64,000 nucleotides of DNA, from assembly GCA_050273025.1 (NCBI GenBank), contig CP158635.1, forward strand, positions 21,328,001-21,392,000. Reading direction: 5' to 3'. Below are positions 1-64,000 of the stretch, one piece after another. Source of the DNA: Cenococcum geophilum. Taxonomy: Eukaryota. The notes beneath the pieces were generated by a model. The model searched no databases and had not been told where the DNA came from. It worked only from the letters and a program-made list of their open reading frames with translations. Both the position numbers and the translations under genes were made by a program. Each line of letters begins with the position of its first letter. Position 1 is the first letter of the stretch.

Positions 1-1262
1 TATGGTCGCTCGTAGGCTCTTCGCAATACTACTTGAAGGGGCGGACATCATTCTTATTATGTCGAGCGTTTTTGGGAATGCTCCAGGGCGGCTTCATCCC
101 CGAGGTCTGCCTTTAGCTAGCAATTGTACAAACGCATTCTGACCTGCCCAGGTGATTTTATATCTATCATACTTTTACAAGCACCACGAGCTCTCATTGC
201 GGCTCGGCTTTTTCTGGACCGCCTCTGCCTTTGCCGATGTTCTCGGCGGCTTCCTTGCCTTTGGCATCCTCCACCTGCGCGGTGTGAACAATCGCGCTGG
301 CTGGCGGTGGCTCTTTCTCATCGAAGTAGGTTCATCTCTCCTGCACTCCTCATCCCTACTCTAATTCCTCAAAGGGCCTCATCACCCTCGTCGTCGGCCT
401 CCTAGCCTTCGCCCTCATGCCATCAAGTCCAACCTCCACCTCCGGCTGGCTCCGCGGCTCGCACGGCTGGTTCACCTCACGCGAAGAAACCATCATGGTA
501 AACCGCGTCATCCGCGAGGACCCAAGCAAGAGCTCCATGCACAACCGCGAGCCCCTAACCCCCAAGCTCCTCTGGCAAAGCATCAAAGACTTCGACCTTT
601 GGCCCCTCTACATCCTCGGCCTCAACTTCCAAACGCCCATGTTGACTCCGAGCAACTACCTCACCCTCTCTCTCAAAGGGCTAGGCTTCGGAACCTTTGG
701 TACCAACTTGCTCGTCATCCCAAGCAAAGTCCTGCATGTCGTCACGATGCTGGGCCTCACATATGCCGGCGAGGTTCGCAGCGAGCTCACGTATACGGCG
801 CTCTTCGGCCAGCTCTGGGCCCTCCCGTTCATCATCTTCATCAACGTCTTCGACATAACCACCATCAACAAGTGGCTCGCCTGGCTCGTCATGACGCTGC
901 TGCTCTGTTACCCCAGCGCCCACCCCATCCAAGTCGGCTGGAACTCGCGGAATTCAAATACAGTTCGCTCGCGGACTGTGTCGGCTGCGATATACAACAT
1001 GAGCGTGCAGACGTCGGGCATTGTCGCTGCGAACATCTACCGCGATGATGACGCGCCGAGGTATGCGCGTGGTAACAGGGTGCTGTTGGGCATTCTTGTG
1101 CTGAATATTTTTCTGTACCTAGGCACGAAGGTGTATTATAAGAAGAGGAATGAGTACAAGGAGAGGAAGTGGGATTCTATGACGCAGGAGGAGAAGATGG
1201 CGTATCTGGCTACGACGAGTGATAAGGGGAATAAGAGGTTGGAGTTTAGATTTGCCCATTGA
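1..1262 (+). CDS. MFS transporter, allantoate permease (Dal5)/anion:cation symporter family; 5' end outside window
   Basis: Exons <1-104, 152-325, 375-1262 with GT..AG introns. Motifs [46 protein letters not shown] and C-terminal [13 protein letters not shown] are typical of fungal Dal5-like permeases. Confidence 0.9.
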
Positions 1263-1772
1263 GGAGTGGTAGACCCCAATGCGAGACCATAGAGAATTAT
1301 AGAACGGGTGTCGATAGCGCTGTGTTACCTTCCTATAAGAGTATAGATCAGGGGTATCTGTGACTCATTCGCCGTGTATATATAGCCTCATTTTCTTCGT
1401 AGATTTCAATCTTTACACGAGTTTCCCTGACGCACGGACTTCCGATGGACAACGGGAAACGACTGATGAGAGCAATATCTCTAGCGAGAGTAGTATTCGA
1501 TGGCTTCCCCATGTATCAGACATGAAGTGAAAACAGCAAAGTCCAGCAGCCTTCTACCGCTGCCGCCAGCCAGGCCAGGAGGCAATATGGGAAGCAAGGC
1601 AACATTCCCAACTTAACCTCTCAATATCACACAAAATTGGAGCACATTGCCCTGTCTAATTCCATCTAGTTTTCCAATGTCGAGCGCCGGCGATAAGGTT
1701 ACTACCAACGCCTTCCACAGCCTAAGAGGAAGGGGTTCTTCAAGGTTTTGAACATATTACGCTGGTTAGAGT

Positions 1773-2340
1773 TAGGGTTGCTAATCAACCAACCGTTTCA
1801 ACTGATTGATTGATTGCCAAGGCCTCAATTCAATTCAATTCAATCGAAGCTTTATATATTAGATGATCAATTAATCGTGAGGCTCAATTGAATTAAATTG
1901 AATTAAATTGATTGAAATCCAGTTGAAACATTTGGTGTTTTTATGTCGAGATGCCTGAGGAGGTCTTTGAGGATGCTCCGTCTAGATTTTAGTAATGCCT
2001 AACACATGCCTACTTTCTTACTTCTATCACCTCCTACCTTAATACCATAGCTTCCACCACCCTAGATACCACCTAGGATGATGCCAAATTAATTAATTCT
2101 GCCCTTTCTACCGCGCGAACCAGCCCTATGGCCCCCTGTCTACAAAGTCCCCTTATAGTTAGAGCTTAGAAAATTAGAACGAGAACTTAGTTAATATAAA
2201 CTTTTATATTTACGAGTATAAGGGGTAGAGGCTATATTAAGGCAATTACCTAAATATAAAGATATTATAATATCTAAGAGAAAACCTAACCTAATTTCTC
2301 ATTTCGCGTATTATAGTTAAATAATTTAAATATCTCTATG
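1773..2340. mobile_element. Degenerate, RIP-like DNA transposon end (possibly hAT-type)
   Basis: Starts TAGGGTTG, followed by subterminal arrays of (GATT)n and (AATTC/AATTG)n, then TpA-rich stop-laden sequence. No second end found. Confidence 0.4.
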
Positions 2341-2373
2341 CCGTCTATATCGCAGATATTAATAATAAGTTTA

Positions 2374-2699
2374 GGGCGCGCTCGGTTGCAATCTGGAGGC
2401 CTCAGATTCAGTTCGGAATCCGTTGATTCGGAGTGATTTTCCCTGCACAGCCTTAAAATTTTAACGTTCCTCTCACCGCTCGAAGAACGCCAGAATTGCA
2501 CGCTAAAAAGAACACTAAAAATTGGCAACTTTACCGTATAAAGCTTCTGAACTGGAGGTCTTGACGTCGGTTCAATCTGGAGCCTTGTGTTTAAGCCACG
2601 AACACGTGTACAAATTCGGACAAACGCGTCTTTTCTGCCGGAAGAAAGCATGGATCAACGTCAGATTGAAAAAGCTCCAGGTTGCAACCGCACACGCCC
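2374..2699. mobile_element. PIF/Harbinger-like MITE
   Basis: Imperfect TIRs GGGCGCGCTCGGTTGCAATCTGGAG / CTCCAGGTTGCAACCGCACACGCCC, flanked by TTA on both sides (2371-2373, 2700-2702). Related to the element at 26474-27095. Confidence 0.75.
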
Positions 2700-2921
2700 T
2701 TAATAAATCCTAAAGGGTTAGACATGATTTTAGCGGTGCGTCCATAAAGAGTTAGTCAGCGCAGCGGACCAATAGAATATCCGCGCCAACCAAAATAACT
2801 CTGAGCTCGCTGAGGTAACTTACGGTCGCAATAACGATCGAAGTCAACATCTTCGAGCGACAGTATCAATCTAACATCACCGAGTTTCATCTCTAAATTT
2901 TGATATTTCATTCTCTATATC

Positions 2922-4870
<1,949 letters not shown>

Positions 4871-5217
4871 CTTTACGATTTATGGGAAGTATTTTGTATT
4901 CACGCATTTAGCGCGGCGCTAGAGACTGTTTATCTGCATCATTTGAGTACGAGTCTGTGTATATGTCAGGGGGATATGCGTCCAATATAGATACCCATAT
5001 CAAATCATGACGAAAAAAGCTATGCCCAAGAAATGCCCTTAACGACCCGGTATTGAGACGTTAGATTCCGCATTCATCTCTAGCCAGCATACCCAAAAGA
5101 AAAAGCTCATATCCATTACAAGTGCGTGTCAGGAAAGGCAGAGGGTATATCTTTCCCCAAGCCCGACCCTTTACCCCAACCAATTTCAAACAAAAAATAC
5201 CCGATTTACTGTACTCG

Positions 5218-6711
5218 TTACAGGAAATAATCCGCTACGGGCTTCTTCGCCGGCATGCCCCGCGAATCCTGCGGCGCGGCCTCAAATACCCTATACCGGC
5301 GCCCGGGCCCGTCGCGCGCCCGCTCCGTCAGCACGTTAGACTGCCGCCTAGTGGCATCGCCGTTGGAGCGGCGCACGTAGCCAGCGTTGCTGCCGTCCTC
5401 ACCGAGCTCCAGGATCGCAGCGACATTGCCGCAGCGGTAGCAGTAGTTCGGCGCGCTCCAGACGGTCACGATGGTGCTGTCGAACATTTCTTTGAAGCCT
5501 TCCATGACGAGCTGGTGGGCGCGCGCGATCAGCGAGAGGTCGTTCTTGTGGTTGAAGCACTTCACGATGTCGGCGCCGAAAAGGAAGCCGGCGCCGCGCG
5601 GTGAGAGGCCCCATCCGTCGATTTCGTCCGGGTCGGACCATAGCAGGTCGCACATGGCGCCTTCGTGCGGCACTTCTTGCTTGCGGTCCAGCAACCGGAT
5701 CTTGTCGATCGTGTCGATGAGCGGGGAGAGCCCGCCGTGCACGCAGAGGACTGCGCCGCCGTCGTTGCCGCGCGAGCCATTGGCGGAGGAGGTAGCGCTA
5801 GTGCCTGAGGGACCGGTGCGGGAGGGTGTGTCGATTATAGGGGAGCTGGAAGGCTGGGATGCGGCTTGGGAGGGCTGTGAGGAATCGTGATTGCGGGCGA
5901 AGCGGAACATAATCTCGCCATTCGCGTTCAGCGTCTCGATCTCGATGTCCTGTTCTTCACCTGGCATGCTAGCTTGGGAGGTAGGGTCTTGGAAGGGCGC
6001 GTCCGAGGGTTCGAGGTTCGTTGCTGCACCTGTGACGAGGGCGCCGAGCGCAAGATAGTCGAACACTTCGCAGCAATACCTAGGTAATGTCAGCATGTTG
6101 CTTGTAGACTAAAAATTGCAGTTTATATGTCGTACCTCCACACATTCGCGCTGCCATATTTCCGTAAACACTCATCATAAAAGCCATAAACAGTCGTGAT
6201 CTGTCTCGATTCGTGGTTTCCCCGGATAAGTGTTATTCGGTCTGGGTATCGTACTTTAAGGCAAAGAAGGAGAAGAAAAGACTCGAGAGAGTAAAAGCCT
6301 CTATCAACAAAATCGCCTGCGCTCAGTCAGTGCGTGTGATCTTGTTCAGGACCAGCGGAGAGAGCCTCACCCATAAACAGATAATTTGTATCCGGCACGT
6401 CACCGCCCACTCGAAACAGCTCCATGAGATCATGGAATTGTCCATGTATATCGCCGCATATCTGCATTTCCGGAGGCGATTAGCTAGGTGTTTCCGTTAT
6501 CCGCATGAAAGCTCGTACCGTCACCGGCGCATCCACTCCCACTACATTCCCCTCTTCTATCAGCAGTTCCCTCGCCTTATAGCATAGCTCTCGCACTTGA
6601 TATTCAGGTATAGGCCGACATGCACGTAGCTGCGCGATGGCTCTGCGGTAAATATCCTCAGCAAACGGTCTTGAAACTTCGGGTAGTAAATTACCTGTCA
6701 AGGTCGCTCAT
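5218..6711 (-). CDS. PPH3: Ser/Thr protein phosphatase 4 catalytic subunit (PPP family)
   Basis: Spliced protein starts [14 protein letters not shown]. Contains GDIHGQ, GDFVDRG, RGNHE, HGGLSP and WSAPNY. C-terminus KKPVADYFL matches the PP4c tail. Confidence 0.9.
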
Positions 6712-7293
6712 CGTTGCAGGCGCAAGCTACTTGCCCACAAAGGGGCTTCGGAGGGGATATCTGGCGCGCTTATGGAGGAAGAGGCACCCAATGGCTATGT
6801 AAATCCAATCGACGTAACGAAGACCTTGAGAGTCTTTGACGCGCTGAACAGAGATGACGATATCGGAGTGGCGTCGCGGTGCATTAAATGATTGCGTCAG
6901 TTGGGGGTGGTTGAGATCCTATCTTCACCTTGAGCCCCTATCGTTCTCGAGGGCAGCCGGAGCCTTTTAAGTGAGAAGAAAAATAGATGGTTGAATGGAG
7001 TGGAAATACGTGGTGTTGGAGTTGGCGTTCAGATGTCTTGCAGGGATCATCCGTCAATCGTTCCGCGGTACATAGTCTTGGCATGGTTCGTCAAGACCTC
7101 GAACCACTCGTCCACCCCACCCTCTCCATGCGTACATTGATTCATAGGGGCTCAATTGCGTGAGTACGTCATTGCCTCTCCTTCTATTAGCTTGCTTAAA
7201 TTAACATTGCTATCCTATCAGCTCTTCTAATGCCTTACCACCAAGTGCACCACCACCCAGTCACCCGCATTGCATCCACGGCCTCTTCACCTG

Positions 7294-7752
7294 ATGCCGC
7301 CCGCTCTCCACCCCCGCTCGCGCCTCACAACTTCCCTCTTTACCACAACTCTCTTCATCTCCTTCCTGGTCGTTGCTACACCACACATCCTTCCCTGTCC
7401 TGTCGACACCCGCGCGCTCGCCGACTCCGCAGATCCAGACGCGCTATCCACACGGCCGAAGAGGCGGCGGCGAAGATGCCAAGTTGATAAGAACGGCAAC
7501 CCAATCATGTCGAAGCATATTACTACCAGCGAACCAGCTTCACTGAGCGGAGGTGTGAGTGACGAGGAACCAGCGACAACGGGTAATTCTGGAAACGACA
7601 GGACACGGCGAAGAGAATGTCCCGTGCCGAAGCCCGGAGGGCTAGTTGGACAGATTCTGGGGCTAAGGAAAGATGAGGATGGAAGCACACCTCCGGTTGT
7701 CAAGGTCGAACCAATTCAAAGGAGAGAACGGGATGAAAAGAGAGACGGATAA
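7294..7752 (+). CDS. COA2: Cytochrome c oxidase assembly factor Coa2-like protein
   Basis: LFTTTLFISFLVVATPHILPCP resembles the yeast Coa2 core (hydrophobic helix followed by LPCP). ATG at 7294. Confidence 0.6.
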   Translation: MPPALHPRSRLTTSLFTTTLFISFLVVATPHILPCPVDTRALADSADPDALSTRPKRRRRRCQVDKNGNPIMSKHITTSEPASLSGGVSDEEPATTGNSGNDRTRRRECPVPKPGGLVGQILGLRKDEDGSTPPVVKVEPIQRRERDEKRDG

Positions 7753-8195
7753 AAAAAAATTGCCTGCGGCTATTATGTTATGCATCTGGGAGGGCATACT
7801 GGAGTTTCAAAGAGGAAAGTGGGTTAGATATGGATGAAATCTTGGTGTATTATACTATGTACACTCGAATGAAAAGAGCAAAGAGAGCGGCTCTGCTGTA
7901 AATACTTGGAGAGAGTCATGTATGAGGTGTAACTCCTTTAATCGTTGTCATGCCATAGTTGCTTTGGATAGGCTTCTGAAGGCCTTGGTAATGAGCCCAC
8001 GGGATCTAACATAATGTTGAACTGACTGTCCATAGCCTGAATTGCATTTAGCCCCAGATGCATGTGGGATATTTTTTTCTACCATTGTTACTTTATATCT
8101 GCCTTGAAGCTGACCAGAGACTATGAAAAGCGCTAATGACATGGCAGATATTACATGAGTTGCCTCAGTATTTCTATTCACAAATTATATGGTAT

Positions 8196-9901
8196 CTAAC
8201 ACCCACTCCCCATAATTCCATGCATACCGCCGGCCTCGCTATAAGCACACTTCCCAACGCCAGTACTTGCCGAGTTTACGCTCACTGTCAAGCCGACATT
8301 CTCGAATTCAATATTATAGCACGGGCGTACCTTGAAAAAGCTCACACTTGCCGTTGTGGACTTATTGTTCAGATTCCGGCAAGTTCATAAATGCAATATT
8401 CGAGATTTCCAGAAGACTAGTGCCGGAATACGAGCCGTTATTGCCACTACCTTCCGTGATAGCAGGTCCAGAATCGGCCCCTTGATCATGGAAGTTGGCG
8501 AAAAGAATGTTGCGAACAGAACCCCAATCAGCACCACGCGGTTGGTAGTTGGACTCGTAGCTAGATTGTAGTACCAAAGCCCCCACCCAAGTCTTGATAT
8601 ATGCCGAGTTGTGCATATCTTCATTGTAGCGGATGGTCTAAGAATAGCATCAGCATTTTAATCTACAGGCCCTCAACAGACCTAGAAAATGCCTACATTA
8701 ACGTCAGTAATAACAACATTTTCCACTGACGAATCTTCCAAGTACTGTCCCAGACTGCCAATAGTGATGCCGTTGCCGTCATGACAGGTAGCGTTCTGAA
8801 CCATAATATTATAGGAGTGTGGCTTTACTGCAATGCAATCATTGCCTCCTTGGTAATAGAAGTTTGTCAACTTGATATTAGTTGCATCCATAGTATCTTC
8901 AAAGCAATTGTTAGACATCATATCGTAGAATTAAGGGATGAATGAAGATCTCACCAAAGCCATCTGTATTCTGGACCCAGTTGGTTCCATATGGCGCTTT
9001 CGTTGCCGTGGCATTACACAGTATATTGTCAAATGTCATGTCCGTTCCATTCATGATATTGATACTCCAGAGAGGAGGCTGTTTAACGAAAAAATTCTTC
9101 ACTGTCACGTCGCCGACGTTCCAGAAAACGAAAGGCATAGGCCGTCCTGGCTGTGTGTTGCCTGCTTCAGCCGTATACCAAACATCACCGTTGCCGTTGA
9201 TACCGCCGGTTCCGTAACCATCAATATGAACGCCGTCACCAGTAAGTATGAAGCCAGCGTGATGGTTCTGGAAGGCGATCGGATAAGAGTTGTTGCGCCA
9301 GTATGAGAGGTTATCTGAGAACTAAGAATTTGTAAGATTGTACATATCGAATAGGCATCCACAACTTCCTTATAGTCCATTGATGTAAGCTTTTGCAGTG
9401 TGGGAATTGAACGAGCAACTTGATTGTAAATGTAGCTCTAAAGCCTCTATATATACACGAAGGTGGAGGTAATAAGACATGATGGGGTAATAGGTAACTA
9501 AAATGGGAACAGTGATCTGCAAGCAATATTGATCTGCAAGCAATATTGATCTGCAATCAATATATAGGGTGGCGTTGACGCTGTCTTGAATCCTTCCAAG
9601 CGGTGATCTTGTGTCTCAGCACAGTGTCGGTAGTCGGTTACAATTGACCTTTCCAGTCAATTATTACGTCGTTCACAACCGGATTAAATTTCTAAGCTAT
9701 CCAATACGACTGGTCTTGCAGGAAGAGAATGATCCCGCCACTTCCACACTGCTGAAAAGCATGCAGTGTATTTGGTACGTCATCTTTCCGGTGCCCGTTG
9801 GCATAAACAGTGCAATGTCTTCGACCATTGACTTCACCTCAGAATTCGCAAGAGCCACGGAAGCGAGAAGCGACGAGAGTTGAGACAATGGAGAGGAACA
9901 T
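8196..9901 (-). pseudogene. GH28 exo-rhamnogalacturonase/RgxB-like pectinase pseudogene
   Basis: GH28 motifs NTDGFDT, GG(N)DC and GNGITIGSLG. Frameshifts in the signal region and near 8380, in-frame TAG at 9692-9694, catalytic-motif GDD read as GND (8841-8843), insertion at 9331-9642. Confidence 0.85.
9331..9642. mobile_element. Probable solo LTR inside the GH28 pseudogene
   Basis: 312 bp bounded by TGTAA...TTACA. Replaces the end of exon 1 and its splice donor. Contains a 17-bp tandem repeat (GATCTGCAAGCAATATT x2.5, 9514-9556). No TSD seen. Confidence 0.5.
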
Positions 9902-11305
9902 TATGGTTTATCTTGCTACGCGCAAAAATAGATTGCTTGAGGTCATGCATATTTATACCTACCTGTTCCTGGATCAGAGGACAGGGAAGCTGCACTCCTG
10001 GTACCTACATGCCTCGAGTTGATTAGAGGTAAAATGCTCTTATGCTAGACGAGTGCGGAGAAGCTTGGTTTTACCCGGATGTTCTCTTCGCTCGGTCCTC
10101 AATTGAGCCGATGGGAGCTTTAAGTTTTCTCGGATAGATACACACCGAGGTGGGTGAAAGGGGGAGGAGCTGGCACGTGGAAAGGAAAGCTGGGGTAAAT
10201 CTCCGGGGGAAGGTCTGCGCCTGGCGTTTTGTGACGTCTTCGCCTTGCAAACATCAAACTCTATCATGAGGATATTACGCCCCCACACCCTTCCATTACG
10301 GCTTGTTGCTGGCCGGTCGCTGGCATGGAGGAAAAGCTTTAGTTCTTCATCGCGTTTTTCTGATAAGAACCGCATCTACAATTCGTAATTCTCGCTCGAT
10401 CGCTTCCGGAATGCGGTTTCGACTAACCAGAGAATACCAGTATCCGTACTCCAGAAGAACTCTCCACACTCCTACTTCTCTCTGCGAGCAGCAATCGACC
10501 GCTTATAACCCTCTGGTCTGCCTCGTGGTGTTCGATGTGCGCAGCGGTTAAGCCGATTCTCAGGGAGCTAATAGAAGATGAAGGGGTTGGAGAAGCAGAA
10601 GGTGGAATTGGGTACTCGGAGGTAGAGCTAGATTCCGTACTTATTTCCGACTTGGGTGTGAAGTATATGGTAATGACACTAAATTTCTGGAGCCTTTTAA
10701 GAAACACGTTGTATTGGATAGGGCTGATTCTTTCTATCGATCAATTCGATGCCTACTCTCCTGGCATTTAGTAGACAGGAAGCACAGCTGGGGACAAAGC
10801 TCACAAGACCGGAGAATATGAAAGATAAGAAGTTCCTCAGGCAGTGGTTGGAAACAGAGGTGAGGGGAGGCAGTGCCAGTGCTAGTGGTGCTAGCGGTAG
10901 TCTTTTCGGTGGCCGGTTTGGGCGATAATAAAAAGCAATGGCAAAACAGGGAATGCATCATAAACGCCTGCGCCAGGCACTTCCCATCATTATCCGGACC
11001 AATAAATGTATTATTACTTCTTGTAGATATGTATAACATCGGCTTCTCATAGAATAGAAATAAGAACTCTAACAAGTTTAGAATACATAGTCGTTGCCTT
11101 GTCATTGCAAAACCTGGGGGCCCAGTACATACAGTCTGTTGGTCACATTGAATATCAGTACATCTTTTTATTAAACTAGTAGAGATTCACGTCACCATTT
11201 CCCTGTAATAGTAATGAGCATATTTCATTGACAAAGGGTATCCGCTTTATTGTATAATAAGGTTTTTGCTATGCTTTAATATTGCTATTTAATAGATAAC
11301 GTTTT

Positions 11306-14300
11306 TTATCTTCCACTCGCATCTCTACCTCCACCATCACCTTCACTATCATCTTCGCTATCATCCTCGCTATCATCACTATCCTCTTCACTTCTGAGTC
11401 TCCACTCATCAAAATTGATATTGTTTGAAGTACTCAAAGGCGCCATCAGTAATTCTGCTTCCAGATCGCCAATTTTCCTGTCTATGTTGCGCATTTGTAA
11501 TTCTGAATCGGATGTCTGTCGCCTTGTAGAAGGAAATCGACGATTGACAGGCACGTCGTCTATAGACCCTTCAATATATCCATGGCACAGAAAGAACGCT
11601 ACGATCGCCTTCCAGTCAATGCTGCAGCTGGCAAGAGCGCACTGGACAAGCAGACGACCATCGTTATAAAAGCCGGGCATGCACCGAGCATCAGGATTGA
11701 CTTTGAGGCCCAGGGCACAAACCTATGCATTGAATATGGTGTGCAGTCCGCAGTCCGTATGATTTCGCTGACGCGCAGCATCGACGGTTCCTGGCGATTT
11801 TGGAAACTTTACTCTTGTTCGGTGATCGTTCCACCCAAGCTTCTCGGCGACTCGACAAACTGTCTTGAAAATCTCGTCATACTGGTCTTCCAAGTAGTCC
11901 GGGCAGGAGTCCAAGAAATGTAAACTACTTTCGTTGTTCGCCGCGTCTTGAAACATTATTAAAAGAGTATGTCCAGGGTATTCCTCTTCCTCAGGCGCCC
12001 CTACTGGCTCAATCTTCAGCTTCGGCTTCGGCTCTAATCCTTCTTTCGCGGCAGTTTCGAAGCTATCAACTACCCACGGCAAGAGCCAATGCCTTCTCGG
12101 CCGAGTTACCGTCACGGGTTCCTGCATATCATTAATATAGTTCCGTACCACGGCCAAGTCCACGGAACTAGTGAGAGTGAAACCGGAAAGGTAAGGTTTT
12201 TCCTCTTGATGCGCCATGATTGCTTCAATTACCGAAGCGATCCCTAGCAGCACATTATCGTCATTGAGATATTCACCCATTTAGGTGATCATATGTGCCC
12301 GCCCTTTTGGCCCCATACGCGGCTCGAATTCCTGGAAGCGATCCCAAGCCTCTCTGAGACTTTGGCGATAAAACGAGCACGGATCTTTACGGATTTCTTC
12401 CAAATCATGATCCACTTTGGGAGATCTCGGACAATACAGGGATATATATGTCCCTCTTATGGTCCTGGGAATTTCGGAGCCATCAAGACGGCCTTCTTGG
12501 CTAAGTACTTTCGTCATCACTTCGAACTCATCATCACCATGTCCGTCACTACTGCTTTTATTCCGCCGTTTGAAGATTTTCCGGAATCTTTGTATAACAG
12601 CAATACCATCTTCGCTTCCGTCAAACTGTCCCCGAGCGGCCAGCTCTGGTATCATTTCGAATCTGATCTTATCCGTATACGTGTCTCCGATGAACAGCGT
12701 ATTATAAGGCACGCCAGACTCGAATTGGACGTTGTTTGACCGGTTGACCTGGAAGCCTGAATGTGCCATGAACATTTCGTCTTCTTCGAGTCTAATCTTT
12801 TTCTCATTTTCTCCAGTCTCGGTTTGCTTTTTAGTTTGCTTGAACCGGCGGTCCTGAGGGACATTCGACTGCTCCTGAATGAATTCTTGGCAAAGAAGGA
12901 ACGCGTAGACGATCCGATAATCCAGGAAACCGCCCAGGGCCAATATAATCAATTGCCAAGCCTCCTCGTAGAATTTTGTCTCCGGGATGAAGTCTGGATT
13001 AAGATTTAATCCCAGAGCAATTACCCAGGCGTTCAGAATTGTATGATAACCACATGCCCAATCGACGAGTTGTTGCGCCACGGGGCTCACCCATATTGCA
13101 TTCCGTGGCTTGATATACTGCGAATCATTAAACGGGATCCTGTACCACACTAGATTTTCCATGACCGTTGTGGATTCCTGATATATCTGTACACGCTATT
13201 GCACTGAGTTATGCCATTTCTTGGAGTCAAGGACGTGGAGACTGATGGTTCCATCTTCGTCCCTCTGGAAGATGAGCAAGAGTATGTGGTGGTTGAACCA
13301 CCACGGCAAAAGCATAGGCCTCTGGGGACGTATCGCTCTATTATGGTCATGTTGGCCAGATCCTGCAACCCCCAGCGTCATCCAAGAGACGATGCTGAAG
13401 CCTGAATCCTCCGACCGTATGCCATTGATAGCCACAGAAGTAACTCCTTCCATAACTTCCTGGTTCGTGAGCTAGTGCCTGGGATTTGTAAATTTCCCGT
13501 TTGTCTCATTTTCCCATTTTTTGACAGCAGGGTTTTCCGTCAATTCTGAAAGCAACTGGCGAAAATATTCGCAGGCAGTGTTGCCCTCGGGAATTATAGG
13601 TGTGGCAGGAGTTTTCTTGTTTCCCTCTTTCCCCCCTAGCCCTTTGGGTGATTTAGGGGATTTAGGTGGTTTAGGCGATTTTGGAGGTTTGGGAGGTGTA
13701 GGAGATTTGGGGGGTTTAGGCGGGGAGGATGTTGGAGATAGTGGAGGCGGTAGAACAATGGTTTCTAAATCTATGACTGCAGTAGATGTGATGAGTGTCG
13801 GATTCTGAATAAATGCGGATCGATACTTCCACTATATAAGCAATTTTCGTATACAGATTGTATAGACTTACTGTTGGCGTATTTGGGTTGTGTTTCCTAT
13901 CCTCCTTCTTGCGCCAGAAGAGAATGGGTTGGTCAAGAACCTCAATCACAGTAAATCCATCCAGTGGCCCGATAACGACATTGCCGCTAGGAGAAGGGTT
14001 TGTGTACTCATCACTATTAACCCTAATAGTAATGTTACCTGGGACATTAATAAAGTATCCATAAGTTCTTCGCGTTGGATCCTCGTAGGTGTTACTTAAC
14101 CGGTATAGTTCGAATTGGACGGTTAGAGTACTCGGTAGGGGAGAACTCGCTGCGTTTGTTACATATCTACAAACAAAAATTGCGTATCAGTTGAAGTATA
14201 GAAATATGAGCTATAGACTTGACCTACACTGTAATAGACAAATTCTCGTTCACTTCGTACCATTCCAATTCGTTATCGCTGTTCTCATCCCTATTTAAGG

Positions 14301-14937
14301 TACAAAACGAACCCGAGTCTTTGTCGCGCTCTTTCAAGATTAACCCCGCGGAAGAATCTCGATTTGCATGTCGTATACAGGCGAAAATTCGTCGTACAGA
14401 GTTAATACTTCCACACCGAACGAGTTTTTCACCGGCTCGCACAACTAGTTTTTCTCCAACTAACGGAGACGGGATTGGGCAGTCGTTTGGCCTTTTCAAT
14501 ATGGTATCCGTTGAAGTATCTGGGCTATCTTTCTTGATAAGTGAAGATAAATCCCAATGAGCCTCAGCTAGTTCGTCCAATCCTTCTTGGAGAAGTTGCG
14601 GTGTATCTTTTACGTTCTTTTCTTGTTCCTTCTGTTCCTCGCTAGGCCCAGGCCCAGGTTTCGCCTCAGGTTTCTTGCCTGCTGGAGGTTTTCTGGTTGC
14701 CGGGGTTTCTCTAGATGCTGGAGGTTTTCTAGGGGCCGGGGGTTTTCCGGGTACGGGAGGCTTCCCAGGTGCTGGAGGCTTCCTAGTTACTGGGGGTTTC
14801 TTTGCTGCTTGAGGCTTCTTCGCCACTTGAGTTTTTTCGCCTCGTATAGGGCCCTTATTGGTCTCCGATTTTTTGGGGAGTCTGTTTGATGAGGCCTCTC
14901 CCTGGGCCTTTCTTTTTGCAGCTCGTGTCTCGACCAT
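11306..14937 (-). pseudogene. About 1170-aa protein with two tandem Ulp1-like (C48/CE-clan) cysteine protease domains, disrupted by four in-frame stops
   Basis: Exons 14937-14228, 14166-13872, 13804-11306. Domain 1: *LTNQEV...HHILLLIFQ...VLDS...AQQLVDWACGYHTILNAW. Domain 2: YLNDDNV...GHTLLIMFQ...FLDS...RQRNHTDCGLHTIFNA*. Stops at 13472, 13196, 12281 and 11723 are all in one frame. K/P-rich repeats at the N-terminus. Confidence 0.75.
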
Positions 14938-15736
14938 CTTGGAACCTGAGCTACAAATTTAGCAATAGTGAAGTTAGCCTTTCTAGAAGTTGAGCGGGAG
15001 TTTGGATGCATAAACCGTGATCATAAGAAAGTCGATTAATTAGTTTTGTCAAATAGACAATGAGTGTCCGGATTTGTTAATTGGCTTTGGATGGGACAAT
15101 GGGAGTAATCCGAAAGCAGTGATCGACTCGAGCATCAGGGACAAAGACAATCGGACAAGATATTTAATTGACTAGAAAATAACGTTATTCTATTCACTGA
15201 AGAAAAATAGAAATCAACGAGACGCTTACTCCGTGTGCGCAAACCTGTCGTAATACTCGACAAGTGAGGAATGAAGCGATATTTGCACAAACAAAATCCA
15301 CAAACTCTGCATACTAAAAGATCCCCGCGTTTGTATAGTCCATGGCCTACCCTGTATTCAATGAGTAATGGCGCTCAATGGCATTTTCACACCATCCGGA
15401 TGCCCGCAAGTGCCTGTCTCCAGCAATTGTGTAGAACCTCTCAAAGATTCTCGTTTGCCTTGAGGCTCTTGGAAAACTCGCCTTGACTCGCAGTGAGTCC
15501 GCCTGTTCACTGAATATCGAATAGTTCATCTTGACATCAATTTTACCCGTACAACAGCCTCCCAGCGTTCCCCAACCAAGATGGAGCCCTGACCGCCTCT
15601 ACACGCGGATTTCATTGTGAGGCGGAACTTTTCCTTAGACTACAGCCTAACCTGGTGAAAGTTCTCTACGGTCGCCTAATCTGAAGCCCGCTCGTTATGC
15701 GCGAATCGACCGGAGAGCTGCGTAGCCCATCACAGG

Positions 15737-16703
15737 TCACAAGCCGGGATTTTGGTTCGAGTACTTCTCCATGACATTGAATACAACAGAATTGTCGACA
15801 GCACAATCGCTGCTAGGCTCCCGACAGCCAAGGTCGTTCTCGAGCTCAGTTCCGATATCGGATCTCATGCTCCTGATGATGTTCGCAGCATAAACGCAAG
15901 ATGTGTTGTTGTATGCAATTTGATCGTGCGTGTAAGCTGGTTCTGAAGGGAGAGACCAAGCGTTGTTGAGAGGCAGATCGTATTGATATGCCAGGCTTGG
16001 AAAGCTGTCCGTTTCAGATAGTTCTTGAGAAGTAGCAATAGAAATTTGCGAAAACGTTGGCGTAGATATACTGCTCGGCGTACCAACGCTGCTTGAACCT
16101 ATTGAGTGAGGACTTGCAATCTCTGGGCTCGGTTGAAGAGCAGCAGCTCGCTGATAAGGAATCGAGAGTGGTGGGTTTGGCATGCTCGTGTTCTGCTGCA
16201 CGCTACAAGATCCACTAACACACGATGGTTGCCCGTTACATGCTCTCTTGCATCCTAACATAGAGTCCAGAGTGGGCGCCGCAGAGCCGTAGTCGGTAGT
16301 TCTATCAGTTGCGCCCATAACTGCCGTAATCTCGGATTCGGAAACACCTCTTTCCCTCAACAGCGCACGAAGTCTCTTATTCTCCTCCAATACACGCCGA
16401 GCAGCACTCTGAATCTCAGCCGACGCCTCAACACCCATCTGCTCGCAGTGGCGCAGCTTAGTCTCGAGTTCTTGGAGATACTCCTTGCGTCGGGCGCGAG
16501 ATCGCCGTTGATTGTCGCGGATTCGCGCAAGGTTGTTGCATTTCTGGACTCTAGTCAGGTCAATGGTTAGAACAAGTATATAAATCTGACCGTACCGATG
16601 TCGTTGTTTCACTCATGTTGACTCAGGTAGACTCCCGGTGAGCGTATTGTGAGTTTGATTTGTCTTGATAGGCTGCCGTTACCTTCAGAGGCTGTCTCGT
16701 CAT
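15737..16703 (-). CDS. bZIP transcription factor
   Basis: Basic region RIRDNQRRSRARRKEYLQELETKL followed by a coiled coil. Probable first exon ATG at 16703 (MTRQPLK), intron about 16682-16544. Confidence 0.8.
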
Positions 16704-17236
16704 AATAAAAAGGCGTGATTTGCACTGCGGATCTTCCCTTGGTCATATGCGACGCCGTCATACTGCAAGGACAACGCCACCAATAGCGAGAGTGCTCTAG
16801 TCGTGCAGTGGTCCAAACTCTGCGTGGGAGAAGCAAGACGGCTCCAGATAGAGGGCTGAAGTGGAGTCAATCAAAGCTCTCTATTTCCGGGGAGCCTGCG
16901 CATTGAATTACAAATTGAAATCAAAATACATTACAGCCCCTGTCTATCAGGGGGATGGCCTCAGCAACCCTGCGCCTCCCCATCAGCCGCTTGGTCAGCC
17001 CTATCGCAATTAAGAATTTTTGAAGATCAGAGGTGAAGATCTCTAAAAGCATCGGAGCTGAGAGCATATTTGGCCGTCTCTTCTGCGCTCTTTTGTCTCC
17101 TATATCTTCTTTCACACCTTCGCAGCATACCTGCAGCGGCCCACGAGACATCACCAGGCCCTTTTGTTTACGCTCTGGCACCCCTGTCACACACCTGCAC
17201 CGACCCGCATCCCATCGCGAAGGATCATAATCCACA

Positions 17237-18118
17237 ATGCCTATTTTCCGCAGCATGAGGGGGAATACGGAACGCAGATTTGATCCCACGTACCGATTCA
17301 GCACGTCCTGGCTGCTGCCACCTACAGCTCTCTTCGCTTTCCGGGCACTACTCTCCTTGTACTCCTTTACAACCATATTCACCATATTTGGCTGGTATGG
17401 TTCACGTGGGCTGGTCGAGGCATCTCACAGGTCTTTCAGCTACTTCACAAATCTGACATATTGGGGCTTGGCATTCTACTTTACTTTCAGCGCTGCACAT
17501 ACTGCCAGTTACTGGTTGACTGGTGCATCCCTACTTGCACGCTGGCCGCAAGCTCTGCAAGCATTACATAGTATATTCTACAGTACTATAGTCGTATTTC
17601 CATGGCTGGTTACCAGTGAGTATAGGATGTACCCCGCATTCTGCATAGAGTGACACGTATTAGTTGTTTTCTGGGCCCTCCTATACTCCGGCTTCGATAG
17701 CAAATTCACTGCATGGACCAACATCTCCCAGCACGCCTTAAATTCTGTATATGCCTTCCTCGAGATTACCATTCCCCGAACCGAGCCACCACCCTTCATT
17801 CATATACTTCCCATCATATTTATCCTAGCTATGTACTTGGGATTAGCTTATTTGACATATGATACGGAGCACTTCTTTGTGTACGATTTCTTAAACAACA
17901 AAAAACATTCGCCGGGGTCAGTCGCGGGATATTGCATTGGTATACTCGTGGGCGCAATTATCATATTTCTCATTGTTCGTTGTCTCATTATGTTGAGGGT
18001 TTGGCTCACAGAAAAGAAGATGGGTATGACAGGTAAATTCACTAGCCGTGGAGCACCACGACCAGTCAGCACGGACGCCGAAAAGGATATTGGTCTGATT
18101 GATATGTCTGGGAAATGA
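17237..18118 (+). CDS. Conserved fungal multi-pass membrane protein (FAR-17a/AIG1-like)
   Basis: Intron 17616-17663 joins two hydrophobic ORFs. Motifs FSYFTNLTYWG, NISQHALNS and FFVYDFL. Confidence 0.75.
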
Positions 18119-21100
18119 TTTCAAACTTCAGCGTAGGATGTTCGACGTCTGGGTATGGAGACATTAATGTTTTTTTCGAGCGATATACCCTGTTACTAAT
18201 CACTTTCAATTCAAAACATTTCTCTCCCCTCGCACATTGCTTTTCGCGCATTCTACTCTACTCCATGCCGTTGCACTTGCGTAATAGACGGGACACTGCA
18301 GCACGAGGACGGCTACTCATCTTAGCATCTAAGCCATTTTGAAAAGCCAACCCGAAACAGAACGCTAACGCCACAGTTAGCTGATGAGTCAAGGTAAGGT
18401 ATTTCTTTTGTCATTTCTACCACTCTTTCGCTTGTATTTCAACATCCTCCCTATTATAACGCAAGGGATTGGCTTGCATTCAGGCTTGGGCGACCCCAGC
18501 GACCCCACTCACGTCACCCACATCGGATCGAGACGGTCATCGGCTCCATCGAATAGCAGCCATTTTCAGCCTTGTCAGGGCAGCCGAAGGATCCCAGAAA
18601 CCCGTTTCGTGATATGCCGACCCACAAAAAGAAAGTTTTTTCATTAGTATTCTGTTACCATATCCCGACGATCTTAGGATTCCAGAGCCATGTACCGCGT
18701 GCAGTTCCCAAGCTCGATAATTGGTCACGCAGCGGCCGAGTTCCTGGCCTAAGGGTTGCGAGCGAGGGCCCTAAGAGGAAGGCAGCAAAGATGGCGTTGC
18801 TCTGTGCAGATTACGGTAGCTAGAGAAGTTTCTGCGAATATTCTAGGCAGCTTCCATGCGTATTCTATGGGATTTCGTTGGTTCGTTGCCTCTTACAAGA
18901 TCCGCAGCCAGCAAAGCTTAGGCGTTATTGAGCCATTCTTATCCAATCAAATAAGGCACGCGAGACCTCACGGACCACTCCTTGCCAAGCATCGCGGACG
19001 GGATAGGAGCCCACAGGAGTGACGTGGAGGTGGCTCCTGCAACAGCCCCTGCAAGGGCTCTAGAATGTGGCTTCCGCTTCTAGAAGAACTTTGACCAGCT
19101 TCTCGACGCAACCTAGGCTCTTTTCCACTATGGTGGCCAACTAGAGGCGACCTGCGAGCACACGACATGGATTCAACCGCGCTGTGCGATGAGAAAAAAG
19201 TTATCTCCGAGCTTGCGATGCAGCAGTGTGACGAACCGCTGCGCTCCAGTGCATCATAATCTCCTGCATGCAGCGGGATGGGGCTGCAGAAGTGCTCGGA
19301 TCTCATACGGAATCTTCCCTTGAAGTCTATTGCGATTTCGATAACACATCCAAGCACAATGTCAATCTGACGTGCTATGATAGGACTCTCTCGTGCATCT
19401 CCAACACTTGGAGGATCCACTCGAATATCATCAAGATGTGAGACACTATGCGGAGACCTGTTCGCATAATCTCCAAATGCATGGATCCAGTATCTGCATT
19501 CAGCGGTAACCTCGCCACCAACCCTTCACCGATAATCGCTGAAATCCGCAACTATACACCTCTTTTATCGTTGACCGACTATGCATACGACGCCCGGAGC
19601 ACCTCTCACACACCGCATGACCCCTCTTGTTGAACAACCTTGCAAGCAACCTCGACAGTGACATGATGCAAGCATCAGGAAAGGATGAGTTCGTGTTTCA
19701 CTTCACTTTGAGTCTGATCGTTCCTCAAACCGCCACCATCTTTTGCCCTTTCTTAGACCGTGCCGTCTCTTGCGCTAGTAATCGAGACCAGAAATGCAAT
19801 CGCTATTCGCCACTATTGATAGAAGCCCCTGAGCCACTTTCTGAAAGCGATACGCCAAGTGCTTCCGTCAGATGAGGATCTGTAAGCCAAGGCTAACTTC
19901 GCTTTTACTCTGGAAGAGTGGTATTCCGAAATCGCTTTTCGTATACTGAGGTCCTGTACAGGATCAAGAGAGTGCCCCATGCTGAGGATTTCTCACTGCA
20001 GGAAAAGGCCTCACCCCGCCGAGTAGCGAATGCCAGATCTGACTAATTTCCAAGCGAGCAGAGTCTCCACCACTGTTAACTCTCCAATGTCTGCAAAGTT
20101 CCTCGGTCAATGAACACGAAGCATTCGGCCTCCTTGCTCTACCAGAGCCCACTCGACGAACCGAGATGTAGGCCTCGCTATGCTCGAGTTGAGCATACGA
20201 CCCTCACCTCATCTTCCTTAAGGATCTTGAACGCAGACTCGTCTGACTACCCCACTGATATAGAGTAGATAGTTTCATACCCGTCAGAACGGTACAATAT
20301 CGTCGAGCATCTCGATAACGAGCCTTCGCAACCGGAAATTGTCTTCGAAACGGCCCCCACGCTCCTACCGGTTTAATCCTCATCGCGTCTTCAAGCCGCT
20401 CACCAGGCACAATGCAGGTTGACGTGATCCGGGCCGACCCGCCAGGACGACACCCCGCTTACGAGAGATTCGCGCATCGTTTTTGTGTTACCGTCCCCAA
20501 GAAAAACTCAGCATCGCCAATCGCAACTGCGCGTCATGCCCGGGATGCCGACGGTGAGTATCTAGAACAGCGCCAAGAACAATACGCGCGCCTTACGCCG
20601 TGCGCCATGCATCGTTCTCGCGTGTCATCTACCCCGGAGGAAGGGAAGGGTTCGGTAGGGTTTCATGACCGCGTGGCGAGGTGCGGGGATGAAGGCTAAA
20701 AAGGCTGATAGTTTCGAAAGTGCAGCACGTCTCATCGACTCGATCAGCGAGAGATTTGGGTTTTGTGCGCAAGGTGGGTGGGCTGTCGATTGCGGTTGGG
20801 TAGGGCTTGGTAGGATAGCGTCGGCTGCGTTTTGGACTCCTTGGTGCTTAAAATAGGCTAAATATGACGGAAAATCGCGGATGATGCTCGATGGCGTCGC
20901 GTAGATATTTATGGGCAGATGGGTTTGGTTGATTAAGATAGGGCCGATGGGGGAGCTTGGTGGTTCGGATGTTTACATCTTGGGATGTTTTTGGCATCGA
21001 GATGTGGACTGCGGTTGAGGCTTTCAGGCTGCGGTAGGTGATGCGGCATCGTGAGTGCTTGGCTCCGTCGGAATGATGGCTTCCGTCTTTGATGGGACGG

Positions 21101-22092
21101 TCTAGTGTTGATCGATCCTAAAGCTGTCGAGACGAATGAGTTGAGACTTCGGTGGAGTGTACTGAAGGGATGTCGAAGAATTTATTAGATAATAATTGAA
21201 GATGAGAGTTGAGAGCCCTTCCCCTAGTTGAAACATCCTGGCATGCATTGAAAAGCATCTTGATACCGGTCCGGCAATAACGGAAAGGCTAGTTAATAGG
21301 TGTTGAAGCCCGGTAGAGCTCGCCCCCGACTAGATGATAGAAAGGGGGATCAGAGGGTTTGAGACGATACCATCCGGAGAGCTGGAACTAGTAGATTTAG
21401 TTGAGGTACTCATATGTCACATCGGGTAACAGTGACTTGGCAGGAGGAATAGTTTTTTGAAGCTTATGCTTTCCATGAGGCCGAATGTTGAGCTTGACAA
21501 TTTTTGGAAGGTTAGAAAATGGAAATGTTTATCTTCTCAGTTAGTAACTTTGAATTATCATCAGATTAGAGGATATTGAAATGATCAAAGAAGTAAATGG
21601 CTGGAAGAATTATAGACGATTTCGAACAATTTCTGAACAGTTTTTGAACTCAAAGAACTCGTATCGATTGTACTAGTGTGGCATCCTCCGGAAAGGAATG
21701 GGAGCTGCTAACGGGGAAAACAATTTACCAGATTCCAGGAAGAGTGAAGTCTAAAGGAAGAGGCGGCTGCAGAAGCCTGACCGTCATGTATGGAAAAGAG
21801 GAAATTGATTCCAGCATGAGAGTACTTTGAGCACCATGACAGCAGAAGGCGCCCCCACAGAAAACCTTGTTCAACACCGAGCCCAAAAAAAATGAAACCA
21901 AAGTGTCGAAGAAGAGAACGCAGGTCTTTTGTAGACCGAGAAAAGAAGTTAAACTGACAGTAAAATGCTAAAAGTATAAGCATTTTCCTGGACCTCCTGG
22001 AAACGTTCAGCATGTATCTCCCAGATATGATCCAGCACCGAGCAATGACAGGTATCTTCTTCAAATCACCAGGCACACCACCTCTGCGAGCT

Positions 22093-22916
22093 TTACATGA
22101 CCACACATCCACAGCAGCCTCTGCTTTGGTTCTCGCCATTTACCTCCGTTTTTCCAGTTTGACCGTTGGCGCCTTGCGCTGGTGCCCCCGAACCATATGA
22201 TGACATTTCCTTATTGTACCTGCGGATTTCTCGTACGATATCGTAGAATGCGTTGTCCACATTGATGCGTGATTTCGCCGACGTCTCGATGAACTTGCAA
22301 CCAAACTGCCGTGCCAAATTCTGACCCTCTGATAGCCGAAATATTAGAGCCAAAAGTAGACGTGAAAGGGTGCGCGTGGTGGGACTGACCTTGTGTTGAC
22401 ACCTGCCTCTCTCCTTCAAGATCACACTTATTTCCGACGACAATCATAGGGAAATAGTCCTTGTCCTTTACCCGTAGAATCTGCTGCTGGAAGGTCATAA
22501 TCTCTTCGAAGGATTGCCGATCCGTTATCGAGTAGACGAGCAGGAAACCCTCTCCTGTCCGCATGTACTGTTCTCGCATGGCTGAATATTCCTCCTGACC
22601 TGCTGTGTCAAGGACGTCGAGAAGGGCTACCTCATCGTCGATCACGCACTGCTTACGGTAGGAGTCTACAAACATTTAAGCTCCCCGTTAGCTCGAATAA
22701 GTGGAGAAAGGGAGTCAGAAATGAAGGAAACTGACCTTCGATCGTCGGGTCATACTCGTCCACGAAGTGGCTTTGAATGAGTTGAATGGTTAAGCACGAC
22801 TTGCCCACACCACCTCCGCCAACCACTACCAGTTTGTACTCCCGGAGGAACTGTCGGATTGAGTGTTAGAAATTGGCTCCTCGTCCCAAAATGAAGCCAC
22901 TTACCTTCGAAGCCAT
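22093..22916 (-). CDS. ras1: Ras GTPase (Ras1/RasA)
   Basis: [43 protein letters not shown] and ETSAK motifs. CAAX end CCGCVVM. Three introns. Confidence 0.97.
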
Positions 22917-24314
22917 TATATGTGAGGTGAATCAGCGTCTTGAAGCGTCTGAAAGAACTTTGCTTTGCTGCAGATGCTTGGGCGCTTGTTCGCCAATGCC
23001 GAACTAGCAGCGAGCAAAAGAGGAGGCGGAAAACGAACGAAGACGGTCTGGTCGATCAAGGTTGTCGATCAGGAGAATGCGACAGGACAGAAGGAGTGGA
23101 GGTGCGTGGAATTCGGGTTGCAATTGACGTCGTTGCCGGATGGGTTGAGGAGATGGTGGTAATGGGGATGCTGGTGGTGAGGGTTTGTGTCTTGAGTAGC
23201 TTCATAGGCTCGGCAGCAAAATGGCAAGGTTATCACAGCCCTGATTCGTCTGAACGCCAGAGCAGAACTCACGGCCCTGCAGAACTGGCAGGAAGCGACA
23301 TGCCTGCCCTAGACTCCTTGAGAGCAGCTAGCCTCTTTACGCACCACCAAGAGAAGGCCACAGCCAGTCCCCACGATTCTCGCTGAGTCCACCGTCTCTC
23401 CCACGCAGAGCAGCGCTACAGCGGTGCCAGAACGGGACCGCCTCCAGTGATTGACCACAGCCAAGGGCGCTGTAAAAGAAACATATCTATCCAGTCAGCG
23501 TCCACCACTTGTGGCTCGCCGCGCGAAAAAGAAGCAGACCTCGTAGCCTTCTTGACCGCCGTCTGCACGCCAGAACGGGGGGTGCCTTTGGGACGCCCTG
23601 GCTCCCGCTGCAGGCTTCGCACAGGCTTTACAAAGGCTCCACACAGGAAGAGAATGTGGCAAGGCAATCCGGCATGTTGCCACGCCCGGAGGAATGCGCC
23701 ATCTCACAAGGGCGCAGCTCTCAGGACCCAGCGTCCAGAGCTTAGGGTGCGGCGCAGGAACACAGCGATCGCAGCACTGAGCGCAGCGCTCGAAGATAAG
23801 TCTCAACTTTTTTTTCAGTCCCCCCAGTCATGTGAGATCCGACGCATGCGCGAGAGCGGGTTCACGCACCATCAAGCCTCGTCAGGGAACGCCCCTGTGT
23901 CAGGTTGTCGCCGGCGAACGGGTACATACATGCTGCGGTAACGGAGTAGGGCTCAGTGAGCGGTGCGTGTTTCCTGAGCATGAAGCGCATTTATCGCCCA
24001 GGTCAGCCTGTGTATCGCGCGTCCTCACCTTATCTGGACCACGAGGAGTACACGCGAAAGATTAATTGCTCCCACGAGGCTAGCGTTGGCAGGCGTTGAC
24101 AAGACTTTATTAAACACTCCTATCAGGCTATCAACCGCGTGTTGATATGCACCCCATCCGAAGTCCGCTTGGCACGCCTAAAGCGGGACAGCCTTCTGGA
24201 TTTATTCGAGAAGAGCTCAAAGTTTATTAGGTGGGACAGCGCTCCACAACACTCCACCAACACTCCGTTCCACGCAGTGTATCATACAGTATTGAATTCA
24301 AAAAGCTGGCCCAC

Positions 24315-25453
24315 TCACCCGGACGCCAGCCTGCCTGCTTCTGGATCGCCATCCTCCACATCATCTTCCCCTTCTACCGATACCCTCTTCCCCTGCACCG
24401 CCTTCTCGACCTCAGGAACCAAACCTTCCATGTATTCGCGGTCCCTTCCCACAAGCGTGACCGTGTTACTCTGCTTACCCCACCGTGGATAACTCCCTAC
24501 CTTGACACTTTTCGGCTCCACCTTAGCCGCCAGTTCCGTCAGGTATTCTGCAATGGCACTTTCTGCCATTGGAGTAGAAAATAATATTCGCTCCACTCCT
24601 TTACCTTCCGGGTCAGTCAATCTAGGCAAAATGCCAGGCTTCAATCCATCCAGCATGCTCTGAAATAAACTAGGCACGCCCGGGAGAATATGGATATTCC
24701 CGTTCACAACGCTAATCGGCACCCAGAGCTTCTCGTCCACAAACACTACTTGTTCCTCCAATGACTTAGAATCATTTATGGGCAGCTCCACCATACGCTT
24801 CTTTGCTGCAAGAGCAGCAGATGGCGTCTCCCAGTCAAAGTTTGGTTGTGAGGGATGGGGCTTTGATAACCGCTTCATCCTGGCAAATGCATCTTCGTGT
24901 AGTTTCAAAGACAGATTAAAAGCTTTAGCTATTGATTGATATGTAATGTCATCGTGTCTGTGGTGCAGTCCCGCACTTAGCAATTGTATTGCACCGCATG
25001 AGTATTGCCAGCACTTACGTAGGACCAATTCCCCCTGATGTCACAACGAGGTCGTAGTTCGTCGACATCCTCCGCGTAGCCTCCACAATTTCGTCTTCAT
25101 CATCGGCGATAACTTCTATCCTTTTGAGGTTGATGCCCAAGGAAAAGCAGAACTTAGCGAAGTACGCTGAGTTTGTGTCGACAGTCTGCAACGCACGCCT
25201 TAGCAAATGGCCCTCCTACGCACAATCCACAATTATTGACCTTGCCGCCTAGCACTTCATCTCCTATAATTAAGCACGCCGCTGTGTGTATCAGCCCTTT
25301 GCCGTGCCCTCCTTCTGCGGCCATGGCTGGCGACGTTGTGGACGAGGTGACACCGTTCACCAATCCGACTCTGGGGTTTGCAGCAGATAGATGTACGTAA
25401 TTCGGAAGGGGCCGAGAGAGATGTCTAACCAACTGATTCAGTCTGCCAAACAT
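24315..25453 (-). CDS. Molybdopterin-binding/CinA-like domain protein (FAD pyrophosphatase Fpy1-like)
   Basis: IIGDEVLGGK-TVDTNS, VVTSGGIGPT-HDDITY, NIHILPGVP and KVGSYP motifs. Two introns. Arg/Leu-rich N-terminus resembling a presequence. Confidence 0.85.
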
Positions 25454-25686
25454 GGGAGGTTCAAGAGGTGGCTGCGTTGAGCGTGTGATTTGCCGGCTGC
25501 ATGAAATAGAGAGTTCAAGAGGTCTTTGTCGCCAACCGCGCGAGTCAGAACTGTCATGCGTTAGCCTGCCCCGCATGACATCCCCGACTTAAGGACCTCA
25601 TTGCATTCAGCTCCTCAGCCCTATCTCCTGCAAGCGTGCACTTCTGCAGCCTTAACACCCTCTCCTCCACGGACATTACTATCAGA

Positions 25687-26359
25687 ATGGTAAGGTGGCT
25701 TGAAGATTCCTACTTTTCGGCGAGGCTGATCTGAATATTGCAGTCCTCCGAGGCACGTCTCTACACCTTCTCCACCGAGACCAAAGACAAGCTGCGCAAG
25801 TTCCGACTGGGCACTTCAAGGGCCAAAGACCCCCAGGCCGTCATCTGTACGCACGCACACTCCTTTACCATCATGCGGCCCTTCGATGCAATTATTTCGC
25901 GACAATGCGCAGACAGCAACTACCGATCCCTGCTCCTCGAAACAGGCTGATACGTGTACCTCGAGCCAGACCAGATAAACAAGAATACGCTTGAGATATC
26001 ACAAGCTGACGATGATGTCTACTCGAATATGGAAGAATTAGGGGATGGGCTTCCTGACCATGCTCCGCGTTTCGTCCTCATGAGTTATCCTCTTACCCTC
26101 GTAGGTCCTGCGAATCGGCTTCACCAAGTCATCTCCTGCCGAACATCCACTCACGAGAGTTATCCAGTCCTCCGGCCGTTTGTCCGTGCCGTATGTCATG
26201 ATATACTACCTACCGGTCACATGTAACAACGAGGTGCGGATGCTGTATGCTGGTGCCAAGGAGCTTATGCGTAACACTGCGGAGGTAGGCAAGATTATTG
26301 AGATCGATTCTGCCGAGGACTTGGAAGATATTGAGGAGAAACTCAAGGGTGAGGCATGA
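25687..26359 (+). CDS. AIM7: Glia maturation factor (GMF) family, ADF/cofilin fold
   Basis: ATG-only first exon (25687-25689), then SSEARLYTFS...LRKFRL, LPDHAPRFVLMSYP, GRLSVPYVMIYYLP and MLYAGAKEL. Confidence 0.88.
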
Positions 26360-26473
26360 TAGGAAGAAGTTTGGCTAGCATGAAGAATACATCTATCCGT
26401 ACGAGTTGAAAAGAGTTGCCAAGTACATGCATACGGCTGGATAAGGTATGGCCGCAAAAAACCATCTCTGTTA

Positions 26474-27095
26474 GGGGCCGTTCGGTTGCAACTTCAGAAT
26501 CAATCTAGAGGCTCCAGAATATAGCCGATCTGAAGCTTACATCTGATTCTGATGCAACTGAAGCTCCTTCGGATCGGCAACCGCGTCAAATTTGCAAGCT
26601 AAACCGTATACAGTAATTGAAATAAGGTTCTTAGCGTCAGATTGAAAAGGAGCTCCAAGCTCCTGATTCAGAAATCAGATCAATCTGGAGCTCTCGCGTA
26701 CGCGCCCGATTGATGACTTTTAGTGATACGGCGACTCTACCCACCTCGATTGCGATACTGCTATCGCAACTGCATCCCCTCTATGATGTCATAATCTTAA
26801 CTTTTGTGCGTAGAAAACGTCGATTGAGGATCTGGAGGAGTAGGAGACTCCATTACTACACCATATGCCAAAGTCGCGATAGAGGTGTAGCAGAGGCCGG
26901 GATCGCTTGGATCGCTCACCAAAATTTAATCACTCATTGTGCAACGTCAAATTCTGAGAGCCTCATCTGGAGCCTCACCGATCGATCAACTTAATTACAG
27001 ATTCAACTGAGTCATGGTAGTAGACGCCACTAATTACAAACCGGTTAACACTAAAAGGCGCACAGATCAAGAAGATTCTGCAACCGAACGGCCCC
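26474..27095. mobile_element. PIF/Harbinger-like MITE (622 bp)
   Basis: Perfect 17-bp TIR GGGGCCGTTCGGTTGCA / TGCAACCGAACGGCCCC with TTA target duplication (26471-26473, 27096-27098). No coding capacity recognised. Confidence 0.85.
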
Positions 27096-27335
27096 TTAGA
27101 TAATATGATGTAACCGAAAGCTAGAAATTACTCGAGTACGCCTTTCATGCCGTGTCACGACCAAAAGCTCAGTTCATAGCGCGAGCTTTTTATGAAATTT
27201 TTTTAGCCCAATCTGGGCTACTCCGCTCTCCGCACTTACCACCAATTTGATCTGTTCTCCACGCATATCTCGCCGATTTCCCACAGCCCCAGCCAAAACG
27301 TGATATCTTCCTAGATTTTCCGATAATTGAGCAAA

Positions 27336-28040
27336 GCTTATCTCATGAATCAGACCCTCGGTGGACCGTTGGTACGTGCACTACGCGCACGGGCGGGCAT
27401 ACTGCTCCTTATTAACCAACGAATTTTCCACCGAGGGTCTGAGAGCTTATGGGCGTCGCTTTGGTGGTAACGGAGCGTCAAAACATACCAAAAGTCACCT
27501 TTTTCACTGCCGTATCTCGACCCTTTTATAACGTCTAGTTATTATAAAAATACTACGAGGTGGGAGCTCTTTAGCTTCTCTATTTATTGCATTAAATAAT
27601 AAAGTCGTAGCTATATTATATAAAATATTAGACATGGGCAGTCGGTCGCGTTATGGCCAAAATCCGTCTAAAATCTACCAAAATCGCAAAATTTGGATGC
27701 ATTTGAGAATTTAGGGTTACCTTTTGCGACGCTGTATCTCTCCCCTTATTATTATAAATATAGGATTATAATGTATATAACTAAGGAGATAAATACTTAA
27801 AGAATCTATTACATCAAACAAATATATTATAACTAGAATATCTAAGTTATGGTATACAAAAAGACACGAAAGTTGGCTCTTAAAACATTCAAGTACCACC
27901 AAAGCTAGGACCATAAGCTCTCAGACGCTCTTTAGAAGATTTTGGGAGGGGGGTATAGGGAGCCGTTAAAGGGGGGGAACGTGCTTCCCCTGCTCCGTAA
28001 CTAAAATCTACTACGGAGCGTCTGATTTATGAGATAAAGC
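27336..28040. repeat. Nested inverted-repeat element of unknown class
   Basis: Outer IR about 27336-27359 / 28016-28040. Inner IR 27433-27452 / 27911-27930 (19 of 20 match). AT-rich core. Confidence 0.6.
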
Positions 28041-29156
28041 AAAGCACAGATACCAGTCACACGGCTATTGGACAACACACCAAAATAAACAGAAAAAAGG
28101 CATCTCTCGTCCCGAAAATTTTCACGAAAACATGTGCACTGCAATAGCTCCGAATTAGCGGTCCCTACATAATTCCAACCACTGCAATTGCCACGCGCAT
28201 CAAATCCAGGCTTGCCTGGCCTAAATTCGAGTTCTCGAATTCGTTGAGCAGCCAATAAATAAATTTGGAAAAGCTTCTCTAGGCTTCTAGTCTTGGGAGT
28301 CCGCCATATGGGCCGACTAGAGTCCCTACTTCATGACACAGGGAGTACCGTCGCAACATGTCGAAATACTCCGGCTTCGTGAAAATTTTCCAATTACTCT
28401 GTTCTCAAGCTCTCGGACTATCCTGTACTAGAAAATGAAGCTACTAGATTCCAAGGCATCGCGAATACTTTCCACGCGCGTTGGATGGTGCAGTATTAGC
28501 CCGAGGTATTGGCGACCCTCTTACAGGAACGTTTGCAGAAACCATCATACCACCTCAAAAATTGCATGCAAACCTAGCGCAGAAACGTGCGTTTAAGCAC
28601 CTTCATCGGCTAAAGTACCTCCACTTTCCTCTATTTATGAGACTTGAATTGGCCAGAAATACGATCAACCGACTTTCGAGTATACCAGCGGAAGTGGAGG
28701 TGCATCGGATGATGACAGGGTGATTGTGATGATTAAGAATGGGTTGAGGGCCTCACCGACTTACTACATCTCCAGATACGAAACAAATGCAATCTCCGGC
28801 AATGGAATTATGAATCGCTTCTTACCGACCATCAATAAGCTTTACTACCGCCTTGCGTCCTTAAAAAGTAGGCCCGCTCAAAAAACCCAATTTATTAGAT
28901 CAAGAGGTTTTACACGTGGCTTCAGCAGGCGCTGCAAAGACTATTGTAAACAGAATAGCCATGACCTCATGCAGGGATGCTCGTATATGCATCCGCACAC
29001 GACATCAGTATCCTAGCTGCATCTTTTTCATTCTTCGTTCGCAGTCATCATGCTTGTCAGTTCACTTCTTCCTGTGCCACCGGACTTCCGCAACGGCTCC
29101 AAGGCCATAGCTTGTATCTCCAACTCAGTGGGTTCAAAAATAGGCTCTTCCCAATT

Positions 29157-30010
29157 ATGTCCCGGGGGTGCAATTGCACCTCAGAGATTCCGAGAATTCG
29201 GTATGCTAGGGAGATAAACTTAATACAAGGTCCTCCGGTGGATGATATGTATGTGCAGAAATTGGAGGCACGAGAGGATCAAAAAGCCCGAACAAAAGTA
29301 AATGGTTCATGTTTTCGAAGCCAATGGGCCTTCAACACTACTGAGCTCCTCGAGCATATTCTTCTCCAGCTTCCCACCGTCAGCATACTTTTATCTCAGC
29401 GTGTTTGGTCGATCGGACAATAAAGGATGAGGACCTCGTCTATTGAATGTGGCTCTAGGAAATAGGGGGGATGTAACTGAAACAGGGTGTTACACAACTA
29501 GAACAAGGGGGGGTGGCAGGTAGCAGGGTGGTGAGTCATAGGGTGGTAGGCATTAGGGACAAAGTACGCGGGTCTGATCCCGGTCGACACGTTTGCCCTC
29601 GATGGCGCGAAGTGATTATGGCGTCCGTGGCTCTCCGCCGCCTTCTATTTCTCTCACCGGTTCCAAAGCAGATCCCCCAGGCCCCGACCTCTTCAATATC
29701 AACCCCATGCGCTCCAATCGGTCTAATCGAGGCCAATCGGCAGCTTTGTGGTAGTCACCTATGCCTACCGGTCGAAAGAATACCATCATATCGGCCAGAA
29801 AGACGCCTCCTGGAGACAAAATTTCTTCACACAACCTCCCCCAAAGGTCATCTTTGTACGCTTCCAGTTTAGGAAGGGGACGTTTTTGGCGGACCACACC
29901 GAGCGGATAGAGAATGACATAGGGGTACCGATGGAAGAGAGGGAGAGATTGTAGACAGCCCGAAATTGTGAGTATGTCTCTGACGGAGCTGGAAGACCAC
30001 ATCTTTACTT
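29157..30010 (+). pseudogene. F-box protein pseudogene split by an insertion
   Basis: AFNTTELLEHILLQLPTVSILLSQRV joins CPRWREVIMASVALRRLLFL once 29407-29589 is removed. Downstream DASWRQNFFTQPP lies in another frame. Ends approximate. Confidence 0.7.
29407..29589. mobile_element. Solo LTR-like insertion (about 183 bp)
   Basis: Short terminal IR GTCGATCGG / CCGGTCGAC. 5-bp flanking duplication (TGTTT/CGTTT, or GTTTG/GTTTG if the ends are shifted by 1 nt). Interrupts the F-box motif exactly. Confidence 0.65.
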
Positions 30011-30285
30011 TGAGTCTGGCTGTATGTTATGAATACGATGCAGAGATAGAACGCGTCCGTCGTTATTGACAACCAACTATACCTATTGCAACCGTTCTAT
30101 CTTCCTACGTACCTATATTTTGCAATTCCTTTAAATCCTTTCTTTCTTTCATTCTATGAAAGATCTTAGTGTGTCAAGGATATGACAATTACCACAGACG
30201 ATTTAATGTAGGAAGGGAGTATTGAACAATTCTTTCATAATAGGTAAGGGGCCGCTTCGAATATTGTCAATTTGATACATAAATA

Positions 30286-32290
30286 TTAACAGGACATCGC
30301 TTCTGACCTTCCTGAATTGAACTCATTAACCTTCCTTCGAAGTTCCACGAATACCTCTCGAGAATACTCAAATCTTCTTCCCCTGATGGCTTACACTCCG
30401 ATTGCGCACGCCTGCGCTTGCGCTAACTGCCCTCGCCTGCTCGCTCGCAAGGTGCTCGTCAAATTTATAGAGCGGCTCAAGCCGAGCGTTCTTATTTCTA
30501 AAAAGGTACCGCTGAATAATGCCTTCGTAGCCTGGTATTTCATGTGCTTGGCCGTAGGCACAGCAAATACATAGTCGAGTTCTTCTAGGGTTCGCTGCTT
30601 GGTTTCTGGTACCCAGAGGAAGATCATTACCAAGGCAGTAACGTTGAGCCCACTACAGCTACCATCAGCTTGATTGGTTTAAATAACCGGGATTGAGGAA
30701 CTTACGCATAGAACCCAAAAGCGCCGGTTGGAGTCGTCGCCGCGACCATGCGTGGCCAAGTCGGCGACAACACTGCTGCCCAGAACAAGCACATTGCAAC
30801 CGCCCAGGACATGCCGACTTCTCTGTGTGAGAGAGGGAACACCTCGGCGGAGTATGTGGGCGGGACGGGGCCTTCTCCAGGGGAATGGAAGGCTGCGAAC
30901 AGGTAAATGAATGTCGCAATAAGCCCTAAGTGCGCCTTGCTACTTTCAGGAATTAGGAAGCACGATCCGGTTGCGAGCGATGTCCAGGCCATGTTAGGGA
31001 ACGTGAACAACAGCAGTCCACGACGGCCGAAGATGTCAATTGTCCATACGGCAGGGAAAGCAAAGACGAAGTTAACCAGCCCAAACCCGAATGACGCCAA
31101 CGGTGCGTGCAGTCTATCACTACCTGCCTGCTTAGAGGCCGTCGAACTGTAAGGGGCGATGATGTTGATGCCGCACATTTGCTGGGCAATCATGACGGTG
31201 AACGAAGCCAGAGTAGCACGTCGCACACGCGGGATGGTGAAAAGCTCCACAAAACGGGTCAAGTAGGTACTCTTGCCAATGATTGCAGCTTCTCCGATCA
31301 GTTGAGCATGAACATAGTAAAGGTCACGAACGGCTTGGAGTGGCGTATTCCGAAGCCGGCAGAGAGATTGGAAAGCTTCGGCATATTTACCCTAACATAT
31401 AGGTTAGTCGTTTCCTTCAACAGGTGCGGGGTCATCCTAAATACCTTCTTCATATACCAGCGAGGAGATTCGGGGCAGAAGTATATGCCAATAACGAGCG
31501 GGACGGCTGGAATGAAGGCTGAACCTAGTTGGAGACGCTATGCAATCTTCCCAACGTTGTATACTGCGAGATTAGCACAGAATCCAAGGAAAGTGCCGAA
31601 GGCAGTCCATAGCTGCCAGGACATGGCCAAGCCACCACGGATACTAGCAGGAACGTTCTCGGCTGCATATATCGGGACAACCGAGGCCTCGCAGCCCATT
31701 CCTGTATGGAGTTAGACATTGAAAACGAGCCACGGGAGAATTTAAGGGAAAGTGACCAATTCCGAGTAGGATACGAGTAATAAACAGCTGGTACCACGTT
31801 TGGGAGCAGCCGCTGCCAATCACAGAAAATAGACAGAAGCCGCCAGCAACAAAGATCGTCCCACGCCTGCCGAAATAGTTATTCAGCGGATCCGAGAGCC
31901 AGCATCCTAGCAATGCTGATGCGATGTGTGGAGCCGCATTGATCAAACCAACAAGCCAGAGGTTGTTCAAATTAGAAGGATCTTGGGCCACAAGGGCTCC
32001 CTTCTTAAGAAGGTCGGTAATATCAGTCAAGTCCCGTTCTCTAGCAAATTCATCAACCTGAGCGAGCAAAACATCGCGAGGTATGCCGGCTAAAGGGTTC
32101 TTGATCCTTGAAAATTGAGATCAGCAATGATCTGCGGGTGAGGTAGGCGCAAAGTTGAGAGACTCACTTTGCGTCTTTGTTACTGTTCAGATTGACCTCG
32201 TCCGAAACGCCTCTCCCAGCTTAATCAACGTGAGTGGGCTCGGTCTTCTCGAAAGAGCTATTCTCAACGTCGGACACTGTTACTATTATC
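30286..32290 (-). pseudogene. Sugar porter (myo-inositol/polyol-type MFS) pseudogene
   Basis: Motifs [38 protein letters not shown] and VPETKQRTLEELD. In-frame TAG at 31538-31540 where AWR is expected. Apparent deletion of TM1 between AQDPSN and NLWLVG. No clear ATG. Confidence 0.85.
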
Positions 32291-32526
32291 GAAGTCCTTG
32301 CGTATGGATTATTTACAAAGGGCTAGGGCTCTAAATTCTCACGTGTCAGTTATAATAGTGAATGAAGGGCGCGTTTGAAGGCCCTTACGGTTCGGCTACC
32401 GCAAGGAGCGTTGTCCACGATAGTCCAGGTCGACTTGGAAGTCAAGTAAAGCATATAAGCCAAACTCAAGGCTAAGAAAGGAGCAGCAACAAGGTCCAAG
32501 GCCGCTGAGAGCTAAACATTGCGCTA

Positions 32527-35020
32527 ACGTAGGTGACAGGGTTATAACGGGTGTCAGAGTTATAACGGTTAGGAACACCAAAATTCTGCCGGATGGGCCC
32601 AACCATAGTAAATTAGCAGTAAAATTCATCCTACAGCATCCCGCAGTTTCTTTTATTATCCTAAAAAATGAAGCTTTATATTTATATATAAATCACCTTA
32701 TTTAGATATTTACTAGAGGCGAGGGCTAATAAGGGCTCCTTAGTCCTCCAGCCGCATATATATATCCTCATCTAGCGCCTTATCGTCGCTTGAATATACA
32801 AAGTCCTCAATAGGCTTATTAATAAGCTTATCTTCCAGCGTCTCCTCTATCTGCTCACCCTCTTCTATAACCTTTTTAGAGGCCGCAAGTAATTCTTTAT
32901 AATGCGCTGCAGCTGCTATATAAGTAGCAGTAAAGGATTCCGCTAGCGTATTCTTTGTAGCTTAATCTGCTTCTGCTGCTGCCGCTAATATAGCAGCAGC
33001 GGCAGCAGCGTCTCGGGCCTTCAACGTATTCTTCTTTTTTGCGATATTAGTGGCTAAATCTAAAGCCTTACGCGCCTTTTTTGCTAATCTTATTGCCGCC
33101 CAAGCGTCCTTTTAGTATTATTCCGCAATCTTTTTAGTAGTAGAGGCAGCAGAGCGAGCTTCCTTCCGCGCTATTACTTGCTCCTTTTTAAGCGCTGCTA
33201 TATTCTCCCTCCTCTCCTTATCTTACTCCCTCTATATTCTAGCGTCCTCTTTGGCTTAATTAGCGGCCTCTTATTTAGCGACAATTTCTCTCATTAAGTC
33301 TGTAGTAAGTACTAATCCAGTAGAGAGGACCTGGCGCTTACGCTCCTTCCTTACCCTCCTTTCTACAGCGGCCTACCGAAGCTCATTATTTTCTGTTTAT
33401 AGAAGATATTCCTAATCCTCGCATAATTCCATATATATCATTAGTTTCTTTACTACTACCTCTATTACCTTAGGTATAGTTTTAGGATGGAGAATTGTAT
33501 AGGCGTACCGTGTACGATTATCGCGATTTTTAGGGGTATAGGGGTGTAAAGGTAAGAATAGGATTATTGCTTGCTGTATAGAGGATAAGGGGGTAGAAGG
33601 TTAAGAGGGCATAGAAGGATTTATATAGCGCTTAAGTACTTTATCTAGATTATAAGGAAGAAGGCCTGTGGCTTTAAAGGCGCTGTTAATTAGTCTTGGT
33701 ATATATATCTAAGGGCGGATCTCGCCTAGAATCCTTAGAAAATATTCCTTATTAATTTTAGTAATACCCCACGTTGTATATTTGTTAACTTTAGATAAGT
33801 AGAGTTGCTTAAGTTATAAGAATATTATAAGATCCAGAGGCTGTAAAAGGTATATTAAATAAGGTGGCAGGCAGATTAGTATAATCTTATAATCTTCGCA
33901 GAACTATACGAACTTAAGATTAATGTGACTACTATGGCCGTCTATAATAAGCATTTGATAACCGTAGATATAGTTATCATCCTGGCCTTTACTAAGGGCC
34001 TTCCATTTGCGTATACGTCAAGTATAGTGCTTAAAATGGCGCAGCTACTATATACCGAGTTCTTAATTTAACTATCTATTATCTAACATTCCAATAGCAT
34101 AGTCGCCTACAGCGCTTATAGCCTCCTGCTATAGTAAGTCTGTATACTACCGTCCCTTAAAGATAATAAATAATGGTATAGTCTGGCCGTATATACTAAT
34201 TGCGTTAATCTAGCTCACCTACTCCCTTAAGCCATTAATCATCTTAAAGTTACTTATATTACCGCGTAGTATAACTACTTTAGCGCTATAAGTAAAGCCT
34301 ATAGCAAAGCCTGTCTTATCTATATTCTAAGTATTAATATCTGCAATATTATATTAAGTCTTAACATTAGCGTAGTCTATAAAGAAACTTATAACTAGGG
34401 CGGGATTATTACCAGCCATAGCCCGTTTTTAATTAATTAAACGTATATAGCAAGTACGCAATTCTTCCTGCTAATTTAAAAAGTAATATACCCATTATTT
34501 ACTTAGTGGGGGGGGTGGCTAAAGGCGAGGGATCCTCCAATACTCGCGCAGGTAGATTGTTGTTGCTATTATTTAAACAGTATTAATTCAACATGGAAAT
34601 CCGCCTTTAGCAAGATATATATAATATTAAATAATTACACCTTTGCCAGAAGATAAAATACGTCGTTAATTATTATAGGCGACTTTATGGGACTGCTGCT
34701 TTTAGTCGATCCTCCTGCGAAATGTATTCGGGTTAACATTATATACTTTTGCGCAGGCTTCCTTGCTCTTATAGTAGCCCAAATTCTAGGTAGTAATAGC
34801 TATATCTATCTTCTCATCCGAATCAGGTTTGCGAGGCCAGCGGGGCATTGGAGCATTGGTAATAAGTATTTAAATTAAGTAGTAACAATCAGGGGGAAGA
34901 CGAGATTTGGAAAGTCGAGGCAGCAGAATACTGAATTGGGTGAGTGCTAAGCCTAATACGGCAGGCGGTGTTACGCGACCGTCATAACTCTGACACCCGT
35001 CATAACCCTGTCACCTACGT
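32527..35020 (-). mobile_element. Fot1/pogo (Tc1-mariner) DNA transposon, RIP-degraded
   Basis: About 42-bp TIRs ACGTAGGTGACAGGGTTATAACGGGTGTCAGAGTTATAACGG with TA on both flanks (32525-6, 35021-2). Minus-strand relics DGHSSH and LPPY...LQPLD carry many TAA/TAG stops. Confidence 0.92.
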
Positions 35021-36989
35021 TAGGGGATCTACACCAATCTATATAGTTGTTGCACAAGAACAACCATTTCTGCAAGGGTCCGGAGAGCGGTAACGAGCTT
35101 ATTGGATCATCGGGACATGAAGTGACAAGCATCCATAAGCCCATGGAGTTTGCTCCGTCTGGATACCTTGAGAGTGAATATCAAATATGCCTAGACATGA
35201 TGGTCCCGATGCCAATCCTAAAATGGAGGGCAGTTGAGCCGCGTCTTGGCAGGGTCCCATCGTGCATCCCGCCGTGGGCTCCACTGAACTTGGGCATTTT
35301 TTCGAGCCGCTGGTGTCAGCCGCCCGAGCGCCACTCAGTCACTCCACCCAGAGACCCACTACTTGATTTTTAACTACCAATCCTTGGCTACTTGATCCGA
35401 CGACTGGTGAGAACAGACTCCGCCTTGGGCAATGTGCAACGTACGACCCTGCAGGTCAGATGAAGTCGCACACTTGCAACCGTCAGCAGAGCAAAACCAG
35501 TTTAGCTCAGTGCCGATAAACAAACTCCCCGAATATTGCCATCTACATACAGTTCCCTAACGCTCTCGAGTTCCATTCGACGACACTAAACTCGAGTAGA
35601 GAAGGTTGATTAAAGTATCATGGGTTCATTGCGAGACCCACCTTAAAGTCATAATCGCTTCCCTGATCACCTGCGAGGAAATACAGCAAATGCTGAGCGT
35701 TTCTTCTTGGCCTGTTCTCCAAACCTTGACATGTCGGCCACGCCGAGATGTTTCTACTCTGACTCGCCGGGAATGAATACCCCTGGATGCGGAGATTACT
35801 AGCGCGGTTGGAAGAAGGACAAAGCCTTGACCGCGCAAACTCAGGGCAGCGGGGGAGGTTCCTACCTAAACAAGCTATCGTTAGCTGGAGGCCTTTGGTG
35901 GTAACCCCAGACTTTCATGTGGAGTCTTGGCTAAGCTGATTTGGATGGCGAGGGAATGGGAAACCCAGCATCCACACTTCGAGCCCGCCAAAATCGCGGG
36001 CAACAGGACGTTGTAGTTTCCTCCTCTTGTCTGGTCTACGGGTGCGGCTCTTTTCGACATTCTAGACCCTCGAAGACCCTTCTAAATTAGAGCGCTCCGA
36101 TCTGCTGTGCGCGCGCCACCAATCAAGGCCAGTGGAACGCCCTAGCCATGTCTGGATTTTGGAAAGCTTGAATCCCCGGCCTCTCTCGATTTCCCTCGGT
36201 ATATCACACCTCCGGGCATAACATTCATTTCACCCTCGCCTGGGACTCGTACGGTGTTTTAAGTTCCTAAGCGTCCGCCCAGCTTCAGGTGTCCAGCAAA
36301 CCATTCCTTTGTCCTTCAAGCCTGAAAAACCTTCTACTAGTCTGGTTTTAGCCTTCCCGCTTTCCTATCTCCTACTAGCTCCACCTGACCAATGTGTTAT
36401 TGATGTGTGGCGTTGGGCTATCGTCTTTGCTGCCGTTAAACTCTCACAATCCTCCGAGACAATTCAAATATCTTCATATCCTGCAAAACCCCTTATTGGT
36501 GCCTGCGTGTTTAATCCCTACAGTATAGTGGATTGCAAAATCGGTTTCGCCCTCGAGCACACTCTTTGAATTTTGGCCCCACTCGATGACCTGGGAAGCG
36601 TCTTACTAAATACGGTAGAGCGTTGGCAGTGGTGCTAGGAGCCTCTTAATGTATAGTACATGCGACTCAGCAAGTAAAATATACTTCACGCAGACGTAGG
36701 TGACTTCTTAACTTATATAAGGCTCTATTAACTAACCTAACTTATAATCGTGGCAGAGCTTGACAAATAAGTAACAAGAACGTAATTTCTTTAATAAACA
36801 CGTTGTGGACGCGTGAACCCATTCAAGTATAATTACATTGGGAATTTGATAGAAAATTTCGAACTTAAATGTAATATGTTTCGGGATTTTCTAAGTCTGC
36901 AGAATGCCAAGATTGCGAGCCCGGAAGCTCCATCGCGAGCTCCACACGCGTGGCCACCGTCCACTAAACCTAAGAGGCAACCGGGTGCC

Positions 36990-37910
36990 TATCATACCGC
37001 CGAACCTTGCCGACTCGCAGCACGAAATAATTCGCGATATGATTCTTAGCAAGTTGCTCACCAGCGCGCGAATGGCGGACGCTGCGGGTTGCAGTATTCG
37101 ATCTATCAAAAGAATCCGCTCGAACCCCTGTTCCTTTGGCGCCACCAAAGCCCCTTCAAACGGCGTCGGACGGCGTCGATCTATCACACCTCCCATACTT
37201 GACACTTTGCATGAATACCTACTCGAAAAGCCTGAGCTATACCTTGGTGAGATGGCGGTCTTTTTGTGGGACGAATTTGAAGTCCTAGTTACTACCCCAA
37301 CTATAAGTAGAACTTTTCCTTCCATTCGTTGATCTAAGAAAACGATTCGTCGAAAAGCTAGGGAGCAAACCCTGATCTACAAGACCTCTACCTCTACAAT
37401 TTGTCAGTCTCTCGTTCCTACCACCTGGTTCGTGTGGACGAATCTGGGTACGACAAACGGATTAGATTCAGACGAACTGGATGGTCTCCTCTTGGTGACT
37501 CCCGTACAGATTGCTCGCTATCACCGTGAGCAACGATATCAAATTCTTCCCGCATATACTCAGGATGGGGTTATTCTGGCACGCGTATTTAGGGGTCCCA
37601 CAGATAGCGTCGTTTTCGAAAAGCTCATTGAGCAGCTCAGAACCGAAGTCTATCCTTGTAACGAACAATGCGTCGTTCTATTACACCAAACGAATTGAGC
37701 AAATGTGCTCTGATGCTAGTGTGAAATTGCTATATTGCCTCCTTACTCACCAGATCTGAATCTTATTGAAGAGTTTTTTGCAGAATTAAAAGGTTTCACC
37801 AAGAGGAATTGGTAAACTTACGAAGAAAACCCGGATCAGTGCTTTGACGCATTCCTCGAGTGGTGTGTTGATATGGTGGGCACAAGAAAACGGAGTGCGG
37901 AGGGTCATTT
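36990..37910 (+). mobile_element. Tc1/IS630-like (DDE_3) transposase remnant
   Basis: HTH region (MADAAGCSIRSIKRIR...GRRRSITP), VDESG.DKR, YQILPAYTQDG and PYSPDLNLIEEFFAELK, with frameshifts and stops. Termini not defined. Confidence 0.85.
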
Positions 37911-38211
37911 GAAATGGGCCCTGCGGTTATCTATAAGAGGTAACTAATAGAATCAAGGAGTCGTGCTTAGGAATTTAAAGCTTTTGATATTACTTGATTC
38001 TTATACAAAATTGATATACAGGCTTAATCTTTAGAGCTGAGCCGCTCGACATAAGGCATGATAGTAGTGTAATTAATAATTGCCATAAGAACCATACTTT
38101 TTAGCCTCACTCCAGCCGAAGTTCTTCTAGCATCAACCTTCCCTATCCACTTTGCCCTCTGCATTTGCCGCGCCTTCCTCATCCCCGCCGTCCGTATCAA
38201 CCTCAGTCTCA

Positions 38212-39715
38212 TCAACTGCTGTCCTTAGACAGATTAGATATACCTTGATTAGTTTCAATGACACCTTGTTGCTTTCCAGCGGCTGTACCTTCCGGATTAG
38301 CATCAGGTGCTTTACCTTCTCCCACTGCCTCACTAATCCTTTCCAAAAGAGGTCTTTCAATGCCTGTCCTGATTTGCCCGATTGCAATGGGCTGGCCAGC
38401 TTTGATGGGCCGATATAGATGCTCCTCCAGCAGCGTGCATATAGGGCCAATGAAAGGCGCCTGCGTCTTTAGCAGGCTATACACGGAGGCCATCCGTTGG
38501 TTTCCCCAGCGGTTTAGCCTGGCACGTTTAGCAACGATTTAAAGAGGAGTAGGGTAAGCTTACCTAGTCATGACGTTAGGGGGTAGAACAGGGATAATAC
38601 CAGGGCCGAAAATCTCTGTCAAGGCCATCACGCCTTGGGCCATCTGACATGTGTTTTGTAGAACGGAGGGAGAGACATGGATCGAATTAGCAAGGAAGTT
38701 AACGACACACGACCGCCACCCTAGCCCACGGCTAGTTTCATAGCCCGAATCCCGGAGAAAGTTTAACAGAGCGGTGTCTTTGGCGGCGGCCAGGGTTTTA
38801 AGCCGATTAAATTGAGAAAGAAGTTCAACGTGTAATATAATCTGCTCCATTGCGGCGAGTCCACCTTGTAGATTTGGCCGTGAACGCTGGGTACGGGCAA
38901 AGGCATCAAAGAAGCTCCGCACCGTTGTAATATTAGCCTCGTCTTTAGCCGCTGCTTCCGCTCGCGCCCCAGCGCCCCTATCAATCCCATCGTTATAGTC
39001 GGCAGTATAGCTCCGTAGCAATGCTTGAAGACGTGTTGCGGCTTTAGGCCCCATCATGTCGGCAAAAAAGAAGTTGGTAATCTCCACGGCTTCGCTCTTG
39101 CTAAATCTCTGCCGCTCGACTTTGTTGTCCTTAGTTACTTTGACTTCTAGCTTTTCGAGCTTTTTGTAAAACTTATCCCGTGCGATCTCAAGTGCGGCTT
39201 TATCGGCCTCTGCACTTAGTGCCATTCTGATTTTTTCAAGCTTATCGCTGCAGCCGTCATGTTTAGCGGTAGGATTACCGCCTTGCACATCATTACTACT
39301 ACTGCCCACGCCTGCGTCTTCATTAATGTCTGTATTTTCTTCGCTGCTGTCTTCAGCGGTTGGTTCGATCTCGTTGTCAGTACTTGGCAGAACTCGCGGT
39401 CGGAAGCCTTTGGGGAGTTTAATGTGGTAGGTATCCGCGAGGGACTTGACGTAGAGGTCAAGAGTAACAACTATGGTGTGAATCTGTTCGGTATCTGCCT
39501 TCGCCTTTTTTGTGATATGGTCCGAAAGGCTGGCCAGTGTCTAGAGTTGTCTATCTTAGAACAAAGCTGCGCAACCCGGTAGGAACGAACCCACATACTT
39601 TGCTTAAGTAATCTGTATTATAGGGGGCAGGATCTTCTATCTGAGAACCTTCTACCCTTCTTCGCTTGGTCGGTGGTACTTTTCGCGGCAAAGCATTTAA
39701 CTTGTGACGGGTCAT
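38212..39715 (-). CDS. Hypothetical protein, about 466 aa, 3 exons
   Basis: Exons 39715-39599, 39540-38564, 38518-38212 join in frame across canonical GTATGT/GTAAGC..AG introns. NLS-like PPTKRRR. No family recognised. Confidence 0.6.
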
Positions 39716-39986
39716 TCTAGCGACAAACGGCTATATTACGAGCCACCGATATAACAGCGATAGGAAAGAAGACGCCTTAGCATAGACTACTAGTGGCAGT
39801 AAACAAGGGCCTAGAGATAGAGTTGGTGGGTTAGACACTTCGCGAAGGACCTGCGTGAAGGTATCGTTGGATTGTTTTGACTTATCAACGCGTTGTTTTG
39901 ATTCTGTTGTTATGCACGGACCATCTGCCCGGCAGGATAAGGGATAGGCGAGTTTACGTCGGTGTGTACCAGTATGGAGATATTAT

Positions 39987-42231
39987 CCCTTGCATTGTTG
40001 ATGTGATATAAAATGTGGCCCGTGCGCGCGATCAAGAACATCGAAACTTCTTCGCGTCAAGTTGTAAATCTATAGCTTCATCAATCAAATACACTACAAT
40101 CATGGTGCGCAATTGTGAAAGTAATGATATAGACTTTGTTCCTTATACCCAACACCCAAAATACGCGTCTCAGAAGTCTCGAAACCCTCCTCCTGAGCCC
40201 TAGCCCTTACCTAATTTCGAACCTCTTCCTATTAAGAACAAAAATACCTATAGCAAGCCGAATCTTCCTTCCAATATTAATAATAGCGACCCTCTATAGC
40301 TATTTAAGCTATTCTTTATAGACGAAATTTTAGATTAACTTGTGGAGTATACAAATAGGAACGCGGAGCTCTACTAGACTCCGGAGGATAAGACTCCAAA
40401 GGGACGCCCGCGGAAGTGGAAGCCAATATTAAGGGCAGAGCTGTATGCATACTTAGCAGTACTAATTCATATAGGGCTATATATAGAAAGTAGCATTAAG
40501 GAGTATTGGCGTAAAGACTTTAGTTATAGCTTAATACACATTATTCGGAACTTTATTAGACTTAATAGATTTCACCAGATTAACCGCTACTTCTACTATA
40601 CCAAACTATAAGAAGATAATAACGAAGCTTTCCGGAATACTTTTAAAAGGATATGGGACCTTAGTAAGCACCTGCGCGTGCTCTATAGGAAGCTCTATAC
40701 CCCTAGTATATACCTTGCCGTCAATAAGATAATTAAACGGTTTACTAGCTAGGCTCCTAAAATCGTTAATATTCCTACTAAGCCGACGCCAGAGGGCTTC
40801 AAAATCTAGGTTTTAGGTAATTAAGGCTACGTTCTTAACTAGATATTCCACGCTAAAGGTAATAAGAAAGGACTATATAATCTGGATAAGGTGTACATAA
40901 AGGAGGAAGGCTTTTCCAAAACGCAGGTAGTAGTACTCGACTTGCTATTATAGAGAGACGACCTTACTAACAAGCCACTTTATCCACCAAATAAACACAT
41001 AGTGTGGCTTAATAACTTATTCATAAGCGTTAAGCTACTCTCTCGGCTTCGAGAGGTCGGAATTGGCGCGTTAGGGACTGTACGCACTACTAAAACAAAG
41101 CGGGAGGAGCAGGAGGAGGCTTCGGGCGAAGTTAAGGCCCAGCATAGAGCTCTAATTAAGTAAATTAGCTCCTCCCTTGCAGAGCTTAAATTGGTATTCA
41201 ACAACTAGATACTATAGGGTTCCTTATATAGAGAGCTTTCTAAAGACTCTACGGTTGCTTAATTTGCCTAGAAAGATTTAAATATAGTACTGTTTATAAG
41301 TACGGTCCTTAACGGTAAGTTTACCTAAACTTAAGATGAGGCTCTGCTACCAAAAATAGTATCTAACGTCATCTATCGCAGGATTTCAATCAATTAAATG
41401 GCCACGACAACGCCCTGCAAAGACCTCTACCGGTGCTGCAATAACTTAGAAGATCTTTAGCAGTAATATAGTTAAGGTATTATAGATTCCGCTATTTATT
41501 AACCTCTACAATTACTATATAAAAGGCGTTAATACTGCTAATTAGATAAGATCTTATTATAGCTCCCTCCAACATTACCGCAAGACTTAGAAGTCTCTAT
41601 TCTACTTCCTCCTTAATATAATTGTTACCAACTACTATAAGCTATCTTCCTACTCTACCAACGGCTGGCTAAAATAAAGTGGTTATAGGAAGTTCCTTAA
41701 ACAACTTATAAACTCTCTATTTAAGCTTTCTACCTAAATACCTTAAAGCAATTATGCGCGGGTCTCTATAGATTAAATATAGTGGTACCCGGCGATACAT
41801 CATAGATATAAGGCAGTTAAAATTAATATAAAGCCAATGACTTGCTCTGCATGCTTAGAGGCAGAAAGAAAGAGCTAAATTAAGAAACCTTTAAGTAGGA
41901 AGCCTCTCTGCGAGCTTTCAGTGAATACAACAAAGAGGTCGCGCGATAGTAAGGAGTTTAAGAGACCTCAAAGGTCACCAAGAATAACGTACGGGTGTAG
42001 ACTCTGTCGAATACCACTTTATAAAGTCGGCCCGTGTTAGCAGGAGCACGTAGATCGGCTCAACACCAAGGAATAAGTGTCTATATGTAATATACACCAA
42101 CATTTCAATATATTCGTAGCTTCAGTTAAGACTTTTAGTGATGTGGCAGAACGATTGACCGCCTAGGAATGCAGCTTATTGATTGGTGCGCACGGGCCAC
42201 AATTTATTGGACGTAAACAACAATGCAAGGG
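39987..42231 (+). mobile_element. piggyBac-like DNA transposon, RIP-degraded
   Basis: TIR CCCTTGCATTGTTG / CAACAATGCAAGGG plus subterminal IR TGTGGCCCGTGCGC. Transposase relics NIPTKPTPEGFKI, HIVWLNNLF, GIGALGTVR and YNYYIKGVN, with a C-terminal Cys-rich domain. ATG about 40102, stop about 42075. Confidence 0.9.
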
Positions 42232-42393
42232 ATACTTAGATTAGGGTATAATATTCATGTGGGCTATCATATTCGTTACGGAGGGTCTACATTCGCCAAA
42301 GTGATGATCTAGTGTTCACACGCTGCTTTCATATCCTCTTTCATGTCAATGCTGCACTTATAAGATCTACTTGGTGATAGTTAAAAGGACTTA

Positions 42394-42593
42394 GGGCCGT
42401 TCGGTTGCGAAAACGTCATATCTGAATTGAAAGTCCGGCAGAAAAAGCGCGTTCCTCCCTGATTTGTCATGCGTCTGTGGCTTTATAAATCGCACGGGTG
42501 TGTGCGATCTAAAGCCTTCAGATTAAGTTGAATTCTGAATCAGGAGCTTTGAGCTCCTTTTCAAAGGATAGAGAAAAGAAAGTGAGCCGCCCT
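42394..42593. mobile_element. Truncated member of the Harbinger-like MITE family
   Basis: Starts TTA|GGGCCGTTCGGTTGC. 42533-42564 is the near reverse complement of 26642-26673 (TTGAAAAGGAGCTCCAAGCTCCTGATTCAGAA). Right end degenerate. Confidence 0.65.
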
Positions 42594-42615
42594 AGGTGTT
42601 ATTATCTACTTCTGC

Positions 42616-43601
42616 CTAGCCCGTGGTGTTGTTAGAAAGCCTGTTAGGTGGTCGCAGATCCTTAAAGTCCATGTTCATAATAACTCCAGCGGCTGCAAAG
42701 CTCCTCTTGTCGGCGGTGACATCCGAAATATCCTGATTAATCTTCAACCCTTCACCTGTTATGTTAACGAATCCTGCCAGGGCCGTACTGTCATCTGTCG
42801 CCCTAACACCTTTGATCTTCTGTCCTGTACGTTCATAGACGGTCCTTGAGAGCGCCTCTTCACATATCCTCCGGAAACTATCATTAGAGGCTTTCTGTTT
42901 CTGTATTTCCTGGAGCAGTTCCTGTCTGCTCAGCTCTGCTTCTTCACTTGGTTGAGTGCTGCTGACTGGCAGCTGCTGTAGGCTGTTCTCTATAGCCGAT
43001 CGTTCGCTTTCCGCTCGGTGAATCTCTCGGTGAATGGCAGCTTCATTCTGCCGCAACATCATATCCTTCATCTCATTCATAAAATACCCCTGCTGGATCG
43101 ATGTAAGACTGCCATCGCGTCAGCCAGAGGCCTTCACATAAATACGTTTCGGTATTCTATAGGAGGACACACGTACATGTGGGCCGTTTGAAGCGTCACA
43201 TTCAGCGTACTCTTACAGTCGCTAAGTTGGGCCCTGAAAGTCTTTATCCTTTCCTGCCTAAAGAGACCCACTCTCCATCTATCCGCCCAGAATATCTTCT
43301 CTTCGGTCGAATGCTTCATCCAGCCACTGAGTAGCATTTGAAAGCCTGTACATGCTCTATTGCAGTTCTCCACAGCGGACTTGACCTCGGCGCTGAGGAC
43401 GATCTGTGAGCCATCGCTTTGAGACGCCGTATCCAATTTACGAAGAACGGGCTCGACTGCTCGTAGATCGAGGTTTATATTCCGAATAGTGTCAGGCGCA
43501 TCCTTAATGTTATCAATTGTGGCAGAAAGGAACTGGACACTCTGGACAGCCGCTCCGGCAATGCCCACAACTGAGGCAGCGGCACCAAGACCATCAGCCA
43601 T
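42616..43601 (-). CDS. HeLo-like (HELL/SesA-type) cell-death effector with C-terminal two-repeat HET-s-related amyloid motif, 305 aa
   Basis: Exons 43601-43177 and 43108-42616, intact frame. N-terminal hydrophobic helix MADGLGAAASVVGIAGAAV and IKDAP motif of fungal HeLo-like N-terminal domains. Tail pseudo-repeats QKIKGVRATDDSTALAGFV and QDISDVTADKRSFAAAGVI, then MDFKDL. Confidence 0.85.
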
Positions 43602-44008
43602 CGCCAAACAGATGTCTTGGACAGGAACGAAATCAGGTACTTCTCAAACACGGGAGAACTCTAGGGCAGCTGCAGAAATGGCCGATGCACACCTTTTTAA
43701 TATGTTGATTGGGTTTGCAGTAGGCAGGTATGGGGACGCAGCGGGACAGCTGAGTTTCAGCCGCAGTATGGTGGGCCATACGCAGTTGCACACGTAGACT
43801 AAGCCACAACCCGAACGTGAGGACGAGCTATCGATTATCTCATCTCTCTCACAGCAGATACGCCTTACAATAACGCCGGCCTTTGCGGACTCGATGCCAA
43901 ACCCGCAACAGCGATCTCCGAAAACCCTAAATACGATGATTCAGCGGAGCGCGTAACATATGTAGGCATCGATGTCGAGCGCTTCGCTGCCCCACCAACA
44001 ATATATTA

Positions 44009-47000
44009 ACGTAGCTGACCGGGAAGCGAGCCACCCCACGTAGCGAGCCACCAAGAATATGCCTTACCATTTTTTATTTCATAGCAAATTACACCAAAAC
44101 CAAAAAGTCTTAGCATATTACACAATGCTAAATTAATCTTTGCCCTCTTATAAAGCCGAAACCACCATATAAATTGTTATATAGGATGTCTCTTCTGGTG
44201 TTGAGCTATCGATTCGCAAGGCCTTAGGCGCCCATAGAGTACCTAGATCTACCGTTAAACAGTCTTATTAGCCGTCTCCCACGATACAAAGCTTACCCCA
44301 GCTTATTGCATCCTTTATAAGAAGAGTAAATTATTAGATGGATTAACGAATGCTAATCCTAGGGCCTTCCGTTAAAGGTTAATATGCTTTTAAAACTAGC
44401 TTATCCCCTTTTAGGAAAAGGCCGAACCGTAGGTAAGTATTAGGGGTAGAGATTTGTTCAACACCACAGTCTTAGTACTATATTAAGTCGTTAGCTTAAC
44501 TACTAGGGAGCTTAAAATAACGATCTGGCAGTTATATATAATTAGTATAGGTTCTTTTATGCCGTATATAAGCAATATTAAGTTAAGTATTTAAATTTTA
44601 TTTATAACTTTAATAAGAAAGGAGTAATACTAGGCCTTATAGCGGTGTCTTAAGTAATTATATCGGGTAAGGCGTATAGAGAGAGGTTAAAAAATTAAAA
44701 AGTTATATAGCTAGGCACTTATAGAATAGTATTTATAATTAAGACAATTTACCCTAATGGCTCTCTACTACCTAACTTTTTAATTTAAAAGGCGTAATAC
44801 TACTAGAAAGAATAGTATTAAATTAGTAAGTAAAATAGGGGCCTTTATAGATATATATAAGCTACCTCCCCTAGTAGGTAAATAGATAACTCTTTAGGCC
44901 TATATTATATTAAATATTATAATAAATATATAAGATATATTATAGAATATTTTAGCGGTAAAATATAGTAATATCGCCTACTTTTAATAGATAATTATTT
45001 AAGCTACTATAAGAGGCCAGCCTGACCAGAACGTATAATTATCTAATCAACAGTGTTACTAGTAAGTAGAAGGTAAGTTAAAGGTAAATAGAAGGTAAGT
45101 TAAAGGTAGAATAAGTTTCATATATTAAAGGACAAATGCTTCTAACCACTTCTATTTAGAGACTAATCGCTAGTTCTTCTCTAGAGGAGAACCAGCTCCC
45201 TATATAATCTTTCTAAAACGCTAGCAAAACCCTTTGCCCCTTATCTGTCTAACCGTGTCTTTTAGGACGTAGATGGAATATAGGTAAGACCTCCTTCTAG
45301 AATATAGATGAGACCTCCTTCTAGAATATAGATGAGACCTCCTTCTGTCTTATCTAATATATACCTTCTAGGGAATTCCGTTACAATTGCCTCCCCTTTA
45401 AGGGTCTTAGTCCTCTAAGACTTCGCCTCTACTAAGCTTTTATAAAGTTCCAGCTAAAACCACTAGGGAAATTCTTAGTAGAAAGGTACTCTATAATGCG
45501 GCTTATAGCTAGTTCTTCACTAGCATAGAACCTTACTTTGTCCTTAGTTCCTCTACTTTTTTCCTACCATAGTTCCCTATAATGCCTTTGTAATGGAACT
45601 AAAATAATAATAATAAAAATTAGATAGGATTTACCTTTCTTATTATAAGAGTTTATTATAAGTTAATCTAGAGGTTGTTCTATACAACGCGTCTATAAGC
45701 TACTATCCCTATTTACCTAAAATGGATTCTAATAATAACATCTTTATTTTAATTTTCTTTCAGTTTATAAGCTGTCGCCTCTTACGCGTCTTTTTATTAA
45801 TAACACTATTTATCTTATCTTTTAGCAGACTGTTTCCTCTATATCTCCGCTTTTAGCTTCCATATCTCTAGCTATTTTTTTTATAGCTGCTTTATTCTCT
45901 TCTTATAACACGTCTATAAGCAATAGGATTCCTACCTTATCTTCTTATAATAATACTAACTTCTTAGAGTATTCTTTTATAATGGCTTATGGTCCCTAAA
46001 CCGGCGGCAGTATTATTAATCTCCCAGTGACGCCCTAGACAGCGTCTATTACTCCTACAGCAGTTTCCCTAAAATACTATTGTCGCTGCGTTTATACTCT
46101 TACGTAAGATTCTTCCTACGTTTATAAGATACCTTACTCTAGTAAAAATAAATCTAAGTGCTCTTATTATTATAGTAGGAGAAAAACCTACGTTCTAGTA
46201 TTTCCCATTCTATCCTATTCTAGATTTCGCTAATTATACTAGATCTTTACTATCTATATATATAAGACTTATAGGCTCTAACGCGCTATCTAAGATTTCC
46301 GCCGATATTTTAATAGTAATAGGCGGGGATAGAAGGTGTCTTCCCTTACTTACAGACTCTTTAATTTTATAAGGGTTTCCATTACTATAGAGACGTAATG
46401 TTCTTAGATATATAGTGTCTAGAAGCGTATATACAAACAGCTTATCCTTATTAATAATAACATTTATACTCTTACGCGGGCTACTCTAGCCAGGTAAGTT
46501 TCTCTAGTAACTTACTTAGGAACTATACTAACTCCTTTAGCTAATATCTCTTTAATCTCTGCTTAGACGCCAATTTAGAACCTAGGGATACTAAGGATAG
46601 CAACAAAGGTTAAGATAAACGTTTTCTTTGCTAGTTTCCCGCCTATGCTAGTCCTTCTAGTACCTATTATTCTAAGAAGAATATTAATAGAAGTGCTAAT
46701 GCTTCTAGGGATAAAGGAGCTAATAATACTATTAATAATAACATTAAGATAGAAGAGGAGGCTCCTGTTATTGCTGTTAGTATTTAAGTTATTACCTAGC
46801 TCTTTCCTTTTTATAAAATAGCTTTATATAGTGCCTCTCGGGTGCCTCTAGGATGCCCTATTATTGGGAATTAACTTTATACTTTAGGGATACCTTTATT
46901 CTAAGCTTCGGTAACAATCTATATAAACGTAGTGCACTATTATAATCCCCATATATAATAAACGGGTAGTATTCCTATAGGTGCCTTATAATTCCTTAAA

Positions 47001-50000
47001 ATTTCTAATTCTTTATAGGCTATCCTTTTGCTCCTCTTTATACCATTAACTCTACTACATATCTCCGGTGCTAGGCTAGATACTCTTCTTTTATCCCTAG
47101 GGGATCTTGCTAAATCCCTAAGGCCACTTCTTATAGTGCTACTACTCCTTCTTATACAGTATCTTCTTTAAATAGTATCCCTAGTAGTTCTTCTATGGAT
47201 TTCTATAGGCTTCCTCTTATAGAATTTTAGGATCCCTATTATAATAGCGAAACATTTCCGTTCTTAATGCCTATACTTAATCCTATAGTTTTAATTTATA
47301 GGGTCTTCCCTATTACTTTACCTATAGTATATCCGGAACCATTTCTAAGTCTTTACCTTTAGTTCTTAGGAAGGTTTTAATTACGGTGTTATATCCCAGC
47401 TAAAGGTACTCCTTAGGTTCCCAACTATTATACGCCTAAAAGTATCCTTCCTAATAAACTAAAAATTCGCGCTTCTTCTAGCGCCATCTTTAGTCTAGTA
47501 TATCTTCTACATTCTATTCTAGTTCCCTATTAATTTTGCTAGGTAGGGGCGGTTCTACACTATCTCTTCTCCAGTATAGCTTTAGTAAGGAAATATAAAA
47601 TATAGGATATATTAGATAAGATTTCGGTAATTCCAATTTATAGGCTTAGTTTCCTTTAGTTTTCTTAACTATCTTAAAGGGTCCGAGCTACTAGTAATCC
47701 AGCTTCTTCTTAATGCGTTTTATTTAGATATTTTTTATAAATAGTAAGACTTCGTCTCCTATCTCAAATTCTTTCGGCATATATTTTTCGTTATAGTACC
47801 TTTTTTATACAGCCTAGGCGTCTAGCAAGTGCTTTTTAAGTTCCTCTCTACGAATTCTTATTTGCTTAATTCTTTTAGACGCCGCTAGTGCCTCTCTTTT
47901 AGAAACAATATCCTTAACGTTCTAGGGGTTATTTGCTTTTACCCCAAACAATGCTTTATAAGGGGTCATTTTTATACTATTATAGATGCTTATATTATAT
48001 ATATGCTACGCTAGAGCTAATTATAATGTCTAATTATCCTGTTAATAATTAATATAGCAGTGGAGGTAGTGTTCCAATAACGCATTTAGACGCTCTATTT
48101 ACCCATCTATTTGCGGGTAAAAGGTAATACTTATCCTTTGCCGTATTTTTAATAAGAGACAGAATAAAGACCAAAATGCACTATTAAATACGGTGCCTCT
48201 GTTAGATATAATTCCCCTTAGCGTACTAAATAAGAGCTACTATTCTAAAAACAGGTCTGCCAGTTCTGCTACTATAATTATTATTATAACAGCAAAGTAT
48301 CCTAAAAACTTTATATACCTATTAACGATTACTAGAATAGCGTTAGTAACCTCTCCAGTTCTTATCTTAGTAGGGGGTAAGCCTATAATAAAATCCATTA
48401 TTAATTCTAATATAGGTCCCTACGGAATAGGAAGTACTAATAACTCGCCGTATAGGTAATGCCTGGATATCTATATCCTTTAGCACGTATTACACCTTAA
48501 TATATAGTCCTTAACCTCTTTAGATATTCCGTCCTAAAAGTATTTCCTTTAAACGGCCTTAAGGGTTCTATTGGCACCGTAGTAACCCCTAAAAGGGTTA
48601 TTATAAAAAACTTTTAGAATTTTGTCTTAAATTACTTGGTCCTTTAGGATATATATAGCACCCTTAAAGCGCAATAAACCCTTTTAGTCTTACTACTATA
48701 GCTTCTTAGTAACTCTGGCTAAGTTGGTCTCTACTATATTTTTCTACCTCTCCCTAGAGGCGAAGGCGTCCCTTTATTAAGCTTAAAGAAGAAGATTTAG
48801 AAAGGTTTTATATAGATTACTTACTTTTATTTTACCTGCCGCTATTATAAACTTAAGGCGTAGCATAAGACGTTTTAAACCATTAGTGCTAGCAGATTCT
48901 CCTACTATTATGCAGTGTGCCACGCTATAGATAGGTATCTCGCTTATCCCCCTTAGATCTAAGAACTCGTAGCTAATGCGCCGTCAAGTCAAAGGTGCCG
49001 CGACACCTCTAGCACATCCTATAGAATTCTCGCTAATTCTAGGGTACGCTAACTTTATAACGTCTGCTTGGTCTATAACCTAGTCTATAACTATATCCTA
49101 CAGCTCTACAATTATATCGCTTCGTAGCTGCATTATTAGGACCTCTGCCCTATTATAAAATTCTATAGTTCTAGGAAAAGAGTCTTCTTTCTTTCTAAGC
49201 AAATTTTGCAATATAGGGATTATTTCCCCTATACTATCCTAGGTCCTCCCTATCTTGTAATCTAGACGTCTTAATAACCTATTAGTAGGATTTGTCTTTC
49301 CTAGGCGGTACGTAATCTTAAAATTGTACTATAATAGTGCCTCTACCTACCTAGCTTATTAACCGCTTAACACCTTTATAGTTATAAAGTATTCTAGGTT
49401 ATTATAGTTTATAAGGACTTTAATGGGATAATTGCTTCCTATATAATAATGTCGCCAGTGCTTTATTACTGCGATTATTATAAGTAGCTTCTAGTCGTGC
49501 GTTATATAACGCTGCTCTATAGGGGTCATTTTCCTTAACTAAAACGCTATAGAATGCTATTTTCCGTCTTTTAATTAAGATATAATTGCCCCTAGGGTAA
49601 AGCCGGATATATCCGTTTTAAGGTATATATATAGCTCCTAGTAGAAGTGTATTAGGATAGGCGCCGACATAAATAAATCCTTTAACCAGTCTATAGCTTA
49701 CTTAGTAGCTTTCCTAAATATAAAGGGTCCTAACTTCCTGCCATTCTTAGATCCTTTTAGTAGATTGGTAATTGGGAGTATTACTTATAAGTAGTAAATA
49801 ATAAACGTTTGGTAGAAGTTTACCGTGCCTAAGAAAACCTATACTTCTCTAAATATTATAGGGTAGGGCTATTCCCTAATAGCGTCCACCCGACTTTTCT
49901 CTATTAACACTCCGTTAACGCTAATGATAAAGCCTAAAAAATTAATGCTAGTAGTATAGAACGTGCACTTTTTTAGGTTTATATAGAGCTTATATTCCCG

Positions 50001-53000
50001 CAGTCTTTCTAGTACTATTCGCACGTAGTGCATATATACTTCGTAGTTATTAGAGTAGACTATAATGTTATTAAGGTAGACTATATATATTATATCTAAT
50101 AGGCCTAACAATACCTTATTAATATAGGCCTAAAATATCGCTAGTGCGTTAGTAAGCCTAAATAGCATTACTAGGTACTTAAAGTGGCCGTACTATATTT
50201 AGAATACCGTTTTCCACTTATTGCCGGCTTTAATTTGGATTTAATAGTATATATCTTTTAGATCCAATTTCGTGAATATCTTTACGCCCAACAGCCTATT
50301 AATAAGCTCCCCTATTAAGGGTAACAGGTAGCGATTTTTTATAGTAATCTTATTTAGCGCCTAATAGTTAATATAAAGGCAAAGGGTCCTATCCTTCTTA
50401 GGTATAAATATAATTGGCGCCCCTACTAGGCTTATAGAGGGCCAAATCCATCCTCTTTAAAGATTGTCTATTATATATTAACGCAGTACCGCTAGCTTAT
50501 TTTCTAATAGGTTATATAGCGGTCTAAAAGGAGGTTGTTTATCCCCTATATTTATCTTATACTTAACTAATATAGGGTTAGGTAAGGTTTATATAGCCTC
50601 TTTACTAGAAATATCCTCTAAGTCCGTATATTCCTATAGAATCTTTAGTTCCTTAACTACGTATAGCCGGATATCCAAAAATAAATATTCTATGTCCCCG
50701 TTCTTAGTGTTAAGAGTGGCATATATAGTATATGCCCACCCTTCTTCTTGCATATAGTTTAAGAAAGTCTCTTAATCTTTAACTATAATACGCGGTTAAG
50801 ACTTCTAATGTTAATACGAGGCTAAAGGCCAATTAATGTCCGGATTAACTTGGTAAAGCTATAGGTATCCCAAAACAAGGTTGTACCCCTTAATTTCTGT
50901 AGTATAGAAGCGCATCTCCTACGTGTCCTATAGACTATCGCGGTCCTAGCTGGCTATAGAAAAAGCCTATTTCTTATAGTATGGAATCTAGTGGCCTTTA
51001 ATGCTTTAAATGGTGCGCACCTGTAAGCCACTAAGGTCCAAATCTAATTCTTTTACTAGTAATTAAGAAATGAACCCTATACTCGCGCCGCTATCTATAA
51101 GGCAGTCTTACGTCACCTATTTATTATTAACTTAAATAGAGACAGGAATAACCATGCGGTAATTTACTCCCTCCTTCTCTTACTAGCCTAGTGTAAGGGA
51201 GTAAAGATCTACTAGGCTGTCTCTTTTCCTAATTAGGCCGACTCTTGCTTCTTCTACTAGTAGAAGCGGCTTATATAGCCCTTCTTGCCGCAGTTATAAT
51301 AGGTGCGTGTCTCCTAGTTTCCCTTTTACAGATTAGGTCTCTGCCTATTGTTATTTTAGGGTTAACTAGCGTTACTCTAGGGCTGCGAGGCCTGCTTACG
51401 TTATCCTTCTATAGAGTAGTTAGGTCGGAATCTGCCCCTATTATTAAAGCTAGGTCTAGTCCTACGCTCTTTATTATTAGCGTCTTATTCCTTTCACTTA
51501 CCTAAATAGTCTCTTTTAGCACTCTTAATCCGAGTAGCTTTAAAGATAAGCTTTTCTTAAGAGGTAGGAATTTCGCCCTTCTCTTATATGGCCTGTTAAA
51601 TCTTAGGTTATAGCTTAGTGAGTAGCTAGTGAAGTTATATAGCGTTATCCCACAGATCTAAATAGGGTATATTATTTTCTAGTTCTTCTAAGTAGTTTAT
51701 AAACTAGACCATAGTCTAACCATCCCGCTATTTAGCGTCGTGGTATTACTGGTTATAGTCTATCCCTTAATTAGTAGGGTTTTAGACCTAATCGACTAAC
51801 CAGGTCCTAAGTTTGCTAAATTTAAAGGGTATAGTAAGTTTCTTCTTATAGCGTGTTTATAAACTCTTAACGGTGCCACGTAGGAAGGTAGAAGTAATTA
51901 GTATCTAATTATACTCATTAGAGTAACGTTTTGGATCTAGCCGAAACTTAGTTTCGCATTATTAAATAAAATAATTATAGTTCCGAAGACTATTACTATA
52001 GTACTTATTAGGTTCCTTTATGCGGAATTTAGGTTTTTCTAACGTTATAGTATAGTATGGCGTTACCCCTTTAAGTCCGCTTCGTGTCTAGGGTGTCTAT
52101 ACTTCCCCTAATTATCCTTATAATTGTTCTTAGTAGTCTTAATATACTTATCTTAATTATATCTCTAACTCCTTTGTTTTTTATAGGGTCTTATATAGCG
52201 ACCGCTTTAATAACTCCCTAGTAATAATTATTTCTAAGGGTCTTATAAGGTTAGACGGACTAGCCGTAGCTTCTTTATAGGAAGAGGGAATGCGCTCCTC
52301 TAGGGAGACTCTTTAAGCCTCTTGCGGTAAGGGCGTTGCTTTATAGGGTACAGGAGTATAGTTTGTTATTATTAATTAATAGCCGTATGTTCCTAACGGA
52401 TTATAAGCGATTAGAATTATAAGAGGCCAGCCTAATTAGAACGTATAATTATCTAATTAACAGTATTACTAGTAAGTAGAAGGTAAGTCAAAGGTAAATA
52501 GAAGGTAAGTTAAAGGTAGAATAAGTTTTATATATTAAAGGATAAATGCTTCTAACCACTTCTATTTAGAGACTAATCGCTAGTTCTTCTCTAGAGGAGA
52601 ACTAGCTCCCTATATAATCTTTCTAAGACGCTAGTAAAACCCTTTACCCCTTATTTGTCTAACTGTGTCTTCTGGGACGTAAATAGAACATAGGTGAGAC
52701 CTCCTTTTGGAATATAGATAAGACCTCCTTCTGGAACATAGATGAGACCTCCTTCTGGAACATAGATGAGACCTCCTTCTGTCTCATCTGATATGTACCT
52801 TCTGGGGAATTCCGTTACAGCTACCTTCCTTAGCAATTCGTTGAGTATACGCTCGCGCGTAAGATTATCTTAGTAGCTTTATTACCTTATTTAACCTATA
52901 AGCTTTAACTACTAGATATAGGTTATTTTAGGCTACTCTTTTACTACTACTGGAAGTAAGTAGATGGCTTCTATTAATATAGCTACTTAGGCGTTAATAA

Positions 53001-53591
53001 GGAACATTTTTAAAGCTTTACCTAAAGGCGTATATGTAGGTATTTACTTTTAATACAATCTATAGCACCTAGAAAGCTATAGGCCTTCTACCTTATAATT
53101 CTACTGCTTTCTTAAAGACTCCTACCTATATAGAGGTAAGCCTAATTCTAATTATACTTACCGGGGTTTAGAACGGCTCTATTTAATATAGCGACGTTAA
53201 GCTTTATAGAATTATTAGTGTCTTTAAAGTACGTAAAGTAGTAGGTATATTTAATTCCTCTATATCCTAGCCATTATAAGGCTCTCTTATATATTTAGGT
53301 GTAACCTGTAGCTTACAAATGAGTGGATTAATGGGTTATTGATCCGGAAAGGGACGTTGTAGGAATATAGTGGTCGCCTGTGCAATTAGTAGGCGCGCGG
53401 GTCTATATCACCACCATAACGTAGTTAAATTAATTTAAGCAATATTGCGATTGAAAGAGTAATATAAAAGCTTCAATTTGGCCTATTTAATATATATATC
53501 AGCTCGTTGTTTTGATTTTATTATAAATTAATCAAATATCACCTGTATGTGGCTCGCTACGTGGGGTGGCTCGCTTCCCGGTCAGCTACGT
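44009..53591 (+). mobile_element. Fot1/pogo DNA transposon (about 1.77 kb net) carrying a nested Gypsy element
   Basis: TIR ACGTAGCTGACCGGGAAGCGAGCCACCCCACGTAGCGAGCCAC at both ends with TA duplication (44007-8, 53592-3). RIPped transposase (YNFNKKG; LLLIDNYLSY, the DGHSSH equivalent) is split by the LTR element. Confidence 0.92.
45008..52819 (-). mobile_element. Ty3/Gypsy chromovirus-type LTR retrotransposon, full length, heavily RIPped
   Basis: LTRs 45008-45385 and 52418-52819 with 5-bp TSD GCTAC. Minus-strand relics in Gypsy order: gag Zn knuckle (about 51270), protease LIDSGA (about 51090), RT YLNN for YLDD (about 50070), RNase H, integrase, chromodomain (about 47410-47530). Confidence 0.95.
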
Positions 53592-55194
53592 TAGCGGTAC
53601 GTCCGCAGCGGACGGCGCACAGGCATTTGCAGGAATCAACCTCGGAAATATATACTATGGGGACACTGCGGCTCGCAAATGTTAGTACATTGAGCTCCTT
53701 GATCCAGTCATCGGGTCTGTCGAGCTAATACTACATTAAGCAACCCCTCTGCAGGCCCCATCCGAACCATTCTCTACCGTCCCCTTTCGACGAGATCCCG
53801 ACTTTGTCGACCGTGACAATGTTCTGATTCAGATTGAACAACGCTGCTCTCAACCGGCTGGTCGTGCTGCGCTTGTCGGCCTCGGCGGTGTAGGGTAAGC
53901 AATCGTAAAACCGTCCGGCGTTTGCCCGGCTAACTTCCATAGGAAATCTCAACTTGCTATCGAGTACTCCTACCGCCTTCGAGGCCGATCACCGCAGACA
54001 TGGGTATTCTGGGTGCACACAAGCAACGCGGCGAGGTTCGAAGCGGCATACAAGAATATCGCGGACAGGCTTCAGCTACCTGGAAGGGATGACACTACGG
54101 TCAATGTGCTCCAACTGGTGTGCAACTGGCTCCGCAGTGAGGGTGATAGACAATGGCTCATTATCCTCGATAACGCCGATAATGAGAGCTTTTTCAATAT
54201 ACAAAGGCATGAGGTGCAAGGTGCAGCGTCTGGGAATACTCATGGTAGGCTGACGCTCGCGGATTTCCTTCCACAGAGCAAGAATGGATCAATCCTTATC
54301 ACATCTAGAAACATGGATGCCGCTGTAAAACTCACCGGCAGTTACAAGGACATTATTCAGATCCAAAAGATGAATCGGGACGAAGGCGTTGAGCTACTGC
54401 GGAAGAAGCTCCGGTGTCCGTTAGATGAACAGGCAATAGAGCTGTTAGCTGCACTTGACTATATACCGTTGGCAATAACTCAAGCCGCGGCCTTTATAAA
54501 CAAGCGCTGGCCTCGAACGACAGTGGCAAGCTATGCGCAAGAGTTACGTACGAACAACAAGAAAAGGGCAAAGCTCCTAAGTCAAGCCGTGGCGGATTTG
54601 CGCCGAGACGAAGAGGCATCTAACTCTATCCTTGCTACATGGCAAATATCCTTTGAGCATATCCGCGAAGAGAAACCGTCTGCTGCCAACCTACTTTCGT
54701 TGATGAGCTTCTTTAACCCGCAGGGGATTCCCGAGTTTCTACTCCGAGGTTACTCGGGAAGCAAACCGAATACTAAAGACGACGATGATGGGGAAGACGG
54801 GTTCGAAGATGACTTAGATTTATTAAGGAGCTACTTATTAGTAATAACAAACGGAAATGGGGACGTCTTTGAGATGCACCGGCTGGTCCAGTTTGCAACA
54901 AGAACGTGGCTCCGATCGTTTGGCGGAGAAGATAGGTGGCGGCGAAAGTTCCTTGCTATCCTATCCAAGGAGTTTCCTACCGGAGAGTTCAGTAACTGGT
55001 CACAGTGCCAGCTGCTTCTTCCACATATTGAGCCCATGGTAGACGAGGAGCCCGTAGACACCGAAGAAGCAAAATACTGGGCGCAAGTTCTGTACAATGC
55101 AGCTTGGTACACGTGGAGTTAAGGACTCTATATTCAGGCAGAAGAGATGATCCAGGGTTCAATATCGGCAAGAACGAGAGTGTTAGGCGTAGAC

Positions 55195-55725
55195 TATATA
55201 GAGACGCTAGCAAGCGTTAGCATTCTGGCGTTAGTGCTGCAATACCAGGGCAAGTACGACGAGGCCGAGCAGATGAACCGACGAGCGCTGGAAAGGAGGG
55301 AGAAGGCGCTGGGGGAAGAGCATCCTTCCACGCTGACGAGCGTTAGCAACCTGGCGTTAGTGCTGCAATACCAGGGCAAGTATGACGAGGCCGAGCAGAT
55401 GAACCGACGAGCGCTGGAAAGGAGGGAGAAGGCGCTGGGGGAAGAGCATCGTTCTACTCTAACGAGCGTCAGCAACCTGGCGGTAGTGCTGCAATACCAG
55501 GGCAAGTACGACGAGGCCGAGCAGATGAACCGACGAGCGCTGGAAAGGAACGAGAAGGCGCTGGGGGAAGAGCATCCTGACACGCTGATGAGCGTCAGCA
55601 ACCTGGCGTTAGTGCTGAAATACCAGGGCAAGTACGACGAGGCCGAGCAGATGAACCGACGAGCGCTAGAAGGGAGGGAGAAGGCGCTAGGGGAAGAGCA
55701 TCCTGACACGCTAATGAGCGTATAT
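55195..55725 (+). repeat. Near-identical 126-bp (42-aa) TPR repeats, about 4 units
   Basis: Repeating unit TLTSVSNLALVLQYQGKYDEAEQMNRRALERREKALGEEHP, visible at both DNA and protein level. Confidence 0.95.
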
Positions 55726-56340
55726 TGCCTTGCATACCTCTACCATCAGCAGAGGCGGTACGATGCTGCGTCCGTGATGTACCAAAGGGCGTGCGATGGG
55801 TATAAGAGAAGGCTTGGCCTAAATCACCCTACCACGGTAGCATGCTGCGACCATTTCGCAAAGATGGTACAAGAGATGCATAAACTTAGACCTCACTTAA
55901 AGGGAAACAGGTGCCGCCCCTCTAAGCTCTTAAAATACCTTCGCAAAGTTATCCCTTAGTAAATAACTCCAATAACTCTCTTTACACAGTATATTAATAT
56001 TTCTTTTATAATCTCTATTACATAGAGGGGTCCGGGGCCGACTGAATATAAGTAGCTAGAATGCTTTTATTAGCGTCTCGCATTTTCTAGAAAGCTCTGT
56101 GGCTTGGTAAAAAGAACTATCTCTAGCGCTTTAGGTGGCGAAAGGTAGGGTTGCATGCTGGGACCGGTAGCTTAGCACAGCCACAAGCCGTTTCTCTTTG
56201 GTTGTAGTTACTTATTGTATCCCCTAACACGTCAGTTTACGTCTATCTGTTATCGATAAGGACTAACCAATTAAATCAACCGAATTGAATCGTCGTGATT
56301 TTGGTGTTCCGCGCACGGACCAAATTCTAGATAGACGCTG

Positions 56341-56440
56341 ACGTGTTTAAGGGATAGTTATGACGGTTCGGAACATCAAAACTACGCACAGACGAAATTT
56401 GGTAGGAACCGTCATAACCCTATCGCTCATATATATACGA
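56341..56440. mobile_element. About 100-bp pogo-related miniature inverted-repeat relic
   Basis: IR GTTATGACGGTTC / GAACCGTCATAAC. Starts ACGT and resembles the TIR/subterminal sequence of the element at 32527 (GTTATAACGGTTAGGAACACCAAAA). Confidence 0.45.
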
Positions 56441-57763
56441 AACCGATTTTGCAATCCACTATACTGGTAATGCATGCCCTCTTCAATGCCACTAACTTCC
56501 AGATTCATCAGTAAGCTAGCCTTGTTAGGCACTCTTCTGAAAACTTCCGTAAATGGTCACGACGATTGGCTATCTGTAGAAACGAGTTTCCCTAAGTTAA
56601 CTTTTCATACTACCTCATGGATTCCTTAACGTAACAGCCTAATTATTCAACGTCGACGCTACTGTATAACGCCTCGTGGCAATCGACGATACATACGCTA
56701 CCAACTCATGCTCTAAGTCCATCCTACTGGGACGCACGGGATCCCCGTGGCCGGGTTTCTAGTCTTGATTGAGCAGGTGTTCGCAAGACAAGATGTCGAA
56801 AGTATTGCTATTAGGCTTCAAGTGCCTGCGAAGTATTTCCTTACGTCTATAATATTAGGATTCTATCCTTTTAACAAAGCAAGGTTCACATTCTTGAGCA
56901 CTTAGTCGCGCACGATGCCGCATTAATCGAGTGAGTGGTAAGTAGCGAATCCGAATTTCGGTTTTTCAAATGGATACTTGCAGATTATGAGAAACGACCC
57001 GAGGGTATAAGTCACTCTGTAGTCCTTTTCACTTCCTCATTTTCAAGATATTGTATAGAGTGGGTTCGCTCTACATACGTCTCTTTTCTTGATCCTATTG
57101 CATGAACAACTTCGATCAACATTCTAGAACCTCTGCCGAAACTCCAATCTGTCTTCTGGCACCTTCTCATGGTGGTAGGGTAAACCCAGTTTAAATTATT
57201 GTTAGCTATCCTGTCAAAGCAGCAGGCGATGTCTAGAACACAAATCATTAAATCCTTTGCCGATAGCGAGGTTGACACATCTTGTTTTTATAATTCCATT
57301 CAAACCTTGTCCTACAGAGATCCCATAATGCTAAAGTGGAAAATTATGCTTCTCGAAGCCATTCCTTTTCGACCTTCCTCCTATTTCTCTTCATCAAGCC
57401 CCAATGCTTGAAGGTGCTCCTGTCTATCCCCACCAAAGACTAATTTTGCAAATTTTCGTAATTCATCACTTTATAGTTTCCGAGACGGCAACTCTGTATA
57501 TAACTATATTAGCTTCAGTCGGCAGGGGTATATTTCTTAGACTTCGAGCCTAAATTTGCTAGTAGTAAGACGCAGAAGTACTCCAGAGCTATGCTACACA
57601 TGCTACACCTCCGGTAACGCCAGAGATCAATCCGTCCCATCATATCTGCCTCCGAAAATAGAACTCCGTCCATGCAGCTAGGTAAGTACGCAGCGACGCC
57701 GAATCAAAACCCGCTCTTGCAGATTCCCACGTTTGGCCTTCTTTACGTCTACCCGCTCATCAC

Positions 57764-59916
57764 TTATCCGAAAAACCCATGCCCGCCCTCCTGGCTCCCG
57801 TATGTTGTTCCAAACCCTGGCACAGGCCCAGCATCCATATCGTCTAAGTTCAAATAATCGTCCAGCACACCCTCCTGCATGAGTCCCCCGTCCGCACCCA
57901 GCACCGCATCCTGGCCCATGCCGACGCCAACGCCCACACCCATGACCTGCTGCGGGGGCGGGGGGGGCTCGATGCCATCGAAGATGCGCGTGCCAAGCGG
58001 GACGGCACGACCGAGCGCCTCGACGCGCTCAGACTTGCGGTTGCCAGCGACGTTGGCGGCACCGGAGCTGTCGCCGCGGGCGTTCATCCAGGTGCCGGCG
58101 TCGCTGATGTCGCCGCGGCTGAGCGCCTGCTTGAAGGTCGCCGGGTCCTGCAGGATCGGGAACAGGATGCTGGACTCGTACCAGCGGCCCTTGATCTCGG
58201 CGATGTCGAGGCGCGCCTGGACGGATATCAGCTTCCAGTAGCCGAGCGCGCGGATCGTCGGCAGCGTGACGCTGTTGCGCCAGCGCAGGTCCTCGCGCAT
58301 GCGTAGCGGCAGCGCGCGGTCCGACGGCGCGGTCGGCGGCGCCGCCGGGTTCGGCACGTCCAGGCTGCAAAAGGTGTAAATGTCGCCGACGAGGAAGGCG
58401 CCGTAGCGCGAGCCGCCGGGCATGCCGCCGCCGGGCCCCGTGGTGGGCGGCTTGCGGTCCAGGATGTCCGTCACTACCATGACGTCGTTGCCGCTGCCGA
58501 GCCGCAGGCGGACGGGCTCGCCAGCCCAGATCTTCTCGCCGCCTAGGAAGGCCCCGTTCCAGTGCCGTTCCTCGTGGCCGGTGGGTGCGAGCGTGGTTTT
58601 CACCAGGTCGAAGAGCGTGTAGCTCGCGTCGATGGATTTGGCGGCTAGGATTGAGCCGTCGACTTCTAGGTCGCCGTCACTGCCGTATTTGTGCGCGCAG
58701 AGACCTTGCCAGTCGACGAGCTCGTAGGACGCTGGGCGCGTTTGCAGGTAGCTGTGCGTGCAGGGCGGGGCGGACCAGGCGAGCCAGGGCCGGAGCATGG
58801 TTTCCTTGGTTATCGTGACGGCTGGTGGGTGGCCGAAGGGATGAGATAGCGGTTGAATTATATAGCCGCGCATATCGTGCTGGGAGGGGTCTTTCTGAAT
58901 GTAACGGCGAGTAATGACTCCTAGACCCCATGCAGAGCCTCGATCGAACCATATTAATTCGCCGGAACGGAAGATGAATTTGTTGTATTGAGCATCGACT
59001 TGTTGGTCTATGGAGCGAGGCTGTGGGAGAGGGGAGGGAGTAATTGTCCGAGGTATGCTGGGCTGATGTGCCGGAGTGGGTATAGGAGTAGGTATTGGAG
59101 TAGGTACCGGGGTTGCAGGTTTCGAGGTTTGATTTTGGGAGGGTTGACTCTGAACTATTTGGGTTTGCGCCGGTGGTTTCTGGGCAGGTGGATTCTGGGT
59201 TGGCTTCGGGGGAGGACGACGGATTATCTCAACAATAGGGTGGCGGCCTATTCCAGGAGAATTGGATGGTGTCTCCTCCTTCTTGATTGTCGCTGTAGGA
59301 GTGGCTGCTTTAGGTTCCTTGACTGCAGCTGCTTTGTCTCCCTCTAGCTCCTCTGGACAGCACAGCTTGCATGTGCAGTTATTTGGGTCACCAGCCTGGT
59401 CTGTTGTAAGCCATAAGAGGTGTGGGAAGTAGTCCGCAGGACTCCTGAAGCGCTTTTTGGGACCAAGTGGATGGCCATAAAGGTATGCGTCCTGGCGGTC
59501 ATGGCCACCTCCGGAATGGTTTTTGTTTGGCTTGCGGACTGTGGTCCCATCGCCTTCAGTTCCTCTCGACTTTATGTGCTCATAAAGACGGTAATTTTCA
59601 GGGAACTCGTGTAGGATGCTATTTGAGGCTCGATCTAACAGACGTGAGTGGGGAAGTTGGAGGGCATAGGTTTCAACATACCTGCATACTCTGCACCACC
59701 AATTTCTCTCAAGAGCATGCCAGCGAGTTTCCTCCTCCAATCCATATGCTTGACTTCATCTGGGGCTATCTCTCGGTAGTAGTCGCAGACTCCCTTCGCA
59801 TCAGGAGTGCGATCGAGCTGGGCGGCCGTGGGGGCATTCTTCTGCTTGCCCTTGCTCGTCTGCACATCGAGTTTTGCATCAGATCGCCGAACAAACACAG
59901 GGTAGAAACGCGTCAT
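57764..59916 (-). CDS. clr2: Clr2-like transcriptional silencing protein
   Basis: Probable start MTRFYPVFVRRSD (59916), intron 59681-59635. WRRKLAGML, PENYRLYEH and RQDAYLYGHPLGPKKRFRSPADYFPHLLWL...NCTCKLC, plus C-terminal GAFLGGEKIWAGEPVRL and DIAEIKGRWY. Confidence 0.8.
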
Positions 59917-60522
59917 GGTGTTGGCATGGTCGTGAGGCAGCTTCCGGACCGGTAGATGCCCAGGAGGAGGGTGCTGGTGTGCGTGGTTATTGGACAATGT
60001 CAGTCGCCTGCAACTCAGTTACAGTATTCAACCCTCAGCCATGAAGAAAGGACGTCGATCGGTGATATTTTAGATCCGAGCGCCAAGATTCCACGAACGC
60101 GAAAGTACGTGAAAGCGCTTCTCAACCAAGGGATATTCCCTTTCTCCACCGTTTCGATGCTGAGGGTCAAGTTGGACCTGTGATAGTTCTCTGACCGTAG
60201 TCAATCCTTGCCAGCATACCTCTTGGATACATTTTTCGTCTCGTTTCTACTTGTTAATGCATTGTCAGCTCACTACATCTCACCCACACTTTAATTCCTA
60301 AAGGAGCATATCTTATTCACTTTGCTATTAGGTCATTCACTCTGCTAAACAAACGCGAAATCGCCTGCAATCCTGTTCTTGTCAGGTGGTATTCTAAAAA
60401 ATTTCAGTCTTCACTTCAACTCCCGTCACTCCGTGCCCTCCCCCTCACAAACCTCCACCGAAACTTCGGAACGGTTGCTGTCTATCTGATGAACCTCTGC
60501 CTCACGACATAGAGTAACAACC

Positions 60523-63500
60523 ATGATGGATTCACGCAGAGTGAAATTGGGTTCGCCTCTCCCAATCACGCCGACGAAGCGACACCGAGGGACAGTACAA
60601 GACCTGCTCCAGCAATTTGGTTCAACAAACTCTCCTTCCTCAGTTTCACGAGAACGAAAGTTGTCTATGGCAAAGAGAAAAGACTCTCAAAACCGCGAAT
60701 TGAGACAAACCCGTCGAATATCATACAATATCTCCGATAGTTCTGATGCATCGTCATCCCCTAGTGTCTCTTCCGCCTACGAAACCCCCGAGAAGTTACG
60801 ACTAACACCAATGGAGGACACAACTAGTGAGGGTGAGCCACAGCAGCCAGCAATTGCACCTTCATCCGGGCGCTTATTGCGGTCCCGCGCGGTGACTTCT
60901 CAGCGAACAGCCGTGAAGAGTCTGAAGCAGGATACATCTCGACGTCAAACATCTGAAGGAGGACGCAGAGTCAGTGCTCGGCAGGCCAAAACGATTCTGA
61001 CATCAGATGCACATGTGGTGGAAAGCAAGAATCTAACTAAAGCCGTCAAGCCGAAGATCGAAACCTCGCGAACTCGACTCAGGGATGAGATTGCCACTCA
61101 AACAATGGCGAGGAAGGACAACTTTCTGGTTGCAAATAAGGATTACTTCCTTCCCCTCCTACCTGAGCACAACTATGTTGCAAAACTTGCTTCCAGCCGA
61201 CGCAATTCTAAAGCTTCAATCGTCGAGTACACTCAAATAGAAGAACAACCGAAAAAGTAGGTTTGCTCTTATGACTCAAAAGTTGAAGCTAAGTATTATC
61301 TAGTATTACCGCTACGATGAAGCCTTATCAACTAAGTGGGCTTTCATTTCTTGTTCATCTCCACAATAATGGAATGTCAGGAATGCTAGGAGACGAAATG
61401 GGTCTGGGCAAGACTCTCCAAACTCTGTCACTTTTTCAGTATCTAGAGGAACGAGATCGAGCTTTGTCAGCCTCATCCGAAGAGAATCGACCATATCTTG
61501 TAGTTTGTCCTCTCGCTGTTCTTGGATCTTGGGTGAGCGAAGCCCGCAAGTGGGTTCCCGGATTGAAAGTTCTTCGTTTCCATGGTACGCTCAACGAACG
61601 AAATCGCCTCAAAAAGGTTGCCACAGGAGAGGAAGATTGGTACGGCAACAAGACCACTCAATCTAAGAGACGGAAAGCAGATCGGAAGTCAGGCAAGAAA
61701 GTCTCCAAGCTTGCGGGTAGTGAACAGACTAAGGAAAGCTACAAGATTGTAGTCACCAGCTACGAACAGTTCGTTGCCGAACAAAGCTGGTTTAAAAAGT
61801 CATTCGTCTGGCGATATGTAGTGCTTGACGAAGGCCACAAAGTCAAGAATAATGTGACTCAGGTTTCTACCGCTCTTCAAAGTCTGAAAGCTGAGTATCG
61901 GCTGATTCTCACTGGCACGCCACTGCAAAACAACCTTCACGAGATGTGGGCACTTCTTCATTGGTTATATCCGGAAGTCTTCACTGAGAATAGTGCTGAG
62001 CTGTTCAAATCATCTTTCGACTTGAATCGTGGCAAAGTCAGCACAACAGTCATGGATGACGCACGCCGATTGTTGGAGCTCATCATGCTCCGTCGCATGA
62101 AAAACAGTCCCGAAGTGAATCTTGGCCTTCCTCCGAAGGAAGAGATCCTACTTTACGTCCCTCTCACTCCGATGCAGCGCTTCTGGTACACTCGCCTTCT
62201 GACTCGTATGGGCGACGGAATGCTTAACGACCTCTTCTCGGATGTTAAGAATAAAGAGAAAGATGCTTTAATGAAGGATGCTCAGGAAGATGAGCGCTTG
62301 GCGCAGGTGGAAGAGCTGGAAAAGCGTGCAGATGAGAGGCCTGATGAGTGGCAAGAGACTCGCGAGATCATGCTTCAAGCGCTTGAGCAAGAACACAAAG
62401 ACTCATCAACTAAGGGAGCCTGGCAAAGACTAATGAACCTGATCATGCAGCTTCGCAAATGTTGTAGTCATCCGTATCTCCTCCCTAACGCGGCGCCTGA
62501 ACCATATCATCTTGGTGAGCACATTATTCGTGCTTCTGGGAAGTTTATCGTGCTGGAAAAACTGCTCAAGGAGTCGATTTTAGTAAGGGGCAAGAAAACT
62601 CTAATTTTCTCTGGTTTCACCAGAACCCTTGATTGCTGCGAGGATTTACTCACTTTGATGGGCGGCCATGGAGAGTCATTCAGATATCTTCGATTTGACG
62701 GTCAAACTGGGAGAGCACGGCGGAATCTGGGCATACGCATGTTCAACGACCCCACGTCTGAGTATAAGGTGATGCTGCTTTCTACTCGAGCTGGTGGTCT
62801 TGGCATCAACCTCGCTTCTGCCACCGAAGTCATCTTCATGGATGAGGATTGGAATCCTCAGATCACCCTTCAAGCAGAAGCTCGAGCTCACCGCATTGGG
62901 CAAGCCCAGCCTGTTACGGTCTATAAGCTCTGTACGCAAGGCACGGTAGAGGAGCAGATGATGGGCCGTATACGAAAGAAGCTTTATCTTTCAGCAAAGA
63001 TTACCGAATCCATGCGCAATATCCACAGTGAATCTCAAGAAACCAAAACCAGCAAGCGGAAGAATGGTGCTCAAAGCACCACAGACGACATGCCGCAACT
63101 TGACACATCCCAACTCAAATCACTTGTCCGACGAGGTGCGCAAACACTATCACATCCTGAAATCGATGTCACTGAAATGCTCTCCTGGGACCTTAAGACA
63201 ATGCTGGAGAAATGTCGTGACAAGCCCTCTGACCCGCATATTGGGGCCGAATCCGCTACAAGCACGGACGTCGACGAGGAGAAATGGCTTTCCGTAATGG
63301 AACGGGTCGAATGCGCCATTTTTGACGGGAAGAGATATCAGCGCACACTTGAGGCTGAAGGCAAAGCCAATATCCTCCCTAACGAGATTACTCGAGAAGA
63401 CAGACGCAAGGGCAAGAACACGACCGTCATGATCGATGGGTTCGCCATCAACAAGGAATCTCTCAACTGCGCAGACTGGGAAGCCGTGCCCACGATGGCA

Positions 63501-64000
63501 GGCAAAGATCCTCGTCTCGCAGAGCCCATACGAGAGAAGAAAGCCGAAATCAGCCATGAGGAACACTGTCACACCTGTTATGATGGTGGAGAGCTGGTTC
63601 TCTGCACTGGCTGCCCACGGTCATATCATAAGGCGTGTCTATCTCCAGAATTCCAAGCCCGACTCAAAGGTTGGCGCGGTTTCTACTGTCCACAACATGA
63701 ATGCGCCGACTGCGGAAAGAAGACCTCCGATTCAGGTGGCATGCTTTTTCGCTGTAGATGGTGCGCGAGAGGTTACTGTGAGGATTGCCTCGAGTGGGAT
63801 AAGACAGTGCTTGTGGGAGAAACCATACCCGAATACGAGATGTTGGGTGAGGGAGCAAACAAACAGGCGTTCTTTATCCGTTGTCCGCCTTGTGGGGAGT
63901 GGTGTAACGAAGACCCTGCGGCTAAGGAATGGTTTGAGGGTATGGAAAAAACTTATAAAGAGCAACACGCAGAATGGGTTGACGCGACGGAGGCAAGCAG
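60523..64000 (+). CDS. SNF2-family chromatin-remodelling ATPase with C-terminal PHD-type fingers; 3' end outside window
   Basis: Intron 61257-61303. GDEMGLGKT, VLDEGH, LTGTPLQNN, LSTRAGGLGINL and QAEARAHRIGQ, then CHTCYDGGELVLCTGCPRSYHKACL and FYCPQHECADC. Frame stays open to the window end. Confidence 0.9.

Follow-up and report, generated by a model that had tools for sequence, protein, structure and literature searches.

Organisation of the locus

Within the window, the 64-kb stretch of Cenococcum geophilum DNA analysed here, a HeLo-like effector gene and an NB-ARC/TPR NLR gene lie head-to-head (Table 1). The first-pass annotation, made from the letters alone, had placed an intact effector opposite the NLR with start codons 370 bp apart, and the coordinates, ORF, and splicing bore this out. 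The effector CDS (918 nt, ATG at 43601, stop codon at 42618-42616) contained no internal stops. PF17111 matched exon 1 at residues 2-140 (80.1 bits against a cut-off of 27.2, E 2e-22), giving the effector the HeLo, HeLo-like, or SesA type of N-terminal domain that characterises HRAM pairs. The gene was transcribed and spliced in three RNA runs identical to the window, its intron being removed in contigs of X7, X13, and X14 as well as in 16 raw reads of X21, a diverged relative. A homologue search returned 125 effector relatives at E<=0.001.

The Walker A motif of the NLR, GLGGVGKS, straddles exons 2 and 3. Pfam searches of exon 3 alone identified DUF7779 (40.3 bits), TPR_12 (246 bits), and TPR_10 (220 bits); NB-ARC scored 17.0 bits, below the 23.5 cut-off, and PF00931 was found in the precomputed domain lists of many NLR homologues at ~50% identity.

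Table 1. Features of the effector/NLR locus (window coordinates; a dot marks features without strand).
Feature	Position	Strand	Evidence or remark
HeLo-like effector gene, 305 aa, intact	42616..43601	-	ORF; PF17111; splicing in RNA
Effector exon 1	43601-43177	-	
Effector intron, 68 nt, GT..AG	43176-43109	-	
Effector exon 2 including stop	43108-42616	-	
R1, first 21-residue pseudo-repeat (HRAM2), TGQKIKGVRATDDSTALAGFV	42766..42828	-	49.9 bits, family profile
R2, second pseudo-repeat, INQDISDVTADKRSFAAAGVI	42679..42741	-	49.6 bits, family profile
Divergent intergenic region between both ATGs, 370 bp	43602..43971	.	
NLR exon 1, first piece, MSSASLPHQQYI plus first base of Ser codon	43972..44008	+	first 16 nt of R0, 43993-44008
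Nested transposon insert, outer element 9,583 bp	44009..53593	.	inverted ends, TA duplication
Left LTR of inner retroelement	45008..45385	.	
Reverse-transcriptase remnant of inner LTR element	49872..50129	-	PF00078 RVT_1, E 6.2e-11
Right LTR of inner retroelement	52418-52819	.	~93% identical to left LTR
NLR exon 1, second piece	53594..53680	+	last 47 nt of R0, 53594-53640
NLR introns	53681-53740 and 53894-53941	+	both spliced in RNA
NLR exon 2, PFSTVPF...GLGGVG, P-loop start	53741..53893	+	introns on both sides spliced in RNA
NLR exon 3: remaining NB-ARC, DUF7779, five TPR units, to stop	53942..55959	+	
In-frame TAA nonsense codon between NB-ARC and TPR parts	55120..55122	+	Q in 92%-identical homologue P0001
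TPR tandem array, 126 bp x 4.1 copies	55204..55721	+	92% matches

The receptor gene is broken by a nested transposon

The transposon interrupts the NLR at codon 13, and the frame from its ATG as it stands reaches a stop after 23 codons, inside the element. Inverted ends of 45 nt, 100% complementary, were found at 44007-44051 and 53549-53593, and we take these to show a 9,583-bp element flanked by a TA duplication. Pfam searches of 14 insert ORFs gave one match, the reverse-transcriptase remnant of the inner LTR element, and no transposase; for the outer element, classification relied solely on the inverted ends and the TA duplication. The composition of the insert (GC 0.345, TpA/ApT 1.63, (CpA+TpG)/(ApC+GpT) 0.49), compared with effector values of 0.75 and 1.34 for the two ratios, indicates that it is heavily RIP-mutated. 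Leakage of RIP into the genes was also considered as the cause of the TAA codon and rejected: over all X21-covered positions, changes from window T or A to read C or G (T>C 40, A>G 49) were in no excess over the reverse (C>T 45, G>A 54). These substitution counts thus gave no RIP traces in the genes, and the single C>T is not attributable.

The receptor remnant is nevertheless still transcribed and spliced, with the joint 53680>53741 present in contigs of X7 and X13; transcription alone therefore cannot tell whether a gene is live or dead. Of the two genes, just the effector can give a full protein in the present genome, where the NLR is a pseudogene. With the receptor interrupted at codon 13 and a further nonsense codon downstream, the pair cannot signal in this genome. 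The first-pass annotation had described a hidden amyloid-signalling pair and had overlooked the in-frame TAA; its ancestry and architecture stood, and the locus is better described as a decayed pair than as a hidden, working one.

Reconstruction of the N-terminal motif R0

Joining 44008 to 53594 restored an open frame in which R0 occupies NLR residues 8-28, so that after removal of the insert the adjacent NLR carries one N-terminal motif matching the effector repeats. R0, R1, and R2 aligned without gaps, as previously noted, with identities of 8/21 (R0-R1), 7/21 (R0-R2), and 8/21 (R1-R2). To score this likeness, a family profile was built from the R1 and R2 repeats of the effector relatives alone. 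Alignment-based extraction was chosen because the profile must not be shaped by R0; it superseded a hand-made pattern scan that had detected the motif in just 59 of the 125 relatives. Gap-free R1 was extracted from 91/125 relatives (consensus TGQxIxxVKATxxSxALAGxI) and gap-free R2 from 86/125 (consensus IxQDISDVxADxxSxAxAG). R0 scored 16.2 bits on this profile, a value reached by 0 of 2,000,000 random 21-mers and by 1 of 200,000 R0 shuffles. With the insert taken out, the window yielded 46,098 stop-free 21-mers across its six frames; R0 ranked third among them, behind R1 and R2, and the next best scored 0.7 bits. The likeness proposed earlier therefore lies far beyond chance.

The separation of the two R0 halves by a 9.6-kb transposable element, which the first reading had also inferred, was confirmed by the inverted ends, the TA duplication, and RNA reads of X21. 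The empty site predicted from the TA duplication was found as the joint 44005>53591 in 10 X21 raw RNA reads, and a second empty-site form with two synonymous changes was present in 9 further X21 reads; both forms encode QQYISG. NLR homologues begin MSSAPLPHQQYISG..., and uninterrupted N-termini in the databases were 19/21 (P0261) and 16/21 (P0260) identical to R0. Together, the inverted ends with their TA duplication, the empty-site reads, and the uninterrupted homologues supported the reconstruction of R0.

Searches with the exon 2 segment of the NLR found 290 relatives. Of the 117 that were scored, 13 contained a 21-mer reaching 8 bits or more, and in 11 of these 13 it lay at residues 5-9; published NLR HRAMs mostly begin at positions 5-9, as stated in the available text of PMC9815663. 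The R0 pattern was found in the first 120 residues of none of the 120 listed NB-ARC homologues, whose best 21-mer reached 2.1 bits. The four closest of these (68-92% identity) are ORF calls beginning within exon 3 and are therefore uninformative on R0. The N-termini of the listed homologues carried HeLo-like, HET, SesA, or sigma sequences, or another short motif.

The repeats belong to the HRAM2 class

In the available sections of PMC4518210, HRAM repeats are described as two 21-residue pseudo-repeats within the last 80 residues, joined by a loop of 6-18 residues, with G at position 19 and hydrophobic or small residues at 5, 8, 10, 16, and 18. R1 and R2 each have I5, V8, A10, A16, A18, and G19; both fall within the last 80 residues, the loop between them is 8 residues, and the tail after R2 reads MNMDFKDLRP. 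The same sections give Q at position 3 and the absence of Q at 16 and 18 for HRAM2, and Q3, A16, and A18 were found in all three of R0, R1, and R2. Class membership by clustering was assessed through the closest named homologue, Afu8g05770/KEY82242 of Aspergillus fumigatus: both A. fumigatus rows of supplement 2 are this protein, and Table 1 of that paper assigns A. fumigatus 2 HRAM2 and 0 of the other classes. By these positions, and with the label resting on Table 1 and the supplement rows, the motif is the described HRAM2 class, and the earlier suggestion of a possible new variant was not sustained.

Scanning against known motif classes, as had been proposed, gave results that agreed with HRAM2 and with none of HRAM1, HRAM5, or sigma. 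The repeat region was recognised by no Pfam model. HET-S, of class HRAM1, has N at position 3 and matches PF11558 (the canonical HET-s prion domain), whereas the effector has Q at position 3 and its exon 2 gave no PF11558 match at E<=1. The hallmarks of HRAM5 in HELLF, QxFG and QG, were absent: the repeats here have QxI[KS] and AG, reading QKIK, QDIS, or QYIS and ending in AG. Sigma motifs (PF17046 and PF17106) were absent at E<=1 on exon 2 and at E<=0.1 on the R0-bearing ORF 53527-53682, and no PP pattern (pseudo-palindromic N/G/Q) was seen in the repeats by eye. Among solved structures, the best match to the repeat region was the HELLF prion domain 6EKA, with the repeats in register and E 0.4, not significant alone. 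A second solved-structure match was to an unrelated chain (E 0.95).

Comparison with known pairs

The A. fumigatus protein is the closest named counterpart of the effector. Both are HeLo-like (PF17111), with 303 aa in A. fumigatus against 305 aa here, and AFUA_8G05770 is 61% (exon 1) and 59% (exon 2) identical to the effector; the 8-residue loop and an xNxxFKDLR tail are shared. Supplement 2 of Daskalov, Dyrka & Saupe 2015 (PMC4518210) gives its r1 and r2 together with the r0 of an adjacent NLR, HQVSINNTSATDGGQTFAGVN. Counted by eye, its r1 and r2 are 15/21 and 17/21 identical to R1 and R2. The r0, the part of that NLR given in the supplement, is 13/21 identical to R0 by the same count, and the published r0 motifs in the available material are 13-14/21 identical. 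The difference here is that the NLR is split by the 9.6-kb transposon and carries a nonsense codon.

The architecture previously likened to NWD2/HET-S and FNT1/HELLF, two HRAM repeats in a HeLo-like effector and a matching R0 on the neighbouring NLR, held. In Podospora anserina, NWD2 and HET-S are likewise divergent neighbours with one N-terminal r0 in the NLR, two 21-residue C-terminal repeats in the effector, and the same core pattern. The effector domain there is HeLo rather than HeLo-like, and the NLR, in the available descriptions, is NACHT-WD40 instead of NB-ARC/TPR. FNT1/HELLF of P. anserina (HRAM5) also has a HeLo-like effector adjoining an NLR. According to the accessible parts of PMC4344463 and PMC13449251, every wild het-s strain has nwd2 as a pseudogene, disrupted by insertion of a repa/yeti LTR. 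A transposon-broken nwd2 thus lies beside het-s as the broken NLR lies beside the effector here; in those sources the nwd2 insertion leaves a ~0.5-kb scar, whereas here a 9.6-kb nested element sits within R0 itself.

The search for uninterrupted pairs in relatives suggested by the first-pass annotation was successful. In Aulographum hederae CBS 113979, the effector KAF1982496.1 and the NLR KAF1982495.1 lie on a single contig of 238,956 bp, and their accessions are consecutive. The effector carries R1 and R2, and the 894-aa NLR carries R0 at residue 8, NB-ARC, and TPR. That pair is uninterrupted and more distant (effector exon 2 identity 51%).

Interpretation

We conclude, with a probability of about 0.88, that the locus is a decayed HRAM2-type amyloid-signalling pair of the NWD2/HET-S kind, with a dead receptor and an effector that is an intact and expressed orphan. 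Judging by homology, the NB-ARC/TPR receptor as built would oligomerise upon activation and gather its R0 motifs, which would fold into a beta-solenoid-like rung. The C-terminal R1 and R2 of the effector would be templated into the same fold by it, and the N-terminal HeLo-like domain of the effector would then attack the membrane and cause cell death. A TA-duplicating element with inverted ends, invaded afterwards by an LTR retroelement and heavily mutated by RIP, lies within codon 13, mid-R0, and a nonsense codon of the CAA>TAA type also precedes the TPR array. The effector is called an orphan because it remains intact, spliced, and transcribed while its receptor is dead; the uninterrupted receptor is carried and expressed by the diverged relative X21.

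The effector might, however, have kept a partner, in that an NLR elsewhere in the genome with a compatible HRAM2 R0 still triggers it, which would add to the decayed-pair reading. We hold this to be unlikely, though worth keeping in mind. An intact ORF, transcribed and spliced in three window-identical runs, would agree with it; moreover, NLR-side HRAM motifs outnumber effector-side ones in some genomes, signalling between unlinked genes is suspected (available text of PMC9815663), and no adjacent NLR was found for 57 of 155 HRAM effectors. Against it, the window held no 21-mer above 0.7 bits beyond R0, R1, and R2.

By analogy with het-s, the broken haplotype could instead represent one side of a het-s/het-S-like balanced polymorphism: once the receptor was lost, the effector would have been retained as a prion that propagates itself, or as an allorecognition factor, reacting with the allele found in intact-pair strains. 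The exact precedent is the broken nwd2 of wild het-s strains, and here too broken and intact haplotypes both exist, with the effector expressed from both. X21, however, differs by 1-10% and could belong to a different species, so the contrast need not be a polymorphism within one species, and we regard such exaptation as a long shot.

It is more improbable still that the pair works as it stands, through removal of the insert from the transcript or through translation restarting downstream. The downstream NLR exons are indeed transcribed and correctly spliced, but none of the three window-identical runs contained a joint across 44008/53594, and one X7 contig, which matches the window exactly, covers the effector through 44035 and reads on into the inverted end of the element. 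The first in-frame Met behind the insert is residue 204 of that frame, beyond R0 and the P-loop, and is followed by the TAA at 55120. Finally, that the likeness of R0 to R1 and R2 is a chance product of joining unrelated pieces, as pairwise identities of merely 7-8/21 might suggest, was ruled out by the profile score statistics, the X21 empty-site reads, and the uninterrupted homologues, and is opposed by the published r0 motifs.

The decayed-pair reading makes the locus one more HRAM2 effector/NLR pair, and because the family was already catalogued in 2015, the picture of fungal amyloid signalling is unchanged. The locus offers a clean natural knock-out, with a transposon inside the 21-residue templating motif and an intact allele expressed in a relative, and the broken and intact alleles form a matched pair for asking if an HRAM2 effector depends on the receptor beside it. 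An element that splits a very short first exon also causes gene callers to miss such links. The nwd2/het-s pattern of a transposon-broken receptor beside a retained effector is repeated here, which bears on the frequency of decay and exaptation. The balanced-polymorphism reading, if true, would mean that a het-s-like system had arisen a second time and independently, in another HRAM class and another fungal lineage.

Structure and transcription of the two genes

Exon 1 of the HeLo-like effector gene matched PF17111 in Pfam (80.1 bits, E 2e-22), a family now called PigL_N and earlier HeLo-like N-terminal. The C-terminal 75 residues comprised two 21-residue pseudo-repeats, R1 (TGQKIKGVRATDDSTALAGFV) and R2 (INQDISDVTADKRSFAAAGVI), separated by an 8-residue loop and followed by the tail MNMDFKDLRP. 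The NB-ARC/TPR receptor (NLR) gene lay head-to-head with the effector, and from its ATG 12 codons were read before foreign DNA was entered. Joining 44008 to 53594 restored the NLR N-terminus MSSASLPHQQYISGTSAADGAQAFAGINLGNIYYGDTAARK, which carries the motif R0 at residues 8-28. The Walker A motif GLGGVGKS was split over exons 2 and 3. In a Pfam search of exon 3 alone, DUF7779 (40.3 bits) and five TPR units (TPR_12, 246 bits) were matched; NB-ARC scored 17.0 bits, under its cut-off of 23.5. PF00931 was present in the precomputed domain lists of many NLR homologues of about 50% identity among the matches listed.

Coordinates of the genes and gene parts in the window
Feature	Position	Strand	Remarks
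Effector ORF	43601 (start) to 42616 (stop)	minus	305 residues, unbroken
Effector intron	43176-43109	minus	68 nt, GT..AG, sole intron
NLR start ATG	43972	plus	370 bp from effector ATG
NLR introns	53681-53740, 53894-53941	plus	then open frame to 55959
MYST histone acetyltransferase	3462-4661		chromatin-related
Clr2 silencing protein	57767-59755		chromatin-related
SNF2 helicase with PHD finger	61293-63998		chromatin-related

Between the chromatin-related genes lay a sugar transporter, an FAD-synthase-like gene and a metallophosphoesterase.

RNA contigs from the sequencing runs X7, X13 and X14 were identical to the window. Two introns, that of the effector (joint 43108>43177) and the second of the NLR (joint 53893>53942), were absent from the contigs of all three runs, and the first NLR intron was spliced out in X7 and X13 (joint 53680>53741); the contigs were therefore transcripts, and the gene models were right. 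The contigs of these runs broke at 42169-42215. One X7 contig (42280-44035) ran over the left boundary of the insert and into its inverted end, and thus the X7 material carries the insert. Raw stranded RNA reads of another run, X21, matched the window at 90-99% identity, none at 99% or above, and derived from a diverged relative. They covered the effector 12-29 fold and the NLR 3.5-10 fold; first mates fell on the plus strand for the effector and on the minus strand for the NLR, which is consistent with the two genes being divergently transcribed and the library being of the standard stranded type. Two 3-nt deletions also distinguished X21, one in the effector tail (42647) and one in the NLR (54778), and upstream of 43971 its reads departed from the window sequence.

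The insert in the receptor gene

Positions 44007-44051 were the perfect reverse complement of 53549-53593 (45 nt). We read the outer two bases of these inverted ends as a TA target duplication, which would give an element of 9,583 bp. Ten X21 reads joined 44005 to 53591, letter for letter the empty site expected from a TA duplication. Nine further X21 reads had a second empty-site form with two synonymous differences; QQYISG was encoded by both forms, which may represent different alleles, paralogues or strains. The homologue P0261 had an uninterrupted N-terminus (MSSAPLPHQQYISGTSATGGAQAFAGIN) that was identical to R0 at 19/21 positions and continuous to GLGGVG. On the evidence of the inverted ends, the empty-site reads and this homologue, the first-pass annotation had rebuilt R0 across the insert correctly.

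A second element was nested in the insert, with direct repeats of about 380-400 bp (45008-45385 and 52418-52819) that were about 93% alike and, on the minus strand, the remnant of a reverse transcriptase (PF00078, E 6.2e-11). A 24-bp tandem repeat lay within both LTRs (45276-45346, 52686-52781), its copy number being 3.0 in one LTR and 4.0 in its partner. Apart from the PF00078 remnant, Pfam gave no match on 14 insert ORFs. Since no transposase was found among them, the outer element was classed by its ends alone; it may be non-autonomous, because only about 1.8 kb is left when the nested LTR element is taken away. In one X7 contig another left flank was joined at 44007, which suggests further transcribed copies of the outer element in the genome.

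The insert had 34.5% G+C, a TpA/ApT index of 1.63 and a (CpA+TpG)/(ApC+GpT) index of 0.49, values that we take, by the usual thresholds, to be the signature of repeat-induced point mutation (RIP). The same two indices were 0.75 and 1.34 in the effector and 1.0 and 1.13 in the NLR. AT-rich, RIP-like blocks were also seen at 33000-35000 and 40000-42200 (TpA/ApT 1.41 and 1.50; G+C 0.38-0.39), one of them immediately downstream of the effector.

R0 matches the effector repeats of relatives

Effector exon 2 was searched against 1.84 billion representatives, and 125 relatives were found at E<=0.001. Alignment to the last 100 residues of the effector yielded gap-free segments, 91 for R1 and 86 for R2 (85 distinct), and a position matrix was made solely from these, the window's own motifs being excluded. 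R0 scored 16.2 bits, a value reached by none of 2,000,000 random 21-mers (maximum 12.5) and by one of 200,000 shuffles of R0. Among 46,098 stop-free 21-mers in six frames of the window minus the insert, R0 ranked third after R1 (49.9) and R2 (49.6), the fourth scoring 0.7; the top 21-mer in 120 listed NB-ARC homologues reached 2.1 bits. Against the match, the N at position 21 of R0 scored -7.5 and the A at position 14 scored -2.8, and pairwise identities among R0, R1 and R2 were only 7-8/21.

With the 50-aa NLR exon 2 as query, 120 proteins were listed, of which 117 were scored (116 together with P0165; three that also stood among the 120 NB-ARC homologues were left out). A 21-mer of at least 8 bits was present in 13 of the 117, in 11 cases at residues 5-9. 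P0262 was identical to R0 at 15/21 positions yet scored only 0.8 bits, so that some genuine r0 motifs escape the R1/R2 profile. Both NB-ARC and TPR domains were precomputed for full-length proteins such as P0276, P0283 and P0332. P0332 (KAF1982495.1, NLR) and P0134 (KAF1982496.1, effector homologue) are both Aulographum hederae proteins, encoded on a contig of equal length, and since the accessions are consecutive the genes are very likely adjacent, an intact pair of the kind that the first-pass annotation had proposed to seek in relatives. P0165, a single ORF of 154 aa, matched the effector exon 2 region as well as NLR exon 2, and at residue 95 it carried an R1-like 21-mer of 22.1 bits. The ORF call may be chimeric, or the protein may be an NLR whose N-terminus is extended by a longer, effector-like stretch. 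Many of the listed NB-ARC/TPR homologues, P0012, P0015 and P0021 among them, had a different short motif, …FHGxIDGHxxIPxxHxxxGGTxNFNF…, at the N-terminus in place of R0; it presumably represents a further class of amyloid-signalling motif.

The pair belongs to a described motif class

In the definition of HRAM amyloid motifs, positions 5, 8, 10, 16 and 18 are hydrophobic and position 19 is G; N, Q or H at position 3 denotes HRAM1, HRAM2 or HRAM3, and Q at 18 or 16 marks HRAM4 and HRAM5 (Daskalov, Dyrka & Saupe 2015, PMC4518210). With Q set as position 3, R0, R1 and R2 all had I5, A10, A16, A18 and G19, with V or T at 8, and Q was absent from 16 and 18. The motifs did not fit the HRAM5, HRAM1 or sigma classes: the HRAM5 hallmarks QxFG and QG (bioRxiv 2020.07.06.188508) were absent from all three, and Pfam gave no PF11558 or sigma match on effector exon 2 or the R0-bearing ORF. 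The nearest named effector homologue was A. fumigatus AFUA_8G05770, entered twice in supplement 2 of PMC4518210 (KEY82242 and Afu8g05770), where the motifs of Afu8g05770 are r1 TGQKIKGVKATNHSSSLAGFI, an 8-residue loop, r2 IDQDISDVTADNWSVAAAGVI and, in the adjacent NLR, r0 HQVSINNTSATDGGQTFAGVN. Because this homologue is listed and Table 1 of that paper gives A. fumigatus two HRAM2 entries and no other class, the effector family is classed by sequence as HRAM2, a label taken from Table 1 and the supplement 2 rows. Whether the motif was a described class or a new variant had been left undecided in the first-pass annotation; it is a described one, with a published A. fumigatus orthologue.

By-eye counts gave 13/21 identities between R0 and the A. 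fumigatus r0 and 14/21 with that of an Aaosphaeria arxii pair (PMC4518210 supplement 2). R0 was nearer to these than to its own R1 and R2, as an orthologous r0 lineage would predict. R0 contained one charged residue and R1 and R2 five each; fewer charged residues in r0 is a reported trend (PMC4518210). R0 started at residue 8, within the published range of 5-9 for NLR HRAMs (PMC9815663). A profile of 14 short family members gave 6EKA, the prion domain of the Podospora anserina HRAM5 effector HELLF, as the best match among solved chains; the two repeats aligned in register, at a non-significant E of 0.4.

The receptor is broken and the effector probably orphaned

In the NLR TPR array (55204-55721), a 126-bp unit was repeated in tandem 4.1 times with 92% matches. 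The 92%-identical homologue P0001 had more TPR units than the five in the window (eight, by-eye count). High internal conservation and changes in repeat number are described for fungal NLRs (PMC13449251), and judged by its sequence the array is of this kind.

An in-frame TAA, unmentioned in the first-pass annotation, lay at 55120-55122 of the NLR (WS*GLYIQAEEM), where P0001 reads WSQGLYIQAEEM. The present frame from the ATG terminated after 23 codons, within the element, and the nearest in-frame Met past the insert was 204 residues on, with the TAA still to follow. Because of this short frame, the distant Met and the TAA, the receptor, as encoded, cannot be produced in the Cenococcum geophilum genome studied. 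The sequence observation of the first-pass annotation was confirmed, and its proposal of an amyloid-signalling pair held for its kind but not for a working state: the pair is of a described class and half dead here.

By homology to NWD2/HET-S (PMC4344463), an intact receptor would oligomerise, its clustered R0 motifs would take the amyloid fold and template R1 and R2, and membrane permeabilisation by the HeLo-like domain would follow. Fungal NLRs are described as often pseudogenised by transposons in a strain-dependent manner (PMC13449251). In P. anserina het-s haplotypes, a repa/yeti LTR insertion has disrupted nwd2 and left it a pseudogene (PMC4344463, PMC13449251), a state that the transposon-broken receptor in the window mirrors. 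With its receptor unmakeable, the effector would therefore be orphaned, unless an NLR elsewhere gives a compatible R0.

What the first reader, a model, noticed from the sequence alone, without database searches (positions are those of the whole stretch)
43972..53680. Transposon inserted inside the NLR amyloid motif
Seen: the pogo element sits at the TA spanning codons 12-13 (ATT A|GC), between QYI and SGTSAADG. Removing it and one TA restores a continuous first exon ending at a canonical intron (53681). Inference: the insertion cut the signalling module off the receptor. It could be a loss-of-function allele that segregates in the population or was favoured because it removes an auto-toxic or incompatibility trigger.
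Basis: partly seen in the sequence, partly recalled or inferred. Interest (0 to 1): 0.7.

Follow-up and report, generated by a model that had tools for sequence, protein, structure and literature searches.

The report
Transposon-killed fungal immune receptor allele
A dead transposon sits inside the short amyloid tag of a fungal immune-receptor gene and knocks it out, while related fungal DNA still has the uninterrupted gene; this repeats a pattern already known from the mould Podospora, with the added point that the partner cell-death gene next door also carries a damaging-looking change.

Summary
Observation confirmed. A 1,766-bp pogo/Fot1-type element (43-bp perfect TIRs, TA duplication), later invaded by a 7.8-kb Ty3/Gypsy element and RIP-mutated, splits the HRAM2-type r0 motif of an r0-NB-ARC-TPR NLR between motif positions 5 and 6. 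Two orthologous metagenome loci (L011, L012) have the predicted empty site, and RNA contigs splice both introns as modelled. The NLR faces an HeLo-like effector with two matching repeats: an NWD2/HET-S-type pair in Cenococcum geophilum.

(1) The NLR also has a CAA>TAA stop that removes all TPRs. (2) The effector carries G115R at a glycine invariant in 34 of 34 distant homologs and 12 of 12 conspecific alleles. (3) The genome holds three other NLRs with similar r0 motifs, two with open frames, and two broken effectors.

Best reading: a loss-of-function haplotype in a birth-and-death gene family, with the orphaned effector starting to decay. This parallels nwd2 killed by a transposon in het-s strains. 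No evidence that the loss was selected, and landing in r0 is compatible with chance. New member of a known kind; interest 0.35.

The parts
42616..43108 (-). Effector exon 2 (long helices, then HRAM repeats r1 and r2, stop at 42618-42616)
   Evidence: intron spliced in X7, X19, X21
42766..42828 (-). HRAM repeat r1 (aa 236-256; Q3, G19)
   Evidence: two strands in the model of allele P0122
42679..42741 (-). HRAM repeat r2 (aa 265-285; Q3, G19)
   Evidence: two strands in the model of allele P0122
43177..43601 (-). Effector exon 1, HeLo-like domain (PF17111)
   Evidence: E 7.6e-23, 81.4 bits, cut-off 27.2
43257..43259 (-). Effector codon 115, AGG (Arg), where relatives have Gly; CpA>TpA type change on the + strand
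   Evidence: G in 34 of 34 distant homologs and 12 of 12 cluster alleles covering it
43972..44008 (+). NLR exon 1, 5' piece (ATG, 12 codons plus 1 base; r0 positions 1-5 start at 43993); ends in the TA target
44009..45007 (+). pogo/Fot1-type element, left part (TIR 44009-44051), RIP-mutated, many stops; ends in the first copy of the 5-bp duplication (45003-45007)
45008..52819 (-). Nested Ty3/Gypsy chromovirus-type LTR element (LTRs 45008-45385 and 52418-52819; protease, RT, RNase H, integrase zinc finger, SH3, chromo; many stops)
52820..53591 (+). Second copy of the 5-bp duplication (52820-52824) and right part of the pogo (TIR 53549-53591)
53592..53593 (.). Duplicated TA target
53594..53680 (+). 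NLR exon 1, 3' piece (rest of r0 to 53640), donor at 53681
53741..53894 (+). NLR exon 2, to the Walker A motif
53943..55959 (+). NLR exon 3: NB-ARC-type NTPase, DUF7779, TPR array (126-nt units)
55120..55122 (+). Premature TAA (codon 486), CAA in L011; removes all TPRs

Best explanation
The locus is a divergent NLR/effector pair of the NWD2/HET-S type. In intact alleles the TPR-sensor NLR is expected to oligomerise on ligand, stack its r0 into a beta-solenoid and template r1/r2 of the HeLo-like effector, which then kills the cell (inferred from family knowledge, not shown here). In this haplotype a pogo-type element inserted at a TA inside r0 and abolished the receptor (insertion shown; loss of protein inferred). 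A Gypsy element then inserted into the pogo at this site, and RIP acted in place (shown by the LTR differences). With the receptor gone, selection on the pair relaxed: the NLR gained a CAA>TAA stop and the effector gained G115R and A16G, the first two plausibly by RIP leakage (order and cause inferred). It is one null haplotype in a family under birth-and-death turnover, and the hit in r0 is incidental.
For: Empty sites in 2 of 2 orthologous loci. TA at 16 of 16 TIR ends found in L001-L010. No LTR element at this position in 10 of 10 other copies examined. LTR pair: 26 substitutions, all transitions, 19 at CpA/TpG. Both the stop and G115R are CpA>TpA changes. Window-only changes near the insert are CpA>TpA in 7 of 38 cases against 5 of 93 for L011 plus L012, Fisher p=0.039. 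Gln at the stop site in 6 of 6 other alleles covering it; Gly115 in 12 of 12. Different nulls in L011 and P0210. Two further broken effector paralogs in G000. Precedent: nwd2 inactivated by a transposon in het-s strains (PMC3321046, PMC4344463, PMC13449251).
Against: The effector frame is open, r1/r2 are unchanged from other alleles and it is transcribed and spliced in X7 and X19. G115R is untested, and two other full-length alleles (P0122, P0123) also deviate at one or two conserved columns beyond the species-wide ones. The RIP-leak signal is weak: near versus far in the window lineage is 7 of 38 against 2 of 25, p=0.30, and L011/L012 are not true outgroups. The order of the three lesions is not shown. 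Two or three other r0-bearing NLRs with open frames could keep the effector under selection.
Confidence: 0.55

Rival explanations
1. Rewiring in trans: the effector still works and serves unlinked NLRs with similar r0 motifs (two NACHT-WD40, one NACHT-ankyrin), so the insertion removed one sensor of several, not the pathway.
For: A search of G000 with the intact exon found 4 r0 matches, 3 elsewhere. L022 gives an open 1,240-aa model and L037 a 1,198-aa model with GT-AG introns; L036 gives 965 aa only with an alternative donor. Their r0 share 12, 11 and 14 of 21 residues with this r0. The effectors beside L022 and L036 are broken, and the window's was the only full-length one among 3 matches. 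Many-NLR-to-one-effector wiring is proposed in PMC9815663 (passages).
Against: The one full-length effector carries R at an otherwise invariant Gly. The three other r0 motifs have Leu at position 3, not the Gln that marks HRAM2. Expression of those NLRs was not tested. Orphan open NLRs are also expected during decay.
Confidence: 0.22
2. het-s-like allele: G115R and/or A16G disable killing but leave a prion-competent r1/r2, so this haplotype could carry a harmless HRAM2 prion that kills on fusion with G115 strains, as [Het-s] does with HET-S.
For: Same haplotype logic as het-s: transposon-killed NLR, point change in the killing domain, unchanged repeats, continued expression. A16G lies in the predicted N-terminal helix.
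Against: R115 and G16 were seen in 0 of 12 other alleles, unlike the balanced, trans-species het-s polymorphism. Orphan decay gives the same picture. No prion or incompatibility data.
Confidence: 0.08
3. Selected suppressor: the stop came first and made a sensor-less, auto-active r0-NB-ARC protein; the insertion in r0 and G115R were then favoured because they silence it.
For: [quoted passage not shown] The stop removes exactly the sensor array. The insertion lies in r0, which holds 4 of 134 TA sites.
Against: No allele with the stop but without the insertion was found: 6 of 6 other alleles have Gln. The stop is of the RIP type and 1.5 kb from a RIP-mutated insert, so insertion first explains it more simply. 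A lethal intermediate would be needed.
Confidence: 0.08
4. The orphaned 3' part is a transposon-driven or cryptically started transcript with a function of its own (dominant-negative fragment or regulatory RNA).
For: Spliced contigs of exons 2-3 occur in X7 (word depth 210, effector 743) and X19 (40, effector 119) with the same number of differences from L011 as the window allele, 52 of 52.
Against: The first in-frame Met lies far past Walker A and the frame stops before the TPRs. About half of the X7 signal retains intron 1. Contigs cannot show start or strand.
Confidence: 0.05

Closest known systems
nwd2 pseudogene linked to het-s in Podospora anserina (PMC3321046 and PMC4344463 passages; PMC13449251 section 8)
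   Same: Divergent adjacent NLR and HeLo-family effector sharing an HET-s-related motif; NLR inactivated by a transposon; linked point change in the effector's killing domain; order of events unresolved.
   Different: There an ~0.5-kb repa/yeti LTR scar in an r0-NACHT-WD40 gene with HRAM1 and a true HeLo domain, and a balanced trans-species polymorphism with proven function. Here a pogo plus nested Gypsy inside r0 of an NB-ARC-TPR gene with HRAM2 and a HeLo-like (PF17111) domain, seen in one haplotype, untested.
HRAM2 NLR/HeLo-like pairs (Daskalov 2015, PMC4518210, parts 1-3 of 5 and part 1 of 5 of supplement 2 read)
   Same: Two 21-aa repeats at the effector C-terminus, one at the NLR N-terminus, Q3, G19, hydrophobic core positions; near-identical style to data-set rows such as EWZ36199.
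   Different: No R/K at position 15 (also absent in those rows); HRAM2 has no experimental test in the 3 papers listed for it (listing only for one of them).
Strain-dependent NLR pseudogenisation by stops, frameshifts, TE insertions and RIP in Podospora (PMC13449251 passages)
   Same: NLRs intact in some strains and broken in others; RIP-type changes; association with TEs.
   Different: Different fungal class; here the lesions can be tied to a paired effector and to unlinked r0-bearing NLRs.
Fot1/pogo DNA transposons of ascomycetes (family traits recalled, not from a call)
   Same: About 1.8 kb, ~43-bp TIRs, TA duplication, DDE_1 domain in a sister copy.
   Different: All examined copies are stop-ridden; subfamilies 94-97% alike suggest spread after RIP damage.

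Membership tests
HRAM NLR/effector amyloid signalling pair | Effector under 310 aa with HeLo, HeLo-like or sesA domain | tested here: met
   305 aa; PF17111 above cut-off
HRAM NLR/effector amyloid signalling pair | Two 21-aa repeats at the effector C-terminus, loop 6-18 aa, G19, hydrophobic 5/8/10/16/18 | tested here: met
   r1 aa 236-256, r2 aa 265-285, 8-aa loop; I,V,A,A,A and G19 in both (definition)
HRAM NLR/effector amyloid signalling pair | Adjacent NLR with a single similar motif at its N-terminus | tested here: met
   r0 aa 8-28 in L011, 8 of 21 identical to r1, 7 of 21 to r2; T at position 8. Split by the insertion in the window
HRAM2 subfamily | Q at position 3, no Q at 16 or 18 | tested here: met
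   r0, r1, r2; definition. No formal clustering with the published set was run
HRAM (all groups) | Preference for R/K at position 15 | tested here: not met
   T, F and Q; a stated preference only, and the closest published rows also have T and F
HRAM NLR/effector amyloid signalling pair | Beta-solenoid amyloid fold and templated cell death | not testable with these tools
   Model of allele P0122 (mean pLDDT 63) places two strands in each repeat; not a test of amyloid or function
HeLo/MLKL-type four-helix bundle | Structural match to a solved HeLo or MLKL domain | tested here: inconclusive
   Residues 1-152 match generic four-helix bundles, best Z 15.0, rmsd 2.6, 144 aligned
pogo/Fot1 transposon | TIRs and TA target duplication | tested here: met
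pogo/Fot1 transposon | DDE_1 transposase domain | tested here: inconclusive
   No Pfam hit in 6 frames of this copy's halves; DDE_1 E 2.3e-7 in sister copy L007, 84-86% identical
Ty3/Gypsy chromovirus | LTRs, 5-bp duplication, PR-RT-RH-INT order with chromodomain | tested here: met
het-s-type allorecognition allele | Balanced polymorphism of killing-dead and killing-competent alleles | tested here: inconclusive
   R115 in 0 of 12 other alleles from mixed, unplanned samples
het-s-type allorecognition allele | Prion propagation and incompatibility on fusion | not testable with these tools
   needs expression and confrontation assays

The most novel reading that the evidence does not exclude
This haplotype is an independent replay of het-s evolution in a mycorrhizal Dothideomycete: a transposon kills the NLR at its r0, the HeLo-like effector loses killing through G115R/A16G but keeps expressed, intact HRAM2 repeats, giving a natural HRAM2 prion allele that would be incompatible with G115 strains and could be seeded in trans by three unlinked r0-bearing NLRs.
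Probability: 0.08. Interest if true: 0.75.

Novelty: new member of a known kind. Interest (0 to 1): 0.35.

Why it matters
As an NLR knocked out by a transposon it is ordinary for a genome rich in repeats, and the same event is published for nwd2. Its value is as a clean natural allele series for the untested HRAM2 class: intact and null NLR alleles, G115 and R115 effectors, and three unlinked r0 variants. These make two open questions testable: whether one effector serves several unlinked NLRs, and whether het-s-like prion alleles arise more than once. For het-s the order of NLR loss and effector mutation is stated as unresolved (PMC3321046); here the RIP-type lesions give a handle on order.

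Tried and rejected
Assembly artefact: rejected; perfect TIRs and TA duplication, a DNA contig set (X4, possibly the source, so not independent) that breaks at the site, and a TIR loose end in RNA set X7. Composite element moving as a unit: not seen; 0 of 10 other copies examined have the LTR element at this point, out of 44 matches listed from 40 of 153 candidates scored. Rescue by an ATG in the right TIR: the frame into exon 1 is open for 20 codons after a stop and has no Met. Rescue by splicing out the insertion: no contig listed bridges the site in X7 or X19, but the tables were cut, so not excluded. X21 as a third empty-site allele: its reads cover the site on the NLR strand, but 19 have another 5' end and 11 another exon 2, so they come from a paralog; inconclusive. 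Transcript start of the orphaned part: depth arithmetic shows no laid contig upstream of L011:5591 in X19, but records are filtered; not determined. Structural search did not list a HeLo or MLKL chain among the top 50; no conclusion drawn. No complex prediction was run, as amyloid stacking is outside that tool's tested range. Cassette idea from earlier findings: 42330-42600 matched only 26642-26690 elsewhere in the window, with no partner beyond the NLR. Literature: searches listed no paper on this locus; 'NLR' occurs 0 times in PMC12910237. Most subscription papers are not in the library, and the supplements of PMC9815663, PMC12910237 and PMC9293092, which may list this pair or insertion, were not read.
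Full report
Observation. The window has perfect inverted arms at 44007-44051 and 53549-53593, TA included, with TA at 44007-8 and 53592-3. The 9,583-bp insert is AT-rich with a composite RIP index of 0.6-1.5 in all 500-bp windows from 44001 to 53500, against negative values in the effector gene and promoter. It has two layers. The outer element is 1,766 bp; a search of G000 listed 44 matches from 40 of 153 candidates scored, all 16 TIR ends found in the 10 fetched loci follow a TA, and sister copy L007 has a DDE_1 domain. The inner element, 45008-52819 on the minus strand, has two LTRs, a 5-bp duplication and Ty3/Gypsy domains with a chromodomain. None of 10 other pogo copies examined has it at this point, so it most likely arrived here after the pogo. 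Its LTRs differ by 26 transitions, 19 at CpA/TpG, so RIP acted in place.

Empty-site alleles. A scan of metagenome contigs with effector exon 1 returned 8 loci; two are orthologous (98% protein identity, syntenic flanks). Paralogous exons in L013 and L017 are also continuous. Reads laid on L011 show intron 1 spliced as modelled in X19 and intron 2 in X7, X19 and X21. The gene model is therefore shown, not only inferred. Named members of the effector's 90% cluster are Cenococcum geophilum, and the nearest named relative of a neighbouring gene is from Glonium stellatum.

What the gene pair is. The interrupted gene is an r0-NB-ARC-TPR NLR (TPR_12 E 7.9e-75, DUF7779 E 4e-10, NB-ARC weak at E 0.0036 on exon 3 alone). 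Divergent from it, 370 bp away, is a 305-aa protein with a HeLo-like domain (PF17111) and two C-terminal 21-residue repeats. r0 (from L011), r1 and r2 all have Q3 and G19 and a mostly hydrophobic core pattern. By the definitions in PMC4518210 (parts 1-3 of 5 read; passages; supplement 2 part 1 of 5) this is HRAM2; the position-15 R/K preference is not met, as in the closest published rows. The insertion falls after the first base of r0 position 6. In NWD2 the N-terminal motif is necessary for signalling (PMC4344463 passages), so loss of function is a safe inference.

(1) TAA at 55120-55122 ends the frame at residue 485, before every TPR. L011 has CAA and 6 of 6 other alleles covering the site have Gln (7 examined, the seventh ends at the stop and matches the window allele). 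(2) The effector has Arg115 where 34 of 34 distant homologs and 12 of 12 cluster alleles covering it have Gly, and Gly16 where those 12 have Ala or Thr (15 alleles examined, 3 do not cover these sites; 15 of 29 members of the main cluster were listed and one named record was left out as possibly not independent; some of the 12 may be the L011 and L012 products). Residue 115 sits just before helix 116-147 in a moderate-confidence model of allele P0122. Both the stop and G115R are CpA>TpA changes. Window-only changes near the insert are of this type in 7 of 38 cases against 5 of 93 in L011 plus L012 (p=0.039), but near versus far within the window lineage is not significant (p=0.30). RIP leakage is plausible, not shown. 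(3) Other alleles have other nulls: a 1-bp deletion at Walker A in L011 (reads in X7, X19 and X21 lack it) and a frameshift at the TPR start in P0210. L012 has three changes in r0 and its contig ends within exon 3.

Genome context. G000 holds three more NLRs with similar r0 motifs (4 matches in all): NACHT-WD40 at L022 (open 1,240-aa model), NACHT-WD40 at L037 (open 1,198-aa model) and NACHT-ankyrin at L036 (usual donor reads AT; 965 aa with an alternative donor). They share 11-14 of 21 residues with this r0 but have Leu at position 3. The effectors beside L022 and L036 are broken, and the window's effector was the only full-length one among 3 matches (such searches give lower bounds). So the only full-length effector found sits beside the dead receptor, and the open receptors have no intact effector beside them.

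Transcription. RNA contig sets X7 and X19 differ from L011 at 52 places over exon 3, the same count as the window allele including the stop site, so they most likely carry this haplotype and are not independent alleles. They show the effector spliced and the orphaned NLR part transcribed and spliced. One X7 contig joins the left TIR to the 5' exon piece, promoter and spliced effector. Start and strand cannot be read from contigs. The orphaned RNA cannot encode a working NTPase: the first in-frame Met is far past Walker A.

Mechanism and rivals. Best supported (0.55): insertion first, then nested insertion and RIP, then relaxed selection on both genes. Trans wiring to the unlinked NLRs (0.22) is suggested by the reciprocal pattern and was proposed in general in PMC9815663 (passages). 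An het-s-like prion allele (0.08) fits the haplotype but R115 was seen in 0 of 12 other alleles. A selected suppressor of a sensor-less auto-active NLR (0.08) has a mechanistic precedent but no intermediate allele. r0 holds 4 of 134 TA sites, about 3%, but any coding hit would kill the gene, so position is no evidence of selection.

Comparison and verdict. In P. anserina, nwd2 is inactivated by a repa/yeti insertion only in het-s haplotypes, whose effector has a killing-dead point change, and the order is unresolved (PMC3321046 passages; PMC13449251 passages and section 8). Strain-dependent NLR pseudogenes from stops, frameshifts and TE insertions are described there too. For C. geophilum, extensive RIP and strain-specific TE insertions are published (PMC12910237 passages), and NACHT/HET genes figure among selection candidates (PMC9293092 passages). 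Seven searches listed nothing on this locus; unread supplements could. The feature is real and well resolved, a new member of a known kind. Interest 0.35, mainly for the allele series and the G115R parallel with het-s.

Noticed in passing
window 32524-35023: A second TIR element with 46-nt arms, TA-flanked and RIP-like, whose first bases resemble the pogo's end; absent from both L011 and L012.
   Followed up: partly
window ~39986-42232: A 2.2-kb RIP-like stretch with 33-nt inverted arms, absent from L012 and replaced by about 80 bp in L011; ends 380 bp past the effector's stop.
   Followed up: partly
window 42390-42480: A short motif past the effector's 3' end draws very high depth from many other contigs and pairs with 2593-2642 and 27071-27094 as inverted copies; perhaps the dispersed GC-rich motif of earlier findings, identity not checked.
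   Followed up: partly
window 53570-53600: Read in the NLR frame, the right TIR end supplies Tyr-Val before the rest of r0, close to the original Tyr-Ile, but no ATG precedes it.
   Followed up: yes
L003, L006, L009, L010; L024: Stop-ridden pogo copies form subfamilies 96-97% alike, and L024 is 94% alike to this copy, which suggests mobilisation of already damaged copies in trans.
   Followed up: partly
L022:2343-6159 (G000:C4): Reciprocal cluster: open r0-NACHT-WD40 NLR next to a frameshifted effector that has lost its N-terminus.
   Followed up: partly
L036/L023 (G000:C4): r0-NACHT-ankyrin NLR whose usual donor reads AT, about 9 kb from a stop-ridden effector remnant.
   Followed up: partly
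L017:1-6140: Two tandem r0-NB-ARC-TPR genes, one with stops, beside a truncated effector, in a related metagenome contig.
   Followed up: no
window 36895-37698: Degraded Tc1/mariner-like frames (HTH_32, weak DDE_3) without a clear RIP signal.
   Followed up: no
window 57018-57423 and 56297-56554: Blocks not aligned to L011, so further small indels lie downstream of the NLR; 56438-56466 is a perfect inverted copy of 36521-36549.
   Followed up: no
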